From contig JADHWO010000002.1 of NCBI GenBank assembly GCA_016783445.1, forward strand, positions 25,464-89,463: DNA of 64,000 nt, written 5' to 3'. Shown here piece by piece: positions 1 to 64,000 of this stretch. Position numbers and translations under genes: made by a program. This DNA comes from Candidatus Aminicenantes bacterium (GTDB lineage: Bacteria > Acidobacteriota > Aminicenantia > Aminicenantales > Aminicenantaceae). Each line of letters begins with the position of its first letter. Positions within the stretch are counted from its first letter, which is position 1. Under the pieces are notes generated by a model. It was given only the letters and a program-made list of their open reading frames with translations. It was not told where the DNA came from and did no database searches.

Positions 1-426
1 ATCGATCTCCAGAAAGATGCTTCTATTAAACCACTGGGAACAGGTCAGGATTTGCTCTCACTTTTAGCAAGACCGGTACAAGGCCCTCCTCTCAGCGATG
101 CCAGGAGTGCTTCAGCTGATCTTTTTTTCGAGATTTCCAACAACGACAGGTTCTTCCGTATCGGTCAAAAAGTAAGCGTTTCGCTTTTACAGAAATCTCC
201 AGAGGATAGCCTTGTTGTGCCCATTTCAGCAATCCTGTATGACATCAACGGCGGGAGTTGGGTGTATACAAAAGTTGCTCCTCACGTCTACTCACGCCGT
301 CGTGTTGAAGTGAGCCATATCGTGAATGATTTTGTTGTTTTAGCTCGTGGTTTAAAAGTTGGTGATCAAGTGGTTGTCGCTGGAGCAGCTGAAATTTTTG
401 GAACTGAATTTGGAGTGGGAAAATGA
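1..426 (+). CDS. RND efflux membrane-fusion (periplasmic adaptor) protein, C-terminal part; the 5' end lies outside the window
   Basis: The frame is open from base 1. The C-terminal sequence is HlyD/MFP-like ([21 protein letters not shown]...). The stop overlaps the start of the downstream RND permease (ATGA at 423-426). Confidence 0.7.
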
Positions 427-3400
427 TGAAATGGCTCGTATCAACCTCTCTCCGTCTACGTGTGGCGATTGTAGTCCTTACAGTGGTCTTGCTAATTGCC
501 GGTTCGCATATTGTCAGCAGGGCTCGTTTCGATGTATTCCCGGAATTTGCGCCGCCTCTGGTTGAAGTCCAGACTGAAGTGCCCGGACTTTCAACATCCG
601 AAGTTGAAGTTTTAGTGACAGTGCCGATTGAGAATGCTCTTAATGGTGTCTCTTGGTTGCAGAAAGTGCGCTCAAAGTCTGTGCTTGGCCTCTCTTCCGT
701 TGTGCTTTATTTTGAAGAGGGCTCTGATTTAATGGAGGCACGACAGCTCGTCCAGGAACGTATAACTCAACTCGCGGAACGATTGCCGGCAGTGGCTAAA
801 GCACCGGTCATACTTTCTCCACTATCCTCCACCAGCCGCGTCCTGAAAATCGGTATGTCTTCAGAAAAACTGTCTCAAGTGGAAATGACGACTGTCGCCA
901 AGTGGACGATTCGCCCACGGCTTATGGCGATTCCTGGTGTAGCCAATGTCGCTATCTGGGGGCAGCGGGACCGCCAGATTCAAGTGCTCATTGATCCGAA
1001 CCATTTATACACCCATGAAGTAACTACAAACGACATTGTCCGCGCTGCTCAGGAAGCAGTACAAATCAGTAGCGGTGGATTTATTGATACACCGAATCAG
1101 AGACTTGCGATTGCTCATACACTGTCTGTTCAATCACCGGAAGATTTATCCCATGTGCCAGTTGCTATCCGTAACGGCGTGCCATTAGAATTGGGTGATC
1201 TGGCGGAACTCGTTGAAGGATTCCCACCTCCGATAGGGGATGCGGTGATAAACGATGGCCCCGGAATATTACTTATTGTGGAAAAGCAGCCCTGGGGGAA
1301 TACCCTTGAGGTGACGCAGAAAATTGAGGATGTTTTAGATGCGCTGCGTCCTGGCCTCAAAGATATAGAAATTGATTCTACAATATTTCGGCCAGCAACT
1401 TTTATCGAGATGTCGCTCAGCAATCTTAATCGTGCTTTGCTCATCGGATGTGTGTTGGTGATTGCAGTGCTGGCCTTCTTTCTCAACGACTGGCGCACTG
1501 CTTTGATCAGTGCTCTTGCGATCCCAACTTCACTGATTATTGCTGCACTCATATTGAACTATCGGGGTGGAACCATTAACACCATGGTTCTTGCCGGCCT
1601 TATAATTGCCCTTGGCGTGCTTGTAGATGATGCAATCATCGTTGTCGAGAATATCATGCGGCGTCTTCGAATCAATAAGACATCCGGAAATCCTGACTCG
1701 GTCTTTAAGGTTGTGCTCAACGCTTCTCTGGAAGTGCGGAGTGCGGTTATGTTTGGCAGCGTGATTGTTGTTCTTGTGCTTATGCCTGTGTTTTTCCTTC
1801 AAGGATTATCAGGTGCATTTTTCCGTCCCTTGGCGTTGTCCTGTGTTTTGGCTATATTATCTTCCTTGTTAGTAGCGTTGACCCTCACTCCGGCACTCTC
1901 TATGATGCTTTTGCCCCGGGCAGTAGAGCGCAAGCAATCTCCTTTCCTGTTGTGGCTTAAAACGAGATATGAGGCGATATTACCTAAATTGATAACCCAA
2001 CCGAGAAAAACTTTGGCTATTACAGCCAGTGCTCTTGTTCTAACTTTGGCGGTCATTCCTTTTCTGGGCGAAGAGTTCCTCCCTAATTTTAAAGAATATG
2101 ATTTTCTGATGCATTGGGTTGAAAAACCGGGTACATCTTTACAAGCAATGGAAAGGATCACTGTGCGTGTAAGCAAAGAACTTCGCTCTATCCCGGGGGT
2201 TCGGAATTTTGGAGCACATATCGGCCGGGCAGAAGTTTCTGATGAAGTTGTGGGTCCAAATTTTACAGAACTCTGGATCAGCCTCGATCAGGATGTAAAT
2301 TATGGAAAGATTGTAGGTAAAATTCAAGAAGTTGTTGACGGGTATCCAGGCTTATACCGCGATTTGCTGACTTATTTGCGTGAGCGGATTAAGGAGGTTT
2401 TAACAGGTACCGCCGCAACACTCGTTGTGCGCATTTACGGTGAAAATCTTGATATTCTACGCCAAAAAGCTGAGGAGGTGCGAGCCGCAATTGCTGAAAC
2501 AGAGGGAGTTATCGACTTAAAAGTACAACCGCAAATCATGGTACCGCAGGTGGAGGTGCATTTTCGCCCAGAAGCTGCTGTCCAGTTTGGATTAACAGCA
2601 GGCGAAGTCAGACGTGTGGTCACACTTTTGATGAAGGGAACTAAGGTTGGAGAATTTTATGAAGACCAGAACATATTTGATGTGGTTGTTTGGGGCGCCC
2701 AGCACATACGTTCCAACATAGAAACACTGCGTTCATTGAGAATAGAGACACCCACTGGGGGTTTGGTCCCCTTAAACGAAGTAGCAGATGTTTTTATAGC
2801 CCCGACTCCGAATCAAATTACGCGTGAGTCGGCATCTCGTTATACTGAGGTGACCTGCAATGTGCGAGGTCGCGACCTTGGAAGTGTTGCCCGGGAAATC
2901 GAGAGCAAAGTGCAGAAGATTCCCTTTGCTCGAGGTTATCATCCAGAGTTTTTAGGGGAATATGCTGCTCAGAGAGCATCCAGGCAGCGGATTTTAGCCC
3001 TCTCTGTTTTTGTACTCATCGGTATCTTTTTGATCCTGTACACAGATTTTGGGTCTTCCAGGCTGGCATTATTGGTCATTGCTGGATTGCCTTTTGCTTT
3101 AATCGGTGGTGTTCTTTCTGCCATTATAAGTGGGGGAGTGCTTTCACTTGGGTCTCTTATAGGATTTATTACAGTATTTGGTGTAGCTGCAAGAAATAGC
3201 ATTATGCTCATCAGTCATTATAAACATCTGCAGCTAAAAGAAGGTTATTCTTTTAGCATCGATTTGATTATACAGGGAGCCAAAGAGCGGCTTGCGCCTA
3301 TCTTAATGACGGCATTAACAACAGCTCTTGCACTTCTTCCAATCGTAATTGGAGGAAATCGCCCCGGACAGGAGATTGAACATCCCATGGCTTTGGTAAT

Positions 3401-3494
3401 TTTAGGAGGTTTAGTCAGTTCTACTTTGCTCAACTTGCTGGTGATGCCAATACTTTACTGGAAATTCGGACGAGTAAAAAAAATAAATGAATAA
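423..3494 (+). CDS. Heavy-metal-efflux RND permease, CusA/CzcA family
   Basis: 1023 aa. The N-terminus [21 protein letters not shown] is typical of CzcA/CusA. There are 12 predicted TM segments with two large periplasmic loops. It is translationally coupled to the upstream adaptor gene. Confidence 0.9.
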
Positions 3495-3549
3495 AAAAAC
3501 AAGAGAAGGAGGCGTTTCTCTATATTTTTAATATTGTGGGCTTGATTCA

Positions 3550-5261
3550 GAGGCTGTCTCAAAACTCAACATATAGTATAATATATTGTGTTACTGATTA
3601 ACATAGAAACAAGAGGAATGGGGAAGAGCAATGAGCAATGAGATAAAGGCAGATTATGATCAACAATATGTTTTACCTCCCTCATTAGAAGATTGGGTAC
3701 CTGAGGATCATCCGGTTAGATTCATAAGGATGTTTGTAGATTCAATGGATTTAGAGGGAATGGGATTTCGAGAGAGGGAGAGTGAAGAGGGGCGTCCGAA
3801 TTACTCAAATGATATGCTTTTAAAGATATGGTTACACGGTTATTTCGAGAAGATCTACAGTACGCGCAGCTTGGAGAAGGCCTGCAAAGTCCAGCTGCCT
3901 TTGATCTGGCTAACTGGGATGCACTACCCTGATCATAATACACTTTGGCGATTTTTCCGGAATAACCGCAAGGTGCTAAAAAAGGTATTTGTTCACTCTG
4001 TAAAGGTTGCCTTAAAGGGTGATCTGGTAGGTTTAGTTCTTCAGGCGATAGACGGCACAAAAATAGTTGCGGATGCTTCTCGGAGGCGTTCACTTCATTG
4101 GAAAAACCTAAAAGCTCTCTTAGGGAAGCTGGAAGAGTCATTAGATGATGTATTTGATGAGATAGAGGAGAACGAAGAGAAGGAGAGTTGTGATCCTGGA
4201 TATAAGCTTCCTTTGAGATTGCAAGATAAGGAGGAGCTTGAGAGATTTATAAGCGACGGCATAAAGGAGCTTTCCCAGGATGAGAAGAGATCCTTGAAGG
4301 AAGAAGTAGAGGAAGGCTTGGATGAATTAGCTGAGGGAGAGACAGAGCATTTAAATCTCACTGATAGTGAATCAAGGATGATGAAGAATGGGAGGCAGAT
4401 TGATTTTTGTTATAATGCGCAGGCTGTGATAGATGAGAAGAAGCAGGTTATTGTAGCAGCTTCAGTGACATCAGAGGGATTGGATAACCACCAGTTAACA
4501 GGGATGCTTGATGAGGCAAAGGAGAATACTGGGGGGATTCCAGAGGAGACGATAAGTGACAGCGGGTATTTTTCAGGGGAGGAACTTAAAAAAGCCGAGG
4601 AGAAAGGGTATTCCGTATTGGTAAATATTCCGGCAAATGTGGGCAGTTATCCTGCTAAAAAAGATGATTCATTCGGTAAGAAGAAATTTATTTATGACTC
4701 AGAGAAAAATGTATACATATGTCCGAAAGGCTGCAGCTTAATTTTTGAGAAAGAGAGTAAAAGGGAGAGATACAAGTCAAGGATTTATAGATGTAAGCAA
4801 GCAAAAGACTGTGCATTTCGTTTCCAATGCAGTAAGGATAAACGAGGAAGGTCAATAGAGAGAACACCATATGATGAATGTATTCTCAGGCAGGTCGAGA
4901 AACAAAAAGATGCAGGGAAGAAGGAATTGCTTAGTAGAAGGAAGAAGATCGCTGAGCCTGTATTCGGATGGATAAAAAGAAATAATAAATTTTCTAGATG
5001 GACCTTTAGAGGGCTAGGATCAGTAGATGCACAGTGGCAATTGCTGTGTACAACAGTGAATCTGAAGAAGCTCTTCAGTAGATGGGTAGATGGAGTCTAT
5101 GTATTTGCCCTTTAAATGAAGAATATACGAGACTTTTTAAGCTTTAAAAAAGAATTTATTTTATCCAGGCGATGATAATATCAAGTTTCCTCTCAAATAA
5201 TTATTTATCCCTCTATTTTGAATAAAAATGATGAATTATAAACAAATTATGAGACAGCCTC
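3550..5261 (+). mobile_element. Insertion sequence, IS5/IS1182 superfamily (IS1182-like), 1712 bp. It has a 12-bp perfect terminal IR and a 4-bp TTCA target-site duplication.
   Basis: The left IR is GAGGCTGTCTCA at 3550-3561 and the right IR is TGAGACAGCCTC at 5250-5261. TTCA occurs at 3546-3549 and 5262-5265. A single transposase ORF lies inside. The flanks rebuild the palindrome gggcttgattca|tcaagccc. Confidence 0.8.
3631..5115 (+). CDS. Transposase, IS5/IS1182 family, DDE type
   Basis: The N-terminus LPPSLEDWVPEDHPVRFI matches the InsH-N/DUF772-like domain of IS5/IS1182 transposases. The C-terminus is Cys-rich (CPKGC...CKQAKDC...FQC), as in IS1182-family transposases. Confidence 0.85.
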   Translation: MSNEIKADYDQQYVLPPSLEDWVPEDHPVRFIRMFVDSMDLEGMGFRERESEEGRPNYSNDMLLKIWLHGYFEKIYSTRSLEKACKVQLPLIWLTGMHYPDHNTLWRFFRNNRKVLKKVFVHSVKVALKGDLVGLVLQAIDGTKIVADASRRRSLHWKNLKALLGKLEESLDDVFDEIEENEEKESCDPGYKLPLRLQDKEELERFISDGIKELSQDEKRSLKEEVEEGLDELAEGETEHLNLTDSESRMMKNGRQIDFCYNAQAVIDEKKQVIVAASVTSEGLDNHQLTGMLDEAKENTGGIPEETISDSGYFSGEELKKAEEKGYSVLVNIPANVGSYPAKKDDSFGKKKFIYDSEKNVYICPKGCSLIFEKESKRERYKSRIYRCKQAKDCAFRFQCSKDKRGRSIERTPYDECILRQVEKQKDAGKKELLSRRKKIAEPVFGWIKRNNKFSRWTFRGLGSVDAQWQLLCTTVNLKKLFSRWVDGVYVFAL

Positions 5262-5387
5262 TTCATCAAGCCCCTACGTGAAAAACAGGATTGCCGCGGC
5301 TCTTCGGACTCGTTATGACATTTGATAAAATGGGGCCTGTCCCTATAACTTATCCCTATTATTATGAGAAGGATCCCTGAGTATAAA

Positions 5388-8300
5388 TTAGATATTGGAG
5401 TTTTTGAAACCAAGGAAGGACTTGACCCTGGAAGTTACGGAATCCGAGATAGAATAGAATGTGGGCAAAAAGATCAGCGTGAAAAAGGTTGATGTGGTCA
5501 GCCCGCCGATGATTGCCACAGAAATGGGTGCCCACATCTGTGCCCTACGCCCCACTGCCTCAAAAAATTGGGGCAGCAAAAAGGGGAGAGCCAGCGGCAG
5601 TACTCCAAAAATGGTGGTAATGGCTGTCATAACGATCGGCCGCATCCTGTCCTTGCCTCCCTGCACGATGGACTCATTCTTGCCCATCCCGGATTTACGC
5701 AGTATCCGGATGTGGTCGATGAGGATGATGCCATTGTTCACTACAATCCCGAATAGAACCAGAAGTCCCAGATAGGAGGTTGTATTTAGTGTAATGTTCG
5801 TTATAGAGAAGAGGATAGCTACTCCAAACAATGCCAGAGGCACTGTCATCAAGATCGTTAACGGATGCACAAAAGACTCAAAAAGCGAAGCCATGATGAT
5901 ATAGATAAAAATAAGAGCGAGAATAATCGCAAGGCCGGACTCCCCCTGGGATTCCTGGAAACGCCTCCACCCGGATCCAAGGCTCCATGAGTAACCGTCA
6001 GGGAATTGAATTGTGTTCATGACCCTGCCGATGTCGTTGGATATGCCCATCATCCCCTGGGATTTGGTGTTGATCCGGATCATCAATTTTGATTGTTTAT
6101 TCTCCTTACGGATAGAGGTTGATCCCATCCTGTAAGTGATGTTTGATACTGCGGAGACTGGAATCCTTGTGGACTGGGTTGGAAGGCTGATATTCCGGAG
6201 GTCTTCTTCAGAGAACCCGTCCTCTCTCCGGATCTTTAAGATGATATCGATCTCCCGGTTTTCAGTTTTAAATTTTCCGATGGGCCGTTCAGATAGAGAA
6301 GAGGAAATAGTCCGTGCAACCATTTGACTGCTTACTCCTGAGCTTTCTGCTTTCTGACGGTCTACCTCGACCATGATTTGTGTGTCTCCACCCTCCAGAT
6401 CACTTGTTACATCCTCCACATTCTCGACTGTCCGTAGCTTTTCGATAACCATTGGAGCAAGCTCGGTCAGTTTAGTGTAGTCGAGGCCGATGAGTTCCAC
6501 TGTGATTCCTCTGTGGTGCCCGCCACGGCCAAAACGTTGCGCGTATTCGTAGGTAATACCGGCTTGTATGGGCAGCAGTTCTTTGAGTCTTTCTTTAATC
6601 TCGGTCACCGACATTCCTTTATCTTCCAGAGCCAACTCAAGTCCCCCGCTGAATCGTCCCTGCCGCATGCGCCTCACACCGAACTCTGTCGTTAGATATT
6701 TGATAGATAGCTCTTCCTTCCGGGACAAGAGTATTTCCTCGTAGTTCTTGAAGAGGACTTTCATTTGTTCCAGAGTAAAACTGCGGGGCATATAGACTGA
6801 GATATCGATCTCCCGCTCGTCACTGGTAGCCATATATTCCTGTTCGATGTTTTTGAAGATCTGGAATGAAGTAAAAAAGATTCCAACAGCCAGACCAACC
6901 ACGAAAAGCTTGGTTTTCCAGTTCTTGATAGTGAAACTAATGATACGCTCATAGACAGCCGTTAGTTTTACCAGCCAGCGGGCTTTTTCCTTTGCTTTGC
7001 CGGCAAGCAGTCGACTTCCAGCCAGAGGGATGAACGAGAGGGAAACGATCAGAGAGGCGATTAACGCCAGGGAGATGGTTAATGCAAAGTCTTTTAAGAA
7101 GCGGCCGAATCCAGACTGGGACATGAAGCTTAACGAGATGAACACAACCAGAGTTGTTAAAGTTGAGGCAGTGACAGCCATAGCTACTTCACTTGCTCCT
7201 GTTATGGAGGCCTTTAGCGGGGAGTATTGTTTTTCCTGCCGAAGCCGGAAGATATTCTCCAGGACCACAACACTGTTATCCACAAGCATTCCCACAGCCA
7301 TCATCAGTCCGCTGAGAGAAATGATGTTGATAGTGATGTCCGCACTAAATACAGTACGGTAGAGGTACATGAGGCTGAAGGTGAACACTATAGCCATGGG
7401 GATGGCGATGGCGATGATGATGGTGCTCCGGAATTTTCTCAGGAAGAAGAGCAGGACGAAAACAGCCATAAGGCCGCCGATAATGCCGGAAATAGTAAGG
7501 TCTTTGAGGCTCCTGAGGATGTCTTCCGACTGATCTCGGTAGAAAATAACATTCATATTCTGGAGCTCGGGTTCCGTCTCCTTGATGCTTGCCATAATGT
7601 CTTTGACGTTGTTGCATACATCCACGATATTAGCATTAGATGCACGGTAGATCTGGAAACGTACGGTTTCATTCCCGTCCAGGCGGTTGAATTCCTCTTT
7701 GACAGGATAATCGTAAGTCACTCGAGCGACATCGGCAATGGTCAGTCCTTTGTTGCTGACAGGAAGGCTTTTTACATCTTCCAGGATCTTGAGTTCTCCT
7801 GGAACGCGAGCCACATAGCGCATGGGGCCCTCTTCTACGTACCCGGCTGAAATATTTATGTTGTTGTTGCGTATGGTGCTGATCAGGTCGGTTATGCGGA
7901 TGGAGGATGAATAGAAAACCTCGGGCTTAAGGTAAATGGTCAGAACTTTGTTGCGGATCCCACGGATATCAACGTTGGCCACTCCTTGAATCCGTTCCAG
8001 TTGCTGTGTGATGTAGTTTTCCGACCAGTAATACAGGTTATCCAGGTCTCCGGGTAAAGCTAAGCTGAAGTTGATCACAGGCCGGTCATTAAATGAAAAA
8101 CGGCGGATGCGGATATTCTCGATGTCGTCAGGAAGGTCATTACGGACGAGGTCGATCTTGTCACGGATCTCCATAGTGACCAGATCCATGTTGGTCCCTC
8201 CCTTGAACTGCATGTGGATGTTCGAGGACGATGAGGAGGAAGTGGAGCTGAGGCTTTCCAGATTGTTTATTGTGGCCAGTACGTCTTCCAGGGGCCTTGT

Positions 8301-8489
8301 GATAATGCGTTCCACCTCTTCTGGAGAAGAAGAAGGGTAGGGGATCTGTACCATGAGTCCGGGGAAAGATGTGTCAGGCATCATTTCCAGGGGAAGTTTA
8401 AGGATTGATATCACCCCGATGGTGATAAAGATGAGCATGGCTACAATGATAGAAACCGGTTTTTTTATGGCAAATTCAGGTAGATTCAT
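5388..8489 (-). CDS. RND multidrug efflux permease (HAE1 family), distal paralog of a tandem pair, MdtC-like
   Basis: 1033 aa with AcrB-like topology. It starts MNLPEFAIKKPVS. There is a 4-bp overlap with the upstream RND gene. Confidence 0.9.
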   Translation of the reverse strand: MNLPEFAIKKPVSIIVAMLIFITIGVISILKLPLEMMPDTSFPGLMVQIPYPSSSPEEVERIITRPLEDVLATINNLESLSSTSSSSSSNIHMQFKGGTNMDLVTMEIRDKIDLVRNDLPDDIENIRIRRFSFNDRPVINFSLALPGDLDNLYYWSENYITQQLERIQGVANVDIRGIRNKVLTIYLKPEVFYSSSIRITDLISTIRNNNINISAGYVEEGPMRYVARVPGELKILEDVKSLPVSNKGLTIADVARVTYDYPVKEEFNRLDGNETVRFQIYRASNANIVDVCNNVKDIMASIKETEPELQNMNVIFYRDQSEDILRSLKDLTISGIIGGLMAVFVLLFFLRKFRSTIIIAIAIPMAIVFTFSLMYLYRTVFSADITINIISLSGLMMAVGMLVDNSVVVLENIFRLRQEKQYSPLKASITGASEVAMAVTASTLTTLVVFISLSFMSQSGFGRFLKDFALTISLALIASLIVSLSFIPLAGSRLLAGKAKEKARWLVKLTAVYERIISFTIKNWKTKLFVVGLAVGIFFTSFQIFKNIEQEYMATSDEREIDISVYMPRSFTLEQMKVLFKNYEEILLSRKEELSIKYLTTEFGVRRMRQGRFSGGLELALEDKGMSVTEIKERLKELLPIQAGITYEYAQRFGRGGHHRGITVELIGLDYTKLTELAPMVIEKLRTVENVEDVTSDLEGGDTQIMVEVDRQKAESSGVSSQMVARTISSSLSERPIGKFKTENREIDIILKIRREDGFSEEDLRNISLPTQSTRIPVSAVSNITYRMGSTSIRKENKQSKLMIRINTKSQGMMGISNDIGRVMNTIQFPDGYSWSLGSGWRRFQESQGESGLAIILALIFIYIIMASLFESFVHPLTILMTVPLALFGVAILFSITNITLNTTSYLGLLVLFGIVVNNGIILIDHIRILRKSGMGKNESIVQGGKDRMRPIVMTAITTIFGVLPLALPFLLPQFFEAVGRRAQMWAPISVAIIGGLTTSTFFTLIFLPTFYSISDSVTSRVKSFLGFKNSNI

Positions 8490-11400
8490 GGTTTACTAGT
8501 TTTTGCTTTATCAAGAGAGAGTGTCGCTTTTGCGTTTTTGAGATGGCGCATCAAGCGGCTTTCCTTCTCTTCTGGTACCAAAGGGTCTCTGACAACCGCA
8601 TTGTAGGCCAGGGGAATAAAGATCAGTGTTAGAAATGTTCCAAAGATCAATCCTCCGATCAATGTCAGAGCCAGGGGGATGCGAATCTCGAATCCCTCGT
8701 TAAAATCCAGTGCCATGGGCGTAAGCCCCAACACTGTTGTGATCGTGGTCATCAGGATTGGCCGCCACCTTACCTGGGCGGCGGTTTTAATGGCTTCCAC
8801 TTTCCTCATCCCTTTTTTCTGCAGCTGTCCGATGTAGTCCACCAGCACGATTGCATTGTTCACGATGATTCCGGAGAGAATAATCAGGGCAATGAGGACA
8901 ATCACGTTGATTGACATGCTGAATATGAGCCCGACGATCACCACGCCTATAATGCCAAGCGGAATGGTGAACATGATGATAAATGGTTTTCTGAAGGATT
9001 CAAACTGGGAAGCCATGACCAGATAAACTAAAAACACGGCCAGTAAGATGGCGAAGATCATAGAGGAAAAGGCCACGTCTTGCTCCATGCTTTGTCCGGC
9101 CAGATAGATCGAACATTCTGGACCAAAATCTATGGATGCGACTTCTACATTGACTTTTTCCTTGGCTTCATCCAGGGGGATCCCTGAGATATTCCCGGTA
9201 ATGACTGCTGATTTTTGCTGGAGTATCCGGCGGATTTCTGCAGGTCCTTCCTGGATATGGATATCGGCCAGCGCTTTTAAAGGAACCATCACACCCAGAC
9301 CATTGCGGATGTTGATTCTGCTGATCTTATCCACTCTGTCGCGGGAATCTTCAGAAAGCCGGACCCGAATATCTATCTCCCGGTCACTCTCGATGAACCG
9401 TGTGGCAACTTCGCCTTCAATTTTATTCCTGAGCTGTGCTCCCACCGAGTTAATAGTCATATTCTGCGAAGCCAGAACGGCCCGGTTAAAGATGATCTGG
9501 ATTTCCGGATAGCCTTCTTCCATACTGGATTTTAGATCGATGATACCGTCTATGCCCCGGAGTTTCCCCAGGAGTTCGTCAGAGACCTGTTTAATCACAT
9601 CCAGGTTGTTGCTTGATACTACTATCTCAAGCGGGGCTTTGAAGGAGAAGAGCCTTGGTTTGTAAACCTTGATTTTAGTAGTGGGAAACTTTTCCAGGTC
9701 AGCTCTAACCCGGTCTATGATACGGTCTTCCTTTTTGCCAAGGATGCCCGACTTCAAGCGGATAGTGAATTCAGAGAGGTTTTCCCGCTCTTCCTGGAAG
9801 GAGATGCCTCCTCTGGACCCTTTTCCGATAAGCTCGTAGATGCTGTCGATTTCGTCATAATTTTTTAATGTCCCGGATATATCTGCGATAATAGCAGCGT
9901 TTTCTTTGAGAGAGGTTCCGGGCTTGAACTCGACGTTGATCAAGAATTCGCCTTGGGAGATGACCGGGATTAATTCCTGGCCCATGAAGCGTGTCATGAA
10001 TATAGCGATGACAAAGAGTGCGAGGACAGAAACAATAATGATTTTTCTGCGTTTCATAGAGGCATCTTGTGTCTTTTTATAGCCGAGATAGAATTGGTTA
10101 TAAATCTTATCAATTGGCTTGAATAGAGTTTTTAATACTTTGCTCAGCGGCTCTTTTGCGTTTTCTCGACGTAAAACCGCACTGAACATGGGAACGAGTG
10201 TCAGAGAAACAACTAAAGAAGCCAGCAGAGAGTAAGTCACTGTCAGGGCCATGTCTTTAAACAGCTGGCCGGCGATTCCCTCAACGAACACGATGGGGAA
10301 AAACACAGCCACTGTTGTGAATGTGGATGCGGTCACGGCTCCTGCTACCTCGGATGTTCCCTGCAAGGCGGACTTGTAGAGTCCTTCACCCTGTTCCCTG
10401 TAACGCTGGATAGACTCCAGCACCACGATGGAATTGTCTACCAGCATCCCGATCCCGAGCGCCAATCCACCAAGAGAGATAATATTCAGGGAGATATTCG
10501 AGGAATACATAAGGAAGAATGTTATGACGACTGATATGGGGATGGTTGCCCCGATAATCAGTGTGCTGCGAAAGTTTTTTAAAAAATAAAGCAAGACCAA
10601 AATGGCAAGGATACCGCCAAAAATGGCGGTCTGCTTGACCTCATGGATGGTGTTTTTGATGAATTTGGATTGGTTGGTGATAACCAGATAATCCATGTTC
10701 CGGGGCTTCAGGATATTATCCCGGACCATTTTTAACCTATCGTTTACAGCATTGGCTACTGAGACTGTGTTGGCATCCGCTGCCCGGTAGATGGCAGCTT
10801 CAATACATTCCCGGCCGTTGATCCGGGAGATGACTTTGCGTTCTTTGTGGCCGCGGAACACATCCGCAAGGCTGCCCAGCGTGATCTGTACATCACCCCG
10901 TCTCTCGATGATGATGTCTTTGATTTCCTCGACAGTTTTGAATTGATTGACAGTCCGGACCAGAAACTGGCTGTCTTTCTGTTTCAGGATCCCGGCGGAG
11001 AGATTTACGTTTTCCTGCGCGAGGCGGTTGGCTACAGTGGTGATAGGGATATTAAGAAGGCTGAGCTTTTGTTCGTTGATGTCGATATGAATCTCGTCCT
11101 CCAGACCGCCTGAAATGGAGCAGGCTGCGACTCCCTCTATACTTTCCAGGGCCTGTTTCACTTCTCTTTCAGCGATGTAACGGATGCGAGCCAGATCTGT
11201 CTCGCCGGTCAGGCCCAGTCTCATGATGGGTTCCTGGTTGGGGTCATACCGGAGGATGACCGGTTTGGTGGCGCCCACTGGAAGACGAAGGATGTCCAGT
11301 TTTTCCCTGAGTTTCAGGGTGGCAAAGTCCATGTTGGTGTGCCATGCGAACTCGACCGTAACTTCAGATAACTCCGCTCTTGAGACCGAAGAAATACGAA

Positions 11401-11632
11401 CAACATTATCCACAACGCCGCAGGTCTCTTCAATGGGTTTGGAGATGATGTTCTCTATCTCTGAAGGGGCGGTGCCTGCGTATTCTGTTTTAATGGTGAG
11501 AGTGGGATAAGAGATTTTTGGCAGCAGGTTCAGGTTCAGTTTGGAGTAAGCGATAAGGCCGAAGATGACCGCAGCTGCTGTGAACATAACGATGGACACA
11601 GGACGATTGATGGAAAACTTAACAAGTTTCAT
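8486..11632 (-). CDS. RND multidrug efflux permease (HAE1 family), proximal paralog, MdtB-like
   Basis: 1048 aa. The N-terminus MKLVKFSINRPVS is AcrB/MdtB-like. It overlaps the MFP stop by 4 bp. Confidence 0.9.
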   Translation of the reverse strand: MKLVKFSINRPVSIVMFTAAAVIFGLIAYSKLNLNLLPKISYPTLTIKTEYAGTAPSEIENIISKPIEETCGVVDNVVRISSVSRAELSEVTVEFAWHTNMDFATLKLREKLDILRLPVGATKPVILRYDPNQEPIMRLGLTGETDLARIRYIAEREVKQALESIEGVAACSISGGLEDEIHIDINEQKLSLLNIPITTVANRLAQENVNLSAGILKQKDSQFLVRTVNQFKTVEEIKDIIIERRGDVQITLGSLADVFRGHKERKVISRINGRECIEAAIYRAADANTVSVANAVNDRLKMVRDNILKPRNMDYLVITNQSKFIKNTIHEVKQTAIFGGILAILVLLYFLKNFRSTLIIGATIPISVVITFFLMYSSNISLNIISLGGLALGIGMLVDNSIVVLESIQRYREQGEGLYKSALQGTSEVAGAVTASTFTTVAVFFPIVFVEGIAGQLFKDMALTVTYSLLASLVVSLTLVPMFSAVLRRENAKEPLSKVLKTLFKPIDKIYNQFYLGYKKTQDASMKRRKIIIVSVLALFVIAIFMTRFMGQELIPVISQGEFLINVEFKPGTSLKENAAIIADISGTLKNYDEIDSIYELIGKGSRGGISFQEERENLSEFTIRLKSGILGKKEDRIIDRVRADLEKFPTTKIKVYKPRLFSFKAPLEIVVSSNNLDVIKQVSDELLGKLRGIDGIIDLKSSMEEGYPEIQIIFNRAVLASQNMTINSVGAQLRNKIEGEVATRFIESDREIDIRVRLSEDSRDRVDKISRINIRNGLGVMVPLKALADIHIQEGPAEIRRILQQKSAVITGNISGIPLDEAKEKVNVEVASIDFGPECSIYLAGQSMEQDVAFSSMIFAILLAVFLVYLVMASQFESFRKPFIIMFTIPLGIIGVVIVGLIFSMSINVIVLIALIILSGIIVNNAIVLVDYIGQLQKKGMRKVEAIKTAAQVRWRPILMTTITTVLGLTPMALDFNEGFEIRIPLALTLIGGLIFGTFLTLIFIPLAYNAVVRDPLVPEEKESRLMRHLKNAKATLSLDKAKTSKP

Positions 11633-12909
11633 TGGATCACGTCAACTCGCTGGCCGTCTTTGAGTCCTTCGACTCCAACCACGACTATGACTTCGCCCTC
11701 ATTCAGTCCGTTTGTAACTTCCACGTGGTCTTCCTCGAGGAGTCCGAGAAAGACCTCGCGTTGGGATACCTGGTTCCGATTCATAACAAAGACATAGGTT
11801 TTATTCTGTTTGTAGAGGATGGCTCTTCGCGGGATAACCAGGACATTCTCTTTCATGCCGATGGCAATCCGGACTTCCACGAACATTCCTGGCTTCAGTG
11901 TGAGTGACTCGTCGAGAACCTCGACGGTGACTTTGACTGTCCCTGTCTGGACATCGACCCTGGGATTGATCAGTTTGACATCACCTGTAAACACATTTCC
12001 CTTCAAGACCTCGGTTTTTACCTCGGCGGGCATCCCGATTTTAAGTTTGATGGAGTCGGATGTGGGGACAGACACGCGGATTAACAGGGGCTTAAAATCT
12101 TCGATAGTATAAACCTGCTCGTTGGTGTTGACACGATCGCCCATTTCGATCAGACGCTCGGTGATGTAGCCTTCGGAAAGAGCCCGGATCTTGGTCCAGT
12201 TCAGCTGGAGTTGAAGATTTTTAAAACTCTCCATACGGTCCTGGTAATCGAGCTGCCGTTGTTTATACAGCGCTTCTTGAGTCTGGAAATCCTGTTCGGA
12301 AATGAGATCACGTTTGATCAACTCCTGATTACGGATGAAATTCTTTTCCGCTTCTTCAAGGCTGAGCTTGGCCTGTTCCAGTTGGATCTTTGCCTGTTCG
12401 TAACTGATTTTTATTTCTGTATCATCGAGAAGGGCCAGGATATCATTTTCTTTGACATAGGCGCCTTCTTCTTTAACGATCTTCTGGACATAGGCAGAAA
12501 GACGGGAGAATATTTCAATTTTCCGTTCCGGCTCTACGATGCCGTTAAGAACGAGGTAAGAGTTCAGGTTTTTCCGCTGAACCGGCGCAGAACTCACAGG
12601 AACGGCCTCGCCGCCACTCTGGAACCGGGCAAGGATTTCCGGAATTTGGTCCTTCGGAATGCGTCCGGATTTTATGGCCTCTTTCACCTGGTCGGGGATA
12701 TCAAGTTTATCGATATCAATGTTTTCGCTGCTCTTAGATCCGGGTTTTTGGCCGCTCTTGGCTTGGGCACCTTTATCCGTCTGAGCCTTGCCAGGATTTC
12801 CTTTTTCTGACGGATTCTCCGTCCTGTTTTGGCCGTTGTCCCCGGATTTTCCGCAGCTTATAGTAAAAGCCAGGAGTGCTCCAAGTAAAAAGATGGATAA
12901 TTTTCGCAT
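11629..12909 (-). CDS. RND efflux membrane-fusion lipoprotein (HlyD/MdtA-like)
   Basis: There is a lipoprotein signal (LAFTISCGK). It has coiled-coil, lipoyl and beta-barrel MFP architecture. It is the first gene of the MFP-RND-RND operon. Confidence 0.85.
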   Translation of the reverse strand: MRKLSIFLLGALLAFTISCGKSGDNGQNRTENPSEKGNPGKAQTDKGAQAKSGQKPGSKSSENIDIDKLDIPDQVKEAIKSGRIPKDQIPEILARFQSGGEAVPVSSAPVQRKNLNSYLVLNGIVEPERKIEIFSRLSAYVQKIVKEEGAYVKENDILALLDDTEIKISYEQAKIQLEQAKLSLEEAEKNFIRNQELIKRDLISEQDFQTQEALYKQRQLDYQDRMESFKNLQLQLNWTKIRALSEGYITERLIEMGDRVNTNEQVYTIEDFKPLLIRVSVPTSDSIKLKIGMPAEVKTEVLKGNVFTGDVKLINPRVDVQTGTVKVTVEVLDESLTLKPGMFVEVRIAIGMKENVLVIPRRAILYKQNKTYVFVMNRNQVSQREVFLGLLEEDHVEVTNGLNEGEVIVVVGVEGLKDGQRVDVIQ

Positions 12910-13218
12910 GGTTATTCACCTAAATTATAATCAGTTCATTTCTTCTTGCCGAACGCTTGCTGTATCCGGGTCGATTATTCCGGCTGCTTTCCGAACGGTC
13001 TCGTTTCCTGCGTTATTCGTTTTAATTCGCAGAAACACACTTGTAACGATTCATAAATATTAGACGAAAAAATAAACAATTTCTTCCAAAACTTTCAATA
13101 ATTTCTATATAATTTCTGCAATTCCTATATAACTAAAATTTCAATTTAACTATATATAATATTCTATTCTGCCTCCTGGCACAAGTTGGATTATTTTTGC
13201 GAGGAACATAGAAAATTA

Positions 13219-13388
13219 CCGCGTTGCGCTCGCAATGAGCCACGTAATCTCTTTTTACGTAGGGGCTTGATTCATCTGTAGAGGTTTGATTTATCTGTAG
13301 GGATTTGATTTATCAAACCCACAATTTTTAAATAGATAATTTTCAATCGAATAATCATTTAACGGATTTGAAAAATCAAGCCCCTACA
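13219..13388. repeat. Cluster of REP-like palindromes. One family-2 unit sits at 13219-13251. Three family-1 units and a partner half sit at 13258-13388.
   Basis: The sequence is gtaggggcttgattcatctgtagaggtttgatttatctgtagggatttgatttatcaaaccc ... aaaaatcaagcccctac. Confidence 0.6.
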
Positions 13389-13548
13389 GCTTTATATAAA
13401 TAATGAAGCCTGTCCTCATTATTGTAAAAAAAGTTTTTATTTTATTTGAAATAAAGTAATATTAGGCATAAAATTTATGGGCTATCAAATGTATTTTGAT
13501 AAAACGCTTCTACAGTTAACCTTGATTATTAATTCATATATTAAGATA

Positions 13549-13834
13549 TCGGCAGTTTTTATGAATAATTCAGGTAGACATGGGTTATTCACGAGTTGAG
13601 ATTACCGTAGATGCGAGGCGCAGGGTGTGAAGCTGTGGTTTTCCACCGCGAATGCCCTGCAACGAAGCAGGTTCGGTGAGATCGGCTCGCCTGAAAGGTA
13701 AAAAATGCCGACGTAAAATTAAAATGAGGCCATTGGAGAATGTTTGAATGTTAATATTCAGAAATAATCAACGTAACTGGCTAGTATTTTTGAAGATAAA
13801 AAATGTGTCGGCAGTTTTTATGAATAATTCAGGT
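13549..13834 (+). repeat. Copy A of a roughly 250-bp structured intergenic repeat (MITE or ncRNA-like). It is flanked by 28-bp direct repeats of GTCGGCAGTTTTTATGAATAATTCAGGT.
   Basis: It is about 85 percent identical to 47148-47425, and to the reverse complement of 36522-36758 over the conserved segments. It contains the inverted repeat AAAAAATGCCGAC...GTCGGCAGTTTTT. Confidence 0.7.
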
Positions 13835-13883
13835 TAAATGGAATAGTTATTTCCAAAAATTTACTTTAAAGGAGGGAGAAGGC

Positions 13884-16022
13884 ATGAAGTTTCAAACTTT
13901 TAAGGTTTGCGGGCTGGTCTTTGCCTTTTTGATTGGCTCTGCCTTTTTAGGCTCGTCCGGTTCCGCTTTCGCCTCACAGAAGGTTCCCATCAGCTTTAAC
14001 GATTACCATGGGTATACCGGCACTGTGAAGTACATTAAGAGTGTGGCAAAGGCCTACCCAAACATAAGCAAGCTGATCGAGATCGGCAAGAGCAACATGG
14101 AGAGGCCGATTTATGTTCTTGTAATCTCAAACATGAAAACAGGAACAACAATCGACACTTTTGTGGAATTGCGCAATAAACGTAAGGAGGGAGTCAAGAA
14201 TGTTCCTCCCATGAAGGCGTATCAGGGCAAGCCAGGACACTGGATCTGCGGGAGCACACATGGAAATGAGTATACCGGAACAGAGGTTTGTTTATACATC
14301 ATCGATAAACTGGTCTCAGGGTATGGTTCGGACAAGGAAGTCACCCGGCTTGTTGATGGCCAGACATTCTACGTTTGCCCTGTCGTTAATCCTGACGGTT
14401 TGTATAACAGCATTGAGAAGGGAATATCCCAGAGGCAGAACAGCATGAAAAAAGACGACGACGGAGATGGAAAAGTTAATGAAGACGGCTATGACGACCT
14501 CAACGGCGATGGGCACATCACTCGATTTCGCTACAAAGACCCGAATGGCAGGTATGTGATTGATGATGTTGATCCGCGTTTGATGGTCCGTCTTGGCAGA
14601 AATGCTAAAACAGATAAACAGCTGTATTCAATCATCAGGGAAGATAGGGACAATGATGGTGATGGTGAACGCGGGGAAGACTCTGAAAGAGGCATCGATT
14701 TAAATCGGAATTTTCCGGAAGGATGGTGGGAAACTGATGGAATGGCGGGTGGCCAGGGAAATTACCCGACATCAGCCCCTGAAATCCATGCAATTGCCGA
14801 GTTCTTCACCAACCATACAAATATCCTGATGGCACAGAATTATCATACATCCGGCGGATTTACCTACAGACCGCTGGGGACTGCTCCTCCCAATCAGCTG
14901 CATCCAAAAGACGTTGCAATATTCGACATGATCATGGGAAAAAAATACCTCGAAATTATAGGAGAGGAGGTTCCTGAAGCATGGAAAGCGCCTGGTTCCC
15001 TTGCCAGATTCAAAGAAGAGCTTGAGAAAAAATCTAAAAATAAGTATGCCATAGCACGAGGATATGAATTGCCGCGTGGTTGGAGAGCCAGCTATAACGA
15101 AGCCAGGGACCGGCGATACGGCTATGGAATGGCATCAGACTGGATGTACATGCAGTTCGGTGCATATGCCATAACCACCGAGCTCTGGAACCCTCAAAAA
15201 GACATAAAGGATTTCCCTCAGTTTACCGGACCTGACGCCAGAATAGAAGCGCAACGTGCCCTTTTAAAATACCAGGATGAAAAATACGGCGGAAAACTTT
15301 TTATCCCATGGAAAAAGTTCGAACATCCTGAACTGGGAGAAGGTGAAATTGGTGGCTGGATACCAAAATACCGAAGTAATGCTTTGCCGGGTGAACCTCT
15401 GCTCAACGTCTGCGAAAAGCACTGGCAGTTCGAGCTTTTTAGAGCAGGACTCCAACCAGAAATCGTGATCACCGATGCCAAAGCTCGTGTGCTGTATACA
15501 GCAAATAAAGCAAATAGTGCAGTCGTGTCTCAGAAGGGCGATTTAGTGTCAATTAAAAAAGGAAAATCAAAAGGAAAATACAAAATTGTTGAAGTCACTG
15601 CAGTAATCGAAAACAAAGGAAAACTTGCTACCCATATTGCCCGGGGAGCAGAGCTTGCAGGAAACCGTGAGGACATTGTTTGGCTGATCGGAGACAGAGA
15701 TAAAATCACTCACCTGCAGGGCACAAAATTCCAGAAACTGGGTGTTATCGAGGGAACACAAGAAATCCCCGGATATGCAGGCAGACCCGGTGCTGGATCA
15801 GCAGGACAACAGCGGATGCAGAGAATGCCTCGCCTTATACCGCCAGGCTATCCTATGTTTTTCAGGATGCGGGGAGCGAGATTCGAGCCAACGCAGGTTA
15901 AGCAAACAGGTCCAAAACGTGAAGTTAGATGGCTTATCGCAGTGGAAGGAAACACGCCGCTTAAAGTTGTAGTAACATCTCAAAAAGGCGGAACAAAGGT
16001 TAAAAACCTTTTGATTCAATAA
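13884..16022 (+). CDS. Secreted M14 zinc carboxypeptidase with an acidic Ca-binding D-x-D-G repeat insert
   Basis: There is a signal peptide, the HGNE (HxxE) zinc motif, and DLNRNF. The insert DDDGDGKVNEDGYDDLNGDGH is thrombospondin-type-3-like. An RBS (aggaggg) is present. Confidence 0.85.
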   Translation: MKFQTFKVCGLVFAFLIGSAFLGSSGSAFASQKVPISFNDYHGYTGTVKYIKSVAKAYPNISKLIEIGKSNMERPIYVLVISNMKTGTTIDTFVELRNKRKEGVKNVPPMKAYQGKPGHWICGSTHGNEYTGTEVCLYIIDKLVSGYGSDKEVTRLVDGQTFYVCPVVNPDGLYNSIEKGISQRQNSMKKDDDGDGKVNEDGYDDLNGDGHITRFRYKDPNGRYVIDDVDPRLMVRLGRNAKTDKQLYSIIREDRDNDGDGERGEDSERGIDLNRNFPEGWWETDGMAGGQGNYPTSAPEIHAIAEFFTNHTNILMAQNYHTSGGFTYRPLGTAPPNQLHPKDVAIFDMIMGKKYLEIIGEEVPEAWKAPGSLARFKEELEKKSKNKYAIARGYELPRGWRASYNEARDRRYGYGMASDWMYMQFGAYAITTELWNPQKDIKDFPQFTGPDARIEAQRALLKYQDEKYGGKLFIPWKKFEHPELGEGEIGGWIPKYRSNALPGEPLLNVCEKHWQFELFRAGLQPEIVITDAKARVLYTANKANSAVVSQKGDLVSIKKGKSKGKYKIVEVTAVIENKGKLATHIARGAELAGNREDIVWLIGDRDKITHLQGTKFQKLGVIEGTQEIPGYAGRPGAGSAGQQRMQRMPRLIPPGYPMFFRMRGARFEPTQVKQTGPKREVRWLIAVEGNTPLKVVVTSQKGGTKVKNLLIQ

Positions 16023-16036
16023 GATGGGGGTGCACT

Positions 16037-17923
16037 ATGAAATCGAAAAATAATTTTAAATACATATTGGGTTTGGCACTGACTGTCTTACTGGTGGCAT
16101 CCTTTACGGTTCCAGCATTTGGACAGAAAAAACTGCAGAAAAACCCAGCCGGGTACCACGGTGAACTCGACTTTCCCATTAGCTGGAAGCGGTATTATTC
16201 CTATGCGGAATGGACAAAGATTATGCACGATATCCAGAAGAAGTATTCTCACCTGGCAGACATCGAAAGCATCGGCAAGAGCCGGATGGGGCGCGACCAG
16301 TACCTGATAACCATCACCGCAAAATCGACAGGAAAACATCAAGACAAGCCTGCGATGTGGGTCGATGGAGCAATACATGGAAATGAGGTAAACGGGATTA
16401 CATGCTCTATGTACCTTATGTGGTATTTACTAACGAGGTATGATTACGACAAATACATCTTTGACCTGGTAAACGACTGCACATTTTATATTCTGCCTGG
16501 TCTCAATGTGGATGCCAATGAATCCTTTGTCTCATTTCCAAATACGCCTAACAATCCGCGTGAACCGTACAGACCCGAAGATAACGACGGTGACGGGCTT
16601 TACGATGAAGACCAGACAGAAGATGTTGACGGCGACGGAGAGCTCTCTGTTATGTACATTGAGGATCCCAAAGGTGCGTACAAGTTATCACCTGACAAGC
16701 GTCAGTTTATTCGGTTAACTGATATAAAAGAAGAGGGCTTGCGGTTTCGCCGAATCGGCTCAGAAGGGTATGACAATGACGGCGACGGCATGATCAATGA
16801 AGATGATATTGGCGGCCCAGATCCGAATAGAAATTTTCCATATGGATGGAATCTTCAGGCGGGAAATCCCTATCCCATGTCAGAACCGGAATGTCGCAAT
16901 GTGTTCGAATTTCAGATTGCTCATCCTAATATTTTTGCCAGTTTTCACTATCACAATACCGGGAGGCTGATCATGTTCCAGGCACCGCCAGCAGTAAGAG
17001 CTCCAGCCCAAACAACAGGACAAAGCCAGCGTATGCAGGAGATGATCAATCAGCGCCTGGAGGAAATGCGAAAGGCCAATAAATACGCACAGTATTTTGA
17101 CCGCCAGGTTGCTCAAGAATATCAACATGACATGGATACACAAACAGAAATCGTTACGATGGGTGCGCGTATTATGAAAAACTACCGCCCCACCATCGGA
17201 GGCCTCAGCGGCCAGGCACATGCAGCAACATATTATATGCTCGGAGCGTATAGCTACCTTATCGAACTATGGGGATCGCCTGCATTTGATGCAGATGTGG
17301 ATGGTGATGGGAGAGTCTCTGATGAAGAATACCTTAAGTGGATTGATATTGAGCTGACTGGGGAAGGTTGGATTTTGCCGCACAAATGTAATCATCCCGA
17401 TCTTGGAGAAATCTGGATCGGCGGCACACGTAAAAAACACACACAGAGAACACCCCCTGCCCGGTATATAGAAATGGAAGCCTTTAAAAATGCTCAATTC
17501 GTGATGTACTGTGCCAGTCAGTTTCCTAAAGTGGAAATAGATGAATTGACCATAACTCCTGCAACGCAGGACCTTTACTGGGTCGAGGCGGCGGTAAGGA
17601 ATGACCGGATTTATCCCACCATTTCGGACAGATCAATACAGCTGAAGAGAGGGGAGAAGGATAAAATCACACTCAAATCGTCGGATAATATATCCCTGGT
17701 TAATATTCCTGAAGGCAAGACAATGGTTGATCCTTTTAATTACGAAACACAATATGAAACGATCACCGAGAAAGGAACTGAATTCAGGCTCAAAGGGAAA
17801 GAAACGCTCCACTTCTGTGCTCTGGTAAAAATGGATGGATCTCAAGGCTGGGTGGAAGTGAATGTCAAATCACAGCACGGCGGTACAGCCAAGAAGAAAA
17901 TTAACATTAAAGTAGGTAAATAA
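16037..17923 (+). CDS. Secreted M14 zinc carboxypeptidase, a paralog of the upstream gene
   Basis: It has AIHGNEVNG, DPNRNFPYGW and D-x-D-G repeats (DNDGDGLYDEDQTEDVDGDGE). The C-terminal domain resembles that of 13884-16022. Confidence 0.85.
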   Translation: MKSKNNFKYILGLALTVLLVASFTVPAFGQKKLQKNPAGYHGELDFPISWKRYYSYAEWTKIMHDIQKKYSHLADIESIGKSRMGRDQYLITITAKSTGKHQDKPAMWVDGAIHGNEVNGITCSMYLMWYLLTRYDYDKYIFDLVNDCTFYILPGLNVDANESFVSFPNTPNNPREPYRPEDNDGDGLYDEDQTEDVDGDGELSVMYIEDPKGAYKLSPDKRQFIRLTDIKEEGLRFRRIGSEGYDNDGDGMINEDDIGGPDPNRNFPYGWNLQAGNPYPMSEPECRNVFEFQIAHPNIFASFHYHNTGRLIMFQAPPAVRAPAQTTGQSQRMQEMINQRLEEMRKANKYAQYFDRQVAQEYQHDMDTQTEIVTMGARIMKNYRPTIGGLSGQAHAATYYMLGAYSYLIELWGSPAFDADVDGDGRVSDEEYLKWIDIELTGEGWILPHKCNHPDLGEIWIGGTRKKHTQRTPPARYIEMEAFKNAQFVMYCASQFPKVEIDELTITPATQDLYWVEAAVRNDRIYPTISDRSIQLKRGEKDKITLKSSDNISLVNIPEGKTMVDPFNYETQYETITEKGTEFRLKGKETLHFCALVKMDGSQGWVEVNVKSQHGGTAKKKINIKVGK

Positions 17924-17952
17924 AAGCAAAAAAAAGGGAACTGGTTTTTTGC

Positions 17953-18152
17953 CGTAGGGATTTGATTAAATTGCAGGGATTTGATTCATCATACCCGTTA
18001 ATTCTGAATTTGTAGGAGCTTGATTTATCAAGCCCACTTTATTGTTTTGCAGGGATTTGATTCATCAAACCCGTTGATTTTTAAAAAAGGGAATTGGCCT
18101 CAATTTCTTTCTTTTTCTGTCATTGCAAGGAACGAAGTGACGCGGCAATCTC
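17953..18152. repeat. Cluster of four family-1 REP-like palindromes plus one family-2 unit
   Basis: The family-1 units are gtagggatttgattaaattgcaggg, atttgattcatcataccc, gtaggagcttgatttatcaagccc and gcagggatttgattcatcaaaccc. The family-2 unit is tcattgcaaggaacgaagtgacgcggcaatctc at 18119-18152. Confidence 0.6.
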
Positions 18153-18238
18153 TTATCAAAATCTAGGTATTTTTGTCGACTCAGTAGGGCAATAACTCAG
18201 ATAAATCTGTTATTATATATAAACTCAAGGAGGTAGAC

Positions 18239-20494
18239 ATGAAACGGCTTTCCATCTTTCTGGTGTTACTGTTTATGTTTTTTGCCTGTTCATCGCAGCA
18301 AGGGCAGGAAAGGGACCCATCAATTCTTACTCTGGAGCGCATCTTTAGTTCTCAAGAATTCGCTTCCGAACGCTTTGGACCGGCACGATGGTTAAAAGAT
18401 AAAAGTGCTTACACAACTCTTGAAGACTCAAGGTCAAAAAAAGGTGCTCGTGATATAGTTCTATACGATGCAGAAACAGGCACACGAGAAATCCTGGTGT
18501 CCGCCAAAAAGCTCATCCCGAAAGGCGAGTCAAGACCTCTCTCCATTTCCAATTATGACTGGTCTTCGGACGCAAAGAAACTCCTCATCTTTACAAACAC
18601 AAAACGTGTCTGGCGGCAGAATACACGGGGAGACTACTGGGTTATTGATTTAAACGACGGGAATCTGCATAAGCTTGGGGGAGATGTGGAGCCTTCATCG
18701 CTCATGTTCGCCAAGTTTTCCCCGGATGGGAGCAAAGTAGCGTATGTTATCAGGAATAACATCTATGTAGAGGACCTGAGAAGTCATCAGATAAAGCAGC
18801 TGACAAAGGATGGCTCAGAGACCATCATCAATGGAACCTTTGACTGGGTCTATGAGGAGGAATTTTCGCTCAGGGACGGCTTTCGCTGGAGCCCGGATAG
18901 TAAATGGATAGCTTACTGGCAGCTTGATGCAGAAGGGGTGAAGACTTTTTATCTTATCAACAATACTGACCAGCTTTACCCAGAGCTCATCCCGGTCCAG
19001 TATCCGAAGGCAGGGGAGACCAACTCTTCGAGCCGTATTGGAGTGGTGAGTGCAAAGGGAGGGGAGACTTGCTGGATTGAGCTGCAAGGTGACCCGAGAA
19101 ACCATTACATTGCCAGAATGGATTGGGCAGCAAATTCGGAGGAGATTATTTTCCAGCGCCTTAACCGCCTTCAGAATACAAACTGGGTGAAACTTGGTGA
19201 TATTCGCACCGGAGAGGCGCGCACGATTCTGACCGAACGCGATAAGGCCTGGCTGGAAGTGGAGAATGACATGCGCTGGCTGGATGATGGAAAACAATTC
19301 GTTTGGATTAGCGAGCGGGATGGCTGGAGGCATATTTATCTTGTCTCGCGGGATGGGAAAAAAGTTAAGAATTTAACTCCCGGGGAATATGATATAGTCA
19401 GCCTGCAGAGCATTGACGAAAAGAGAGGCTGGATTTATTTTATCTCTTCCCCAGATAATCCGACACAACGCTATCTTGTCCGGGTGGGATTGGACGGTTC
19501 AGGAAAAACTGAACGTGTCTCTCCCCTGGACCAGACCGGATCACACAGCTACCGGATTTCCGAAAACTCCGGCTGGGCTTTTCACACTTTTTCCTCCTCT
19601 GGTGAACCGCCTGTGACTGAGCTTGTGCGCTTGCCTGAACATGATGTGACGCGTACATTAGTGGATAACTCAAAGCTCCGGGAGAAAGTTAAGACTATTA
19701 AAAAGAGCCCTGTTGAGTTTTTCCGGGTGGATATCGGTGGTGGTGTGGAACTTGATGGGTGGTGTTTGAAACCGCCTGATTTTGATCCAACAAAGCGCTA
19801 TCCTGTGCTTTTTTATGTCTATGGTGAGCCGTGGGGGTCTACTGTTGTTAATAGATGGGGTGGAAACAGCTATTTGTGGTATCTTATGTTGTGCCAGCAG
19901 GGCTATCTGGTGATGAGCGTGGATAATCGAGGGACAAGAGTGCCTCGTGGACGGGCATGGCGGAAGTGTATTTACCGGCAGATAGGGATTCTTGCCTCTG
20001 CTGACCAGGCTGCAGCATTACAGGCTATAGTCAAACGCTGGCCCTGGGTGGATTCAAACCGCATCGGGATCTGGGGCTGGAGTGGAGGAGGGTCCATGAG
20101 CCTCAATGCCATATTCAGATACCCGGACCTCTATCATACAGCCATGGCTGTAGCTTTTGTAAGCAACCAGCAATATTATGATACGATCTATCAAGAGAGG
20201 TACATGGGGCTTCCAGAAAAAAATAAGAAAGGTTACAGGAACGGTTCTCCCATCACTTATGCCCATCAATTAAAAGGGAACCTGCTTCTTGTTCACGGGA
20301 CAGGGGATGATAATGTCCATTACCAGAATTTTGAGGCACTGGTGAATGAGTTGATCGAACACAACAAGCATTTCACGATGATGGCCTATCCAAACAGGTC
20401 ACATGGGATTTATGAAGGGGAGAATACGACACGCCATCTGTATGAGCTCCTGACAAGATATTTAAAAGAGAACCTGCCGTCCGGCGGGATTTAA
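18239..20494 (+). CDS. Dipeptidyl-peptidase IV-type prolyl oligopeptidase (S9B), secreted
   Basis: It has a DPPIV N-terminal beta-propeller and an S9 alpha/beta hydrolase domain. The nucleophile motif is GWSGGGSMS, followed by a downstream Asp and His. There is a signal peptide and a strong RBS. Confidence 0.9.
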   Translation: MKRLSIFLVLLFMFFACSSQQGQERDPSILTLERIFSSQEFASERFGPARWLKDKSAYTTLEDSRSKKGARDIVLYDAETGTREILVSAKKLIPKGESRPLSISNYDWSSDAKKLLIFTNTKRVWRQNTRGDYWVIDLNDGNLHKLGGDVEPSSLMFAKFSPDGSKVAYVIRNNIYVEDLRSHQIKQLTKDGSETIINGTFDWVYEEEFSLRDGFRWSPDSKWIAYWQLDAEGVKTFYLINNTDQLYPELIPVQYPKAGETNSSSRIGVVSAKGGETCWIELQGDPRNHYIARMDWAANSEEIIFQRLNRLQNTNWVKLGDIRTGEARTILTERDKAWLEVENDMRWLDDGKQFVWISERDGWRHIYLVSRDGKKVKNLTPGEYDIVSLQSIDEKRGWIYFISSPDNPTQRYLVRVGLDGSGKTERVSPLDQTGSHSYRISENSGWAFHTFSSSGEPPVTELVRLPEHDVTRTLVDNSKLREKVKTIKKSPVEFFRVDIGGGVELDGWCLKPPDFDPTKRYPVLFYVYGEPWGSTVVNRWGGNSYLWYLMLCQQGYLVMSVDNRGTRVPRGRAWRKCIYRQIGILASADQAAALQAIVKRWPWVDSNRIGIWGWSGGGSMSLNAIFRYPDLYHTAMAVAFVSNQQYYDTIYQERYMGLPEKNKKGYRNGSPITYAHQLKGNLLLVHGTGDDNVHYQNFEALVNELIEHNKHFTMMAYPNRSHGIYEGENTTRHLYELLTRYLKENLPSGGI

Positions 20495-20507
20495 GATAGA
20501 TGGAATA

Positions 20508-20618
20508 GGGGTCGCGTCTCAACACTTGACATTACAGAAAGAAGTGAGACTGCCGCACTTTGTTCGCAATGACAATAATTAGTGAGATTGCCACGTCACT
20601 GCGTTCCTCGCAATGACA
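20508..20618. repeat. Repeat cluster with one copy of the 26-bp motif (inverted) and two tandem family-2 units
   Basis: The 26-bp motif is ggggtcgcgtctcaacacttgacattac. The family-2 units are gagactgccgcactttgttcgcaatgacaat and gagattgccacgtcactgcgttcctcgcaatgacaat. Confidence 0.6.
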
Positions 20619-20641
20619 ATATAAATTGGGGCCTGTCCCCA

Positions 20642-22531
20642 TTAATGATATATTTTTCGCCAGTTCTCTGTATCTAAATTGACTAACCAAAGCTCATCTT
20701 TATCAGGATTTTCAACCAGGACAGTATTGTTTATTCCCAGAATATAACGAATGCCATATTTAGTGCGAAAAGGAATTTTAATGCTTTTTTCCTCTTTGAG
20801 TTGTTTTGAAATCATAACTAAGTGAGATTCACCGTTTATCACATCAACAACAACAAATTTTTGGTCGTTCAAGACAAAATCAAAGTTTAAACGACGCCAA
20901 CGGATTCTATCGTATATAAGTTTTACTTTTCTTACTTTATCTTCCTGAAGATCGTATGCCTGTAATTCATTTTTATTTGCTATAAATACAATTTTATCTC
21001 CATTCTTGCTCCATTTGTATCCTTCTATTGAACTAGCTTTGTGGACTTCTTTTTTTTCAAATGTTTGGAGGTTCAATAAAGATAAAGTTTGCTCTTCAGT
21101 ATTATTTTCGTAATATTGAAAAGCGAGGAAATCCTGTTTAGGTGAAATCCGTAATTCTCTTGGCCGGTTAAGGCTATCTGCCAAGATTTTGTATTTTTCG
21201 TTTTTTAGGTCATATTTAACAATTTTTTGTGGTCTCATCATACTCAATAAAAAAATCAGGCTGTTGTCGGATTCTGACCATTCGATTAATCGAAAAGAAG
21301 GGTTCCCGGGAAAGCGCAAGCCTCGACTCTTCAAACCGGTTCCATCTGAATTCATCCTCCATAATGTATATATGATATTGTATGTCTCTCCAATATAAGC
21401 TCTTGTTATAAATACAATCTCTTTGCCATCCTTTGAAAGAACACAGGAATAAATGCTTGCATTATAAAAAGGAGAATCTTTTTTGATTCCTGACTCTATC
21501 AGGCGTTTTTTTTGGGAGCCATCTGTGTTCATTATCCACAATTCTTCTTTTTCATATTTCCAGTCAACATATTGTAGGAAGGCAATTTTTCCTCCCCTCA
21601 CAGAATAAAGATCCTGAGAATTGAATGGCAGATGCAGTTTTGAATTTATGATTTTATCTAATTTCTCTTTTTCTGGAAGATACCTGAAAATTCCTTTGTC
21701 AGTATCAAAGTAAAAATTTCCTTTGTATTCATGGTAGGCATCAGAGGAATAAGGCAGATATTTATAACTGGATTTTATAAAAGAAAATGTCCCTGTACTT
21801 AAGAAAATGAAGGAGAGGGCTAAAAAGAGAAGTGCAGACTTTGAGAATTTCCAGATTTTTTTCCAAGCTTGAGAAAAATCAGTCTTTAAAAATGTAATAA
21901 CAGAAGCCAGGATAAAACTTAGCCAGATAAAAGAAGCAAAGAGTCCAATGCCTGTAGACCCGCGGAGTATCTTGAGAAAGGTTATATACATGTCCCATGC
22001 AAGAATTAATCCAATAGTTATTGAAATAGAAACAAATATAATAATGAATTGTTTCTCATAAAGAAAAGATATGGAAAATGAGATGGTGAACAGAATGAAC
22101 GCAATCACCAGAAAACTGAAGAATAAAGAAGAAACTCCAGGGAAATCAATAGTATTGTTAAAACCAGCAATAACTACTTTTAATCTTGGGAAAATAAGGA
22201 TTGTGGAGAGTAATATCAATAAAGTAGAAAAAAAGATAATTGTTTGAGAAAGATATTTAATGAACCAGATTTTCCATTTTTTTATTGGACGGGAAAAAAG
22301 ATAGGTCCAGGAATCGTCCTTGAACTCAGAAAAGAAAGCGCTGGAGCCAAGGAGAACAGATGTTAGAGGGAAAACTACCAGTATCATCGCGAGATATAAG
22401 TACTCGAGTAATTCTGACTTTGCTCTTGGATAAAAAAGATATATCAAAGCAAAAATGAGCATATTGATAGTGAAAAATATGAGTATATTTACTTTCTCTC
22501 TCAACTCCTTAAAGAATAATTTTCTAAACAT
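20642..22531 (-). CDS. ABC-2 family transporter permease fused to a C-terminal PD40/WD40-like beta-propeller domain
   Basis: The N-terminus MFRKLFFKELRE is followed by about 6 TM helices. The C-terminal roughly 350 aa carry repeated ...DGS/DGK...IVF motifs typical of TolB-like propellers. The gene is AT-rich. Confidence 0.6.
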   Translation of the reverse strand: MFRKLFFKELREKVNILIFFTINMLIFALIYLFYPRAKSELLEYLYLAMILVVFPLTSVLLGSSAFFSEFKDDSWTYLFSRPIKKWKIWFIKYLSQTIIFFSTLLILLSTILIFPRLKVVIAGFNNTIDFPGVSSLFFSFLVIAFILFTISFSISFLYEKQFIIIFVSISITIGLILAWDMYITFLKILRGSTGIGLFASFIWLSFILASVITFLKTDFSQAWKKIWKFSKSALLFLALSFIFLSTGTFSFIKSSYKYLPYSSDAYHEYKGNFYFDTDKGIFRYLPEKEKLDKIINSKLHLPFNSQDLYSVRGGKIAFLQYVDWKYEKEELWIMNTDGSQKKRLIESGIKKDSPFYNASIYSCVLSKDGKEIVFITRAYIGETYNIIYTLWRMNSDGTGLKSRGLRFPGNPSFRLIEWSESDNSLIFLLSMMRPQKIVKYDLKNEKYKILADSLNRPRELRISPKQDFLAFQYYENNTEEQTLSLLNLQTFEKKEVHKASSIEGYKWSKNGDKIVFIANKNELQAYDLQEDKVRKVKLIYDRIRWRRLNFDFVLNDQKFVVVDVINGESHLVMISKQLKEEKSIKIPFRTKYGIRYILGINNTVLVENPDKDELWLVNLDTENWRKIYH

Positions 22532-22555
22532 TAGCGCCTCCGATGCTTTTTACCT

Positions 22556-23443
22556 CTATTTTTCGTTTTTAGATACAAAGCTGATAAAAATTTCTTCCAG
22601 AGTTAAGGGTTCAATATCCCAGCGGGTAGGGGATAATGCTTCAATCTGTTTCTCTATTGACTTGTCCCATGGATAAATAACCAGGTCAGCTATATTACCT
22701 TCTCTCTGTTCCTTAAGAACTCCGTCAATTCCGATATTTTCAGGAAGCGAGTCTTTGAAGGTTATCCTGACTCTTTTTGCTGCATTTTTTACCTTCTGAT
22801 AATCTTCATCAAGGATTAGATGTCTGCTGTGAAGTATACCGAGGTGATCAACGATTTTTTCCAGTTCATGGATGAGATGGGTGGAGAAGAGAATTGTGGT
22901 TCCTGCTTCGCTGAGTTCTCTGATAATGCCCTTTAGAAAATCCTGCCGGGTTGGAACATCTATTCCAGAGGTTGGGTCATCAAGTATTAAAAGTTCAGGC
23001 TCTGAGGCTAATGCAACAATCAATCCCAGCTTTAACTTCATCCCCCTTGATAGAGTTCTTATTCTCACTTTATTGTCTAAAGAGAATCTTTCTAAGAATT
23101 CATGCGCTTTTTTTTTGTTCCATTTGGGGTAGAAGGAAGAATTCAAATCCAATAAATCTTTTATAGTCATCCAGGAGTAGAAAAAAGACTCCTCTGGGAT
23201 GTAACCGACTTCTTTTTTATAAGATGAGTGTTTGAATTCGATTTTTTGATTTTTATAAAAAATCTCTCCTTTATTCGAAGGAATGATTCCCATGATCATA
23301 CGGATTAAAGTGGTTTTCCCCTCGCCATTATTACCGAGGAGTCCGTAGACTTTTCCTTCCTGAAGTGTCATGTTGAAATTCTCAAGAACCTTCTTTTGTC
23401 CAAAACTCTTGTCCAGGTTTATTATATTTAAGATTTCACTCAT
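22556..23443 (-). CDS. ABC transporter ATP-binding protein
   Basis: Walker A is GNNGEGKTT, the signature is LSRGMKLKLGL, and Walker B is LLILDDPTSGID. Confidence 0.9.
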   Translation of the reverse strand: MSEILNIINLDKSFGQKKVLENFNMTLQEGKVYGLLGNNGEGKTTLIRMIMGIIPSNKGEIFYKNQKIEFKHSSYKKEVGYIPEESFFYSWMTIKDLLDLNSSFYPKWNKKKAHEFLERFSLDNKVRIRTLSRGMKLKLGLIVALASEPELLILDDPTSGIDVPTRQDFLKGIIRELSEAGTTILFSTHLIHELEKIVDHLGILHSRHLILDEDYQKVKNAAKRVRITFKDSLPENIGIDGVLKEQREGNIADLVIYPWDKSIEKQIEALSPTRWDIEPLTLEEIFISFVSKNEK

Positions 23444-23901
23444 TTTTTCTCTCCTTGAGTTACAGTTTTATCTGAGGTTTGAAGCCTTTTATCAAAGAGT
23501 TTTTTCATTTCAAGGGATTGAAGGCTAAATTTTTTCGCTTCCCCTATGGCCTCGTCAAATATTCGATTTAGTATTTCCGTGCGTTCTTTTTTTATAAGGG
23601 AAGAAGATATTTCAGAAATATAACAGCCTTTTGCTTTTTTTGTATAAATAAATCCTTCCCTTTCCAGTTCTCTGTAAGCTCGTGCAACCGTGTTAGGATT
23701 GACGATTAGCTCAGCTGCCAGGTCTCTTATAGAAGGGAGAGGCTTGTGAGGCTTCAGGATGCCAAGGGAGATGTTTATCTTTATTTCTTGTTTTATTTGT
23801 TCATAGATAGGAACAAAACTTTTTGGCTCTATTTTTATCAAATTGTCCTCACTTCTGTATGACTGTATTAGCAATATAATACAGTTAATAAAATTTGTCA
23901 A
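23440..23901 (-). CDS. GntR-family transcriptional regulator (YtrA-like), first gene of the ABC operon
   Basis: The winged-HTH sequence LPSIRDLAAELIVNPNTVARAYRELEREGFI is present. There is a 4-bp overlap with the ATPase gene. Confidence 0.85.
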   Translation of the reverse strand: MTNFINCIILLIQSYRSEDNLIKIEPKSFVPIYEQIKQEIKINISLGILKPHKPLPSIRDLAAELIVNPNTVARAYRELEREGFIYTKKAKGCYISEISSSLIKKERTEILNRIFDEAIGEAKKFSLQSLEMKKLFDKRLQTSDKTVTQGEKK

Positions 23902-24005
23902 GTTTTTTAAAAAAATATTTAAAAGTTGCGTCGTTAAACTTGCAATGAAAAGAAATATAAAATATCTTTAAAGTTGTCCTGAAATAATCAACAAGGAGAA
24001 TTCAT

Positions 24006-25817
24006 ATGGATAAAAAAGTTCATCTGTCTTTTAAAACATTCACCTTATTTGCGCTTCTTTTGCTACTGCTAATTCTGCCGGTCCATGCGCTGGAGAAAGA
24101 AAAAGCAGATAAGATTACGTCCTTTGAAGAACTTGAAAAGGCGATAGTACAGACGCAGGAGAAGATAAAGGAAAATCCGGAAGATGTGGAGGAGTATTGC
24201 CGGCTGGCCCAGCTTATGCTCAAAAAAGGACAGTACGATGCAGCCAAACAATCTTTACAGAACGTTTTAAACATTAAACCGAACCATATCGGCAGCCTCC
24301 TTACTTTATCAAGAGTGTACTGGGGCTTGTACCAGTTCGAAAAAGGAGAAGAAACGTTTAAAAAGGTTGAAGCTTTGGATCCTGAAAATAGGAAAGCGCA
24401 GTTTCTTGAGGCAACGTTTGCCATTGACAGGATGGATTTTGATGCAGCTCTATCAATCTATCAGAGTATACTAGAGAAAAAACCGGAATCAGCAGAGGCT
24501 CTATGCGGGATTGCTGAGGTCTTTTACTGGAGAGATCAATTCGAAGAATCTGAAAAATACATTAAGAAGTGCCTTTCACTAAACCCGGAGATCTCTAGGG
24601 CTTATCTGATACAGTCGTTGATCCACCGCCTCCGGCAGGAAAATGACGAATGGAAAGAGACCGGTCTTAAAGCTGTGGAATTAGCTCCCTTTGACGAGTT
24701 GGCCAGGACGAATATGGCAAAAATTTTTATGAGAGGCGAAGGCAAGATGGATGAGGGCTATGAACAGATACAAATTGCTCTAAAAATTAATCCTTATTCT
24801 TATAATAGCCACTTATTTCTAGGGACAGGATGGACTCCAAAAAATTATAAAGAACAAAAGATTGAGGGTGATGAGGAAACAGTCAATAAGATTAAAGAAC
24901 TACTTAAAGAAGGAGACGACTTTCTCCTTAACCAGGAGTTTGATAAGGCTGACATTGCTTTCAGTGAGGTCCTTAAACTTGCCCCTTCAAACATAACGGC
25001 TCAAATCGGCAAAGGCACTCTGAATTATCACAGGAAAGAATACAGAACCGCTCTAAGCTGGTTTTTCAAAGTGCTGGACATAGAACCTGATTATGGCCTG
25101 GCTCATTATGGTGTCTGTCAGTCGCTTCTCCGTTTGAAAGACAGGATTAATGTCAGGTTCTCTGAGATTGAGAAAGAATTAGCTGCAAAAGATGAAGCCG
25201 AGCCGTCTTTTCTCAGGGAAGTTTTTATCAATTATGAACAGCTCGACCCGGAGATTCAGAAAATCATACGGTTCTCGGTCAAGCCTTTAAATAATTATTT
25301 GAAAGTTTTGAAGGATGGGCATGCGACCTTTTATCTAATTCCCTTTCACAAACTGCTCTGGGAATGCCCTTACCTTGACAAAATGAAAGGGACTCGCACC
25401 TTTGACAAAAGGCTGTGGGATGATGTTAAAGGTTGCGGAGGATTTAATTCAACAAGCGGCTCTGATTGGGAAAAAGATGTCAAATATTTTCGATTTAATG
25501 TTGTAGCCCACGAGTTCGCCCATCAGGTGCATTCGTTTTTGTCAGAAGAACTAAAAAAAGAAATCAAGCGGCTTTTCCTTAAAGCCAAGAAGGAAAGAAT
25601 AACCCTGGATTTCTACGCGGATTTTAACGAATGGGAATACTTTGCTGTTGGTGTGGAGGCCTATGTTTCGGAAGAGAAACTGGCCGACCAAAAGATCGGA
25701 TATGGTCACACTAGAAGGGAACTTCTGGGAAAGGACCCTGACCTATATAACTTTATTAAAAGCCTGAGCGAGCAGGAAAGATACCTTGAGAATGAAATTA
25801 AGGCTGTGGTCAGATAA
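24006..25817 (+). CDS. Secreted TPR-repeat protein with a C-terminal putative zincin-like HExxH domain
   Basis: There is a signal peptide and multiple TPR-like repeats. The HEFAHQVH motif lies near the C-terminus. Confidence 0.55.
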   Translation: MDKKVHLSFKTFTLFALLLLLLILPVHALEKEKADKITSFEELEKAIVQTQEKIKENPEDVEEYCRLAQLMLKKGQYDAAKQSLQNVLNIKPNHIGSLLTLSRVYWGLYQFEKGEETFKKVEALDPENRKAQFLEATFAIDRMDFDAALSIYQSILEKKPESAEALCGIAEVFYWRDQFEESEKYIKKCLSLNPEISRAYLIQSLIHRLRQENDEWKETGLKAVELAPFDELARTNMAKIFMRGEGKMDEGYEQIQIALKINPYSYNSHLFLGTGWTPKNYKEQKIEGDEETVNKIKELLKEGDDFLLNQEFDKADIAFSEVLKLAPSNITAQIGKGTLNYHRKEYRTALSWFFKVLDIEPDYGLAHYGVCQSLLRLKDRINVRFSEIEKELAAKDEAEPSFLREVFINYEQLDPEIQKIIRFSVKPLNNYLKVLKDGHATFYLIPFHKLLWECPYLDKMKGTRTFDKRLWDDVKGCGGFNSTSGSDWEKDVKYFRFNVVAHEFAHQVHSFLSEELKKEIKRLFLKAKKERITLDFYADFNEWEYFAVGVEAYVSEEKLADQKIGYGHTRRELLGKDPDLYNFIKSLSEQERYLENEIKAVVR

Positions 25818-25820
25818 AGA

Positions 25821-27221
25821 CTATCTTTTTCTCTTCCAATAGTAATAAACCGGTATTCCCAGTGCGGTGAAAAAGATGCCGGCCAGGGCTTCAACGGGTT
25901 TTTCTATCAGCGTATTGAGAAGAATGCCTAATGAGGCGATGATGAATATAATGGGGACGACAGGATATCCCCAGGTCTTATACGGCCGTGGAAGGTCGGG
26001 AAACTTTTTCCGCAGCGTAAAAACAGATGCGGTTGCAGCGATCCAGAAGACGATAGCAATAAACATGGCGAAGGTGAACATCTGTTCAAAAGTTCCAGCC
26101 AGAGTAAGGATGGATGCCCAGACTGCTTGAATGAGAATAGAGAATCCCGGGGTACGGAAACGGGGATGGACCTGGGAAACCTTCTGGAAGAAAAGTCTAT
26201 CTTTGGCCATAGCGTAATAGACCCGCGGGCCTGTTAAAATGGAGCCGTTGAGAGAGCCAAAGGTTGAGATGATGACAACCGCCGAGATTAGTGCCCCAGT
26301 TGATCCCCCGAAAAGTGCTGTTGTGGCTTTTTCTGCAATTCTCACGACTCCTGTGACTTCACCTATGGGCAGAGCGTAAAAATATAAATAATTAGTCAGA
26401 ACATAGAGGCAAGTGATTCCCAGGGTTCCCAGGATTAAGGCCAGTGGAAGGTTTCGCTTGGGATTTTTAATTTCACCGGCTACAAAATTTACATTATTCC
26501 AGCCATCAAAAGCCCAGGACACTGCTACAAGTGAGATCCCAAACCCGATGAAAAGTGTACCAAGACCAAGACCGCCCGGATTCATAGTGAGGTCAGGATG
26601 TGATCCTTTGCCAAAGGCAAATCCCAGGATGATAATAGCCGCGACTATTCCCACCTTGAAGACAGTGAAGACATTCTGAATAATTTTCCCGAACCCAACT
26701 CCGATAAAATTAAAAAGAGACAGCAAAAGGATAACAGCGACACCAACGATCTGGCCTGCTGAAAGAGTGAAGTGGAAAGAAAAATGGAAGATTTTTATGC
26801 TTTGATTGAGAATAATGGTATTAGTGGATAAACCGGGGAAAAAATGGCCAAAATATTCTGCGAAAGCGAGAGCCAACCCGGCAATGCCTCCGGTCATATA
26901 AACAAGAAAAAGGATCCAGCCAAAAAGAAATGCAGCCATATGACCGTAGGCTTCTCTGAGGTATACGTACTGTCCACCGGCTTCCGGCATAGCGGCTCCA
27001 AGCTCAGCATAGGTTAGGGCCCCGGCAAGTGTTAACAGCCCGCCTACGATCCATGCCAGAAGTATAAGGCCGGCCGAAGGAAGATATTTGGCCATGATAC
27101 CGGTTGTGAGGAATATGCCTGACCCGATAACGATCCCGACCATAACCATGGACGAATCAAAGAGACCGAGCTGGCGGGTGAGTTGAACCGGAATTTTTTC
27201 CTTTGTTCCTAACATTTTCAT
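25821..27221 (-). CDS. APC-family amino acid permease
   Basis: It has 12 TM helices. The N-terminus LGLFDSSMVMVGIVIGSGIF is typical of amino-acid/polyamine permeases. Confidence 0.85.
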   Translation of the reverse strand: MKMLGTKEKIPVQLTRQLGLFDSSMVMVGIVIGSGIFLTTGIMAKYLPSAGLILLAWIVGGLLTLAGALTYAELGAAMPEAGGQYVYLREAYGHMAAFLFGWILFLVYMTGGIAGLALAFAEYFGHFFPGLSTNTIILNQSIKIFHFSFHFTLSAGQIVGVAVILLLSLFNFIGVGFGKIIQNVFTVFKVGIVAAIIILGFAFGKGSHPDLTMNPGGLGLGTLFIGFGISLVAVSWAFDGWNNVNFVAGEIKNPKRNLPLALILGTLGITCLYVLTNYLYFYALPIGEVTGVVRIAEKATTALFGGSTGALISAVVIISTFGSLNGSILTGPRVYYAMAKDRLFFQKVSQVHPRFRTPGFSILIQAVWASILTLAGTFEQMFTFAMFIAIVFWIAATASVFTLRKKFPDLPRPYKTWGYPVVPIIFIIASLGILLNTLIEKPVEALAGIFFTALGIPVYYYWKRKR

Positions 27222-27406
27222 TTAAAATGATACATTTTTTTAAAAATGAATCCAATTCAATTTTACTGGATTGAAACGCCCCACTCTGTTAATAAAAAAT
27301 ATTTTAAAAATATTAAAAAAAAATACTTGACAAATGATGGTTTTATGCTTAAATTACTTTATATATCAAAGTACTTTAAATTAATTAAATTTATAAAGGA
27401 GAAAAC

Positions 27407-28009
27407 ATGAACGATTTACAAGCAAAGGATGAGATTCAATTCATTCAAGAGATGATTGAGAGAACAAGGAAGATTACAGCTGGTTCCTGGATGTTCTTCT
27501 TAGTCTGGGGGATTGTGGCTATTCTTGGTATTGCCGGTATGTATGCTCTGGTTTTTGTCGAAAAATACAGTTGGATCTGGTTAAACTGGGTAGTTTTTAT
27601 GAGTTTCGGAGTTGTCTTCTCGATCGTTTATGGCAAAAAGCTGGAACGAATGGAAGGAGCGAGGACCTATGCTTATATCACAACCGGTCATCTCTGTATT
27701 GCCTGCGGAATAGCTTTCGGTTTAGTGGGTTTTATTTTTCCCCTTCTGAAGCTGTATTCCTGGGAATTAATTCCAATTTTCATATCATTGGTTGCAGGGA
27801 TTCTTGTTTTTACTATGGGGGGTATTTATGAGTGGAATCTATTAAAGTGGTGTGGTGTTATCTGGTGGCTTGGCGCGTTAGGAATGGTTTTTATTCATGA
27901 GAACTATCGAGGTCTTCTTGTTGTACCGCTTTTATTGATCGGTTACATCATGCCTGCCCTTGTACTCCGCTCCAGGTATCAAAAACAAAGTGAAGAAAAT
28001 GCCTCCTGA
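27407..28009 (+). CDS. Integral membrane protein of unknown function (about 5 TM)
   Basis: The ORF has an RBS (aaggag). It is hydrophobic and is paired with the downstream winged-helix regulator. Confidence 0.5.
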   Translation: MNDLQAKDEIQFIQEMIERTRKITAGSWMFFLVWGIVAILGIAGMYALVFVEKYSWIWLNWVVFMSFGVVFSIVYGKKLERMEGARTYAYITTGHLCIACGIAFGLVGFIFPLLKLYSWELIPIFISLVAGILVFTMGGIYEWNLLKWCGVIWWLGALGMVFIHENYRGLLVVPLLLIGYIMPALVLRSRYQKQSEENAS

Positions 28010-28301
28010 GAAGTTAGCACAACTTGACCCTGTCATTCATTCCCGGATAAGGCTTGCAATATTATCAGTCCTGATTTCTGTTAAAGATGCGAGTTTTAAT
28101 TATTTGAAGGGTACAGTTGGAACTACAGATGGAAATTTAAGTGCGAATTTATCAAAACTTGAAGAGTCTGGATACATTTCCATAAAGAAGGTTTTTAAAA
28201 AGAAGAAGCCTCTGACAACCTGTTCCATTACAGAAAAGGGGAGAAAGGCATTTTCAAAGTATTTGAAAGTACTGGAGTCTTATGTAAGCTTTAAAAAGTA
28301 G
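27999..28301 (+). CDS. Winged-helix transcriptional regulator (HTH_34-like)
   Basis: LDPVIHSRIRLAILSVL...GNLSANLSKLEESGYI is present. The probable start is the internal ATG (MPPEKLAQL), which overlaps the upstream gene. Confidence 0.55.
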   Translation: MPPEKLAQLDPVIHSRIRLAILSVLISVKDASFNYLKGTVGTTDGNLSANLSKLEESGYISIKKVFKKKKPLTTCSITEKGRKAFSKYLKVLESYVSFKK

Positions 28302-28335
28302 TAAGTGGGCAGCCCCTTGTTTTTATTATACGGTT

Positions 28336-28572
28336 TTAAACTTTTTGTTTTACTTTGAAGAGTACATGACCGAGGTAACCAGAATCATTAATCTCTGCAA
28401 TATATAGTCCTGGCTGGAGGTGGGCTCGTCTTTTTAACATAGGTTCTGAGAGATATTCCAGCAGGGCACCTGCTTCCCAATCCTTACTGTTGTCACTCAG
28501 TAACACCGGTACTTTGTCTTCAACTAACTTTTCCAAGATTTCTCGTAAGCTCATAGCTGCTTCTCCTGACAT
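28336..28572 (-). CDS. Small hypothetical protein (78 aa)
   Basis: It is an ORF only, with no recognisable motif. Confidence 0.3.
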   Translation of the reverse strand: MSGEAAMSLREILEKLVEDKVPVLLSDNSKDWEAGALLEYLSEPMLKRRAHLQPGLYIAEINDSGYLGHVLFKVKQKV

Positions 28573-28933
28573 ATTTGTTCGGTAATTTACCTCTAAATAT
28601 ATTATACGTCATTTTAACTCTTTTGGTTGCTGTTATTTTTTATCGTTTTCCTCAAAAAATTCTCTGAAATTCTCCTTATATATATGGACGTAAAAGTTGT
28701 AGAAATGGTTGCCTGTGATAAAAATAATGTTTGCATCTAAATATTTATCATTGAGTCGACAGCTAGAAGAAAAAAATGCCTTTAAACTTTTTTCATTTTT
28801 CTTTTTATTTGAGAAAAACAGACAATTAGAATCGTCTCCATGAAGTACTTGACATTTTTAAAAAATGAGAATATTATTGTATGAAAGTAGGAAAGTAAGA
28901 AAATAAGAATATCTGACAAATTAGGAGATAAAG

Positions 28934-29254
28934 ATGGAAGAATTGGTTAAAGTGAGAGAAAAAGGGCAGGTGACTTTGCCGTTGTATATAAGAAAAGATT
29001 TGGAATTAAAAAAAGGGAGTTTTGTTTTAGCCAAAGTTGTTGACAATACTATTGTATTGGTGCCCCTAAAAGTCATAGATAAGAGTCAAGATTGGTTTTG
29101 GACGGAACGGTGGCAAAAACTTGAGGCAGAGGCTGAAAAAGATATCAAGGAGGGGAGAGTGAAGACTTTTGATTCTGTTGAGGAACTATTTGATGAAATT
29201 GAAGAAAGTTCTAAGATTGACAAGAACAGAAAGGTTCAGAAAAAGCGTTCTTGA
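28934..29254 (+). CDS. AbrB/MazE/SpoVT-type antitoxin
   Basis: The looped-hinge-helix signature VREKGQVTLPLYIRKDLELKKGSFVLAKVVDNTIVLVPL is present. The RBS is aggag. Confidence 0.7.
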   Translation: MEELVKVREKGQVTLPLYIRKDLELKKGSFVLAKVVDNTIVLVPLKVIDKSQDWFWTERWQKLEAEAEKDIKEGRVKTFDSVEELFDEIEESSKIDKNRKVQKKRS

Positions 29255-29474
29255 TTTAGATCAAAAAACACAGGAAAAGCTAAAGAAACAGCTAAAGATC
29301 TTAGTATCCAATCCTCGGAGTCCGTCATTAAAAATAAAAAAAATTAGAGGAACAAGGTTCATTTTTGAAGCTAGAGTGAATGATTCGTACAGATTTACTT
29401 TTGAGTATGGAGAAAAAAACGAAATCATTCTAAGAGTTGTTGGACAACATAATGCAGCACTAAAAAAGCCTTAA
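29193..29474 (+). CDS. RelE/ParE-family toxin (mRNA interferase)
   Basis: The C-terminus ...FIFEARVNDSYRFTFEYGEKNEIILRVVGQH resembles the RelE/ParE core. It overlaps the antitoxin gene, and the start codon is uncertain. Confidence 0.5.
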   Translation: MKLKKVLRLTRTERFRKSVLDLDQKTQEKLKKQLKILVSNPRSPSLKIKKIRGTRFIFEARVNDSYRFTFEYGEKNEIILRVVGQHNAALKKP

Positions 29475-29957
29475 TGTAGGAAAAACGTGACAAACAATTT
29501 TTTCCTGACGTAATACGAGCCAGCCCCAATCTTTAAATATTATTAATAAAGCCAGCCAACCATTTATATCTTTGTACGTCTTTCTCATCAAATTCTCCTA
29601 CGGCTTTACATTGTAATACTAATAACAGGGCCTTGGGTCGTACCCAAAAATAATTATCCGTAAATCAAAGAATAAGCCAAGACTTAAGAGCAAGTAATAA
29701 ATAACCTTCATCGAGTCCGGAATATGCCGGTTTATTTATCTCGTGTAGGACAAATACTGACAGATTTGCGAGTTGTAGTCCTACAAAAAATACAGAGATT
29801 TTCCTATTCAAATGATATGTTTCTTGATTTATTATTATTAGAGATATTCTCTCTGGTCGGCTGGAATATTCCCTCCATTTCCAATTTTTTCCCCCTCCAG
29901 CCGACTTTTCTAGCCATAATTTCTCCTGTCAGATAAAAAGGTAGTACTATCCTTTAT

Positions 29958-30070
29958 TACTTTGCCAAGAACCGGAAATTTTTGCGTGGCACAAAACCGG
30001 AAATTTTCACGTTGCTAAGAACCGGAAGTTTTTACTTTGCCTTGACAAATTACTTAGTACACTTTGACAT
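29958..30070 (+). promoter_or_regulatory. Three direct repeats of AAGAACCGGAAATTTT at 26-bp spacing, followed by TTGACA elements, upstream of the Tat-exported Gfo/Idh/MocA gene
   Basis: The units are aagaaccggaaattttt, aaaaccggaaattttc and aagaaccggaagttttt. ttgaca occurs at 30041 and 30063. Confidence 0.4.
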
Positions 30071-30135
30071 CCATATTTTTCTATGATAGAAGCAAAAGGA
30101 AATTGGGTCTTGAATTTATCTTTGGAGGGATACAT

Positions 30136-31479
30136 ATGTCAAAGAGAAAAAGTGAACTTAGCCGGCGCAAATTTTTGTCTTCTTCTATGGGAGTTGTTCT
30201 GGGTGCAGCCAGCCTTCCACTGCTGAAGAGAGGCTTTTTGTTTGGAAAACCTGCTGGAAGAAAATTAAAAGTTGCTCTTGTCGGAACCGGTGTCCGGGGA
30301 TGCTCTACCTGGGGAAGAACTTTGATAAAAAAATACAGTGATGTACTGGAGATGGTCGGACTTTGTGATATAAATCCAAAGCGTTTGGATTATGCCAAAC
30401 AATATATGGGCGCAACCTGTCCCGTTTATATTGATTTTGTCCGGATGATTAAGGAAACAAAGCCGGATACAGTAGTTGTAACAACTACAGACTGTTTTCA
30501 TGCTAAATACATCTGCCTGGCCATGAAGTTAGGATGCAACGTAATTACCGAGAAACCTATGGCAACAGATGAAAAAATGACTCAGGACATTATTGATATT
30601 GAAAAAAAGACAGGAAAAAAGTTAATTGTGACCTTTAATTACAGATATAGCCCGGAGGCTATAAAAATAAAAGAGATCTTGATGTCGCGGGAAATCGGGG
30701 AAATCACATCTGTGGATTTTAATTATTATCTGGATGTCTACCATGGTGCATCCTATTTCCGCCGCTGGCATGGATTTAAGCAGTTTTCAGGTTCCCTCCT
30801 TGTCCATAAAGCAACACATCATTTTGATCTTATGAACTGGTGGCTTGCGGCCGAACCCGTGGAAGTAAATGCATACGGGGAGCTGCGTAAATATGGATAC
30901 AACGGTTCAATACGGAGTGTCCGGTGCATGACATGCCCCCATAAAGAAACGTGCGAATTCTTCTGGGATATTACCAAAAACGAACACTATATGAATCTGT
31001 ATGTAAAAGCAGAATCCGAGGATGGATATATCCGGGATTCCTGTGTTTTCCGGAAAAAGATCAATATCTGGGATACCATGAACGTCCAGGTTCAGTATCA
31101 CAATCGTGTGACAATGAGTTATTCCTTGAATGCCTTTATGCCTTATGAAGGGTATTTTGTTGGCTTTAATGGAACAAAGGGGAGACTGGATGCCCGTGTC
31201 TATCACAACCAGCCCTGGAAGATTCAGAATATGGCTGATTTCAGGATTACGCATAGTTTTAAAAAGAGCCGGACCTTTGGTATCCGGTCAGGCGGAAGTG
31301 AACACTGGGGTGCTGATCAGGTTATGCAGGATCAAATCTTCCGTAAGCCAGGGCCAGATCCTCTGGGACAGAGGGCTGGAAGCAGGCAAGGGGCGCTTTC
31401 CAATTTGATTGGAATTGCTGGACGCCGCAGTATCGAACAGGAGCGCCCGTTTAAAATAGAAGAGCTGGTCAAGATTTAG
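30136..31479 (+). CDS. Tat-exported Gfo/Idh/MocA-family NAD(P)-dependent oxidoreductase (candidate glycoside 3-dehydrogenase)
   Basis: The Tat motif is SRRKFLSS. The Rossmann segment is VALVGTGVRG. The RBS ggaggg lies before ATG 30136; the ORF track starts earlier, at 30064. Confidence 0.8.
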   Translation: MSKRKSELSRRKFLSSSMGVVLGAASLPLLKRGFLFGKPAGRKLKVALVGTGVRGCSTWGRTLIKKYSDVLEMVGLCDINPKRLDYAKQYMGATCPVYIDFVRMIKETKPDTVVVTTTDCFHAKYICLAMKLGCNVITEKPMATDEKMTQDIIDIEKKTGKKLIVTFNYRYSPEAIKIKEILMSREIGEITSVDFNYYLDVYHGASYFRRWHGFKQFSGSLLVHKATHHFDLMNWWLAAEPVEVNAYGELRKYGYNGSIRSVRCMTCPHKETCEFFWDITKNEHYMNLYVKAESEDGYIRDSCVFRKKINIWDTMNVQVQYHNRVTMSYSLNAFMPYEGYFVGFNGTKGRLDARVYHNQPWKIQNMADFRITHSFKKSRTFGIRSGGSEHWGADQVMQDQIFRKPGPDPLGQRAGSRQGALSNLIGIAGRRSIEQERPFKIEELVKI

Positions 31480-31701
31480 TTGAACCGGGCCACAATAAAT
31501 GACTCTTTTTAAAGATTGAGCCGCCTTTTTTTAGAGAGTTCAAGAGGCCTGTATGCCGGATTGCTGGCCTGCTTGGCTTCGAAATTGTTGAAGATACCTG
31601 ACTGCTCATAATCAGGCTTTTAAGGAGTTTATAATAAAATATGAAAATTTTCGTTAAAAATAATATAATAAGAGGTCTTTTAATATTAATAGGAGAGCAA
31701 G

Positions 31702-32997
31702 ATGGTGTTGAAGAAAAAAGGCCTTGAAGGAAAAAGAATAAGTTGTGATGACTACACTTTAGTAGACTTCCTTGAATTTGAAAGTAACGACCTTTTTGAA
31801 GTGGCTGATTATTTCTGGGAATACATGTTAGATGCAGCAAGAAGAAAATATTTAGTCTACGGTCAACCCATGATGTCTGGCCCAAAAGCTGAATTTAAAG
31901 TTTATGACCGAAACACCAATTCAGTAAGAAAATTTTTAAATTTTTGTTCTTATAACTACCTCGGATATTCTTTTCATCCTGAAGTCGTTAAAGCTGTTCA
32001 GGCAACTATCAACGAATTTGGCACCGGGGCTGTGTCAGCACCACTGCTCAGCGGATATTCTAATCCGGTCAAGAAGTTAGAGGAAGAATTAGCTAAATTA
32101 AAAGGAAAAGAATCAGCAATAGTATTTTCAACAGGATATGTGACAAATTTGGGAATACTATCAGCGCTTTTAAAACCCGGTGATACTGCAGTCTTGGATA
32201 TTCTGTCTCATGCTTCTATATATGACGGGGTAAGGTTATCCGGGGCAGATATAAAAGTTTTTGCGCACAATAATCCTCAGCACCTGGATAAAGTTCTTAA
32301 TGGTTTAAAAACAAAAAGGAATATTGTTTGCGTGGAAGGTGTTTATAGTATGGATGGAGACCTGTCAAATCTTCCTGAAATAATCCCCGTTTGTAAAAAA
32401 CATAAAGCGAAGATATTAGTTGATGAGGCTCATGCCTCATTGGTCTTTGGGAAAAAAGGGGGAGGAGTGGCAGAACATTTTGGCCTTGAAGATGAAGTTG
32501 ATATTTCTATCGGTACGTTCAGTAAATCCTTCGGTGCTATTGGAGGGTATGCTGCAGCCAGTGAAAAGCTTATCGCTTTTTTCAGGTTTTTTACAAGGTC
32601 TTATATTTTTTCATGTGCTATGGCGCCTCACACCGCTGTTGGGATCCTCAAAGTCCTTGAAATTTTCAATAAAGATAAATCCAGAAAGGAAAAACTTTGG
32701 GAAAATACTCATTATATGCATGCCAAGTTAAAAGAAGCAGGGCTTGATATTGGAAGTACAAAATCTCAGGTGGTTCCTGTCATGGCTGGAAATGATTTAA
32801 GGCTGCGTGAAATAAGTAAGAGGATTCAAGAGAAAGGGTTGTACACGGGCGTAGTAACTTATCCAGCTGTATCAAAGAATAAAACCAGGCTGAGGCTATC
32901 AGTTTCTTCGATGCATACTAAAGAACAGATAGATAAATGTATTAGAATACTCGCAGAAGTTTTTGATAGTATGGCTGATTGGAAGCCGGGTCAATAA
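31702..32997 (+). CDS. PLP-dependent alpha-oxoamine synthase, serine palmitoyltransferase-like
   Basis: NFCSYNYLG is present, and the PLP-lysine motif is GTFSKSFGAIGGY. The protein is 431 aa. Confidence 0.8.
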   Translation: MVLKKKGLEGKRISCDDYTLVDFLEFESNDLFEVADYFWEYMLDAARRKYLVYGQPMMSGPKAEFKVYDRNTNSVRKFLNFCSYNYLGYSFHPEVVKAVQATINEFGTGAVSAPLLSGYSNPVKKLEEELAKLKGKESAIVFSTGYVTNLGILSALLKPGDTAVLDILSHASIYDGVRLSGADIKVFAHNNPQHLDKVLNGLKTKRNIVCVEGVYSMDGDLSNLPEIIPVCKKHKAKILVDEAHASLVFGKKGGGVAEHFGLEDEVDISIGTFSKSFGAIGGYAAASEKLIAFFRFFTRSYIFSCAMAPHTAVGILKVLEIFNKDKSRKEKLWENTHYMHAKLKEAGLDIGSTKSQVVPVMAGNDLRLREISKRIQEKGLYTGVVTYPAVSKNKTRLRLSVSSMHTKEQIDKCIRILAEVFDSMADWKPGQ

Positions 32998-33087
32998 AGA
33001 ACTTTTCCAAGAGTACACTGCTTTTTTAGTAAGCTCCGACTTTTAAAGGTTATAAATAAATATCAGCACCCAGGGGGATCTTGCTAT

Positions 33088-34425
33088 TTACTTTATTTTC
33101 ACTTCTTGTTTATTTTCATCAAAGGTTACACGTTTCCCGGTAAACATCGCAGCGATTGTCATGCAGAGAGCTACAGAGTGGTTGTACCCTGCACGGATAT
33201 CCGCGTTTGGCTTCTTGCGTTTGCGCACACACTCCATCCAGTTGCGCATGTGGGCAGAGGTTGCATTATCGGTTCCAGTGATTGCGGCTGTTTCCACTCC
33301 CCCTGCCTCTGCAATAGCTATTTCCGGCAGTCTGTTTTCCTCCATCCCCATAACTTTTGCCATTCTCTGAGATAGCCCACCTTTAGGGGTAATCATATTT
33401 GTGTCCAGATTAAGTGTGCCGCCATTAGAGAAATACAGTTCTTTGGTCCCTCCTGCCGAGTTTGTCTGCCTGGAAGAGTACACAACCTGGAAGCCTTTGG
33501 ACATATCATTGAGTGGACCGTAGTCAAAAACAGCTGTAAGTGTGTCAAAATTTTTCCGTCCATCCTTCCATAGGTAGACCCCACCATTAACTACTACACT
33601 TCTCGGGTGCGGTAAATCTGTAAACCAGTGGACCGTGTCAATCTGATGTACCATCCATTGACCAGGAATTCCGGACGAATACGGCCAGAACAGGCGGTAT
33701 TCGATATATTTGCGTGGATCCCAGGGTTCAAAAGGGCGGTTCATGAGGTACCTTTTCCAGTCAACATCTTTCTCTTGAAGAGCAGCTACCAGGTGAGGGC
33801 GTCGCCACCGGCCAGGCTGGTTTACGTTCCATGTCATATCCACTGCTACAATATCTCCAAATCGTCCTGAGCGGATAAATTTATCAGCCTGAATGTAATT
33901 GGTTGCGCTCCTGCGTTGAGTGCCTATCTGAACAATCCTGTTAGACTTCTGAACAGCTTTGAGCGAAGCGCGCGCATCTTCCCCTGTGTTTGCAAACGGC
34001 TTTTCTACATAAGCATCACAGCCTGCCTCGACAGCCTGGATGCAGTGCAGGGCATGCTGGAAATCCGCTGTGCTTATGATCACAGCATCTACTTTTCCAG
34101 AGCCATAAAGTTCCTCATTGTTACGTTTAGCAACAATTTTCCTTCCTGTTTTTTCCTGAATAAATTCCACTCCCTCCCTACGTCGGCGGTTCCAGATATC
34201 TGAAACAGCCATAATCTCAAAATTGAGCTCCTGAGTATAATTCAGCATAGCCGGAATAAGTGCATGCCGTGCCCGGTCTGAAAAGCCGACGATTCCGACC
34301 CGTACGCGGTCATTGGACCCGAGGATTCGACTGTAACTTGCGGCAGGCAAACCAAACGCGAGCCCGGCTGCCCCTGTAGAAACAGTCTTGATGAAATTAC
34401 GGCGGGTTATCTTTTTTTTCGTCAT
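33088..34425 (-). CDS. Tat-exported Gfo/Idh/MocA-family oxidoreductase
   Basis: The Tat motif is TRRNFIKT. The Rossmann segment is VRVGIVGFSDRA. Confidence 0.85.
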   Translation of the reverse strand: MTKKKITRRNFIKTVSTGAAGLAFGLPAASYSRILGSNDRVRVGIVGFSDRARHALIPAMLNYTQELNFEIMAVSDIWNRRRREGVEFIQEKTGRKIVAKRNNEELYGSGKVDAVIISTADFQHALHCIQAVEAGCDAYVEKPFANTGEDARASLKAVQKSNRIVQIGTQRRSATNYIQADKFIRSGRFGDIVAVDMTWNVNQPGRWRRPHLVAALQEKDVDWKRYLMNRPFEPWDPRKYIEYRLFWPYSSGIPGQWMVHQIDTVHWFTDLPHPRSVVVNGGVYLWKDGRKNFDTLTAVFDYGPLNDMSKGFQVVYSSRQTNSAGGTKELYFSNGGTLNLDTNMITPKGGLSQRMAKVMGMEENRLPEIAIAEAGGVETAAITGTDNATSAHMRNWMECVRKRKKPNADIRAGYNHSVALCMTIAAMFTGKRVTFDENKQEVKIK

Positions 34426-34495
34426 TTTTGCCTTCCTTTTTTAATGGCCATAGGACCTTTATTTTAGCATGCCCTGTGTACAGTGAGAATAAGCT

Positions 34496-35395
34496 TTAAA
34501 AAAGCTTTATTTCACGAATCTTGATGTTGCGAAACCAGGCCGCATCAGTATGGTCCTGTAGAATTATGTGGCCTTTTCGTTTATCTGCAAAGCCCTGAAT
34601 ATTGCGGTATTTACTTGCGGCGAGTAAAACGTCCATTTGAGGCGTTTCCAGGTCGTATTCCAGTACTTTTACTCCGTTGAGCCAGTGTTCTCCATGGTTT
34701 CCACGGAAAATGATTCGTGCTGTGTTAAATTTGCCTACAGGTTTAAGTGTTTTTCCCTCAGGCGCAATTAGGTCATAGAGTGCGGCAGCCGTTCTGTTGC
34801 CGCCTTTCTGTGCATCGGGATGCCTGTCATCATCAAGTATCTGGTATTCAAATCCAAGCGCTGCATACTTGGGTGGATAGGATGTAGACATCTCCTCTGA
34901 AACATTATACTTGATGCCACTGTTTCCGGCAGGGCAAATTTTCCATTCCAGATAGAGTTCGAAGTTCTCAAATGACCTGGCAGTCATGATGTCTCCTCCC
35001 TGAAGAGGTTGCCCGTCTTTTTGCAACGGCACTTCCCCGCTGGGCACCTTTTTGATTGCGCCATCTTCTATGACCCAGGGGCCATCAGGGATTCCGTCCC
35101 TTCCAAGGCCTTGCCATCCGGTGAAGGTTTCACCGTCAAAAAGAAGTATCCAGCCCTCTGCTTTTTCTGATGAGGTGAGTACGTTAAGCTCTAGCGTGGT
35201 TGTGGATAAAGGTTCGGTCTCCTGATTTGATACACAGGATAGAGAGAAAAAGATTAAAATGAGAGAAACAGCTGCAATACACATTAAGTTAAGTCTTAAC
35301 AAAAACATGTTTTTTTTAAGGCAATCTGACATGGCTTGAATTATCCTTTCTGGGTTTTTAAAGTTGCGGCTCAATTTTTTGGGATTGAATCTCAA
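34496..35395 (-). CDS. DUF1080 (3-keto-disaccharide hydrolase-like, LamG/jelly-roll) protein, secreted
   Basis: GWILLFDGETFTGW is present, and the C-terminus FRNIKIREI is typical of PF06439. It sits upstream of the Gfo gene in the same operon. Confidence 0.75.
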   Translation of the reverse strand: MRFNPKKLSRNFKNPERIIQAMSDCLKKNMFLLRLNLMCIAAVSLILIFFSLSCVSNQETEPLSTTTLELNVLTSSEKAEGWILLFDGETFTGWQGLGRDGIPDGPWVIEDGAIKKVPSGEVPLQKDGQPLQGGDIMTARSFENFELYLEWKICPAGNSGIKYNVSEEMSTSYPPKYAALGFEYQILDDDRHPDAQKGGNRTAAALYDLIAPEGKTLKPVGKFNTARIIFRGNHGEHWLNGVKVLEYDLETPQMDVLLAASKYRNIQGFADKRKGHIILQDHTDAAWFRNIKIREIKLF

Positions 35396-35456
35396 TATTT
35401 AAAATATTTTTAAGAAGCATCAATTTATTAATATCAATTTAAAAAGAAAAAGAGGA

Positions 35457-35482
35457 AATGTCAAATGTTGAGATGCGACCCC
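35457..35482 (+). promoter_or_regulatory. Copy of the 26-bp motif AATGTCAAATGTTGAGATGCGACCCC, in the divergent promoter region
   Basis: The same motif recurs at 46000-46028 and inverted at 20508-20535. Confidence 0.4.
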
Positions 35483-35648
35483 ATTCTTCTTTTATCTTTT
35501 TTGCAAAGATGCCTCCAACTTTGTATAGTATGAGCGTTCGGGTTTTTGACTCGTAATCGGTGAGCCTAAGGGACAGAAACTTGTGGGCAGGCTCTACCGC
35601 AAACCTTGGGTTCTCCCCAGGGTGTAAAGCCTTAAAAAGGAGAAGGGC

Positions 35649-36500
35649 ATGGGAAAAACAACAAGAAGGGATTTTATCAGATTAGCTGGAGTGGGAGTGG
35701 CAGCTGTATCATTGTCGCCTGTCCTGGAGGGCTCCACAAAAAGCCGCCATGAAAAAAATGAAAAAGAGCATAAGCGGTTAAAACTTGGAATGGCTTCTTA
35801 CACTTTCCGGAAGTTCAATCTTGAAGATACGTTAGCCATGACAAAAAGGCTGGGATTAGAGACAATTGCTTTTAAGAGCTTCCATCTTGCTCTGGAAAGC
35901 ACTGGGGAAAAGATAAAGGCTGTAGCAGAGAAGGTCAAAGCAGCCGGACTTGAGCTCTACGGCTGCAGTGTGGTTTACATGCAGAATGAGGAGGAAGTTT
36001 ATCGTACGTTTAATTACGCAAAAGCAGCAGGGATGAAGGTCATAATTGGAGTTCCTAACCACGAGCTTCTGGATTTAGTCAACAAGAAGGTTCAGGAGTT
36101 TGATATTCAATTAGCGATTCATAATCATGGCCCTGGTGATAAGCTCTATCCAACACCTGAGAGCGCTTACCAGAAGATTAAAAATCTTGATCCCCGTATA
36201 GGATTGTGTCTTGATATCGGGCATACACAGCGCTCTGGCATCGATCCGTCAGACTCCGCAGAGAAGTTCGCTGATAGGCTGCTCGATGTGCATATCAAGG
36301 ATGTCACCGCTGCATCTAAAGAGGGGAGACCTGTGGAGGTTGGCAGGGGTGTAATCGATATTCCCAAGTTTCTCCGCACTTTGCTCAAGTTGGATTACAA
36401 AGGAATTGTGTCGCTTGAATATGAAAAAGATGCCGATGACCCTCTTCCAGGAGCTGCGGAATCCCTCGGCTATGTCAAAGGTGTCCTGTCTGTTATCTAA
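35649..36500 (+). CDS. Tat-exported xylose-isomerase-like TIM-barrel protein (sugar-phosphate isomerase/epimerase family)
   Basis: The Tat motif is TRRDFIRLAG. An AP-endonuclease-2/TIM-barrel pattern is present. Confidence 0.8.
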   Translation: MGKTTRRDFIRLAGVGVAAVSLSPVLEGSTKSRHEKNEKEHKRLKLGMASYTFRKFNLEDTLAMTKRLGLETIAFKSFHLALESTGEKIKAVAEKVKAAGLELYGCSVVYMQNEEEVYRTFNYAKAAGMKVIIGVPNHELLDLVNKKVQEFDIQLAIHNHGPGDKLYPTPESAYQKIKNLDPRIGLCLDIGHTQRSGIDPSDSAEKFADRLLDVHIKDVTAASKEGRPVEVGRGVIDIPKFLRTLLKLDYKGIVSLEYEKDADDPLPGAAESLGYVKGVLSVI

Positions 36501-36521
36501 ATATACACTTTAAACTAGCGT

Positions 36522-36758
36522 GCATTATTCATAAAAACTGCCGATGCCATCATTCATTCTTTATAATATCTATATCAATCATCGGCATTTTTTACTCTTC
36601 GAGCGAGCCGATATTGTGAGATTGCCGCGTCGCTTCGCTCCTCGCAACGACGTCTGCTTCGTTGCAAAGGATTTGCGGTGGAGAACCACAGCTTCATCCT
36701 TCACGCCTCGCATCTACGGCAACCTCGACTCGTGAATAATGCACGTACGCGTGAATTG
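36522..36758 (-). repeat. Copy B (inverted) of the roughly 250-bp structured repeat. Its internal hairpin plus T-run is placed as a terminator for the upstream gene.
   Basis: The reverse complement aligns to 13583-13834 and 47160-47425. aaaaactgccgatg...catcggcatttttt lies directly after the stop at 36500. Confidence 0.7.
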
Positions 36759-36829
36759 ATTTTTGAAAAAAATTGATTTATATTGTTAGCAAAATCTAAG
36801 GAGTAATATCTGAATTAGGAGAAAGGAAA

Positions 36830-37651
36830 ATGAAACAAAAAAATCTTCTTAGTATACTTTTATTTCTTTTAATAGCCCAATGCTATGTGGCTGTTGGCCA
36901 ATTCACTCCTGCTGAAATTGCTCAAAGGGAAAAGCTGGAGGAATTCCTCAAAACCGCAGAAATCATAAAATCAGAAGATATAGGAGAGGGAGTTACAAAA
37001 CCAATAAAGCTTACACTAAAGAAGGGAGATGTGGAAAGATATGGAGCATGGAAAAATCCCAAAGGCATTAAATCGGGCCAGCTTGAGGGCTGGCAGTATG
37101 AAATAGCTGCTTATGAGATGGATAAGCTTTTAGGATTAAACATGGTCCCACCCACAGTCGAGAGAGAGCTCCACGGATTGAGAGGGTCCCTTCAGCTCTG
37201 GGTCGAGTCTCAATTAAGCGATCTGGAACTAAGAGAAAAAGGAATGAGTATTCCTGATTCTGAGCTTTTACAGTGGTCAAAAATGAAGTATTTAGCAAGA
37301 GCATTTGACAGTTTAATTGCCAACGACGACCGGACCCAGCAGAATGTACGCTATACTAAGGATTGGCGGACGATTCTCATCGACCATTCCCGTTCTTTCC
37401 GCTCCTCCGGGAAGTTCATGAAGAGACTTGTTTTTGGAAAAAAAGGTATAAAGGGTGTCACGCTTATCAGGTACGTGCCCAGGGCTTTTATAGAAAAGGT
37501 TAAAGCCTTGAACTTTGATACCATAAGGAATGCTGTAGGTCCTTATTTGAAGGACAAAGAGATTGAAGCTGTTCTCAAGCGTAAAGAGCTTCTCCTTAAA
37601 GAGATCGAAGAAATGATAAAAGAATATGGAGAAAAAAAGGTTTTGTATTAA
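36830..37651 (+). CDS. Secreted protein with an atypical-kinase-like catalytic motif (HipA / PI3K / Fam20-like)
   Basis: There is a signal peptide. The sequences AFDSLIANDDRTQQNVRY and ILIDHSRSF resemble a kinase catalytic loop and metal-binding loop. Confidence 0.4.
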   Translation: MKQKNLLSILLFLLIAQCYVAVGQFTPAEIAQREKLEEFLKTAEIIKSEDIGEGVTKPIKLTLKKGDVERYGAWKNPKGIKSGQLEGWQYEIAAYEMDKLLGLNMVPPTVERELHGLRGSLQLWVESQLSDLELREKGMSIPDSELLQWSKMKYLARAFDSLIANDDRTQQNVRYTKDWRTILIDHSRSFRSSGKFMKRLVFGKKGIKGVTLIRYVPRAFIEKVKALNFDTIRNAVGPYLKDKEIEAVLKRKELLLKEIEEMIKEYGEKKVLY

Positions 37652-37681
37652 TGCTTCTTTATGTCTTTTTGGCTTTTTTTA

Positions 37682-39817
37682 TTACTTTTCTTTTAGGCTT
37701 TCAATAATTTTCTTAATTTTTTCTTGTTTTGGATTAATCTCTAACGATTTCTTCCAGGCTTGTAAAGCCTGCTTATTATCTCCAAGCGCAAAATAGCATT
37801 CTCCAATTGAATTCAGGATCTCTACAACATTGCCCTTATGTGAAAGAGCTTTCTGATAATAAGAGACTGCCTCTTCAAGCTTGCCCAATTCATGAGATGT
37901 TTTTCCGAGATTGTAATAGAGCTCAAAATTCTCTTTTCCTGCTTTATCAAAAGGGATTAGGATTTCTCTTACTCTCTGGAATTCTTTCAAGATCAAGAGA
38001 GCTCTCGCGTAGCTTAAAGCGTAATCCAATGAATCCGGCTTTCCTTTATAGGCTTTCGATAATTCTTCTTGGGCTTTTTGTATGTCTCCCTTGTTCAGAA
38101 ATTGATTCCCCAGGATATAAGAATAGTACGGATCATCAGCAGGTGGATTGGTCTGAGCGACAACCCATGATCCGGGAAAAGGTTTTGTTGTGACAGAGAG
38201 TGCTTTTCTTTCAGAAAGATATTTTCGCCCCTCTCTGTCGAGGAGGGAAACCTCCACTGTGTATATTCCAGGTGAAAATTTATCCAGGAGGATTTCTTCG
38301 AGAAAATCGCGGCTGTTTTTGTATTCATTGATGTTCCTGTGTTTCGTCTGAAATATCTGCTCACCCGAATAAAACGTAAATTCCAGTATTCCCTCTTCTT
38401 TCAATCTCTGCTTTAAACCATAGATCTGAAAGAAAAGGAACAAATTGTCTTTTTCAAGGAATTTGTTATTGATGGATGGATAGAGCTGAAGATTCCCCAC
38501 CTGAAAGGCTCTGTTTGACTGACTGTATGGTGAATCTCTGTTGACTTTCCTGGATAAGATGACAGGGCTCATCTTTAGATTTTCACCCCTGGGCACAGAG
38601 ATCTTTTTTTCGAAAGAGGTAAATTCTTTGGTGACCATGTTTTCAAATAAGAGGTTGAAGGTGTAATTGCCCGGGATCATAGGGAAAGAATCATAGAGAA
38701 AAAAAGAACTAGTCTCCAATATTTTCAACTCATCCTTTCTTAATTCAAGCGGAACATTCCTTCCCCGTTGAAATATGGTCTTCCCCTCTGCATCTGTCAA
38801 ACGGATGGAAGTTTTTAAATCAGAAAAATATTTATCCTGGTAGAAATCGACAGATAAAGTTTCCGGCACAATGATGTAATTCACAAAGAAAATGCCGGAG
38901 GGATCCTGGATAATGCTAACCTTCGACTGGTTCCCCATGTAATAAACGGAATAACTGACTTCAACTACCGCTTTATGCTCTAAAAACTCATAAGCGTAGT
39001 CATCATTGACTTTCTTATGAGGATAGGTTTCAACTTCACCCACTAACATCGAAGACTGGAGTATTTGTTCCGGGCCGCTTCTTCCTGGGAAGTTTGAAAA
39101 TACAGCCTCAGCCAACATGAACCCAATACTGGATTTTATTATCATGTAAGCATCTATATCTCTTTTGTCTAAATTATAAGCCTTTAATCTTTGTAATTCT
39201 TCTGCGTCCTGTGGGGATCTTTCCGCCAGAGGCGATATCGATTTTGCTTTAGAAAGCACGTCCAATCTCTGAGTGAAAGGGACTAAACTTTTTGGCCCAT
39301 CTGCAAGCGGATTATAAAGTTCAAACTCTCCCGCTCCAAATTTCTGAAAGAACAGGAGTCGAAAGTTTGGTGCCTGCCCCAGTCCCGGATTGCCCTGGTA
39401 ATACCAGATTTCTATAGGGTAAATGTCTGCTGATATGTATCTATCCACATTGGAAGGCCTGCCCAGCATTATGTAAAATCTTCCTCTATCCGTTCTCCAG
39501 CCCTTTAAGGGTGTACTTCTTCCGAATTTTTTATCCGTATATTCAATCCTTCTGTAGTGTTCTTCTTTGAATTCATTCCGGGATGTGGTTGGAGTGGGAT
39601 CTCTTTGCCGCCAGAATTCTTCAATAAAAAGATTCCTTTCTCTATCCGTTTCCAGCTTGTAAAAAACCTCCTTTTCCTTAGGGGTAATGATGTAGACGAC
39701 TTCTTCTTTTATCCATTTCTGGAATTTTTTAGGTAAATCGGGATTTTTCTTTGAATAGAGTATAAAGGGAAAGATAAATACAAATAATAATATCGCGCTG
39801 GTAATTTTTAATTTCAT
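37682..39817 (-). CDS. GWxTD-domain protein with C-terminal TPR repeats, secreted
   Basis: KGWRTDRGRFYIMLG contains the GWxTD motif. There is a signal peptide after the internal Met (MKLKITSAILLF). TPR repeats are at the C-terminus. Confidence 0.7.
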   Translation of the reverse strand: MKLKITSAILLFVFIFPFILYSKKNPDLPKKFQKWIKEEVVYIITPKEKEVFYKLETDRERNLFIEEFWRQRDPTPTTSRNEFKEEHYRRIEYTDKKFGRSTPLKGWRTDRGRFYIMLGRPSNVDRYISADIYPIEIWYYQGNPGLGQAPNFRLLFFQKFGAGEFELYNPLADGPKSLVPFTQRLDVLSKAKSISPLAERSPQDAEELQRLKAYNLDKRDIDAYMIIKSSIGFMLAEAVFSNFPGRSGPEQILQSSMLVGEVETYPHKKVNDDYAYEFLEHKAVVEVSYSVYYMGNQSKVSIIQDPSGIFFVNYIIVPETLSVDFYQDKYFSDLKTSIRLTDAEGKTIFQRGRNVPLELRKDELKILETSSFFLYDSFPMIPGNYTFNLLFENMVTKEFTSFEKKISVPRGENLKMSPVILSRKVNRDSPYSQSNRAFQVGNLQLYPSINNKFLEKDNLFLFFQIYGLKQRLKEEGILEFTFYSGEQIFQTKHRNINEYKNSRDFLEEILLDKFSPGIYTVEVSLLDREGRKYLSERKALSVTTKPFPGSWVVAQTNPPADDPYYSYILGNQFLNKGDIQKAQEELSKAYKGKPDSLDYALSYARALLILKEFQRVREILIPFDKAGKENFELYYNLGKTSHELGKLEEAVSYYQKALSHKGNVVEILNSIGECYFALGDNKQALQAWKKSLEINPKQEKIKKIIESLKEK

Positions 39818-39876
39818 TTTTCTTTTTTTGTCTCTTACATTAATCATTAACAGAAAAATAGAATGAGAAGTCATTT

Positions 39877-41049
39877 TTAAAATTTAAATCTTATTCCTGA
39901 GCGAAAGCTGAAGCCACTGAAATCAAAAACGCCTTTTCTTATAATTTTATAACCGGATGGTTCTTCTTCAAGTATGGTCAAATAAGGATAGTTATCATCT
40001 TCCAGATAATAAAGCACTCCTTCTTCTACTGAATCAACATATCTCCATACATCCCACACTCTATCTGTTTCCTTCCCTTTGAAGTTGGAAACCTTGGCAT
40101 ATCTCCCCCGGCCTTCGATAAAAAAGATAGCTCTATGGGTTAATTTGATTTCAAAGCTGATCCCCCCGTGAAATCCGAGACCTTTGGCACTTGTTTTGTG
40201 ATAAATGCTATTCAGATTCGTCCAGTCCTTATCAAGGGTAAGGGAATACTTAGTCAGATAGAGTGCTGCTCCACAATTAAAGGAGACAGCAAATAAGCGA
40301 TGAATGGGAAGGGAAAAATACAATCCAAGTCTGATAGGAACAGCAGTTATTTTGGGCGTACTACGCAATTGTTCTAGCCCTAATAAGCCCGCTCCTGACA
40401 CAGTTAGAGTATTTGTTTCAGACGCGCTAATGTAACCTGCTCCTAGTCCAATTCCAATTTGAGGGGTGAAGTTAAAAATGATATCTCCTGAGATATCAAC
40501 TGCATTGTGGAAGGATTCTGTCTTGCTTTCCAGGGAGTAGCCTGCGGAAGAGAGAAAATCAGCATTTGAATCATACAAACCTTCGGTCCCTTTAGTTATG
40601 TCCCCACCAAAAAAATAATTCAGGCCTCCACTGAGCTTAACGCTCAATCCTATACCCTGGAAAAATTCAGGTTCTTCTTCCCAAAAATCCGGTTCTTTAG
40701 TAGTCTTTTCCTTTATTATGTCCACAGCGTTTGAGTGAATGTAGCCTATAAGCACAAACCCTTCCTTGTCAGGTCCTATGATCACCCGGAACCACTCTCC
40801 TGCCTTTTCATATGATTTTAGAATCGTTCCTTTCAAGGCGCTGGTTACGACCGGACTTTTTATATCGGGCTCCAGTCGAATATCTGCCTTCTCAACCTTG
40901 ATTTTTAGCTCCCATTCAGAAGAGCTCGAATTTAATGCATAAATATTGAGCGTTAAAAGACATACTACTAATAAAATTAGAAAGGGGTTTATTCTGCTTA
41001 TTTTAGTACTCCTATATACTATATTATCTCTAAAATAATTATTGTGCAA
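39877..41049 (-). CDS. Secreted protein with an N-terminal SH3b-like domain and a probable C-terminal outer-membrane beta-barrel
   Basis: There is a signal peptide, amphipathic beta strands and a C-terminal ...IRFKF. Confidence 0.45.
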   Translation of the reverse strand: MHNNYFRDNIVYRSTKISRINPFLILLVVCLLTLNIYALNSSSSEWELKIKVEKADIRLEPDIKSPVVTSALKGTILKSYEKAGEWFRVIIGPDKEGFVLIGYIHSNAVDIIKEKTTKEPDFWEEEPEFFQGIGLSVKLSGGLNYFFGGDITKGTEGLYDSNADFLSSAGYSLESKTESFHNAVDISGDIIFNFTPQIGIGLGAGYISASETNTLTVSGAGLLGLEQLRSTPKITAVPIRLGLYFSLPIHRLFAVSFNCGAALYLTKYSLTLDKDWTNLNSIYHKTSAKGLGFHGGISFEIKLTHRAIFFIEGRGRYAKVSNFKGKETDRVWDVWRYVDSVEEGVLYYLEDDNYPYLTILEEEPSGYKIIRKGVFDFSGFSFRSGIRFKF

Positions 41050-41159
41050 TCTTTATGCCAGATGATAACAGGCTAAAATATTTTTTTTCAAGCTTATAAT
41101 TGTCCATGATTATGTACATGTGTAATTGATTGAGAACGATGCTGAAGACCCCCTTTTTA

Positions 41160-44100
41160 TTATTTTATTTCTTTGATTCTGATGTTGCGGAACTCCACAT
41201 GCGAGCCATGGCCGAGGAAACCAATGTGTCCCTTCTCCCGTTTGAGTCCTGGATGGTCTTTTCCATCTAGTGTAGTGGGTGTGCTGGCTTTATCGATATT
41301 TGCATCAACGATAGTTACACCGTTGAGATTGACGATGATTTTTCTGCCCCTGGCAATAACTTCCTCATAATTCCACTCGCCGACAGGTCTGAGATAACCG
41401 CGTTTGGCTGGAACAATACCGTATATGGAACCGTGATACTGGTATGGCTCTAGGTCTTTATAGATGTGAGCTGTATTGTCCAGGATTTGAAGTTCCATGC
41501 CTACATAGGCCGCATCTCCTGTCAGAGGAGCGCGAATCCCCAGCCCGTTGTTTGCACCGGAAGTAAGTTTAAACTCAAACCGCAGGATATAGTCACTGTA
41601 TTCCTTTTCTGTGTACAAATTCCCGCTTCCGCGTTTCGGATAAATAACGATTTTTCCATCTTCGGCAACATAGCCGGTTGTCTCACCGGTCCAACCTGTA
41701 AGATCCTTCCCATTAAATAACAGCTCAAAACCCTCGGCAGTTTCCTGCTCAGTCAGGCCCTGGGCTCCCTTCTCAGGGATAATCTCACGGATGAATATGT
41801 TACGGAAATAGAGCGGACTGTTATGTGATTGAAGTTCGATCTGGCCTGTCGGGTAGATCGGTTTATCCTGCTCCCAATAATTTTCCATTACTACATTATC
41901 TACCATCAGTACATCATTTAAGTAAACCGTAACCTTTTCACCTGTCATCTTGATTCGGAAAGTGTTCCATTCGCCAATAGGATTATCCACACATTTTAGC
42001 GGCTTACTCGGACCTTCTTTGTTATTGTACAGACCGCCGGAACCCTCAGGCCATTGTTCTGGATCCCAGATCTGCACTTGAGGCGACCCGCGGAGATAAA
42101 TGCCGCTGTCTCCACCCTTCTCAATTTTCCAATCAACAAGCATTTCGAAATCAGTGTAATCTTTTAAAGTACAGAGGCTCTCTCCTTTGCCGTCAAAAAC
42201 AAGTATCCCGTCTACAACCTTCCAGTGTTCACGCATCGATAGATCTGCCTCTTCCTGCGCTTTAGTCAATTCTTCCGGAGTCATTTTTGTTCGACTGATG
42301 GGATCACCGACAAGGCCTTTCCATCCGGAAAGATCTTTCCCGTTAAAAAGGGATACAAATCCTCCTTGCTCCAGAATGGCGCTGATATATTTCTCAATCC
42401 TTTCCTGTTCATAACTGTCTTCAATGAGCCCGACCGATTTTTTCAGCACAGATATCACTTCAGCTCCAAAGAGTCCTCTTGCTGTCCCGGGTTGGGGCAA
42501 TGCAATTTCTGCCACGGTTATGGCTGCTTGAGCCTGTAAATCCTGGTCACCAAGATAGGCTGCAACAAGCCTCAGTGAGTTTAGGATTTTTACACTGCCC
42601 AATCCCTTTAGAATATGATTTTTTTCTTCTGTTTCTGCTGCAATATCCAGGGCTTCTTTGAGTATGCTGAGCCTCCTTTCTGGAGTAAGTTCTGATTCTA
42701 TTACGAGCCTGACATAACCCTGAATAGCAAAAAGACGGTGTTCCTGTTTTTTTGTAGTGCTGTAAATATTAAACAATTCCTCTACAGCGCTAATGTCAGG
42801 CCACTCAGCCAGAGTGGAGACCGCCGCATCTTGAATAATTGGGTCTTCGGTTTTTGTCTCTTCTATTACGGTTTGAAGTGCGTTCTTTCCACCAATTTTT
42901 GCAAGAGGCCTCAGCAGATCAATCCGTTTTGTGTCAGTGGTTTCCTCCAGCGTTTCCAGTATCAGGTCAGCGCGCTTTTCCGGATCAATAATTAAATTTG
43001 CACTGGCCACCACAGCATTTTGAGCAAGCGATATTTCGGTGCTGTTTTGAGCTTCAAGAAGAATTTTTATTAAATGTGGCAGGTCTGTTTCACTTGCCAG
43101 ATTTTCAAGCCCGGCAAGAGCGGCAAGCCGGACTGATTCGTGATCACTATTTATTTGAGTAAAAACTGTATCTACATGTTCCTTTGCCAGCCGCTCAGAT
43201 AGGATTTCTATAAGAGCTACCTGAGCTAGTGGCGGCATTTCTTCCAAGATTTCGACCACACCAGGAACAACCTCGCTGCTTGGAAATCTTTTAAGAACTT
43301 GTTTTGTAGTATTAATTTCGTCCGCCTGATCTGTGTGCAAAGAGGTGAATAATTCAGGAAGAACATCACTTCCTCCAAGATGGGCCAAAGCTGGAATTGC
43401 TGCCAGCCGGATAATTTTTTCCTCACTCTTTAATGCCTGTAAAAGTGTAGGAAGTGCTGATATGTTTTTGCGGTACCCGAGCATTGTGATTATTTCTGCC
43501 TGAGTTTCTGTTGGAACCTCGGTCATTTTTTTTATCCATTGTGCGGTAGCGTATTCTCCTTGGAAAGTGCCGGCAAGTTCAATTGCTCTTGATCGAAGTT
43601 CTTTGTTTGGATTTTCCATGGAAGACAGGAGGTCTCCAAAAGCCCTCTCGCCTATAGCGTTTACCAGTATACTTAAAGCCAAACACGGGACATTGCTTTC
43701 ATGAGGGGATGTGTAGTTTTTTATCAGATTGCGGCAGATCCTTGCACACTGCTGCTTTTTCCCAGATTCAGCGAGACGCTGGGCGTATAATAAATAAAGT
43801 GAAGGAGCTTTTGATCTTTCGTAAGATGAGGAAGCTACTGAAATACTGTCTAATACCTTTTCAGACTTCGGATCGCCGATATTTGCCAGAGCGTATAAAG
43901 TTACGTGGCGCAGTTTTTCGTTTCTACTGGAAACATATCTGGTGATTTTTTTCACAGCTGCCTTACTGCGAAACTCACCAAGGGCTTTTATGATCGTGAT
44001 CCTGTTTGTTTCTGATACAGAGCGAAGGGATTTTAACAAAGCCTTCTCAGCCTCAGGTGTTCGGATGGCAAGCAGTGCCTGAGTTGCCGGTTCGCATAAC

Positions 44101-44549
44101 CTTTTGTCCTTGAGAAATATTCTTAGGGGTTTAACGGATTCGTTTTTACCGACAAGTTGAAGCTGACGGATTAAAAATGCTTTTACCTCACTATCTTTTT
44201 GTGACTCCAGAGCTTTCAAAAGAGTTCTGGCATAGATTCCTCGTTCCTGTTCAGCCCCAGCTCGGTGGGCATATACAGATAGTGCATTCAGTGCGAATCG
44301 GACCCTGGTGTCATCACCTGTTCCCGGCGGAACCAGCATGCGGCAAACCTCCTGAATTCCTTCCTGACCAAGTTGAATGAGTTCAGAGGCTAACTTATCT
44401 CTTTCAGCAGTGTTTTGAGCGGGAAATTTGGCAAGTGTATCAACAACTTTTGTCTTTGAAGTTCTTACATCTTCCTGTCCGATCACCAAAGATGAGGCTA
44501 ACAGCAATGCTGTTATCAAAATAAGTATTGTTTTTTTCTTGTTTTTCAT
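41160..44549 (-). CDS. Large secreted protein with N-terminal HEAT/ARM repeats and two C-terminal DUF1080 (3-keto-glycoside hydrolase-like) domains
   Basis: There is a signal peptide after the internal Met (MKNKKKTILIL). Two DUF1080 ends are present, YFRNIFIREI and EFRNIRIKEIK. No CxxCH motif is present. Confidence 0.7.
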   Translation of the reverse strand: MKNKKKTILILITALLLASSLVIGQEDVRTSKTKVVDTLAKFPAQNTAERDKLASELIQLGQEGIQEVCRMLVPPGTGDDTRVRFALNALSVYAHRAGAEQERGIYARTLLKALESQKDSEVKAFLIRQLQLVGKNESVKPLRIFLKDKRLCEPATQALLAIRTPEAEKALLKSLRSVSETNRITIIKALGEFRSKAAVKKITRYVSSRNEKLRHVTLYALANIGDPKSEKVLDSISVASSSYERSKAPSLYLLYAQRLAESGKKQQCARICRNLIKNYTSPHESNVPCLALSILVNAIGERAFGDLLSSMENPNKELRSRAIELAGTFQGEYATAQWIKKMTEVPTETQAEIITMLGYRKNISALPTLLQALKSEEKIIRLAAIPALAHLGGSDVLPELFTSLHTDQADEINTTKQVLKRFPSSEVVPGVVEILEEMPPLAQVALIEILSERLAKEHVDTVFTQINSDHESVRLAALAGLENLASETDLPHLIKILLEAQNSTEISLAQNAVVASANLIIDPEKRADLILETLEETTDTKRIDLLRPLAKIGGKNALQTVIEETKTEDPIIQDAAVSTLAEWPDISAVEELFNIYSTTKKQEHRLFAIQGYVRLVIESELTPERRLSILKEALDIAAETEEKNHILKGLGSVKILNSLRLVAAYLGDQDLQAQAAITVAEIALPQPGTARGLFGAEVISVLKKSVGLIEDSYEQERIEKYISAILEQGGFVSLFNGKDLSGWKGLVGDPISRTKMTPEELTKAQEEADLSMREHWKVVDGILVFDGKGESLCTLKDYTDFEMLVDWKIEKGGDSGIYLRGSPQVQIWDPEQWPEGSGGLYNNKEGPSKPLKCVDNPIGEWNTFRIKMTGEKVTVYLNDVLMVDNVVMENYWEQDKPIYPTGQIELQSHNSPLYFRNIFIREIIPEKGAQGLTEQETAEGFELLFNGKDLTGWTGETTGYVAEDGKIVIYPKRGSGNLYTEKEYSDYILRFEFKLTSGANNGLGIRAPLTGDAAYVGMELQILDNTAHIYKDLEPYQYHGSIYGIVPAKRGYLRPVGEWNYEEVIARGRKIIVNLNGVTIVDANIDKASTPTTLDGKDHPGLKREKGHIGFLGHGSHVEFRNIRIKEIK

Positions 44550-44577
44550 TTGAATATCTCCATGTAAAAAAGCTGCC

Positions 44578-45855
44578 TTATAGATGCCATGGTGCACGCA
44601 TGGGTTGAGCGATTAAACGGTTTGCCTCCACATCATTAATGAACCGCTGTTTGTCCGGGTCAAAATGAAGAGGTCTTCCCAATCGCACAGCAATTTTGCT
44701 CAGATTGACGATTGTACAGGAACGATGTCCATTTTCTTCATTTAAGGCAAACTTTTTTCGGGTTCTAACAGCCTTGATAAAGTCGGTCACCTGAGGTTCT
44801 GGGTCAGGAAGAGTAGCCAGTTTTTCTTTTAAATTGGGAATATCGGATTCAAGGCCTTTGAATAACTTTCCATCGGGCCCTTCGATGAACGCTGCATCTT
44901 TATCCTTGTTTTCGCCGTCAAGGATTATTTCACAGCCATCAGCATATTTTAATTGAATCCGGCGCCAGCTTCCACAAGCGTCAGGATGCTGCTGGGGACA
45001 GTCAGCTTCAATTTCGACCGGACTGGTGTCATCTTTGTCAAGAATATATTGAACCGGGTCAAGGTAATGCATACCCATGTCTCCAAGTCCGCCGCCATCA
45101 TAATCCCAGTATCCACGGAATGTGCCGTGAACTCGATGCTTGTTATAAGGTTTATAGGGAGCAGGACCGAGCCAGAAATCATAATCCAGTTCTTTAGGAA
45201 CAGGTTCGGGTTTTAAATTTGTTTCTCCGCTCCAGTAAAATTTCCAGTCAAAACCGGTTATGCCGCTGACCGTAACTTTTAAAGGCCAGCCCAATATGCC
45301 GCTCTGGACCAGTTTTTTTATTGGCTTGACAGTAGTGTCAAAACCGTAGAACTGATCTCTAAATCTGAACCAGGTATTCAGCCTGAAAATTCTTCCATTC
45401 TTCTGCACAGCTTCCACAATTTTTTGTCCTTCGCCGATTGTTCTTGTCATAGGTTTTTCACACCAGATGTCCTTGCCTGCTTCTGCTGCAGCAACGGCGA
45501 TGAGTGCGTGCCAGTGTGGGGGGGTTGGGATATGGACAATGTCAATATCAGACCGCTCAAGGACTTCACGAAAATCCTTATAGCCTGCAACTCCGGGCCC
45601 GGCAATTTTTTGTGCCATGTTTAAATGTTTTTCATCAACATCACATACTGCCAGAAGTTTAGCCCCCGGATAATGAAGGTGCACCCGTCCCATACCGCCT
45701 ACGCCAATTACAGCTTTTGTAAGCTGGTCGCTGGGTGCTGTGTAGCCTGCGCCTCCCAGAACGTAACGTGGCACTATTGTGAGGGCAGCAGTGGCAGATA
45801 TTGTATGCTTAATAAAATCCCTTCGGGTTATTTGTTTTTTTCTTGTCATATCCAT
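44578..45855 (-). CDS. Tat-exported Gfo/Idh/MocA-family oxidoreductase
   Basis: The Tat motif is TRRDFIKHT. The Rossmann segment is KAVIGVGGMG. It is in an operon with the HEAT-DUF1080 gene. Confidence 0.85.
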   Translation of the reverse strand: MDMTRKKQITRRDFIKHTISATAALTIVPRYVLGGAGYTAPSDQLTKAVIGVGGMGRVHLHYPGAKLLAVCDVDEKHLNMAQKIAGPGVAGYKDFREVLERSDIDIVHIPTPPHWHALIAVAAAEAGKDIWCEKPMTRTIGEGQKIVEAVQKNGRIFRLNTWFRFRDQFYGFDTTVKPIKKLVQSGILGWPLKVTVSGITGFDWKFYWSGETNLKPEPVPKELDYDFWLGPAPYKPYNKHRVHGTFRGYWDYDGGGLGDMGMHYLDPVQYILDKDDTSPVEIEADCPQQHPDACGSWRRIQLKYADGCEIILDGENKDKDAAFIEGPDGKLFKGLESDIPNLKEKLATLPDPEPQVTDFIKAVRTRKKFALNEENGHRSCTIVNLSKIAVRLGRPLHFDPDKQRFINDVEANRLIAQPMRAPWHL

Positions 45856-45999
45856 CTCCTGTTTTTTGGAATGTTATGACCGGGTATTTACGGCAAACGC
45901 GGCTCGTTAATAATCCAGGCTATTTTAAGCCAGCATATTATACAGCATTACTATAAGAATTTCTTTTTTTGCATGCAAGAGCTTTCCTCCTTTTTGCTG

Positions 46000-46028
46000 T
46001 AATGTCAAATGTTGAGACGCGACCCCTT
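46000..46028 (+). promoter_or_regulatory. Copy of the 26-bp motif GTAATGTCAAATGTTGAGACGCGACCCC, in the divergent promoter region
   Basis: It lies between the Gfo gene (-, start 45855) and the GHMP kinase gene (+, start 46149). Confidence 0.4.
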
Positions 46029-46148
46029 TTTAACTTTTGCAGCTTTATTTTTTCGATTTTAATAATCCTGAAGACATAATTGATTGGCATACTGTTGTTG
46101 AATATGTAAAATAAGGGACCTTGAGGAATGTCCCTATAGAACAGGAAA

Positions 46149-47144
46149 ATGATTATAAATAATCGTGCCTATGCCAGGGCTGGCGTGTTTGGTAATCCTT
46201 CCGATGGATATTTCGGCAAGGTTATAGCGATATCGGTTAAAAATTTTTATGCAGAGGTCACACTCCGGGAATCCCGGGATCTCCGGATTGAGGAGAAAAA
46301 GCAGGACCTGAACGTTTACAGGAATATTCATGACCTTGTTAATAAGATCAACCTCTATGGATACTATGGTGGAGTTCGCCTGATCAGGGCAACGATTAAG
46401 AAGTTCCATGACTACTGCATGAGCCAGGATATCAGGCTGGAAGATAAAAACTTCACAATCCAGTATGATTCCAATATACCCCGCCAGCTTGGCTTAGGAG
46501 GCTCCAGTGCGATCATTACTGCAGCAATTCGCTCCTTGATGGAATATTATGAGGTAAAAATTCCCATAAAGATGCTTCCCTCAATAGTGCTGGATGTTGA
46601 GCTTAAGGAGCTGGGAATCAATGCAGGTTTTATGGACAGAGTTATCCAGGTTTATGAGGGTTGTATCTATATGGATTTAGATTCTGAGATAATAAGGGAG
46701 AAAGGACACGGAATTTATGAACGCCTGGATACAAAACTCATCCCTGAGCTCTATCTTGCCTACAAACCAGAACTGGGAAAAGTATCAGGGCATGTTTTAG
46801 ACGATATTCGAGCGGGATATGAAAAAGGGGATAGGTTGGTCATCAACACGTTAAAACGGATTGCAGAGATCGCAGAGATCGGGAAAAAAGCCCTGCTTCA
46901 TGGGAATATTGACGAGCTGCATGATTTGATGAACGAAAATTTTGACCTGCGAAGCAAGATCATGAAAATCAACGACAGCAATTTAGAGATGATACAGACA
47001 GCACGCCGGTGCGGGGCTTCGGCCAAATTTGCAGGCTCTGGCGGTTCTATCATCGGTATGTATAAAGATGATGATATGTTTTCCCGCTTAGCAAGTGAAC
47101 TGGAGAAGATCCAGGCCAAAGTTTTTAAACCCGTCATCGATTAG
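46149..47144 (+). CDS. GHMP-family kinase (sugar or small-molecule kinase)
   Basis: The ATP-binding motif is PRQLGLGGSSAIITAAI. Confidence 0.8.
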   Translation: MIINNRAYARAGVFGNPSDGYFGKVIAISVKNFYAEVTLRESRDLRIEEKKQDLNVYRNIHDLVNKINLYGYYGGVRLIRATIKKFHDYCMSQDIRLEDKNFTIQYDSNIPRQLGLGGSSAIITAAIRSLMEYYEVKIPIKMLPSIVLDVELKELGINAGFMDRVIQVYEGCIYMDLDSEIIREKGHGIYERLDTKLIPELYLAYKPELGKVSGHVLDDIRAGYEKGDRLVINTLKRIAEIAEIGKKALLHGNIDELHDLMNENFDLRSKIMKINDSNLEMIQTARRCGASAKFAGSGGSIIGMYKDDDMFSRLASELEKIQAKVFKPVID

Positions 47145-47147
47145 GCT

Positions 47148-47425
47148 GGATTATTCACGAGTAGACGTGAATTATTCACGAGTCGAGATTGCCGCAGATG
47201 CGAGGCGCAGGGTATGAAGCTGTGGTTCTCCACTGCGAATGCGCTGCAACGAAACAGATGCGGTAATACCGGCTCGCCAGGAGGGTAAAAAATGCCGAAA
47301 ATAAAATTAATAATAAGCCCTTGGGAGAATATTTGAATGTTAATTTTGAGAGATAATCAATGTAACAGGTTAATATTTTTAAAAATAAAAAATAGTTTCG
47401 GCAGTTTTTATGAATTGTTCACGAG
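47148..47425 (+). repeat. Copy C of the roughly 250-bp structured repeat. It fills the whole GHMP-dctP intergenic region.
   Basis: It aligns to 13583-13834. It ends ...tcggcagtttttatgaattgttcacgag, immediately before ATG 47426. Confidence 0.7.
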
Positions 47426-48424
47426 ATGAGGAATTTTAAAAGAAGGGTAAAGCTATTCACACTTTTTGTGCTTGCTTCCTACTTCTTTCTCAGTACAGGC
47501 TGTGGAGCCGATAAAAAGATTAAAATCATTAAGCTGGCACACGGCCTGAATCCTAAACATCCGGTTCACATGGCCATGAAATTTATGGCAGAGCGTGTAT
47601 TGGAGAAATCCGGCGGAAGACTGAGAATTGATATTTATCCAAGCGAACAACTGGGTTCTGAGCGAGAATGCCTGGAACTTCTACAAATAGGTAGTCTGGG
47701 CATGACAAAAGTCTCTTGCAGTGTGCTGGAAGGCTTTGTGCCTGCTATGAGTATTCTGAGCCTACCATATATTTTTTTGAATGAAGAACACCGTTTTAAA
47801 GTATTGGAAGGAGAGATCGGACGGAAACTGCTTTTGGAAGGCGAGAAATACTGGTTGAGAGGACTTTGTTATTATGATGCGGGAAGCAGGAGCTTCTACA
47901 CAAAAAATAAGCCCATATTATCCCCTTCAGATCTGGACGGAATGAAAGTCCGGACCCAGGAGAGTTCCACCTCAATGAGAATGGTCCAGGTCCTGGGGGG
48001 TTCACCCACACCGATTGCATGGGGAGAGCTTTATTCAGCCCTTCAGCAGGGAGTTGTGGATGGAGCGGAAAATAATCCACCGAGTTTTTTTCTTTCAAGA
48101 CATTTTGAAGTCTGCAAATTTTACTCTCTTGATGAGCACACGGGTGTACCGGATGTCCTTTTAATCAGCACAAAAATCTGGCACGAGCTTACGCCCGAGT
48201 TACAAGAGATACTTCAGGAAGCAGCCTATGAATCAGAACAGCACCAGAAGATATTATGGAAAAAAGCCACTCAAGACGCATTAGAGCAGGTTCAAAAGGC
48301 CGGGGTAAAAATATATTATCCGGATAAAGACCTTTTTGCTGAAAAAGTAAAATCCATATATGAAGCGTACAAAGCAAAACCGGAAATATATCAGCTTATT
48401 AAGCAAATTAAGGCGGTTCAGTGA
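47426..48424 (+). CDS. dctP: TRAP transporter substrate-binding protein (DctP family)
   Basis: There is a lipoprotein-like signal, and KLAHGLNPKHPVHMAMKFMAERV is typical of DctP. There is no SD, because the repeat abuts the start codon. Confidence 0.85.
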   Translation: MRNFKRRVKLFTLFVLASYFFLSTGCGADKKIKIIKLAHGLNPKHPVHMAMKFMAERVLEKSGGRLRIDIYPSEQLGSERECLELLQIGSLGMTKVSCSVLEGFVPAMSILSLPYIFLNEEHRFKVLEGEIGRKLLLEGEKYWLRGLCYYDAGSRSFYTKNKPILSPSDLDGMKVRTQESSTSMRMVQVLGGSPTPIAWGELYSALQQGVVDGAENNPPSFFLSRHFEVCKFYSLDEHTGVPDVLLISTKIWHELTPELQEILQEAAYESEQHQKILWKKATQDALEQVQKAGVKIYYPDKDLFAEKVKSIYEAYKAKPEIYQLIKQIKAVQ

Positions 48425-48945
48425 TGTTGGCAAAAGCTAAGTATAGAGTCGATAAGATATTAGCATGGCTTCTTATAGTCCTTATGGCTGCAAGCGTGCT
48501 CAACGTGCTGTGGCAGGTATTTACACGCTTTATACTTAAGAGTCCAAGCTCATATACAGAGGAATTAGCCCGATATCTCTTGATCTGGGTTGGCTTGCTT
48601 GGTGCAAGCTATGCTGCCGGTCAGAAAATGCACCTTGCGATTGATATTATTTTGGAGAAACTGAAGAGCAAAACAAAAAAAAATGTTGAGCTGTGTATCC
48701 AGATTATTATATTTCTTTTTGCACTGTTCGTAATGGTTTTCGGAGGCTTTCGTCTGGTTGTGATTACATTACACTTGAATCAAATATCTGCGGCTCTGCA
48801 GATAAAACTAGGATATGTCTATTTAGTGCTTCCCATAAGCGGACTCCTGATGATGTTTTATGCGGGAATCTTTTTTATAGAAAAGGTCCGGGGGATAACT
48901 GAGAGGTCAGTTGAGCATCAGACCGGGATAATAAAAGGAGTCTGA
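48421..48945 (+). CDS. dctQ: TRAP transporter small permease (DctQ)
   Basis: It has 4 TM helices. It overlaps the dctP stop by 4 bp. Confidence 0.75.
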   Translation: MMLAKAKYRVDKILAWLLIVLMAASVLNVLWQVFTRFILKSPSSYTEELARYLLIWVGLLGASYAAGQKMHLAIDIILEKLKSKTKKNVELCIQIIIFLFALFVMVFGGFRLVVITLHLNQISAALQIKLGYVYLVLPISGLLMMFYAGIFFIEKVRGITERSVEHQTGIIKGV

Positions 48946-48961
48946 AAAAGCGGGAATAGGC

Positions 48962-50263
48962 ATGGAAATTCTGCACATATGTGTACTTGTTGGCAGTTTT
49001 ATTTTGCTGTTATTTATCGGGGTCCCCATTTCTTTCAGCATAGGTATCGCCACGATTTCAACAATGCTGCTCAGTATAGATGCTGGGCCTTCCTTAACAA
49101 CCGTTGCACAGCGTATGGCCACTGGTCTGGATAGTTTTGCACTGTTGGCTATACCTTTTTTTATCCTTGCTGGTCAACTTATGAACAGGGGAGGGATTGC
49201 AAGGCGGCTTATTGATTTTGCTAAGGTTTTAGTGGGGATGTTCCCGGGCGGCTTGGCCTTTGTCAATATTATGGCTGCCATGCTTTTTGGTTCGATCTCA
49301 GGATCAGCAGTTGCATCTTCGGCAGCTATAGGTGGATTTATGGTCCCTATGATGAAAAAAGAGGGATATGATCTGAATTACAGCGCGGCTGTAAATATTA
49401 CTGCGGCTACAACAGGGCTAATTATCCCCCCAAGTAATATTCTAATCGTCTATTCTCTGGCCAGTGGGGGTGTTTCTATAGGGGCGCTCTTTCTTGCTGG
49501 ATATCTTCCCGGGATATGCATTGGGCTGTTTTTGATGGTTGTAGCAGGGATAATTGCTTATAGGAAGAAGTACCCGGTTGCCATGAAGGTTAAACTCACG
49601 GACGGCATTCTGCGGTTTCTTGACGCTCTGCCCAGCCTTTTCTTAATCATATTGGTTGTTGGCGGGATTGTGGCAGGTTTTTTTACAGCCACTGAGGCGT
49701 CGGCTATAGCTGTTCTCTACACATTTATTCTGTCATTCCTGATTTACAGGGAGGTCAAATGGAAAGAACTCCCAAAAGTCCTTCTGGATTCAGCTTCCAC
49801 AACAGCTATTGTTTTGCTGCTTATTGGGGTTTCCATGGGCATGTCCTGGGTAATATCCTACGAGAATATTCCCCAAAATGTCAGTGAAACTCTCATCGCG
49901 ATTTCAAATAGCCGGATAGTTGTCTTATTGATCATCAATGTGTTCCTCTTGATGTTAGGAACCTTTATGGATATAACACCTGCTGTTTTAATTTTTACAC
50001 CTATATTTCTGCCTGTGATGATACAAATGGGCATAAATCCGATTCATTTTGGCATCATTATTGTCTTGAATCTATGTATAGGCTTATGTACACCACCGGT
50101 GGGGACTGTTCTTTTTGTAGGATGTGGGGTTGCCGGAATAAGCATAACCAAGGTTATTAAGCCGCTTCTGCCCTTTTTTTTCGCTATGCTCGTTGCGCTT
50201 CTTTTAGTTACCTTTATCCCGGAAATCACCATGTTTCTCCCCAGGCTATTTGGATACGGATAA
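48962..50263 (+). CDS. dctM: TRAP transporter large permease (DctM)
   Basis: It is 433 aa with about 12 TM helices and the DctM pattern (FFILAGQLMNRGGI). Confidence 0.9.
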   Translation: MEILHICVLVGSFILLLFIGVPISFSIGIATISTMLLSIDAGPSLTTVAQRMATGLDSFALLAIPFFILAGQLMNRGGIARRLIDFAKVLVGMFPGGLAFVNIMAAMLFGSISGSAVASSAAIGGFMVPMMKKEGYDLNYSAAVNITAATTGLIIPPSNILIVYSLASGGVSIGALFLAGYLPGICIGLFLMVVAGIIAYRKKYPVAMKVKLTDGILRFLDALPSLFLIILVVGGIVAGFFTATEASAIAVLYTFILSFLIYREVKWKELPKVLLDSASTTAIVLLLIGVSMGMSWVISYENIPQNVSETLIAISNSRIVVLLIINVFLLMLGTFMDITPAVLIFTPIFLPVMIQMGINPIHFGIIIVLNLCIGLCTPPVGTVLFVGCGVAGISITKVIKPLLPFFFAMLVALLLVTFIPEITMFLPRLFGYG

Positions 50264-50338
50264 TGGTCTACTTCCTTTTTATCACATTTTTTTTGCTTGA
50301 CCCATTTTTTTATTTTAAGTTAACTTAAGTTTAATAAA

Positions 50339-51331
50339 ATGAGATTAAAAGTTATCTTCCTTTTTGTTCTTATGGGATTCCTGCCGGTTCTATCTTTGGC
50401 GAAGTCGGAAAAAGGGAAAAATTTCGGTACATTCAGCTGGTGCTTAGCAAATGATATCTTCGCAATTACAGACCGCAGGTTTACTGACGGATTCCAAATA
50501 GGGTGGATGTCCAAAGACTTAAAGAATTACAGAGAGAATCCATGGTTGAAGTGGATGCCTTTTGTGAATAAATCTGAATTTCAACATTCAATTTCAATTT
50601 CTCTCGGACACAGCATCTATACTCCGGATCAAATCTGGCGTAGTGAACTCATTGAGGAGGACTGCCCTTATGCTGGAATTTTCTACTTCTCATTTGGGAT
50701 TCACAGCATTGGCGATCTCCGTATGGATACTCTGGAAGTCAGTATAGGGATTCTAGGCCCTCATTCTTATGCCGAGCAAATTCAAAAATTTATTCATAGC
50801 CTTTATAATGGGATACGCCCGAACGGATGGGATCACCAGCTCAAGGATGAGCTTGCCCTGGGAGTGATTTATGAACGCCGGTGGAAGCTGCCTCAGCTGC
50901 AGTTCAACGATGGTTCCAGGCTTGAATTTATCCCTCATATGGGCGTAGGCTTGGGAAATGTCCAAACTTATGCCAGTACTGGGATGCAGATAAGATTCGG
51001 GCGGAACCTGCCAAAGGATTTTGGCGCTCCTCTCATTCGCCCGGGGGGTGACTGTAATATGACCTTTCGGCGTAGTGGAGGATCTGGAGTTTATGCTTTT
51101 TTTGCAGTGGACGGCAAAGCTGTCTTGAGAAATATTTTCCTTGATGGCAATACATTCCGGGACAGCCACAGGGTAGATAAAAAATATTTCACAACTGACA
51201 TTTTACTTGGAGTAAGCATGAGATTCGGCCGCGTTAATATCAGCTATGCATATGTCTTGTGGACAAAGAGGTTCAAGACCGAGCCAAAGGAACATATTTT
51301 CGGAGTGCTAAACCTTTCTTATTCTTATTAA
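50339..51331 (+). CDS. Outer-membrane protein, LpxR-like lipid A deacylase family (DUF2219)
   Basis: There is a signal peptide. ANDIFAITDRRFTDGFQIGW resembles the LpxR N-terminal motif DNDxF..DRxYTNG. The C-terminal aromatic end is SYSY. Confidence 0.5.
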   Translation: MRLKVIFLFVLMGFLPVLSLAKSEKGKNFGTFSWCLANDIFAITDRRFTDGFQIGWMSKDLKNYRENPWLKWMPFVNKSEFQHSISISLGHSIYTPDQIWRSELIEEDCPYAGIFYFSFGIHSIGDLRMDTLEVSIGILGPHSYAEQIQKFIHSLYNGIRPNGWDHQLKDELALGVIYERRWKLPQLQFNDGSRLEFIPHMGVGLGNVQTYASTGMQIRFGRNLPKDFGAPLIRPGGDCNMTFRRSGGSGVYAFFAVDGKAVLRNIFLDGNTFRDSHRVDKKYFTTDILLGVSMRFGRVNISYAYVLWTKRFKTEPKEHIFGVLNLSYSY

Positions 51332-51352
51332 ACATCAAAAAATAGGAAAAAA

Positions 51353-51907
51353 ATGAACACAAATAAAAAGATAAATTACTCTTTAGTTCTGTCTGATTAT
51401 TTGCAGAAGAGTCGTATTATCCTTTTTGTTTTTGTTGTGCTTCTCTTTTTAACCTCTTGCGGGAAAAAATCAGAAGAAGATTTGATCCTGGAATTCATGG
51501 AAGATATCGGGAGGTTTGCTGAAAAAAAAGACCTCGATAGCATCATGCTAAATCTAGCAGCGGATTATACTGATTTTAAAGGCCGCGATAAATGGAGATC
51601 CAAGGCTATGATTGATCAATATTTCAAACAATACAGAGGAATCGTCATTCATGTCCTGAGTTCCCGGATTGAAGAGATAAAGCCTCTAGAGGCATCCATT
51701 CAAACAGAAGTTGCACTGTCTTCCGGGATCGCTAAAGTTTTTCGTAAATTGGTTAAATTTTCAACTGATAATTATCGCCTGAAAATCAAATTGATAAAAA
51801 GAAACAAAAAGTGGAAGATTAAGTATGCAGAATGGAAATATGTCAGCCTTGAGGAACTCTATCCTGAATCGCTGTCCATTTTTAATAAAATTTTTAAGAT
51901 TGACTAA
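51353..51907 (+). CDS. Hypothetical lipoprotein
   Basis: The lipobox is LTSCGKK. No other motif was found. Confidence 0.4.
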   Translation: MNTNKKINYSLVLSDYLQKSRIILFVFVVLLFLTSCGKKSEEDLILEFMEDIGRFAEKKDLDSIMLNLAADYTDFKGRDKWRSKAMIDQYFKQYRGIVIHVLSSRIEEIKPLEASIQTEVALSSGIAKVFRKLVKFSTDNYRLKIKLIKRNKKWKIKYAEWKYVSLEELYPESLSIFNKIFKID

Positions 51908-52135
51908 AAATAACCCAGAAGTATTTGATAAATAAGGTTTATTCATACAAAGTTAAGATTTTAATAGTAAATATTATTAAAAAGGGTCCTGTCCCCGTTT
52001 TTATAAACTTTTTACGGCAAAAACACAAAAAAATGATATATTTAATTAAAAAAGAGGTAATTCTAATGAAGAAAGCTCTCTCACTACGTTTCGCTGTGAC
52101 ATCCGAATAAAATATTTTATTCCCATAAATTTATA

Positions 52136-52945
52136 ATGCCAGTCTTTAGCCATTCCAGAATACTTTCCTATGAAACATGTCCGTTGAGGTATAAATATGC
52201 CTATATCGATAAAGTAAGGCCTGATGTAGAAGAGACAGCAGACACTTATCTCGGCACCCGGGTGCACGAAGCACTGGAGAGGCTGTACAGAAATCTGGAT
52301 TATGGGAAGTTGATGTCACAAAAAGAGCTCTTGGCTTTTTACAAGAGAGAGTGGGAGAAAAATTGGCCAGACTCCATACTGATTGTAAAAGAAGACTCAA
52401 CTAAGGAAGATTACTGCAGGATGGGGGAGAAGTATATCGCGGATTATTACAGGAGATATAAACCTTTTAAAGAGGGTAAGATTCTTGATCTGGAAACAAC
52501 AGATTTTTTGTCCATTGATGAAAAAAATCGGTACAGATACTATATCAGGATTGATAGGCTTATGGAGATGGGGAATGGCCTCTATGAGGTGCATGATTAC
52601 AAGACTAATCTAAAATTGCCGGATCAGAAATTTCTGGAAAAAGACCGCCAACTTGCCATGTATTCCTTGTGGGTCAGACGGGAGTTTGAGGATTGTCGGG
52701 ATGTCCGGTTAGTCTGGCATTTTTTGGCGTTTGATAAAGAAATGGAGTCCTACAGGACAATAGAACAACTTGAAGATTTGAGGCGGGAAGTCCTGGCGAA
52801 GGTCAAGGCTATTGAGGCAGCTGAGGAATTTCCCGGAAATGCTTCAAAACTCTGTATCTGGTGTCTGTACAAAGGGAACTGTCCGCTGTGGATAAAATCC
52901 AGAGGGGACAGGTCTTCGGATGGTTCAAAATTATATAAAATGTGA
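52136..52945 (+). CDS. PD-(D/E)XK nuclease, Cas4/RecB-like, with a 4-Cys cluster
   Basis: N-terminal YETCPLRYKY, core EVHDYKT, and C-terminal CIWCLYKGNCPLW together form a Cas4-type Cys4 arrangement. Confidence 0.65.
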   Translation: MPVFSHSRILSYETCPLRYKYAYIDKVRPDVEETADTYLGTRVHEALERLYRNLDYGKLMSQKELLAFYKREWEKNWPDSILIVKEDSTKEDYCRMGEKYIADYYRRYKPFKEGKILDLETTDFLSIDEKNRYRYYIRIDRLMEMGNGLYEVHDYKTNLKLPDQKFLEKDRQLAMYSLWVRREFEDCRDVRLVWHFLAFDKEMESYRTIEQLEDLRREVLAKVKAIEAAEEFPGNASKLCIWCLYKGNCPLWIKSRGDRSSDGSKLYKM

Positions 52946-53324
52946 TAAGTGGGTCAGGCCTTAAAAACTCTAATAACTTGGATTTTTGTTACTTGTTTTT
53001 TTTGACATAATATTTTTCCCCATGAATATTAAAATTCTAAAAATTTTAAAGGTCTTTCCCCTATAATTCTAGAGAATTTCAATTTGACTATTTTCTTTTT
53101 AATGAATATCTTATTAGCCAAAAGGAAAAAAGAGGAAGGATTTCATGAGTCATTCTAAAAAAGCAACAAAACAATCCTGTCAAATTAAGCGCAGGGAGTT
53201 TTGTAAAAGGGTTCCCTGTGTTGCAGTTAGCGCAATATTTTCAACCAGCTTGATGGGGATGGCTTTTAAGGGAGATAAAACAACCCCATCTTCAAAGGAA
53301 TCAAACTATAAAAAGGAGGAGATT

Positions 53325-53600
53325 ATGGCCAAAAAAATAACAGCAGTCACAGCAAAAGTTATTAGCCAGAAAGGAACCTGTGCCATGGGGCATAAGATTG
53401 GTCATAAGGTTAAGTTTACTGAATCTGGAATTGAAGGAAAAATCTGTATTCACGCACTATACAGCATGCTTCCAGGAGTTTTTGCAATGATGTATGAATC
53501 TCGGTTTCCGTGGCTCAAAGATCCGGATAAAAAAACGCATGCCTGTCCGGATGCATATAATCCTGTTGTATTTGAAATTGAAAGGATTAGAGAAAAATAG
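53325..53600 (+). CDS. Small TIGR04076-like protein (about 91 aa)
   Basis: The pattern is C..GH..G..F...IC..A.....W.KD....CPD..NPVVFEIERI. A strong RBS (aaggagg) lies 7 nt before ATG 53325. The ORF track starts at 53145 with a Tat-like N-extension (RREFCK). Confidence 0.5.
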   Translation: MAKKITAVTAKVISQKGTCAMGHKIGHKVKFTESGIEGKICIHALYSMLPGVFAMMYESRFPWLKDPDKKTHACPDAYNPVVFEIERIREK

Positions 53601-53678
53601 AATAGGGTTACTGCATGGCACAGCCTGTAGTCAAAATTTGCCTGAACAAACAAGCTTTATTTCACGAGGAGGTAAGAG

Positions 53679-56003
53679 GTGATGGAACATATTGAGAAGT
53701 TTTTAGGAGAATTGCCGTTATTTAAAAAATTTTCCCAGTCAGAGCTGAAAAGGCTTGTCGGAAAAAGCCATGTAAAAACTTTTGCCCCAAAGGAAGTGAT
53801 TATCCAATTCGGACAACCGGGAAGATTCCTTGGAATTGTCCTTGAAGGTGAAGCCGAGGCTGTGATTACCAGTAAAACGGGTAACCGGATACGGCTTGGA
53901 CTTATTGAACAAGGTAATTTCCTTGGTGAGATGTCACTGCTAACCGGCGAACCCACCAGCGCAGATGTTATCGCCTTAAAAAAATGTGAGATCTTTCTTA
54001 TCCCCCAGAAGATTTTTTCAACTATTGTTGCTGTTAATCCCGAGGCTGTAAGGATACTTGCAAAGACCATAACTGACAGGCTAAAAAGCCGCCAGCAGAA
54101 TGAGGAAGAACAGACGCGTGTAAAAAATGCCTGGCGGAGCGTGCCGGATCCTTATGGACTCAGTTTGTCTCCTGATACTCCCAAGAAAATGCTGGTCATA
54201 AACTGCGGCAGTTCCTCATTAAAATTTAGTTATTTTGATACGGCTCATGAGACAAATAATCTTGAAGGGATAGTTGAGAACATTGGCCTGGAGAATTCTG
54301 CTATTCACTCTTCGTCGGAAAAAGGTGAAGTTAACAAAGAACTGGGCAGCATTGGCTATAAAGAGGCATTTCAGACTGTTGTTGAGCTGCTAACTGATTC
54401 CAAAGATGGCGTGATTTCCGATCTTAACGAGCTTAGCGCAGTGGGCCACCGTGTTGTTCATGGTGGTGATAAGTACGGAAGTGCAGTGATTATCGATAAA
54501 GAAGTGATTAAAGACATAAATAAATATTCGAGTCTGGCACCGCTCCATAATCCTCCAAACCTGATGGCTATCCAGGAGAGTATTAATCTTATGCCAGAGG
54601 TGCCGCAGGTGGCTGTTTTTGATACGGGTTTCCATCAGAAGATGCCCAGACATGCTTATCTCTACGGGCTTCCGTATGAGTATTATGAGAAAGACCACAT
54701 CCGCAGGTACGGTTTCCATGGTATTTCTCATAATTATGTTGCTCTTCAGGCTGCTGCTTATTTAAAGCTCAATTTCCGGGAATTGAAGATTATTACCTGT
54801 CACCTGGGGAATGGTGCTTCTATCTGTGCTATTGATCACGGAAGGTCAGTGGACACTAGTATGGGGCTGACACCCCTGGAGGGACTAATCATGGGCACCA
54901 GGTGCGGGGATATCGACCCTTCAACAATTTTACACATTTGCAGGGAAAAAGGATTATCTGTTGAGGAAGTTGATGGCATTTTGAACCGCCAGAGTGGCCT
55001 TAAAGGGCTTTCCGGGATATCCAGTGATTTACGGAAGATTGAAGAAGAAGCCAGTAAAGGAAACCAAAGGGCTTTACTTGCTCTTGACGTTTTTGGTTAC
55101 AGGATCCGGAAGTATATAGGCTCATACATAGCTGCCATAGGTGAGTTGGATGTACTTGTCTTTACTGGAGGAATTGGCGAGGGGAGCGCCTGGGTCAGAA
55201 GCCTGGCATGCCAGGGGCTGTCTCATATGGGAATACGGATGGATAACATACTGAATAAAACGGTATCACCAGGACCTGGAGAAGTAGGGGATATCTCGGA
55301 TGAACTTTCTGAGGTGAAAATCCTGGTTATTCCTACTAATGAAGGAAGAATGATTGCCCGGGAGACGATCCACACCCTTCGATACCAGGATGTGACTCAC
55401 GTGATTAAAAGTCAAAAAGAGAAGAGGTTTCCGATTGAAGTATCGGCCCACCATATCCATTTAGCAACAAGTGAAATTGAATCGCTTTTCGGGGCAGGAA
55501 GTAAACTGACTCTTCGGTCAGACCTATCCCAGCCGGGCCAGTTTGCCTGCGAAGAAACAGTTAATCTTGCAGGGCCCAAGGGCCGGGTAGAGCGGGTAAG
55601 GGTTCTGGGTCCTGAACGGAAAGAGAGCCAGGTTGAGATATCCATGACAGAAGAATTTAAACTGGGTATAAAAGCTCCGATCCGTGCCTCCGGTGATCTG
55701 GAGGGCAGTCCTGGAATCACACTTGAAGGCTCAAAGGGTACGTGCGACGTACCCAAGGGAGTTATCTGCTCATTTCGTCATATTCACATGGCTCCGGAAG
55801 ATGCCCTTTCTTTTGGCCTGAAGGACCGCGATATTGTCCAGGTAAGGGTTGAAGGGGAAAGGACATTGATTTTTGGAGATGTCCTTGTACGTGTTCATCC
55901 TGATTTTCGGCTTAGTATGCATATCGATACAGATGAGGCCAATGCAGCTAATATCACAACAGGAATGGAAGGAACTCTTGTTGGTGTCCAGGACCGCAGA
56001 TGA
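53679..56003 (+). CDS. Tri-domain fusion: cNMP-binding domain + acetate kinase + PduL-type phosphate acyltransferase
   Basis: The cNMP motifs are FLGEMSLLTGEPTSADV. The AckA motifs are VINCGSSSLKF, GHRVVHGG, FDTGFHQKMP, CHLGNGASICAI and VFTGGIGE. The PduL double repeat is SAHHIHL and SFRHIHMAPEDA. Confidence 0.85.
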   Translation: MMEHIEKFLGELPLFKKFSQSELKRLVGKSHVKTFAPKEVIIQFGQPGRFLGIVLEGEAEAVITSKTGNRIRLGLIEQGNFLGEMSLLTGEPTSADVIALKKCEIFLIPQKIFSTIVAVNPEAVRILAKTITDRLKSRQQNEEEQTRVKNAWRSVPDPYGLSLSPDTPKKMLVINCGSSSLKFSYFDTAHETNNLEGIVENIGLENSAIHSSSEKGEVNKELGSIGYKEAFQTVVELLTDSKDGVISDLNELSAVGHRVVHGGDKYGSAVIIDKEVIKDINKYSSLAPLHNPPNLMAIQESINLMPEVPQVAVFDTGFHQKMPRHAYLYGLPYEYYEKDHIRRYGFHGISHNYVALQAAAYLKLNFRELKIITCHLGNGASICAIDHGRSVDTSMGLTPLEGLIMGTRCGDIDPSTILHICREKGLSVEEVDGILNRQSGLKGLSGISSDLRKIEEEASKGNQRALLALDVFGYRIRKYIGSYIAAIGELDVLVFTGGIGEGSAWVRSLACQGLSHMGIRMDNILNKTVSPGPGEVGDISDELSEVKILVIPTNEGRMIARETIHTLRYQDVTHVIKSQKEKRFPIEVSAHHIHLATSEIESLFGAGSKLTLRSDLSQPGQFACEETVNLAGPKGRVERVRVLGPERKESQVEISMTEEFKLGIKAPIRASGDLEGSPGITLEGSKGTCDVPKGVICSFRHIHMAPEDALSFGLKDRDIVQVRVEGERTLIFGDVLVRVHPDFRLSMHIDTDEANAANITTGMEGTLVGVQDRR

Positions 56004-56032
56004 TTTTTAGGATTTAAACCTTTTCGGCTCAG

Positions 56033-56194
56033 CTAAAGCACATACGTAGCTACTGCCTTACAGGTGACTTCATAGCCCGTGTTCTGGCCGGCATCCATCA
56101 GCTCTAAAACAGAGGAGGGGACAAGAAGGTTGAACCCCACAAAGCTAATAATTACAGCTATTATTAAAATGGCTATTTTTGCTCTTAGTTTCAT
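56033..56194 (-). CDS. Small membrane protein (53 aa)
   Basis: The RBS aaggag lies 8 nt upstream of ATG. There is a single TM segment. Confidence 0.4.
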   Translation of the reverse strand: MKLRAKIAILIIAVIISFVGFNLLVPSSVLELMDAGQNTGYEVTCKAVATYVL

Positions 56195-56339
56195 TTTGTT
56201 CTCCTTATAATTATTCATTCTATACATTAATACGTAAAAGAAGGTAAAAAGGTTGCTACTTTTCTATATTCTTGACGCGATGCATTAAAAGTTTTAGCAT
56301 GAAAGCAGTTTAAATCTTTGTGTGAGGGAGTGAATTGAG

Positions 56340-56534
56340 ATGAAGTATTCATTAAAATGCCCTTTGTGCAACCAGTCTTTAACTATAGATGCGGAAACCG
56401 AAAATGATGCAGTAGAAAAATTTTTGTCAGAAGGCAAGGTACATACAAAAAAACATCATCCTAATATACCGGCTATGCCAGAAGAACAAATGAAAACTAT
56501 GATACGTTTTGGGATGAAAAAGCAGGAATCATAA
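56340..56534 (+). CDS. DUF1059-like small protein
   Basis: The pattern C..C....AETE......H...HH..IP.MPEE matches DUF1059 proteins. Confidence 0.45.
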   Translation: MKYSLKCPLCNQSLTIDAETENDAVEKFLSEGKVHTKKHHPNIPAMPEEQMKTMIRFGMKKQES

Positions 56535-56810
56535 GGTAAAGAGGGATTATTCAGTAGAAAATCTAAAGAACCGTCTTTTTTCGTTTTTTCAAAAATATTG
56601 AAGTTTTAAAGTCTGATCCCAAAAAACAAAAAAGAAAGCTGGCTGTTTAGGGTAAATAAGCAAAAGGGGGTATCGGATAGGAAGGAACTTGCCCAGCCAG
56701 CACAACAAGTTTATTCCAGTTTGGCATAACAGACCAAGGAAATCAATCACCTCTTTAGATGAATTTAGGGGTGATTTTTTCTCACCCTTTCATTTTTATA
56801 GGTTTGCCTT

Positions 56811-57269
56811 CTACTCGAGTCTTTTGATGATATGCCAGCCGTATTTGCTGTTCTTTGGGTCATACTTTGCTAGACCAATGCTGTTGACTGAAAGTGAGAA
56901 GCTTACATCGCCAAAGGCTTTAACCATTTTAGAGCGTGAAAATACTCTTTTGCTTGAATCCGGCTCAATATTAAAATTAGACATCTTATAAATCCCTGGA
57001 TATGAGTCGTCTGTGTATTCCCTGACAAGAGCGTCAAAATCTTCCCCTTTTTTAGCTCTGTTGAAGATTTCAAAAGCAAGGGCTTTTGCTTCAGCTTTTG
57101 TACGGGTAACCTGGGCTTTTGGGATTGAACCTTTAAAAGCAATCAGGATATGTTGTACAGTAACCTGGTCTGGCTCTTTAACCTGGCCTGGCTCTTTCTT
57201 CCAGGATACAAATAGCAACAAAACAGCCAACATGAGTAAACATGGTGTTTTTTTTAATTTTATCATTTT
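56811..57269 (-). CDS. Parvulin-type (PpiC) peptidyl-prolyl cis-trans isomerase, secreted
   Basis: VQHILIAF, AKKGEDFDALVREYTDD, MVKAFGD and GWHIIKR are present. There is a signal peptide after the internal Met. Confidence 0.7.
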   Translation of the reverse strand, partial: KMIKLKKTPCLLMLAVLLLFVSWKKEPGQVKEPDQVTVQHILIAFKGSIPKAQVTRTKAEAKALAFEIFNRAKKGEDFDALVREYTDDSYPGIYKMSNFNIEPDSSKRVFSRSKMVKAFGDVSFSLSVNSIGLAKYDPKNSKYGWHIIKRLE

Positions 57270-57445
57270 CACCTCTTTTTTCCTGAATATGTTAAAAATT
57301 TTATCATTTTCCTGTAGAGCAAAACTTATAACAGAGGAATGAATTGTTGTCAAAATGAAAAAAATAACTTTAAGTAATAAAAATCGCCATTTTCAGATTA
57401 ACTTATAACCTCAGGTTATTTTTATATTTTTGTACTATCCTTGTG

Positions 57446-57650
57446 GAGAGTAAAGCGGTGCGGCAATCTTATAGTTTTCTGTAGGAGCTTGATTCATCAA
57501 ACCCATCTTTGTATTGGGGATTTGGTTTAAATGTAGGTAACATGATGATGTGATGCACCTCCACTGGGATTTGATTCATCAAACCCACAATAGGAAAAGG
57601 ATAGAATAAAATGTTTTTGCCAGGAGCATAACGACGCGGCAATCTCACCT
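57446..57650. repeat. REP cluster with two family-2 units flanking two family-1 palindromes
   Basis: The units are gcggtgcggcaatctta, gtaggagcttgattcatcaaaccc, gggatttgattcatcaaacccac and acgacgcggcaatctcac. Confidence 0.55.
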
Positions 57651-57800
57651 TTGATAAGATATGAATAGAATGGATATAGACTGGATGTTTGGCCTTTTAA
57701 GGAGAGCGTCCACTTTGATGATTGAAAAAGAATTGGATTTTTGTTAGAGTGGAGAAAATTCTCTTATTTTTAAGAAACTCGTTATTTTGGGAGAAAAAAG

Positions 57801-58310
57801 ATGAAACCATTCTTAAAAAAACTCCTCAGCATTTTACTTATAGTCTTTATAGCTGTGGCTTTTGCTGTTTTGGGATTCTATTTTAACAAATATGGCTTGG
57901 ATTTTTTAAAGCGCACAAAGTTGGTAGAGCAGATTCCTTTTGGGGAAGTAATTGAGATCACGGGATTTGAAGAAAAAGAGTTCTATAATTCAAAAAATGA
58001 ATTTATCGGAGCTGAAATAAGGATTAAAGTTAGATTTGCCTCAAAGTTAGAACCAGTTGAAAAATTACCTTCAGAATATAAACGAGGAATAGAAAAGGCT
58101 TACAGCAACGTAGTTATAATCGTGAAAGAGATTCCCAGCAAGGAATTACTGGACAAAATGAAAGAAGCATTGGAAGGCAGCGAGTTTCTAAAATTAATCG
58201 ATAGCGCTGAAGTCCAGGTTAGTTATATTGAAACAAAAATTGATAAAAAAAGAGTAAAAAGTATAGAAGAGATATTCGTGAAACCAGAGAGTTATTACTT
58301 TATAAAATAG
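57801..58310 (+). CDS. Hypothetical membrane-anchored protein
   Basis: There is an N-terminal TM segment. No other motif was found. Confidence 0.4.
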   Translation: MKPFLKKLLSILLIVFIAVAFAVLGFYFNKYGLDFLKRTKLVEQIPFGEVIEITGFEEKEFYNSKNEFIGAEIRIKVRFASKLEPVEKLPSEYKRGIEKAYSNVVIIVKEIPSKELLDKMKEALEGSEFLKLIDSAEVQVSYIETKIDKKRVKSIEEIFVKPESYYFIK

Positions 58311-58477
58311 CACGTATTTTCCTTTTTTGCCGAGAAGAATTCGATTTTAAACATCCGTTAGTATGGGGTATGTTTTCTTTTTATTCCTAAACATTATTAT
58401 TGATCTTTATTATCTTAGAAGATAGAAATCGTTTTGTTGGATGGGTAATAGACTCAAAAGGGAAGGAGGATATTTAA

Positions 58478-60064
58478 ATGAGTAATAAGACAAAAAGATC
58501 TTCTGGAAAAAGCTCGTTTTTCAGGGAGAGAGATATATTTAAGATAAAGGCTGTTTGGATTATTGTGATTTTACTCCTAGTTGGTTTTGTATTTGGAAGC
58601 ATGGGAGTTCCGGAAGAAGGAAAAGACTTAAAAATTGCTGTAGCTATGTTTTCCCACGAGACATGCACTTTCTGTCCCAGGCCAACTACTATAAAAGACT
58701 GGGAATACTACGGTCCACCCACCCGTGATATTCTCGGTTTAGACAGAGGATACATCGGTGGCTTTAAAAACATGTGTGAGGAGTATGGAGGTATAAAGCT
58801 TGTTGGTATCCTTTCTCCCCGCGGAGCCCGGGGTGGTTCTTCAGGAAGCTGGATTACAAAGGAAGCCTTTGATAAGTACACAACCCTTATTGCCGGAGAC
58901 CTCAAACAGGCTGGCCCTTTTGATGGCGTTTTTCTTTCTCTTCATGGTGCCATGGCTGTGACAGGAGTGCCTAAACCTGAGGCTGAGATAGTCCGACGGG
59001 TACGCAAGGTAGTTGGGGATATCCCGATTATGGTTTCGCTTGACCTCCATGCCAACGAAGACCATGAACTCTCTGATGCTGCGGATGCGGTCTTCATCAT
59101 CAAGAGATATCCTCACTATGATACAAATCTAATAGGGGAATATGCAGGGAGAGTCATGATCAAGACTATCCGTGGTAAGTATAAACCAACCATGGCAACT
59201 CGAAAACCCGGTGTCATTACCCCTAGTGTTTTTCAGGGAACAGGAGTTTCCCCGGCTATGGACATCATGGAGAGAGCCCGGAGATGGGAGTGTCAGTATA
59301 GTGATGTCTATGTCTCGGTAGCGTTTGGTTTTGCTTATGCGGATGTACCGGATGTTGGAGCAACTGTAATGGTGGTTACCAATAATAATCAGGGGCTTGC
59401 AGACATGATTGCTGATGATATGTCCGGTTATATCTGGAGAGTAAGAAAAGAATTTGCAGGAAAAAAGCTGCCCAAAACAAAAAAAGGAGTGGCCTTGGCC
59501 ATCGGAGCTGCCAGAGCTGGAAAGACGCCTGTTGTCATTGCTGACCACAGCGACAGGACAGGCGGTTCCACGTATATCCTTGAGGAACTTATAAGACAGG
59601 GAGCTGAGAATTTCTGTATAGCCACTCTGCGCGATGAGAAAGCTCTTGAAGAGATTAAGGCTAAGGTAAAAGTAGGGGACACAATCAGCATCGATTTAGG
59701 TGGATATTCAGACAAATTTGCGGGAAATCCCGTCAGGATAAATGGTAAAGTTGAGTTTCTTGGTAATTATGGCAGAGGGACAGTGGCTGTGCTTGTATTC
59801 GGGAAAAACAACAGGGTCATCCTTACTCCACAGCTCATGCAGGTTACAACTCCTCGTATTTTTAGGCCTCTTGGTATTAAACTTGAGAGCCTGGATATAA
59901 TCGTACTCAAGTCCCGTGTCCATTTCAGGAGAGGATTCCATGAGACCGGACTGGCAGGAGCAATATTCGAAGTTGATGCACCTGGCTGGGGTCCTGCTGA
60001 CCTGACTCTACTTCCTTATAAAAATATCCCCAAAGATATCTATCCGATATATAAAAAAAATTGA
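58478..60064 (+). CDS. M81-family metallopeptidase (MlrC/microcystinase-like, DUF1485 + MlrC_C), membrane-anchored
   Basis: KIAVAMFSHETCTFCP is typical of the DUF1485 start. The protein is 528 aa. Confidence 0.75.
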   Translation: MSNKTKRSSGKSSFFRERDIFKIKAVWIIVILLLVGFVFGSMGVPEEGKDLKIAVAMFSHETCTFCPRPTTIKDWEYYGPPTRDILGLDRGYIGGFKNMCEEYGGIKLVGILSPRGARGGSSGSWITKEAFDKYTTLIAGDLKQAGPFDGVFLSLHGAMAVTGVPKPEAEIVRRVRKVVGDIPIMVSLDLHANEDHELSDAADAVFIIKRYPHYDTNLIGEYAGRVMIKTIRGKYKPTMATRKPGVITPSVFQGTGVSPAMDIMERARRWECQYSDVYVSVAFGFAYADVPDVGATVMVVTNNNQGLADMIADDMSGYIWRVRKEFAGKKLPKTKKGVALAIGAARAGKTPVVIADHSDRTGGSTYILEELIRQGAENFCIATLRDEKALEEIKAKVKVGDTISIDLGGYSDKFAGNPVRINGKVEFLGNYGRGTVAVLVFGKNNRVILTPQLMQVTTPRIFRPLGIKLESLDIIVLKSRVHFRRGFHETGLAGAIFEVDAPGWGPADLTLLPYKNIPKDIYPIYKKN

Positions 60065-60127
60065 CATCTAAAACTTCTTTTTTCCTTTTGACTTAAATAT
60101 TATCCTGCAATATAAAATAAAGATACT

Positions 60128-60273
60128 GAGGGCTTGATAAATCAAGCCTCTACATGAAAGAATAATATGAGATTGCTGTGTTTCGCTTGTAAAAACAAAA
60201 CAAATTGTGAGATTGCCACGCTTCGCTCGCAACAGGCTATGTAATCTCATTGCGAGCGAAGCGTGGCAATCTT
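60128..60273. repeat. One family-1 palindrome plus a perfect 24-bp inverted repeat of family 2 that forms a long hairpin
   Basis: The palindrome is gagggcttgataaatcaagcctctac. The inverted repeat is gagattgccacgcttcgctcgcaa (60209-60232) and ttgcgagcgaagcgtggcaatctt (60250-60273). Confidence 0.6.
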
Positions 60274-60315
60274 CTTCGCTCTTCGTTATGACATTAAATT
60301 TTTAAGGAGGTAAAG

Positions 60316-61848
60316 ATGACAGGAAAAGTATTTAAAAAGAGTATTCTCTATGGTTTGGTTATTGCCATCCTGGTTTTGAACCTGGGCATACAGTCGTTTG
60401 CCGCCAAGAAAATACCAAAAGAAAAAAAGCTTGTTCTTGAGTGGCTGAGTCAGTCACAGGTGGTTGAAAAGTTTGGTAAGATCTCGGATGCAATATGGTC
60501 ATACGCTGAGCTCGGGCTGCAGGAATTTAGATCGTCTAAACTCCTGGCAGACACATTGGAAGAAGCCGGATTTAAAGTTGAACGTGGTCTGGCCGGAATG
60601 CCTACCTGTTTTGTGGCTACCTATGGTTCAGGGAAGCCGTTGATAGGGATTCTGGGCGAGTACGATGCTCTTCCCATGCTTTCACAGAAAGGACGAGTTC
60701 CCAAACAGGACCCTGTTCTCAAAGGTGCTCCCGGACACGGTTGCGGCCACAACACTATGTGTACTGCAGCTGCGGCTGCGGCTATTGCCGTAAAACAGGC
60801 TATGGATAAGTATGGATTTGAAGGGACCATAAAAGTCTTTGGCTCGCCGGCTGAAGAAACACTTATAAGCAGGCCTTACATGATAAGAGCCGGGCTTTTT
60901 GATGATGTGGATGCTGTAATCGACAATCACAGCAGCAGTGGATTCGGGACCAGTTACGGCAGGGGAGGGAACGCAATGTTCTCCACTGTTTTCTCTTTTA
61001 AAGGTAAAACCTCTCATGGTGCATCACCCTGGGGAGGCCGCAGTGCCCTCGATGCAGTAGAGATAATGAACGTTGCTACGAATTTTCTCCGAGAACATCT
61101 CTTTTTTACTTACCGTATGCATTATGTAATTCCCGAAGGGGGAGAGGCTCCCAATGTAGTGCCTGACAGGGCCAGCGTATGGTACTTTATCAGAAACAGT
61201 GATGAAAGATTACAGGAGATGTATAGCAAGGTTATTAATTGTGCAAAAGCCGGAGCCCTGGCAACAGGGACGGAATTGAGCATCCGGTGTCTTTCTGCAA
61301 TACACCAGCGTTACGCTAATAAAGCTGCTGCAGAGCTTTTTCAGAAGAACATTGAGCTGGTTGGTATGCCGGAATGGACAGAAGAAGAGCACGCTTTTGC
61401 TAAGTCACTACAGAAAGAACTAGGCAGTCCAGAAAGAGGGATGCCAGCAAGGGTGGGCACGCTGAGAGATCGCCCCCGGACATTTGTAGGAGGCGGATCC
61501 TCTGATGTAGGAGATGTCAGTCTTATCGCTCCAACAGCAACTATCAGGTTCCCGGGACAGGTTCCAGGTGCTATCGGCCATCACTGGTCTTCTGTTGCTA
61601 GCAACTACGGCTCAACAGCCTGGAAAGGGCTCAATGCCGGAGCTAAAGCCATGGCTGCATCAGCTATTGACCTTTTCACCATGCCAAAAGAACTTAAGAA
61701 GCTGCGTGATGAGTTTGAAGCGCAAGCCAAAAAGTTTCCTTATAAACCATTCTTACCTGAAGATGCTGAGCCGCCCCTTGACCTGAACGAGGAATTGATG
61801 AAGAAATGGCGCCAGCTTATGGAGAAATTTTACATCGAGCATAAATAG
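60316..61848 (+). CDS. Secreted M20D-family amidohydrolase (AbgB-like)
   Basis: There is a signal peptide. The GHGCGHN metal-binding motif is present, and the protein is 510 aa. Confidence 0.8.
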   Translation: MTGKVFKKSILYGLVIAILVLNLGIQSFAAKKIPKEKKLVLEWLSQSQVVEKFGKISDAIWSYAELGLQEFRSSKLLADTLEEAGFKVERGLAGMPTCFVATYGSGKPLIGILGEYDALPMLSQKGRVPKQDPVLKGAPGHGCGHNTMCTAAAAAAIAVKQAMDKYGFEGTIKVFGSPAEETLISRPYMIRAGLFDDVDAVIDNHSSSGFGTSYGRGGNAMFSTVFSFKGKTSHGASPWGGRSALDAVEIMNVATNFLREHLFFTYRMHYVIPEGGEAPNVVPDRASVWYFIRNSDERLQEMYSKVINCAKAGALATGTELSIRCLSAIHQRYANKAAAELFQKNIELVGMPEWTEEEHAFAKSLQKELGSPERGMPARVGTLRDRPRTFVGGGSSDVGDVSLIAPTATIRFPGQVPGAIGHHWSSVASNYGSTAWKGLNAGAKAMAASAIDLFTMPKELKKLRDEFEAQAKKFPYKPFLPEDAEPPLDLNEELMKKWRQLMEKFYIEHK

Positions 61849-61866
61849 GGGAGAAGGAGGGTCAAA

Positions 61867-63744
61867 ATGTTTTCTTATAAAAGAATAATACTTAAAGAAT
61901 ACAAGGTCGTTCTTCTACTGTTTATTTTTATCTTTGCTGTAAACAGTTCCAGCACTGGCCGGACTGAGAAGCCAGTGCTTCACGGAAAACACTGGGTCGC
62001 CATCACAGGCAAACCTCTTGCCGCCACTGCCGGAGCCATGATTTTTCAGCGGGGCGGGAATGCCGTAGATGCAGCCTGTGCCATGCTTGGAGCAACATGT
62101 ACTATGTGGGATGTTTTGGGCTGGGGTGGTGAAACCCAGGCGCTGATCTATAATCCCCTTACAAAAAAGGTTATTGGTATAAACGCGCTCGGAGCTGCTC
62201 CCACTGGCGCCACTCCTGAATTCTTCAAGGAAAAAGAGATGGAATATCCACCTTCTTACGGCCCGCTTGCTGCTGTGACTCCTGGGACTCCAGGAGGTCT
62301 GATGACCATGCTGGCTGAGTACGGAACTATGAGCCTTAAAGACGTGCTTGAGCCTTCTAAACAAATGGCAGAAGGCTATCCTGCTGAGGAGGAATTTACT
62401 AGAAGGGTAGAAAGGTCAAAAGACAGGATCAAAAAGTGGCCATATTCCAAGAAAATTTTGCTGCCTCATCTGGGAAAAAAGCACGAGGCTCCTCATCCAG
62501 GGGAGGTCTTTCGACAGCCGGACTTGCTGGAAACTCTGAGGAAACTGGTCGAAGCTGAGCAACAGGCGCTGGATGAAGGAAAAAGCCGTAAAGAAGCTAT
62601 CTATGCAGCTTATGACCGGTTCTATAAGGGGGATATTGCTGAAGAATATACCCGCAGCTGTCAGGAACAGGGGGGGATCATGACCATGGAAGACCTGGCT
62701 AACTGGGAGCTCCATATTGAAGAGCCGGTCAAAACAACCTACAAAGGAATCGAGGTCTACAAGCTGACTTGCTGGGTACAAGGACCTGTTCTTTTGCAGA
62801 TGCTGAATATGCTGGAAAATGTCGATTTAAAATCAATGGGCTTCAATAGCGTGAATTATATTCACACCCTCTACCAAGTGATGAACCTTGCTTATGCTGA
62901 CAGGGATTTCTACTATGGAGACCCTTATTTTCCACCTGAGGAGCCGATAAAAGGATTGCTGTCCAAAGAATACGCGAAAGAACGGTTCAAAAAGATTAAC
63001 TGGAACCTGAATGACCCTGATGTTAAACCTGGAGATCCTTATCCCTTTGAAGGGAAGAAAAATCCTTACCTTCATCTTTTAAAGGAGTGGTCTAATGTGG
63101 GTAAAAAAGATCCAGGCAGGATGAGCGATGCAGAAATTGTAGCTTTTGAAAAAAACTTTACAGCCGGAACTACTTCCATCCAGGCAGCAGATAAGAATGG
63201 CTGGGTTGTTTCTGTAACACCCAGCGGTGGTTGGATTCCAGCTTGTATTGCCGGTAAAACTGGCATTGGGATGAGCCAGCGCATGCAGAGCTTTGTCCTT
63301 GAAGAGGGCAAGAATCCCTTCAATGTTGTCGCTCCTGGAAAGAGACCCCGGGCGACTTTAACACCGAGTATTGCTTTAAAGGATGGCAAGCCTTTCCTCT
63401 CTTTTGCTGTCCAGGGGGGAGATACACAAGATCAGAACTGTTTGCAGTTCTTTTTGAATGTTGTTGAGTTCGGTATGAATGTACAGGAAGCCTGCGAGGC
63501 GCCCAATATTGTGAGCTATCAGATGCAGAGTTCTTTTGGAGAACACATTGCTACTCCGGGCAGGCTTACTCTTAATGAAGCAGTTCCCAAAAAAGTTAGG
63601 CAACTCCTTACAGATATGGGGTACAGGTTAAGATATAGCAAGTATACATCAGGTCCCCTAAATGCAATCTTTTTTGACTGGAAACACCGTACTTTCTGGG
63701 GAGGTTCCAGTAACTATGGCGAAGACTACGGAATCGCCTGGTAG
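61867..63744 (+). CDS. ggt: Gamma-glutamyltransferase
   Basis: The autoprocessing site is FTAGTTS (catalytic Thr). The C-terminal small-subunit motifs GGDTQDQ are present. Confidence 0.85.
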   Translation: MFSYKRIILKEYKVVLLLFIFIFAVNSSSTGRTEKPVLHGKHWVAITGKPLAATAGAMIFQRGGNAVDAACAMLGATCTMWDVLGWGGETQALIYNPLTKKVIGINALGAAPTGATPEFFKEKEMEYPPSYGPLAAVTPGTPGGLMTMLAEYGTMSLKDVLEPSKQMAEGYPAEEEFTRRVERSKDRIKKWPYSKKILLPHLGKKHEAPHPGEVFRQPDLLETLRKLVEAEQQALDEGKSRKEAIYAAYDRFYKGDIAEEYTRSCQEQGGIMTMEDLANWELHIEEPVKTTYKGIEVYKLTCWVQGPVLLQMLNMLENVDLKSMGFNSVNYIHTLYQVMNLAYADRDFYYGDPYFPPEEPIKGLLSKEYAKERFKKINWNLNDPDVKPGDPYPFEGKKNPYLHLLKEWSNVGKKDPGRMSDAEIVAFEKNFTAGTTSIQAADKNGWVVSVTPSGGWIPACIAGKTGIGMSQRMQSFVLEEGKNPFNVVAPGKRPRATLTPSIALKDGKPFLSFAVQGGDTQDQNCLQFFLNVVEFGMNVQEACEAPNIVSYQMQSSFGEHIATPGRLTLNEAVPKKVRQLLTDMGYRLRYSKYTSGPLNAIFFDWKHRTFWGGSSNYGEDYGIAW

Positions 63745-63862
63745 AAGCCTTATAACGACAAAAGGATCAGATTTGAAAATTTAATCCTAAAATTTCAAAA
63801 TTCTAATAATATAAACCAAGTTATGCCTAAATCCGTAGTATGAATTGAGGAGGCAAACAGAG

Positions 63863-64000
63863 ATGAGATTTTTTAAAAGCCTAAAAATATTTCTAATAAT
63901 CTTTCTTGTCGGAGGATTTGTGGGATGTGAAGTAGCCGGTGATATGCAGGAGGAGACCAGAAGCATTGAGTTAGGCAGTGCTGAATCTGTGGAAATAAAT
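63863..64000 (+). CDS. Lipoprotein, N-terminal fragment; the 3' end lies outside the window
   Basis: The RBS is ggagg. The lipobox is LVGGFVGC. Confidence 0.4.
   Translation, partial: MRFFKSLKIFLIIFLVGGFVGCEVAGDMQEETRSIELGSAESVEIN

Follow-up and report, generated by a model that had tools for sequence, protein, structure and literature searches.

A probable non-autonomous DNA transposon with a structured module fills the gap between a GHMP kinase gene and dctP in Candidatus Aminicenantes

The window, by which the whole analysed stretch of 64,000 nucleotides is meant, contains a GHMP-kinase gene whose stop codon (TAG, 47142-47144) is separated by 281 nt from the ATG of dctP (47426). The first-pass annotation had described this gap as filled by one copy of a repeat, and indeed all of the 281 nt are derived from the element: they consist of a 17-nt stub (X1), the spacer TAGA, a 258-bp element (copy C), and the dinucleotide AG, so that the right terminal repeat of copy C ends 2 nt 5' of the dctP ATG. 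X1 agrees with the left-end consensus of the family, CCTGGATTATTCACGAG, at 16 of 17 positions, and is kept in the allele that lacks the core of the element. The features of the gap are as follows.

47145-47161, + strand: X1, a 17-nt left-terminal-repeat stub (GCTGGATTATTCACGAG) directly 3' of the kinase TAG
47162-47165, + strand: spacer TAGA between the X1 stub and copy C
47166-47423, + strand: copy C, a 258-bp element homologous to copies A and B
47166-47178, + strand: outer IRL of copy C (CGTGAATTATTCA), from alignment A2 (52 copies); pairs with 47411-47423 (helix 1)
47179-47285, + strand: structured module of copy C, from RNAalifold and pair counts
47179-47184/47271-47276, + strand: P1 of copy C
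47189-47195/47260-47266, + strand: P2 of copy C
47208-47214/47240-47246, + strand: P3 of copy C
47219-47225/47230-47236, + strand: P4 of copy C
47277-47285, + strand: small hairpin of copy C (CCAGGAGGG), just after P1
47286-47298, + strand: inner left inverted repeat of copy C (TAAAAAATGCCGA), the 5' strand of P5; pairs with 47398-47410
47299-47397, + strand: AT-rich variable interior of copy C, the loop of P5
47398-47423, + strand: right terminal repeat of copy C, 26 nt, made of the inner repeat (TCGGCAGTTTTTA) and the outer IRR (TGAATTGTTCACG)

The three homologous copies reported for the window (A, B, and C) are all recovered, with CM scores of 108-144 bits. Besides copy C, the following members or fragments of the family are present.

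13520-13574, + strand: internally deleted element of 55 bp (IRL stub and complete right end), head-to-tail before copy A
13575-13578, + strand: spacer TAGA between the 55-bp stub and copy A
13579-13833, + strand: copy A, a 255-bp long form, CM score 143.8 bits
36519-36745, - strand: copy B, a long form, CM score 107.7 bits
45899-45919, - strand: fourth remnant (CCTGGATTATTAACGAGCCGC), comprising the left end and the start of P1

Copy A lies close to the start of the M14 peptidase gene, as annotated: it ends 50 nt 5' of the ATG (13884), and a GGAGGG Shine-Dalgarno sequence is found between the two. A TTAA duplication (13516-13519 and 13834-13837) encloses the 55-bp stub and copy A together. Copy B is inverted, and its hairpin, AAAAACTGCCGATG...CATCGGCATTTTTT, is present where it had been placed, beside the TIM-barrel gene, with the IRR end (36519) 18 nt past the stop at 36500. 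The interior of copy B is about 60 nt shorter, and an unrelated small hairpin repeat is nested within the 3' strand of its P2 (36616-36653). The target duplication is reduced to TA in copy B, and to AGA/AGA at best in copy C. The fourth remnant precedes an oxidoreductase ORF (44578-45855, minus strand) by 43 nt, counted to its start at 45855; the ORF search from this remnant puts the oxidoreductase start 51 nt downstream instead.

The repeat before dctP is very probably one copy of a non-autonomous DNA transposon (MITE) of about 255 bp. Its small size, lack of coding capacity, TIRs, target duplication, dispersed copies, and presence or absence in relatives are all those of a MITE. The outer inverted repeats are 13 nt long (CCTGGATTATTCA / TGAATAATTCAGG for IRL / IRR), are present in all copies, and are 95% paired. 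The target duplication of the family is 4 bp with the consensus YTAR, is seen on both flanks, and is perfect in 16 of 45 copies (CTAA, TTAA, CTAG, GTAA, TACA, and TTAG). Two size classes occur. The long forms (250-273 bp) include all three window copies, while the short forms (146-149 bp) have an intact 27-bp TIR, CCTGAATTATTCAT-AAAAACTGCCGA (27-mer sequence, CCTGAATTATTCATAAAAACTGCCGA), in which the inner repeat directly follows the outer repeat, and bear duplications of their own (CTAA/CTAA in L210 and ATAG/ATAG in L178). The long form differs from the short form by a module of about 110 nt, which has been inserted into the left repeat and parts its outer half from its inner half. The AT-rich interior (columns 186-338 of alignment A2) is poorly conserved.

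A candidate small protein gene, with an SD-like GGG(G), TAAAAA, an ATG, and a 40-aa ORF ending in the right repeat, was rejected. The frame from the conserved ATG (39-40 codons) is open in only 7 of the 52 copies, so that no conserved ORF is found, and in the window copies a stop is reached after 3-14 codons. Rfam gave no match in the whole 64,000-nt window at the gathering threshold, and only chance-level matches (E ≥ 1) for copy C (E-value threshold 10) and a canonical copy (threshold 5). The literature searches returned no paper linking Aminicenantes with MITEs, and a general search on structured RNA in MITEs returned nothing specific. The family thus appears to be undescribed.

The genome scan gave at least 100 loci, of which at least about 73 are true, with at least 7-8 per MAG, and the metagenome scan gave more than 120 loci. 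By MAG label, the hosts are Acidobacteriota/Aminicenantes, one Atribacteria, and one Desulfobacterales MAG, that is, at least two phyla; copies were also seen in MAGs labelled Eubacteriales, a label that is perhaps unreliable. Phage carriage was considered and dismissed, the only trace being a single viral-contig word match with no real copy. Many matches cover the right end only, which could have pointed to retrotransposition with 5'-truncation, but most of them proved to be short forms, alignments that had been split, or copies whose interiors diverge.

Relatives of the window sequence differ in the presence of copies A and C, and the alleles of L116-L118 are N-gapped. At locus C, a 243-bp core is lacking in L001-L003, L115, and L119, where the gap is 38 bp and the flanks are 99.9% identical (one difference in 6.2 kb). 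Copy C parts the GHMP kinase gene from the dctPQM genes, which sit 38 bp downstream in these relatives. The allele without copy C does not derive from the window allele by simple excision or deletion: five substitutions cluster in 35 bp of X1/X2 beside the indel. At locus A, L185 lacks a 259-bp unit with breakpoints within a 26-nt direct repeat, and retains the 55-bp stub alone, flanked by TTAA/TTAA. The polymorphism at locus A resembles the outcome of recombination between repeats more than that of a new transposition, and that at locus C is probably likewise due to such recombination and not to clean insertion. Head-to-tail junctions (right end, 2-5 nt, left end) occur at 22 of 217 right ends (10%) and include, in degenerate form, all three window copies. 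These junctions and the direct repeats of 13-26 nt between ends would make the copies recombinogenic, and recombination between repeats probably yielded the shorter alleles at both loci.

The alleles without the core also bear on the start of dctP. As annotated, dctP has no Shine-Dalgarno sequence, the 20 nt upstream of it being free of any SD-like motif. That copy C is responsible, as the annotation implied, is contradicted by the core-less relatives, in which dctP is also without a Shine-Dalgarno sequence and CGAG precedes the ATG as it does in the window. Therefore, the absence is not caused by copy C, and it predates the core of the element. The accompanying statement that most genes in the window have a Shine-Dalgarno sequence holds to the extent that about 21 of 36 have an SD-like motif, but the lack of one at dctP is not exceptional.

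The target of IS5 is 5'-YTAR-3' (PMC5009759). IS5 family members and the MITEs derived from them share with the Aminicenantes MITE both the 4-bp YTAR duplication (PMC5009759) and a preference for non-coding DNA. From the duplication alone we infer that the element, with its CCTGAATTATTCAT... repeats, belongs to the IS5 family and would be moved in trans by an IS5-type DDE transposase. About 1.5 Mb of fetched loci yielded neither a DDE transposase nor an autonomous partner (the same inverted repeats with a transposase). The places searched for such a partner were downstream of copies with left end and core but no right end, beside solo repeats, and between pairs 0.5-4 kb apart, and these held ordinary genes only (SDR dehydrogenase, malic enzyme, and others). 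One element (L083) carries an insertion of about 1 kb encoding a DUF6577 protein.

The module of the long form is an irregular rod of about 110 nt (P1-P4) with conserved internal loops and the additional small hairpin, and is always located at the same position inside the left inverted repeat. Compensatory changes are seen at 27 of 47 pairs (RNAalifold and pair counts). In the alignment, 95.8% of cells are paired versus 37-50% when the partners are slid, and none of 500 shuffles reached the observed values. That P4 is invariant in alignment A2 is in part an artefact, owing to the search word by which the copies were collected; P4 covaries also in copies not chosen by this word. Preservation of the module helices by compensatory substitutions is thus strongly supported at the sequence level. 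The pairing differs between the two strands: that of P2 is 94% on the IRL-to-IRR strand versus 66% on the other strand, and wobble pairs (105 of 349 cells in P2 and 52 of 309 in P1), as G-U/G-T pairs, exist on the IRL-to-IRR strand alone. This asymmetry suggests RNA or one DNA strand, and the module would act as a folded single strand, most likely RNA. An independent mobile hairpin was rejected as the identity of the module, there being no module-only match; the one candidate (L184) proved to be a long form in which many small repeats are nested. A different small hairpin repeat (GAGATTGCCGCGTCGC...) has its first bases in common with P1/P2, where it is repeatedly found nested.

The placement of the repeat at gene boundaries, annotated from three copies, extends to the whole family. 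The IRR end, which is free of the module, lies at a median of 8.5-19 nt from a gene boundary, versus 77 nt for the IRL end, on whose side an AT-rich spacer is found (Mann-Whitney p = 2e-6 for 8.5 versus 77 nt). In the independently ascertained metagenome set, 47 of 67 IRR ends are within 60 nt of a gene boundary. Among long forms, a stop codon falls inside the target duplication 16 times at the IRR end and once at the IRL end (p = 2.7e-4). Since YTAR contains TAA/TAG, stop codons themselves are targets; in addition, an orientation rule sets the module-free right end against the gene. Of the downstream neighbours, 29 are co-oriented and 21 convergent, the upstream gene is on the same strand in 21 cases and on the opposite strand in 22, and the adjoining genes are unrelated to one another in class. 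A riboswitch or cis-acting 5' leader was rejected on these grounds, as position and orientation are inconsistent (29 versus 21), the neighbours are unrelated, and at least 16 convergent stops abut the element. A global orientation bias linked to replication or transcription was rejected as well, the orientation being balanced overall relative to neighbouring genes.

The 'hairpin plus T-run' of the annotation is P5, the pairing of the inner halves of the 27-bp TIR. A/U pairs lengthen its stem, GCCGA(C/U)/(G/A)UCGGC, after which T5-T6 comes on both strands, and a G+C-rich stem of at least 5 bp with a U-run is as in a terminator. The loop, at 33 nt in copy B and about 100 nt in copies A and C and in typical copies, is not the short loop (about 3-10 nt) of a terminator, and a terminator scan at the three copies gave no matches. 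The description as terminator-like therefore stands as far as stem and T-run are concerned, but not as a canonical intrinsic-terminator pattern. Since P5 is the inner part of the TIR, seen intact in the short forms, transposon biology already accounts for the presence and conservation of the hairpin, which is thus no evidence of a terminator; its covariation may stem from the two inverted repeats having changed in parallel within subfamilies, and not from selection for the hairpin. The outward promoter proposed for one side is likewise not borne out: consensus scans of the right ends belonging to copies A, B, and C themselves found no sigma-70-like promoter (-35/-10 with 16-18-nt spacing), the sole promoter-like trace being a -10-like AATAAT, 7 nt from each end and reading outward. 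A promoter match was found at 13541-13569, in the stub before copy A (TTAAGA-17-AATAAT), with its -35 from stub-specific sequence.

It has been proposed that the element is a transcription-control cassette, in which P5 with its A- and T-runs terminates in both directions and a right-end promoter drives the adjoining gene, rewiring the peptidase, glycoside, and TRAP-transporter loci. Such a role is consistent with the occurrence of P5, with T5-T6 after it on both strands, in the minimum-energy fold of every copy tested, with the invariance of TTTT in the T-run of the 52 aligned copies, and with the position of the right ends, which in most co-oriented cases precede start codons by 14-31 nt and the Shine-Dalgarno sequence immediately, and which coincide exactly with stop codons of convergent genes. 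The AATAAT near the end, the sigma-70-like score of the stub before copy A, and the precedents of Correia promoters and the terminator-like SPRITE repeat (PMC10969869) point in the same direction. However, besides the loops of 33 to about 100 nt, with which no hairpin passes the standard terminator pattern, and the account of the hairpin as an inverted repeat, the P5 region has ordinary fold z-scores (-0.9 to -3.4), the right ends of A, B, and C themselves have no promoter-like site, conservation is lacking at the -35 position, and a right-end promoter would fire antisense into at least 16 convergent genes with an abutting stop. Moreover, the sequence just 5' of the M14 and dctP starts is (nearly) unchanged in relatives lacking the core of A or C, and therefore its presence or absence leaves the proximal signals the same. 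A dedicated cassette is therefore considered unlikely. A regulatory role of the element in the expression of neighbouring genes may be plausible, and any such effects would possibly be by-products, as in other MITEs; candidates would be the A5-stem-T5 repeat pairing, at which transcription from either side might be weakly terminated, and the outward -10-like AATAAT.

Two further explanations concern the module. REPINs, which are paired REP sequences moved by RAYT transposases, form extragenic hairpins of about 100 nt whose stems are kept by compensatory changes, and P1-P4 could similarly work as DNA, as a single-strand or cruciform structure for transposition or host-factor binding with no RNA function. 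The compensatory change known from such mobile DNA hairpins, the constant place of the module inside the left inverted repeat, and the nesting of the GAGATTGCCGCGTCGC... repeat at P1/P2, with which it shares its first bases, would fit a role as DNA. This is made doubtful by the reliance of P2 and P1 on wobble pairs, whose strength in DNA is far below that in RNA and whose absence on the complementary strand would make a cruciform asymmetric, by the short forms, which transpose without the module, and by the lack of any Y1/RAYT-type gene seen near the copies. Alternatively, the long form may be a mobile gene for a structured RNA of about 250 nt, or a mobile 5' leader, with P1-P4 as the functional domain, the repeat pairing ending the transcript, and the promoter coming from the upstream spacer or a right-end/left-end junction. 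Functional RNAs typically show such strong compensatory evolution together with conservation of internal loops, and the restriction of G-U pairs to the IRL-to-IRR strand agrees with it. A need for a promoter would explain the spacer of 50-250 nt (AT-rich, median 77 nt) kept on the module side; a left end lies within 2-5 nt of 10% of right ends, those of all window copies (degenerate) included, and the predicted promoter at 13541-13569 would start transcription just 5' of copy A. On the other hand, only 13 nt lie upstream of P1 inside the element, with no promoter there, the orientation to the upstream gene is random (21 same versus 22 opposite), at least 17 copies face a convergent gene and so do not form a consistent 5' leader, Rfam gives no match, and short forms without the module also spread. 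A mobile RNA gene or leader thus seems improbable. A more elaborate proposal, speculative and rated as quite unlikely, is that the long form is a mobile, orientation-constrained RNA unit in which P1-P4 would be a selected RNA domain, the 27-bp repeats would double as terminator of the transcript and as insulator towards the adjoining gene, and the promoter would come from the junction or spacer; this would explain why, in at least two phyla, it is the module-free end that adjoins start and stop codons.

As a MITE, the element may be compared with several known systems. The Correia elements (CREE/NEMIS) of Neisseria are non-autonomous transposons of about 100-200 bp with TIRs and many copies, mostly beside genes; transcribed copies fold via their inverted repeats, and both promoter supply and RNA processing have been proposed and partly shown (PMC10969869). 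The Aminicenantes MITE is similarly small, non-autonomous, multicopy, and gene-adjacent, with TIRs. It differs in phylum, in the YTAR duplication (TA in Correia), in the lack of a promoter consensus at the IRR ends of copies A, B, and C themselves, where Correia has documented sigma-70 promoters and an IHF site, and in the extra covarying module of about 110 nt. ERIC/IRU of enterobacteria and Yersinia is an intergenic MITE that is co-transcribed with its neighbours and folds as an RNA hairpin, and whose influence on the upstream mRNA depends on orientation, one orientation exposing an RNase E site that lies in the 3' inverted repeat (PMC10969869). Among known systems it comes nearest to an orientation rule at the 3' ends of genes, which here is a statistical observation on sequence; ERIC is a single imperfect palindrome without sequence similarity, whereas the Aminicenantes MITE is asymmetric with the module in one arm only. 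SPRITE repeats are interspersed, carry a hairpin and T-run resembling a terminator, and are clustered and insert into one another (PMC10969869), to which the nested small hairpin repeats and head-to-tail copies of the present family are similar; the SPRITE stem-loop is compact and terminator-like, whereas here the stem is the inverted repeat itself, closing a loop of 33-100 nt. Finally, REPINs lack the classical inverted repeats and target duplication that the Aminicenantes MITE has, and, unlike REPIN hairpins, the P1-P4 module was not seen alone outside the MITE.

With the repeat as a transposon, the hairpin as its inverted repeat, and the absence of a Shine-Dalgarno sequence at dctP as unrelated, the observations in the window are mostly explained. 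Of interest to specialists are the unusually clean compensatory evolution of a module of about 110 nt inside one inverted repeat, and the strong orientation rule (16 to 1) at gene boundaries. If the latter is due to termination, insulation, or an RNA function, the structure of operons is shaped by these elements in a phylum without genetics. The family is abundant in uncultured sediment Aminicenantes and breaks short-read assemblies there; MAG contigs end inside copies, and scaffolds with N-gaps are seen at the site of copy C.

The repeat at the M14 peptidase, TIM-barrel and GHMP kinase/dctP loci is represented in the window by three homologous copies of about 255 bp, and the covariance-model scan of the 64 kb found no further full copies:

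13579-13833, + strand: copy A, 144 bits in the covariance model
36519-36745, - strand: copy B, 108 bits
47166-47423, + strand: copy C, 140 bits

With a query word from the most conserved stretch (TGAAGCTGTGGTTNTCCAC) and one genome per species, a genome scan returned more than 100 loci among the matches listed, about 73 of which bear the same element. Most carriers are, by record title, Candidatus Aminicenantes/Acidobacteriota MAGs, with at least 7-8 loci per MAG; the others are MAGs titled 'uncultured Eubacteriales' (labels that are not trusted), one Atribacteria and one Desulfobacterales. The element is typically 252-258 bp long, and the alignment of 52 distinct full copies (A2) defines outer terminal inverted repeats CCTGGATTATTCA ... 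TGAATAATTCAGG. A perfect 4-bp direct duplication (CTAA, TTAA, CTAG, GTAA, TACA or TTAG) flanks 16 of 45 copies, and both flanks share the consensus YTAR. Neither a conserved reading frame nor an Rfam match was found for the element. These inverted repeats, size and duplication, without a conserved frame or Rfam match, are the defining features by which the repeat is classed as a MITE. Since the target of IS5 is likewise YTAR (PMC5009759), an IS5-type transposase is proposed as its mover solely from the target; no transposase for the MITE was found in the fetched loci.

The metagenome contigs were scanned with the right-end 24-mer. The core is present upstream in 24 of the 82 matches; among the remainder are short forms, copies that are truncated or divergent, and right ends on their own. 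The clear short forms (146-149 bp, and one of 84 bp) read CCTGRATTATTCAT-AAAAAMTGCCGAT ... ATCGGCAGTTTTT-ATGAATAATTCAGG and have duplications of their own, CTAA/CTAA in locus L210 and ATAG/ATAG in L178. Their inverted repeat is 27 bp long, and its inner half is made up of the A-run, GCCGA stem and T-run; what the first-pass annotation took for a bidirectional terminator is therefore part of the terminal inverted repeat, which explains its presence and conservation without regulation. The hairpin would be an atypical terminator; its loop measures 33 nt in copy B but about 100 nt in copies A and C and in canonical copies. No terminator was called by the consensus scan at A, B or C. The fold energies of the hairpin region are unremarkable against shuffles (z = -0.9 to -3.4), and the stem is in the minimum-energy fold every time.

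The long form, to which all window copies belong, is the short form plus about 110 nt that separate the outer half of the left repeat from its inner half. For this module, RNAalifold predicts from A2 a rod of stems P1 (6 bp), P2 (7 bp) with P2b (3 bp), P3 (7 bp) and an apical P4 (GC-GUGG/CCAC-GC), with conserved internal loops (GAGG; AGAUGCGAGGCAU / AACGAAGCAGAU; UGAA/GAA) and a small hairpin. Compensatory double changes occur in 27 of the 47 predicted pairs, and 95.8% of the cells are paired, versus 37-50% when the partners are slid by 1-3 columns; none of 500 shuffles scores as high on any measure. The search word falls within P4, which is the sole reason for its invariance in A2; in copies found by the model rather than the word GUGG/CCAC changes to GUAG/CUAC and GUAU/AUAC. 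Because of many G-U (G-T) pairs, pairing is strand-specific: on the strand running from the left to the right outer repeat, P2 is paired to 94% and P1 to 98%, versus 66% and 82% on the complement. It thus appears that the module acts as a folded single strand, most likely RNA, a single DNA strand being possible. The module was not found on its own outside the MITE. One long-form copy has an insertion of about 1 kb at the module apex (L083:1270-2363), which encodes a 254-aa ORF of family DUF6577 (E=2e-37), not a transposase.

The placement at gene boundaries is borne out, and is sharper across the family. The right, module-free end lies a median of 8.5 nt from the nearest boundary, versus 77 nt for the left end (Mann-Whitney p=2e-6; 52 long-form copies, simple ORF calls). 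As annotated, copy A ends close before the M14 peptidase, 50 nt upstream of the ATG with a clear GGAGGG between, and the inverted copy B ends 18 nt past the stop of the TIM-barrel gene. Where the downstream gene is co-oriented, the element by inspection stops 14-31 nt before the ATG, just upstream of the native Shine-Dalgarno sequence; where genes are convergent, the stop codon is very often the TAA or TAG within the target duplication. In the metagenome set, retrieved with a different word, 47 of 67 right ends have a boundary no more than 60 nt away, and 13 fall on a stop codon. In the 81 distinct long-form copies, reading frames of 100 codons or more terminate directly at the right end in 16 cases and at the left end in one (binomial p=2.7e-4, a few loci being orthologous and the independent events somewhat fewer). 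All three window copies follow this orientation rule.

The 4-bp target with its flanks looks palindromic (AA-YTAR-TT), and copies show no overall bias in orientation towards the neighbouring genes, so that the rule is explained neither by target sequence nor by global strand bias. It may arise from selection against a module adjoining a coding end, or from a need of the module side for an upstream spacer. A third possibility is an asymmetric transposition complex with a preference for a spacer richer in A+T, which lies on the module side; A+T content is about 70% in left flanks and about 60% in right ones. Single ordinary genes are in places bracketed by two gene-facing element ends (L169:1264-2406, L228:5603-8069, L212:2607-5595, L183:4433-7684); they include an SDR-type dehydrogenase and a malic-enzyme-like protein, named by reading the sequences without a family search. 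They resemble composite transposons, but the abutment of right ends on gene boundaries, acting on both sides, is the more likely account.

Copy C was said to fill the whole gap between the GHMP kinase stop (47142-47144) and the dctP start (47426), and the 281 nt indeed consist of element sequence only: a 17-nt left-end stub (47145-47161), TAGA, the 258-bp element, and AG. Comparison with relatives lacking the insertion, as had been proposed, revealed short alleles at loci C and A. In GCA_014382045.1 and in several read-set assemblies, genes for the same two proteins, kinase and DctP, lie only 38 bp apart, and the junction reads from stop to start TAA-CCTGGATTATTCAAGAG-TAGA-CGTGGATTATTCCCGAG-ATG. 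The dctP gene does lack a Shine-Dalgarno sequence, but the element is not the cause, both alleles being without one and having the same CGAG before the ATG. The start is credible because the reading frame is closed by a TGA 15 nt before it and the protein begins with a typical lipoprotein signal peptide. Of the 36 window genes, about 21 have a Shine-Dalgarno-like motif, so that a gene without one is not unusual.

The two locus-C alleles differ at 1 position over 6.2 kb outside the indel zone, and by five substitutions within 35 bp plus a 243-bp indel inside it. The short allele keeps two repeat stubs; it is neither a naive empty site nor a one-step derivative of the window allele. The five substitutions are confined to element stubs, and the cluster suggests gene conversion from another copy. 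One of them lies in the kinase stop, TAG in the window (47142-47145) and TAA in relatives (L001:2960-2963). Three independent ENA scaffolds have 100-N gaps near the copy-C site (window 47183-47425), exactly at the junction in L116 (2535-2634) and, in L117 and L118, 22 nt into dctP; the samples probably contain a mixture of alleles. The element interrupts short-read assemblies, and MAG contigs terminate within copies A and B.

For locus A, the flank of one JGI contig (L185) is 99.5% identical, but between TTAA/TTAA this contig has only the 55-bp stub that stands before A in the window, where the same TTAA duplication encloses stub, TAGA and copy A. As the duplication is shared and the breakpoints fall within a 26-nt direct repeat, the two alleles are better explained by recombination between repeated ends than by a fresh insertion. 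Both have the same 76 nt (right end and flank) before the M14 start. All the other assemblies found contain copies A and B. A left end follows within 2-5 nt of 22 of the 217 right ends; this head-to-tail junction reads …TTCAGG-TAGA-CATGGG… at A and is degenerate at B and C. Junctions of this type are similar to those of IS dimers or circles; combined with the near-palindromic repeat core, they supply direct repeats that destabilize the loci. Solo left-end stubs of 13-21 nt, 9-51 nt upstream of gene starts (L049:2384, L063, L073, window 45899-45919 on the - strand), may be footprints of lost copies.

Each end reads outward TGAATAAT-YCAGG, with a -10-like AATAAT 7 nt from the terminus; no conserved -35 was found at the element ends. 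The suggested outward promoter found no support in the promoter scan, which has no match at the copies' own right ends. The sole match, 13541-13569 (TTAAGA-17-AATAAT), lies in the stub before A and is predicted to start transcription just upstream of A's left end, from which a 'junction promoter' may be read only speculatively. The element is alike in kind to other bacterial MITEs, namely Correia, ERIC, RUP/BOX/SPRITE and IS5-derived MITEs. Such elements are on record as sources of promoters and terminator-like hairpins, as sites of RNase processing and as causes of orientation-dependent mRNA effects (PMC10969869), so that a regulatory role of this one is plausible and would be a known type of MITE effect. 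Literature searches found no prior description of the family, of a clean covarying module within one inverted repeat, or of a 16:1 orientation rule at stop codons.

Other repeats are found in the window:

13200-13239, 18118-18152, 36616-36653, 57604-57648, 60246-60285: small hairpin repeat, GAGATTGCCGCGTCGC...GCGACGCGGCAATCTC, about 35-70 nt
13259-13333, 17954-18085, 57462-57599, 60123-60154: third repeat family, palindromic core GTAGGGATTTGATT(T/C)ATCAAACCC
20504-20544, 45990-46030: 41-nt repeat AATAGGGGTCGCGTCTCAACACTTGACATTACAGAAAGAAG, in opposite orientations, 90% identical

The small hairpin repeat, scattered in the window and also present in L184 (10680-10900), L127 and L175, repeatedly nests in the P2 stem of long forms, for example in copy B and these three loci. 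Its first bases resemble the MITE's own CGAGATTGCCG, and it may have a preferred insertion site there or a common ancestry with the MITE. The third family forms intergenic clusters of 2-4 units and often adjoins the other two. The 41-nt repeat includes a TTGACA and has a similar sequence in L177; one of its two window copies is in the spacer that precedes the GHMP kinase gene.

Follow-up and report, generated by a model that had tools for sequence, protein, structure and literature searches.

A single gene in the window (the whole 64-kb stretch of DNA that was analysed, from an uncultured Aminicenantes bacterium) encodes a cyclic-nucleotide-binding (CNB) fold, an acetate kinase (Ack) and a PduL-type phosphotransacylase in one polypeptide, and the phosphate-binding cassette of its sensor has lost the canonical arginine. 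We would give an even chance to the reading that this protein is a cytosolic phosphotransacetylase-acetate kinase, allosterically controlled by its non-canonical CNB domain and probably wired to cAMP, the ligand being putative. Its PduL domain, with a two-zinc site, would convert acetyl-CoA and Pi to acetyl-phosphate and CoA, and its kinase domain would form acetate and ATP from acetyl-phosphate and ADP, both steps being reversible. The fusion would hold the two activities in a 1:1 ratio and might keep reactive acetyl-phosphate from escaping.

Fermentative ATP synthesis runs chiefly through the Pta-Ack pathway, which is also where acetyl-phosphate, a global donor of acetyl and phosphoryl groups, comes from. 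What is known of the control of this pathway is largely transcriptional, or passes through the regulatory region of E. coli-type Pta, which is N-terminal and unrelated to the sensor discussed here. PduL proteins outside bacterial microcompartments (BMC) can substitute for Pta as phosphotransacetylases, for instance in Moorella and phytoplasmas. The gene described below belongs to a widespread natural fusion in which both steps follow a sensor of their own and which, in a whole clade, lies beside a predicted adenylate cyclase; if the reading given above is true, a signalling domain gives some bacteria post-translational control over substrate-level phosphorylation.

The fusion gene, its integrity and its distribution

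The gene is one unbroken plus-strand open reading frame at 53679..56003 of the window, of 774 aa if started at GTG 53679 (ORF listing). ATG 53682, one codon further on, gives 773 aa and is the more likely start, since nearly all homologs are of this length and existing gene calls begin at the same codon (the 773-aa product is also called in NCBI and Logan records). The features of the locus are as follows:

53145..53600, + strand: TIGR04076-family ORF upstream of the fusion, with an 81 bp gap to the fusion gene
53668..53673, + strand: Shine-Dalgarno-like AGGAGG, 8 nt upstream of ATG 53682, read from the sequence
53682..56003, + strand: whole gene, 773-aa CNB-Ack-PduL protein plus stop codon (alternative GTG start at 53679)
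53682..54095, + strand: CNB-fold sensor, residues 1-138 (beta-barrel 30-108, alphaC lid helix 120-138 with R133)
53919..53975, + strand: non-canonical cassette equivalent FLGEMSLLTGEPTSADVIA, residues 80-98, from alignments to solved CNB domains
54096..54185, + strand: coupler, residues 139-168 (helix 141-153 and conserved D156-P-Y-G-L160 at nt 54147-54161)
54186..55376, + strand: acetate kinase domain, residues 169-565, PF00871 over its full length
55377..55430, + strand: Ack-PduL connector, residues 566-583, in which the Ack C-terminal helix (554-577) continues (AF2)
55431..56000, + strand: PduL-type phosphotransacylase domain, residues 584-773, PF06130 over its full length

The TIGR04076-family ORF and the fusion gene are possibly co-transcribed; this ORF is missing from the clusters of conserved neighbours obtained by ORF clustering of homolog loci. 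Promoter and terminator scans returned background levels only, and an Rfam search of the window found no riboswitch or other RNA element.

The initial annotation had described three complete domains in frame, which Pfam and NCBIfam models bear out by recognising cNMP_binding, Acetate_kinase and PduL; seven diagnostic strings taken from its motifs were located where expected, including the cores of VINCGSSSLKF, FDTGFHQKMP, HLGNGASICAI, VFTGGIGE and SFRHIHMAPEDA. The frame is continuous from the sensor through PduL, and the frameshift or assembly join between domains that the annotation had named as a possible flaw is absent. The sequence is found unaltered on 8 contigs, which come from several sources. 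Independent assemblies, among them the two closed genomes CP070825.1 and CP070750.1 of ~4.4 Mb each, contribute more than 120 clusters (70-99% identity) that carry the same three Pfam domains, nearly all at 773 aa, which refutes an assembly or frameshift artefact.

Homologs were found in at least 10 phylum-level groups, and two-domain Ack-PduL relatives occur among them; a neighbour-joining tree of the Ack domain is star-like and does not separate a single origin of the fusion from several. A protein identical to the one encoded here is deposited as GenBank MBC8357980.1, labelled there only "acetate/propionate family kinase". This label hides the predicted phosphotransacetylase, so that metabolic reconstructions of Aminicenantes and other metagenome-assembled genomes may wrongly report Pta as missing.

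The architecture had been put forward as one not yet described. This stands for the sensor-bearing form: a literature search found neither a description nor a characterisation of it, and a survey of the CNB family does not include this three-domain architecture (PMC2246266). The database search for the same architecture shows, however, that it is common, spread over many phyla and deposited with a generic label, and its Ack-PduL part had already been remarked on in passing (Erbilgin et al. 2016, PLoS Biol, PMC4784909); it can thus no longer be regarded as unseen. Like the proteins noted by those authors, the present one joins a PduL without encapsulation peptide to an acetate kinase; their remark includes no characterisation, N-terminal CNB domain, non-canonical cassette or cyclase neighbourhood (PMC4784909). 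Ack-PduL fusions with two PF06130 repeats were proposed to replace Pta in Pta-Ack and may aid channeling (PMC4784909), and a natural fusion of this kind offers a system for testing the channeling of acetyl-phosphate. Classical Pta-AckA catalyses both of these reactions with a kinase of the same family; unlike Pta-AckA or stand-alone PduL, the fusion is one polypeptide, Ack then PduL, with its own sensor.

The acetate kinase and PduL domains

The kinase domain matches Pfam PF00871 over residues 170-561 (profile 1-392/392, 7.5e-147, 489.5 bits against a cutoff of 22) and NCBIfam TIGR00016 with 487.2 bits (cutoff 293.4). In Foldseek it is ~48-49% identical to the Ack structures of M. thermophila and T. 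maritima, with TM 0.82-0.84; the phmmer E-values are 4.8e-123 and 1.3e-124. At the positions of N7, R91, D148, H180, R241 and E384, which we take to be the catalytic residues of M. thermophila Ack, the fusion has N174, R257, D314, H346, R407 and E554, all invariant in 121 homologs. The acetate pocket of the M. thermophila enzyme (V93, L122, F179, P232) recurs as V259, L288, F345 and P398, and Val259 is kept as Val in 118 of the 121 homologs. The PHOSPHATE-1, PHOSPHATE-2 and ADENOSINE motifs are intact (VINCGSSSLKF, HLGNGAS, FTGGIGEGS), their sole deviation being N335 replaced by Gly501, which is conserved within the clade; several distant homologs lack intact nucleotide-binding motifs. The connector at residues 566-583 is the least conserved stretch of the protein (mean identity 0.51).

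The PduL domain is matched by Pfam PF06130 as one span (residues 585-759, profile 1-175/176, 2e-75, 252.9 bits against a cutoff of 25) and by NCBIfam NF011652 (256 bits, cutoff 209), and the PduL structure 5cuo matches it both in sequence (1e-46) and in fold (Foldseek TM 0.90, rmsd 1.9 A). In PduL the zinc ligands are H48, H50, E109, H157, H159 and H204, and phosphate is contacted by R103 and S127 (PMC4784909). The equivalents H591, H593, E652, H700, H702 and H747, together with R646 and S670, are invariant across the 121 homologs. Five of the six CoA contacts (S45, K70, R97, L99, H204, N211) are conserved, K70 being replaced by Ser613. All catalytic residues tested in the two domains are therefore intact, in agreement with the initial annotation that both enzymes are complete, and the route it had drawn, from acyl-CoA through acyl-phosphate to acid plus ATP by PduL and then Ack, is upheld as a prediction from these two residue sets.

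An association with a microcompartment is rejected. Probing the 64-kb window for BMC-H and BMC-P by tblastn revealed no shell genes, and the genes neighbouring the fusion there are unrelated to microcompartments. The internal position of the PduL domain makes an N-terminal encapsulation peptide impossible, and in the AF2 model the segment preceding it is the Ack C-terminal helix, with no such peptide. Neither fusion paralogs within the window nor a mobile-element context around the gene were found.

The sensor domain and its coupling to the kinase

The sensor matches Pfam cNMP_binding PF00027 at residues 33-117 (1.3e-18, 67.2 bits against a cutoff of 27.5) and, among PDB sequences, PKG, PKA-R, MlotiK1 and CRP. 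Its AF2 model has a beta-barrel and alphaB/C helices at pLDDT 84-97, and Foldseek retrieves PKA-R, Clr, GlxR and CAP at E ~1e-10; trypanosome PKA-R structures rank top for the isolated sensor, in a statistical tie with cAMP-bound CRP-type proteins.

The canonical phosphate-binding cassette reads FGE[LIV]AL..[PV]R[ANQV] and includes Arg209 (PMC2246266). Three positions are exchanged in the fusion: Arg209 for Thr92, Thr212 for Asp95 and Ala202 for Ser85. The Arg209 position is Thr in 120 of the 121 close homologs, and Arg was never found there in 18 deep representatives or 28 genome homologs across phyla. Asp or Glu stands family-wide at the Thr212 position, where Thr or Ser is normal, and Ser85 is conserved in 120/121 close homologs. 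The ribose-contact Gly-Glu pair (G199-E200) corresponds to G82 and E83, invariant in the close family, as is G47, the equivalent of the beta2-beta3 Gly169; E83 is lost in Rhodocyclales homologs, a variant known from cultured Azoarcus, Dechloromonas and Azonexus strains. The lid helix residues Arg133 and Lys128 are conserved.

The sensor is under purifying selection (mean identity 0.69) and is most strongly conserved in the cassette, with G82, E83, L86, T88, G89, E90 and P91 invariant and S85, L87, T92, A94, D95 and V96 conserved at 90% or more in the close family. Such conservation argues for a retained binding site. The missing Arg209 and the acidic cassette residue mean that cAMP or cGMP binding cannot be assumed. 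An Arg-less yet strongly conserved cassette provides a tractable case of a change in CNB ligand or binding mode.

We infer that the CNB-fold domain is an allosteric regulator, of putative direction and sign. The alphaC lid would act through the ordered coupler (helix 141-153 and DPYGL) on the first kinase strand, which bears PHOSPHATE-1, and because the lid helix is joined to this strand via the coupler, a ligand-driven movement of the lid could gate the kinase. The coupler is ordered in the full-length AF2 model (pTM 0.83), with pLDDT 83-88 as against 40-64 when folded without Ack. An intrinsic ligand, with the DPYGL linker filling the CNB pocket in a KCNH-like manner, finds no support in this fall, a weak test that uses confidence scores only, and there were no KCNH-type domains in the top 50 fold matches of the sensor.

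A bacterial precedent for a CNB domain on a metabolic enzyme is mycobacterial Pat (Rv0998 / MSMEG_5458), in which an N-terminal CNB domain is fused to an acetyl-CoA-using enzyme, the ligand relieves autoinhibition and cAMP is tied to acetate and acyl-CoA metabolism (PMC8556138). The NCBIfam Pat model matches the CNB part of the fusion weakly. Pat is, however, a demonstrated cAMP binder whose output domain, a GNAT acetyltransferase, has proteins as its substrates, whereas the output of the fusion is Ack-PduL and its cassette lacks the phosphate-binding Arg.

Candidate signals and alternative explanations

Among close homologs (at least 70% identity), a cyclase gene adjoins the fusion in 11 of 13 independent contexts and in four gene orders, as counted in Pfam-annotated genomic contexts. 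The two genes are sometimes operon-like; the gap between them is 3 bp in locus L088, 66 bp in L089 and 74 bp in L093. The linked enzyme is an FHA-GAF class III (IIIb) cyclase with N-terminal FHA and GAF domains. Its catalytic set of metal and transition-state residues is complete, and its specificity pair is Lys/Thr, as in the adenylate cyclase CyaB (3r5g) and in contrast to the Glu/Gly of the guanylate cyclase Cya2. The structure closest to its catalytic domain is likewise the class IIIb CyaB of P. aeruginosa (3r5g, 1.9e-39), from which the linked cyclase differs by its N-terminal FHA and GAF domains, and cAMP is its predicted product.

The cyclase module is missing from the window: none lies beside the fusion at the window's own locus, and no copy was found elsewhere in the 64 kb. 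Locus L085 lacks the cyclase as well. Homologs from distant phyla show no cyclase linkage, which is limited to one clade, and ORF clustering of 27 loci gave only generic receiver and histidine-kinase domains as conserved operon partners across phyla. The proposal of direct second-messenger control thus holds in part: 11/13 close-homolog contexts beside a predicted adenylate cyclase speak for it, and the sensor without Arg209, the acidic cassette residue and the own locus without a cyclase speak against it.

In the cyclase-linked clade the signal would most likely be the product of the linked cyclase, predicted to be cAMP. Since the cassette has Thr in place of the Arg and also contains an Asp, such a ligand could be bound only in a non-canonical mode, perhaps through Arg133 and Lys128 of the lid. 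An acidic residue (Asp or Glu) at the Thr212 position would be expected to work against an anionic phosphate. The cyclase module also encodes, in 9 of its 11 contexts, a small canonical CNB protein that retains the Arg and might be the actual receptor for cAMP. The gene of this small protein is, however, translationally coupled to a flavoprotein gene, which suggests that its product serves the flavoprotein instead.

The broader proposal is that a messenger or a metabolite gates the path from acetyl-CoA through acetyl-phosphate to ATP via an Arg-less CNB domain, with either cAMP bound anew (for instance by Arg133 and Lys128) or the ligand class switched as in trypanosome PKA; we hold this to be plausible, at somewhat less than an even chance. 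If true, it would be the first known direct protein-level control of this module by a messenger or metabolite, and would tie substrate-level phosphorylation and the supply of acetyl-phosphate to signalling by Ser/Thr kinases and cAMP.

We regard as rather unlikely, though deserving of attention, an alternative in which the enzymes are as described and the CNB domain senses a ligand other than a cyclic nucleotide, such as a nucleoside or a metabolite derived from a nucleotide or from CoA, with the cyclase reflecting co-regulation or acting via the small CNB protein. The family-wide replacement of Arg209 and the acidic residue at the Thr212 position fit such a ligand, as do the Rhodocyclales homologs without the ribose-binding Glu and the confinement of the cyclase to one clade, and non-canonical cassettes go with heme and chlorophenolacetate as ligands (PMC2246266). 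The closest parallel is offered by trypanosomatid PKA-R, so far the only described PKA whose CNB domain is unresponsive to cyclic nucleotides: replacement of the cassette Arg by Thr (TbPKAR T318) or Asn means that cAMP does not bind and goes with a switch from cAMP to nucleosides, and site A of TbPKAR, where Arg has likewise become Thr, is a binding site for inosine, guanosine and adenosine (PMC10959531). The fusion shares the Thr and has these proteins as the top-ranked structural neighbours of its isolated sensor, albeit tied with cAMP-bound CRP-type proteins. Ala202 is replaced in trypanosomatids by a Glu that contacts the ribose 3'/5' OH, and an extra alphaD helix is present (PMC10959531). 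Of the two changes that mark the nucleoside type, a polar residue for Arg209 and Glu for Ala202, the fusion has the former (Thr92) and Ser85 in place of the latter; it differs further in its Asp at the Thr212 position and in organism, output and context. That the gene stays closely linked to a predicted adenylate cyclase through rearrangements also argues against a ligand of this kind, the small CNB gene is not adjacent in L089 and L091, and the sequence yields no candidate ligand.

It appears improbable that the CNB domain binds no small molecule at all, being instead a dimerisation, scaffold or autoinhibitory module or a partner of the small canonical CNB protein as the real cAMP receptor. 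Such a role would agree with the loss of the key phosphate ligand Arg209, with the small canonical gene in 9/11 cyclase-linked contexts and with the rigid packing of the sensor against the enzyme in the full-length model; CRP-type proteins, moreover, dimerise via their CNB C-helices. It is at odds with the pocket-lining cassette as the most conserved part of the sensor and with the coupling of the small CNB gene to the flavoprotein gene, and its intrinsic-ligand variant is not supported, as set out above.

The layout of a cyclase with CNB-domain proteins also recalls a Pycsar-like anti-phage system with the fusion as metabolic effector, since PADLOC PycC models match the cyclase (98 bits) and the CNB part of PycTIR models matches both CNB domains. 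We give this very little credence: these are fold-level matches only, outscored by Pfam Guanylate_cyc at 128 bits and by CyaB at 139 bits, neither a TIR nor a TM effector is present, and the cyclase has FHA and GAF sensors and an adenylate-type Lys/Thr pair. The fusion, furthermore, is a fully intact housekeeping-type enzyme conserved across the clade and many phyla, most of its loci have no cyclase, and the gene lacks a mobile-element context.

Next to no probability attaches to an artefact (a repaired frameshift, an assembly chimera or a wrongly called gene), already countered by the independent assemblies, or to a propionyl-CoA enzyme of a microcompartment, for which NCBIfam propionate kinase and EutD models match more weakly and below cutoff, as the window has no BMC shell homolog, PduL is internal and the kinase pocket is of the acetate type, with Val where the propionate kinase TdcD has Ala88 (PDB 4xh4, 4xh5).

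The three-domain gene and its distribution

The initial annotation had claimed an ORF with three in-frame domains, a cyclic-nucleotide-binding (CNB) sensor, an acetate kinase (Ack) and a PduL phosphotransacylase, and this ORF is real: Pfam matches cNMP_binding, Acetate_kinase and PduL without overlap, NCBIfam concurs, both enzyme domains cover whole profiles, and the diagnostic motif strings read from the sequence lie at the expected positions.

53679..56003, + strand: fusion ORF, 774 aa from GTG
53682, + strand: ATG start one codon 3' of the GTG, with AGGAGG 8 nt before it; 773-aa product
Residues 33-117: cNMP_binding (Pfam 1.3e-18)
Residues 170-561: Acetate_kinase (Pfam 7.5e-147, profile 1-392/392)
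Residues 585-759: PduL/PTAC (Pfam 2e-75, profile 1-175/176)

The 773-aa product, to which residue numbering refers throughout, has the length of almost every homolog and is the one called in public records. An assembly or frameshift artefact is ruled out by at least 120 clusters at 70-99% identity to the fusion (drawn from 5.8 billion clustered proteins), which without exception share the three Pfam domains and, in almost every case, the length of 773 aa; no frameshift or join, against which the initial annotation had cautioned, separates the domains. Identical copies lie on 8 contigs, and GenBank MBC8357980.1, from a Candidatus Aminicenantes MAG, is an identical protein named "acetate/propionate family kinase". 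In a survey of one genome per species, the three-domain protein was found in many groups, among them Aminicenantes, one Deltaproteobacteria MAG, Smithellaceae, Bacteroidota (Draconibacterium, Prolixibacteraceae), Verrucomicrobiota, Planctomycetota, Magnetobacteriaceae, Myxococcota, Anaerolineales and Rhodocyclales. Its Rhodocyclales carriers include three isolates: Azoarcus sp. L1K30, Dechloromonas sp. ZS-1 and Azonexus hydrophilus ZS02. The two-domain Ack-PduL form turned up in MAGs of Polyangiaceae, Spirochaetes and Rhodobacteraceae. When 1.84 billion representatives at 50% identity were searched exhaustively with HMMER, about 13 of the hits were of the three-domain form at full length; several others were Ack-PduL proteins, and a few combined CNB and Ack but lacked PduL. 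The homologs P0140, P0143 and P0150 (570-580 aa as called) are of this last kind, with 13/13 Ack catalytic residues intact.

The two enzymes on one chain

The kinase domain aligns to M. thermophila Ack (1g99) at 4.8e-123 and keeps, invariantly, the counterparts of N7, R91, D148, H180, R241 and E384, which we take to be the catalytic residues of that enzyme. Its four acetate-pocket residues are those of the archaeal Ack, and acetate is the predicted substrate because the Val93 equivalent is retained, whereas the propionate kinase TdcD has Ala88 at the same position (PDB 4xh4, 4xh5). The PduL domain aligns to R. palustris PduL (5cuo) at 1e-46; the zinc ligands H48, H50, E109, H157, H159 and H204 and the phosphate contacts R103 and S127 (Erbilgin et al., PMC4784909) all have counterparts in the fusion (H591, H593, E652, H700, H702, H747, R646 and S670), invariant in 121 homologs. 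With catalytic residues present and invariant and profiles of full length, the completeness initially attributed to both enzymes is borne out, and judged from these residues the two look active.

The AlphaFold model of the full-length protein (pLDDT 84.3, pTM 0.83) superposes on solved Ack (TM 0.82-0.84) and PduL (TM 0.90, rmsd 1.9 A) structures, and no PDB chain among the Foldseek matches covers two of the domains. A metabolosome enzyme was rejected, since the PduL domain is internal in the model, directly after the Ack C-terminal helix, and the 64-kb window holds no BMC shell homolog; nor does the window hold a paralog of any of the three domains. As far as sequence analysis allows, it is secure that the fusion is a cytosolic phosphotransacetylase-acetate kinase, that is, the Pta-Ack pathway on one chain, as was anticipated for Ack-PduL fusions by Erbilgin et al. 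(PMC4784909).

Unlike homologs of two other clades, the window protein has a kinase of the wholly canonical type. In three-domain homologs from Rhodocyclales (loci L009, L010, L012, L014-L018 and L023; three of the organisms are cultured isolates) the Ack nucleotide motifs are altered: PHOSPHATE-1 reads LNVG[IL][ST]QIHF, N211 is I/V, Asp replaces both the ADENOSINE Gly and E384, and His replaces R285. A Phycisphaerae/Anaerolineales/Planctomycetota clade (L021, L024, L026, L035, L050 and protein P0126) likewise has altered motifs, and also N7 to Ser and R91 to Cys. Both clades keep 9/9 PduL catalytic residues checked and a full-length Ack Pfam match, and, from its motifs, their kinase domain may be a pseudo-kinase or may work with another phosphoryl partner.

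The closest described items are the classical Pta-Ack pathway, the Ack-PduL fusions mentioned once in 2016 (PMC4784909), trypanosomatid PKA-R and mycobacterial Pat, a cAMP-regulated enzyme that uses acetyl-CoA and carries a fused CNB domain (PMC8556138). None of the 30 CNB families of Kannan et al. (PMC2246266) has an acetate kinase output. The architecture had initially not been recognised as a described one. In the databases it is abundant under a generic name; neither that CNB survey nor targeted full-text searches of part of the journals yielded an account of a protein with these three domains, of its cassette or of the cyclase gene beside it. The family is real, widespread, uncharacterised and mechanistically interesting, and is not categorically new.

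The sensor pocket, the cyclase neighbourhood and the coupler

The sensor, whose sequence matches PKG, PKA-R, MlotiK1 and CRP, has a CNB fold with a non-canonical pocket. Alignment of the cassette F80-LGEMSLLTGEPTSADVIA-98 with canonical ones (for example GE..L....PR[ST]A[ST]) puts Thr92 in place of the phosphate-binding Arg209, Asp95 in place of Thr212 and Ser85 in place of Ala202. Of the close homologs, 120/121 have Thr92. None of 18 deep representatives and 28 homologs taken from genomes, from all phyla, has Arg at the Arg209 position, where T, I, V, A, S, G or L stands instead; an acidic residue occupies the Thr212 position in all 28 genome homologs and in 37/42 of a wider set. The cassette is the most conserved part of the domain, which indicates a pocket under selection and not decaying. 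Strong conservation of a basic residue is confined to two sites of the CNB domain, both on the alphaC lid helix: Arg133, found in 121/121 sequences of the close family and in 37/42 across phyla, and position 128, basic in 35/42. These residues could compensate for the lost Arg.

The genomic neighbourhood bears on the ligand. Among 13 independent contexts (Pfam-annotated loci of homologs at ≥70% identity), an FHA-GAF-Guanylate_cyc protein of 560-593 aa adjoins the fusion gene in 11 (L001, L002, L083, L086/L087, L088, L089, L090, L091, L092, L093 and L094), in four arrangements:

Flavoprotein-like gene, small CNB, cyclase, fusion, one strand: cyclase-fusion gap 3 bp (L088) or 74 bp (L093)
Cyclase then fusion, 66 bp apart: L089
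Fusion, flavoprotein-like gene, small CNB, cyclase, one strand: L086, L090, L094
Convergent: L001, L002, L083, L091, L092
L088:6587-9997: flavoprotein-like, small CNB and cyclase module, also in L083, L086, L090, L092, L093, L094, L001 and L002

By our assignment of the motif positions, no catalytic residue of the cyclase is missing, and its substrate pair is the Lys/Thr typical of class IIIb adenylate cyclases, as in its best solved relative, P. aeruginosa CyaB (1.9e-39), and in contrast to the Glu/Gly of the guanylate cyclase Cya2. In the small CNB protein, 121-124 aa long, the cassette is of the canonical, Arg-bearing type (FGEMAIFE..[RK]SA[TN]VRA). The start of its gene overlaps the stop of the preceding gene, whose 451-475-aa product, carrying CNMCGG and CxC motifs, is a below-cutoff, distant relative of geranylgeranyl-reductase-type flavoproteins. 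In L086 and L090 there is, in addition, a divergently oriented GAF-GGDEF gene upstream, and genes for Ser/Thr kinases lie in the vicinity. The module is missing from L085, from the whole window, including its own fusion locus, and from distant-phylum loci; across phyla, no neighbour of the fusion gene is conserved.

The cyclase linkage, which persists through changes of gene order and in two contexts concerns only the cyclase, is good evidence that the fusion belongs to a cAMP circuit. We give about even chances to cAMP-linked allosteric control through the non-canonical pocket. The second-messenger control initially proposed is favoured by the cyclase neighbourhood but weakened by the missing Arg209 and by a window locus without cyclase. 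On one reading, a single adenylate cyclase would serve two CNB outputs, in trans for the flavoprotein and fused for Ack-PduL. Kannan et al. (PMC2246266) define the canonical motif by Arg209 and find other ligands with non-canonical cassettes. In trypanosomatid PKA-R, which binds nucleosides and not cAMP, Arg is replaced by Thr318/Asn442 and Ala202 by Glu (Ober et al., PMC10959531); the fusion family shares the Arg replacement but not the Glu. Together with this precedent, the loss of Arg and the acidic residue in the cassette argue that cAMP, if bound, binds differently. They also speak for a non-cyclic ligand, which we regard as possible but rather unlikely; as a further alternative, the real cAMP receptor would be the small CNB protein with its canonical cassette. 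Foldseek searches with the isolated sensor model place trypanosome PKA-R structures at the top, with cAMP-bound Clr, GlxR and CAP statistically tied. A ligand-free or partner-binding sensor appears improbable.

Sensor and kinase are joined by the following elements:

Residues 120-138: alphaC helix
Residues 141-153: coupler helix
Residues 156-160: conserved D156-P-Y-G-L160 motif
Residues 169-175: first kinase strand, carrying the PHOSPHATE-1 motif

DPYGL is near-invariant in the close family, recognisable in most phyla and missing from CNB-less Ack-PduL proteins. The coupler segment has pLDDT 83-88 in the full-length model; in a model built from residues 1-168 only, the core of the sensor stays at 83-97 and the segment falls to 64, 53 and 40. 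This loss of order without the rest of the protein predicts that the linker docks on the enzyme body and not in the CNB pocket, and argues against a KCNH-like intrinsic ligand. In the model, the coupler would form a rigid transmission element from sensor lid to kinase.

Other features of the window

The neighbours of the fusion gene are unrelated to it (TRAP transporter, LpxR, PD-(D/E)XK nuclease, PPIase, M81 peptidase). The TIGR04076 gene 81 bp upstream is not conserved beside the fusion gene in other genomes; its product begins with an extension of ~65 residues that resembles a signal/Tat sequence, having a hydrophobic stretch and an RREF motif. Four sizeable ORFs had no Pfam match; in L088 and L093, too, an unannotated ORF of 169 aa comes after the fusion gene. 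The DDE transposase, with RND pump genes around it, is probably an insertion sequence.

53145-53600, + strand: TIGR04076-family protein (62 bits)
20642-22531, - strand: no Pfam match, 629 aa
27407-28009, + strand: no Pfam match, 200 aa
36830-37651, + strand: no Pfam match, 273 aa
57801-58310, + strand: no Pfam match, 169 aa
3631-5115, + strand: DDE transposase (DDE_Tnp_1_6, DUF772, DDE_Tnp_1)
423-3494, 5388-8489 and 8486-11632: three AcrB-type RND pump genes
11629-12909: HlyD-type adaptor, after the last pump gene
41160-44597: 1145-aa protein with HEAT repeats and two PF06439 stretches

GFO/IDH/MocA oxidoreductases, a xylose-isomerase-like TIM-barrel protein and 3-keto-disaccharide-hydrolase (PF06439) proteins, among them the 1145-aa protein with HEAT repeats, cluster at 30064-45855. 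The window is rich in peptidase and amino-acid uptake genes, a content that suits a peptide-fermenting organism. Peptidases at 13884-20494 and 58478-63744 comprise two M14 carboxypeptidases, DPP-IV/S9, M81/MlrC, M20 and gamma-glutamyltranspeptidase; an amino-acid permease (25821-27221) and an aminotransferase (31702-32997) are also present, consistent with a peptide- and amino-acid-degrading lifestyle.
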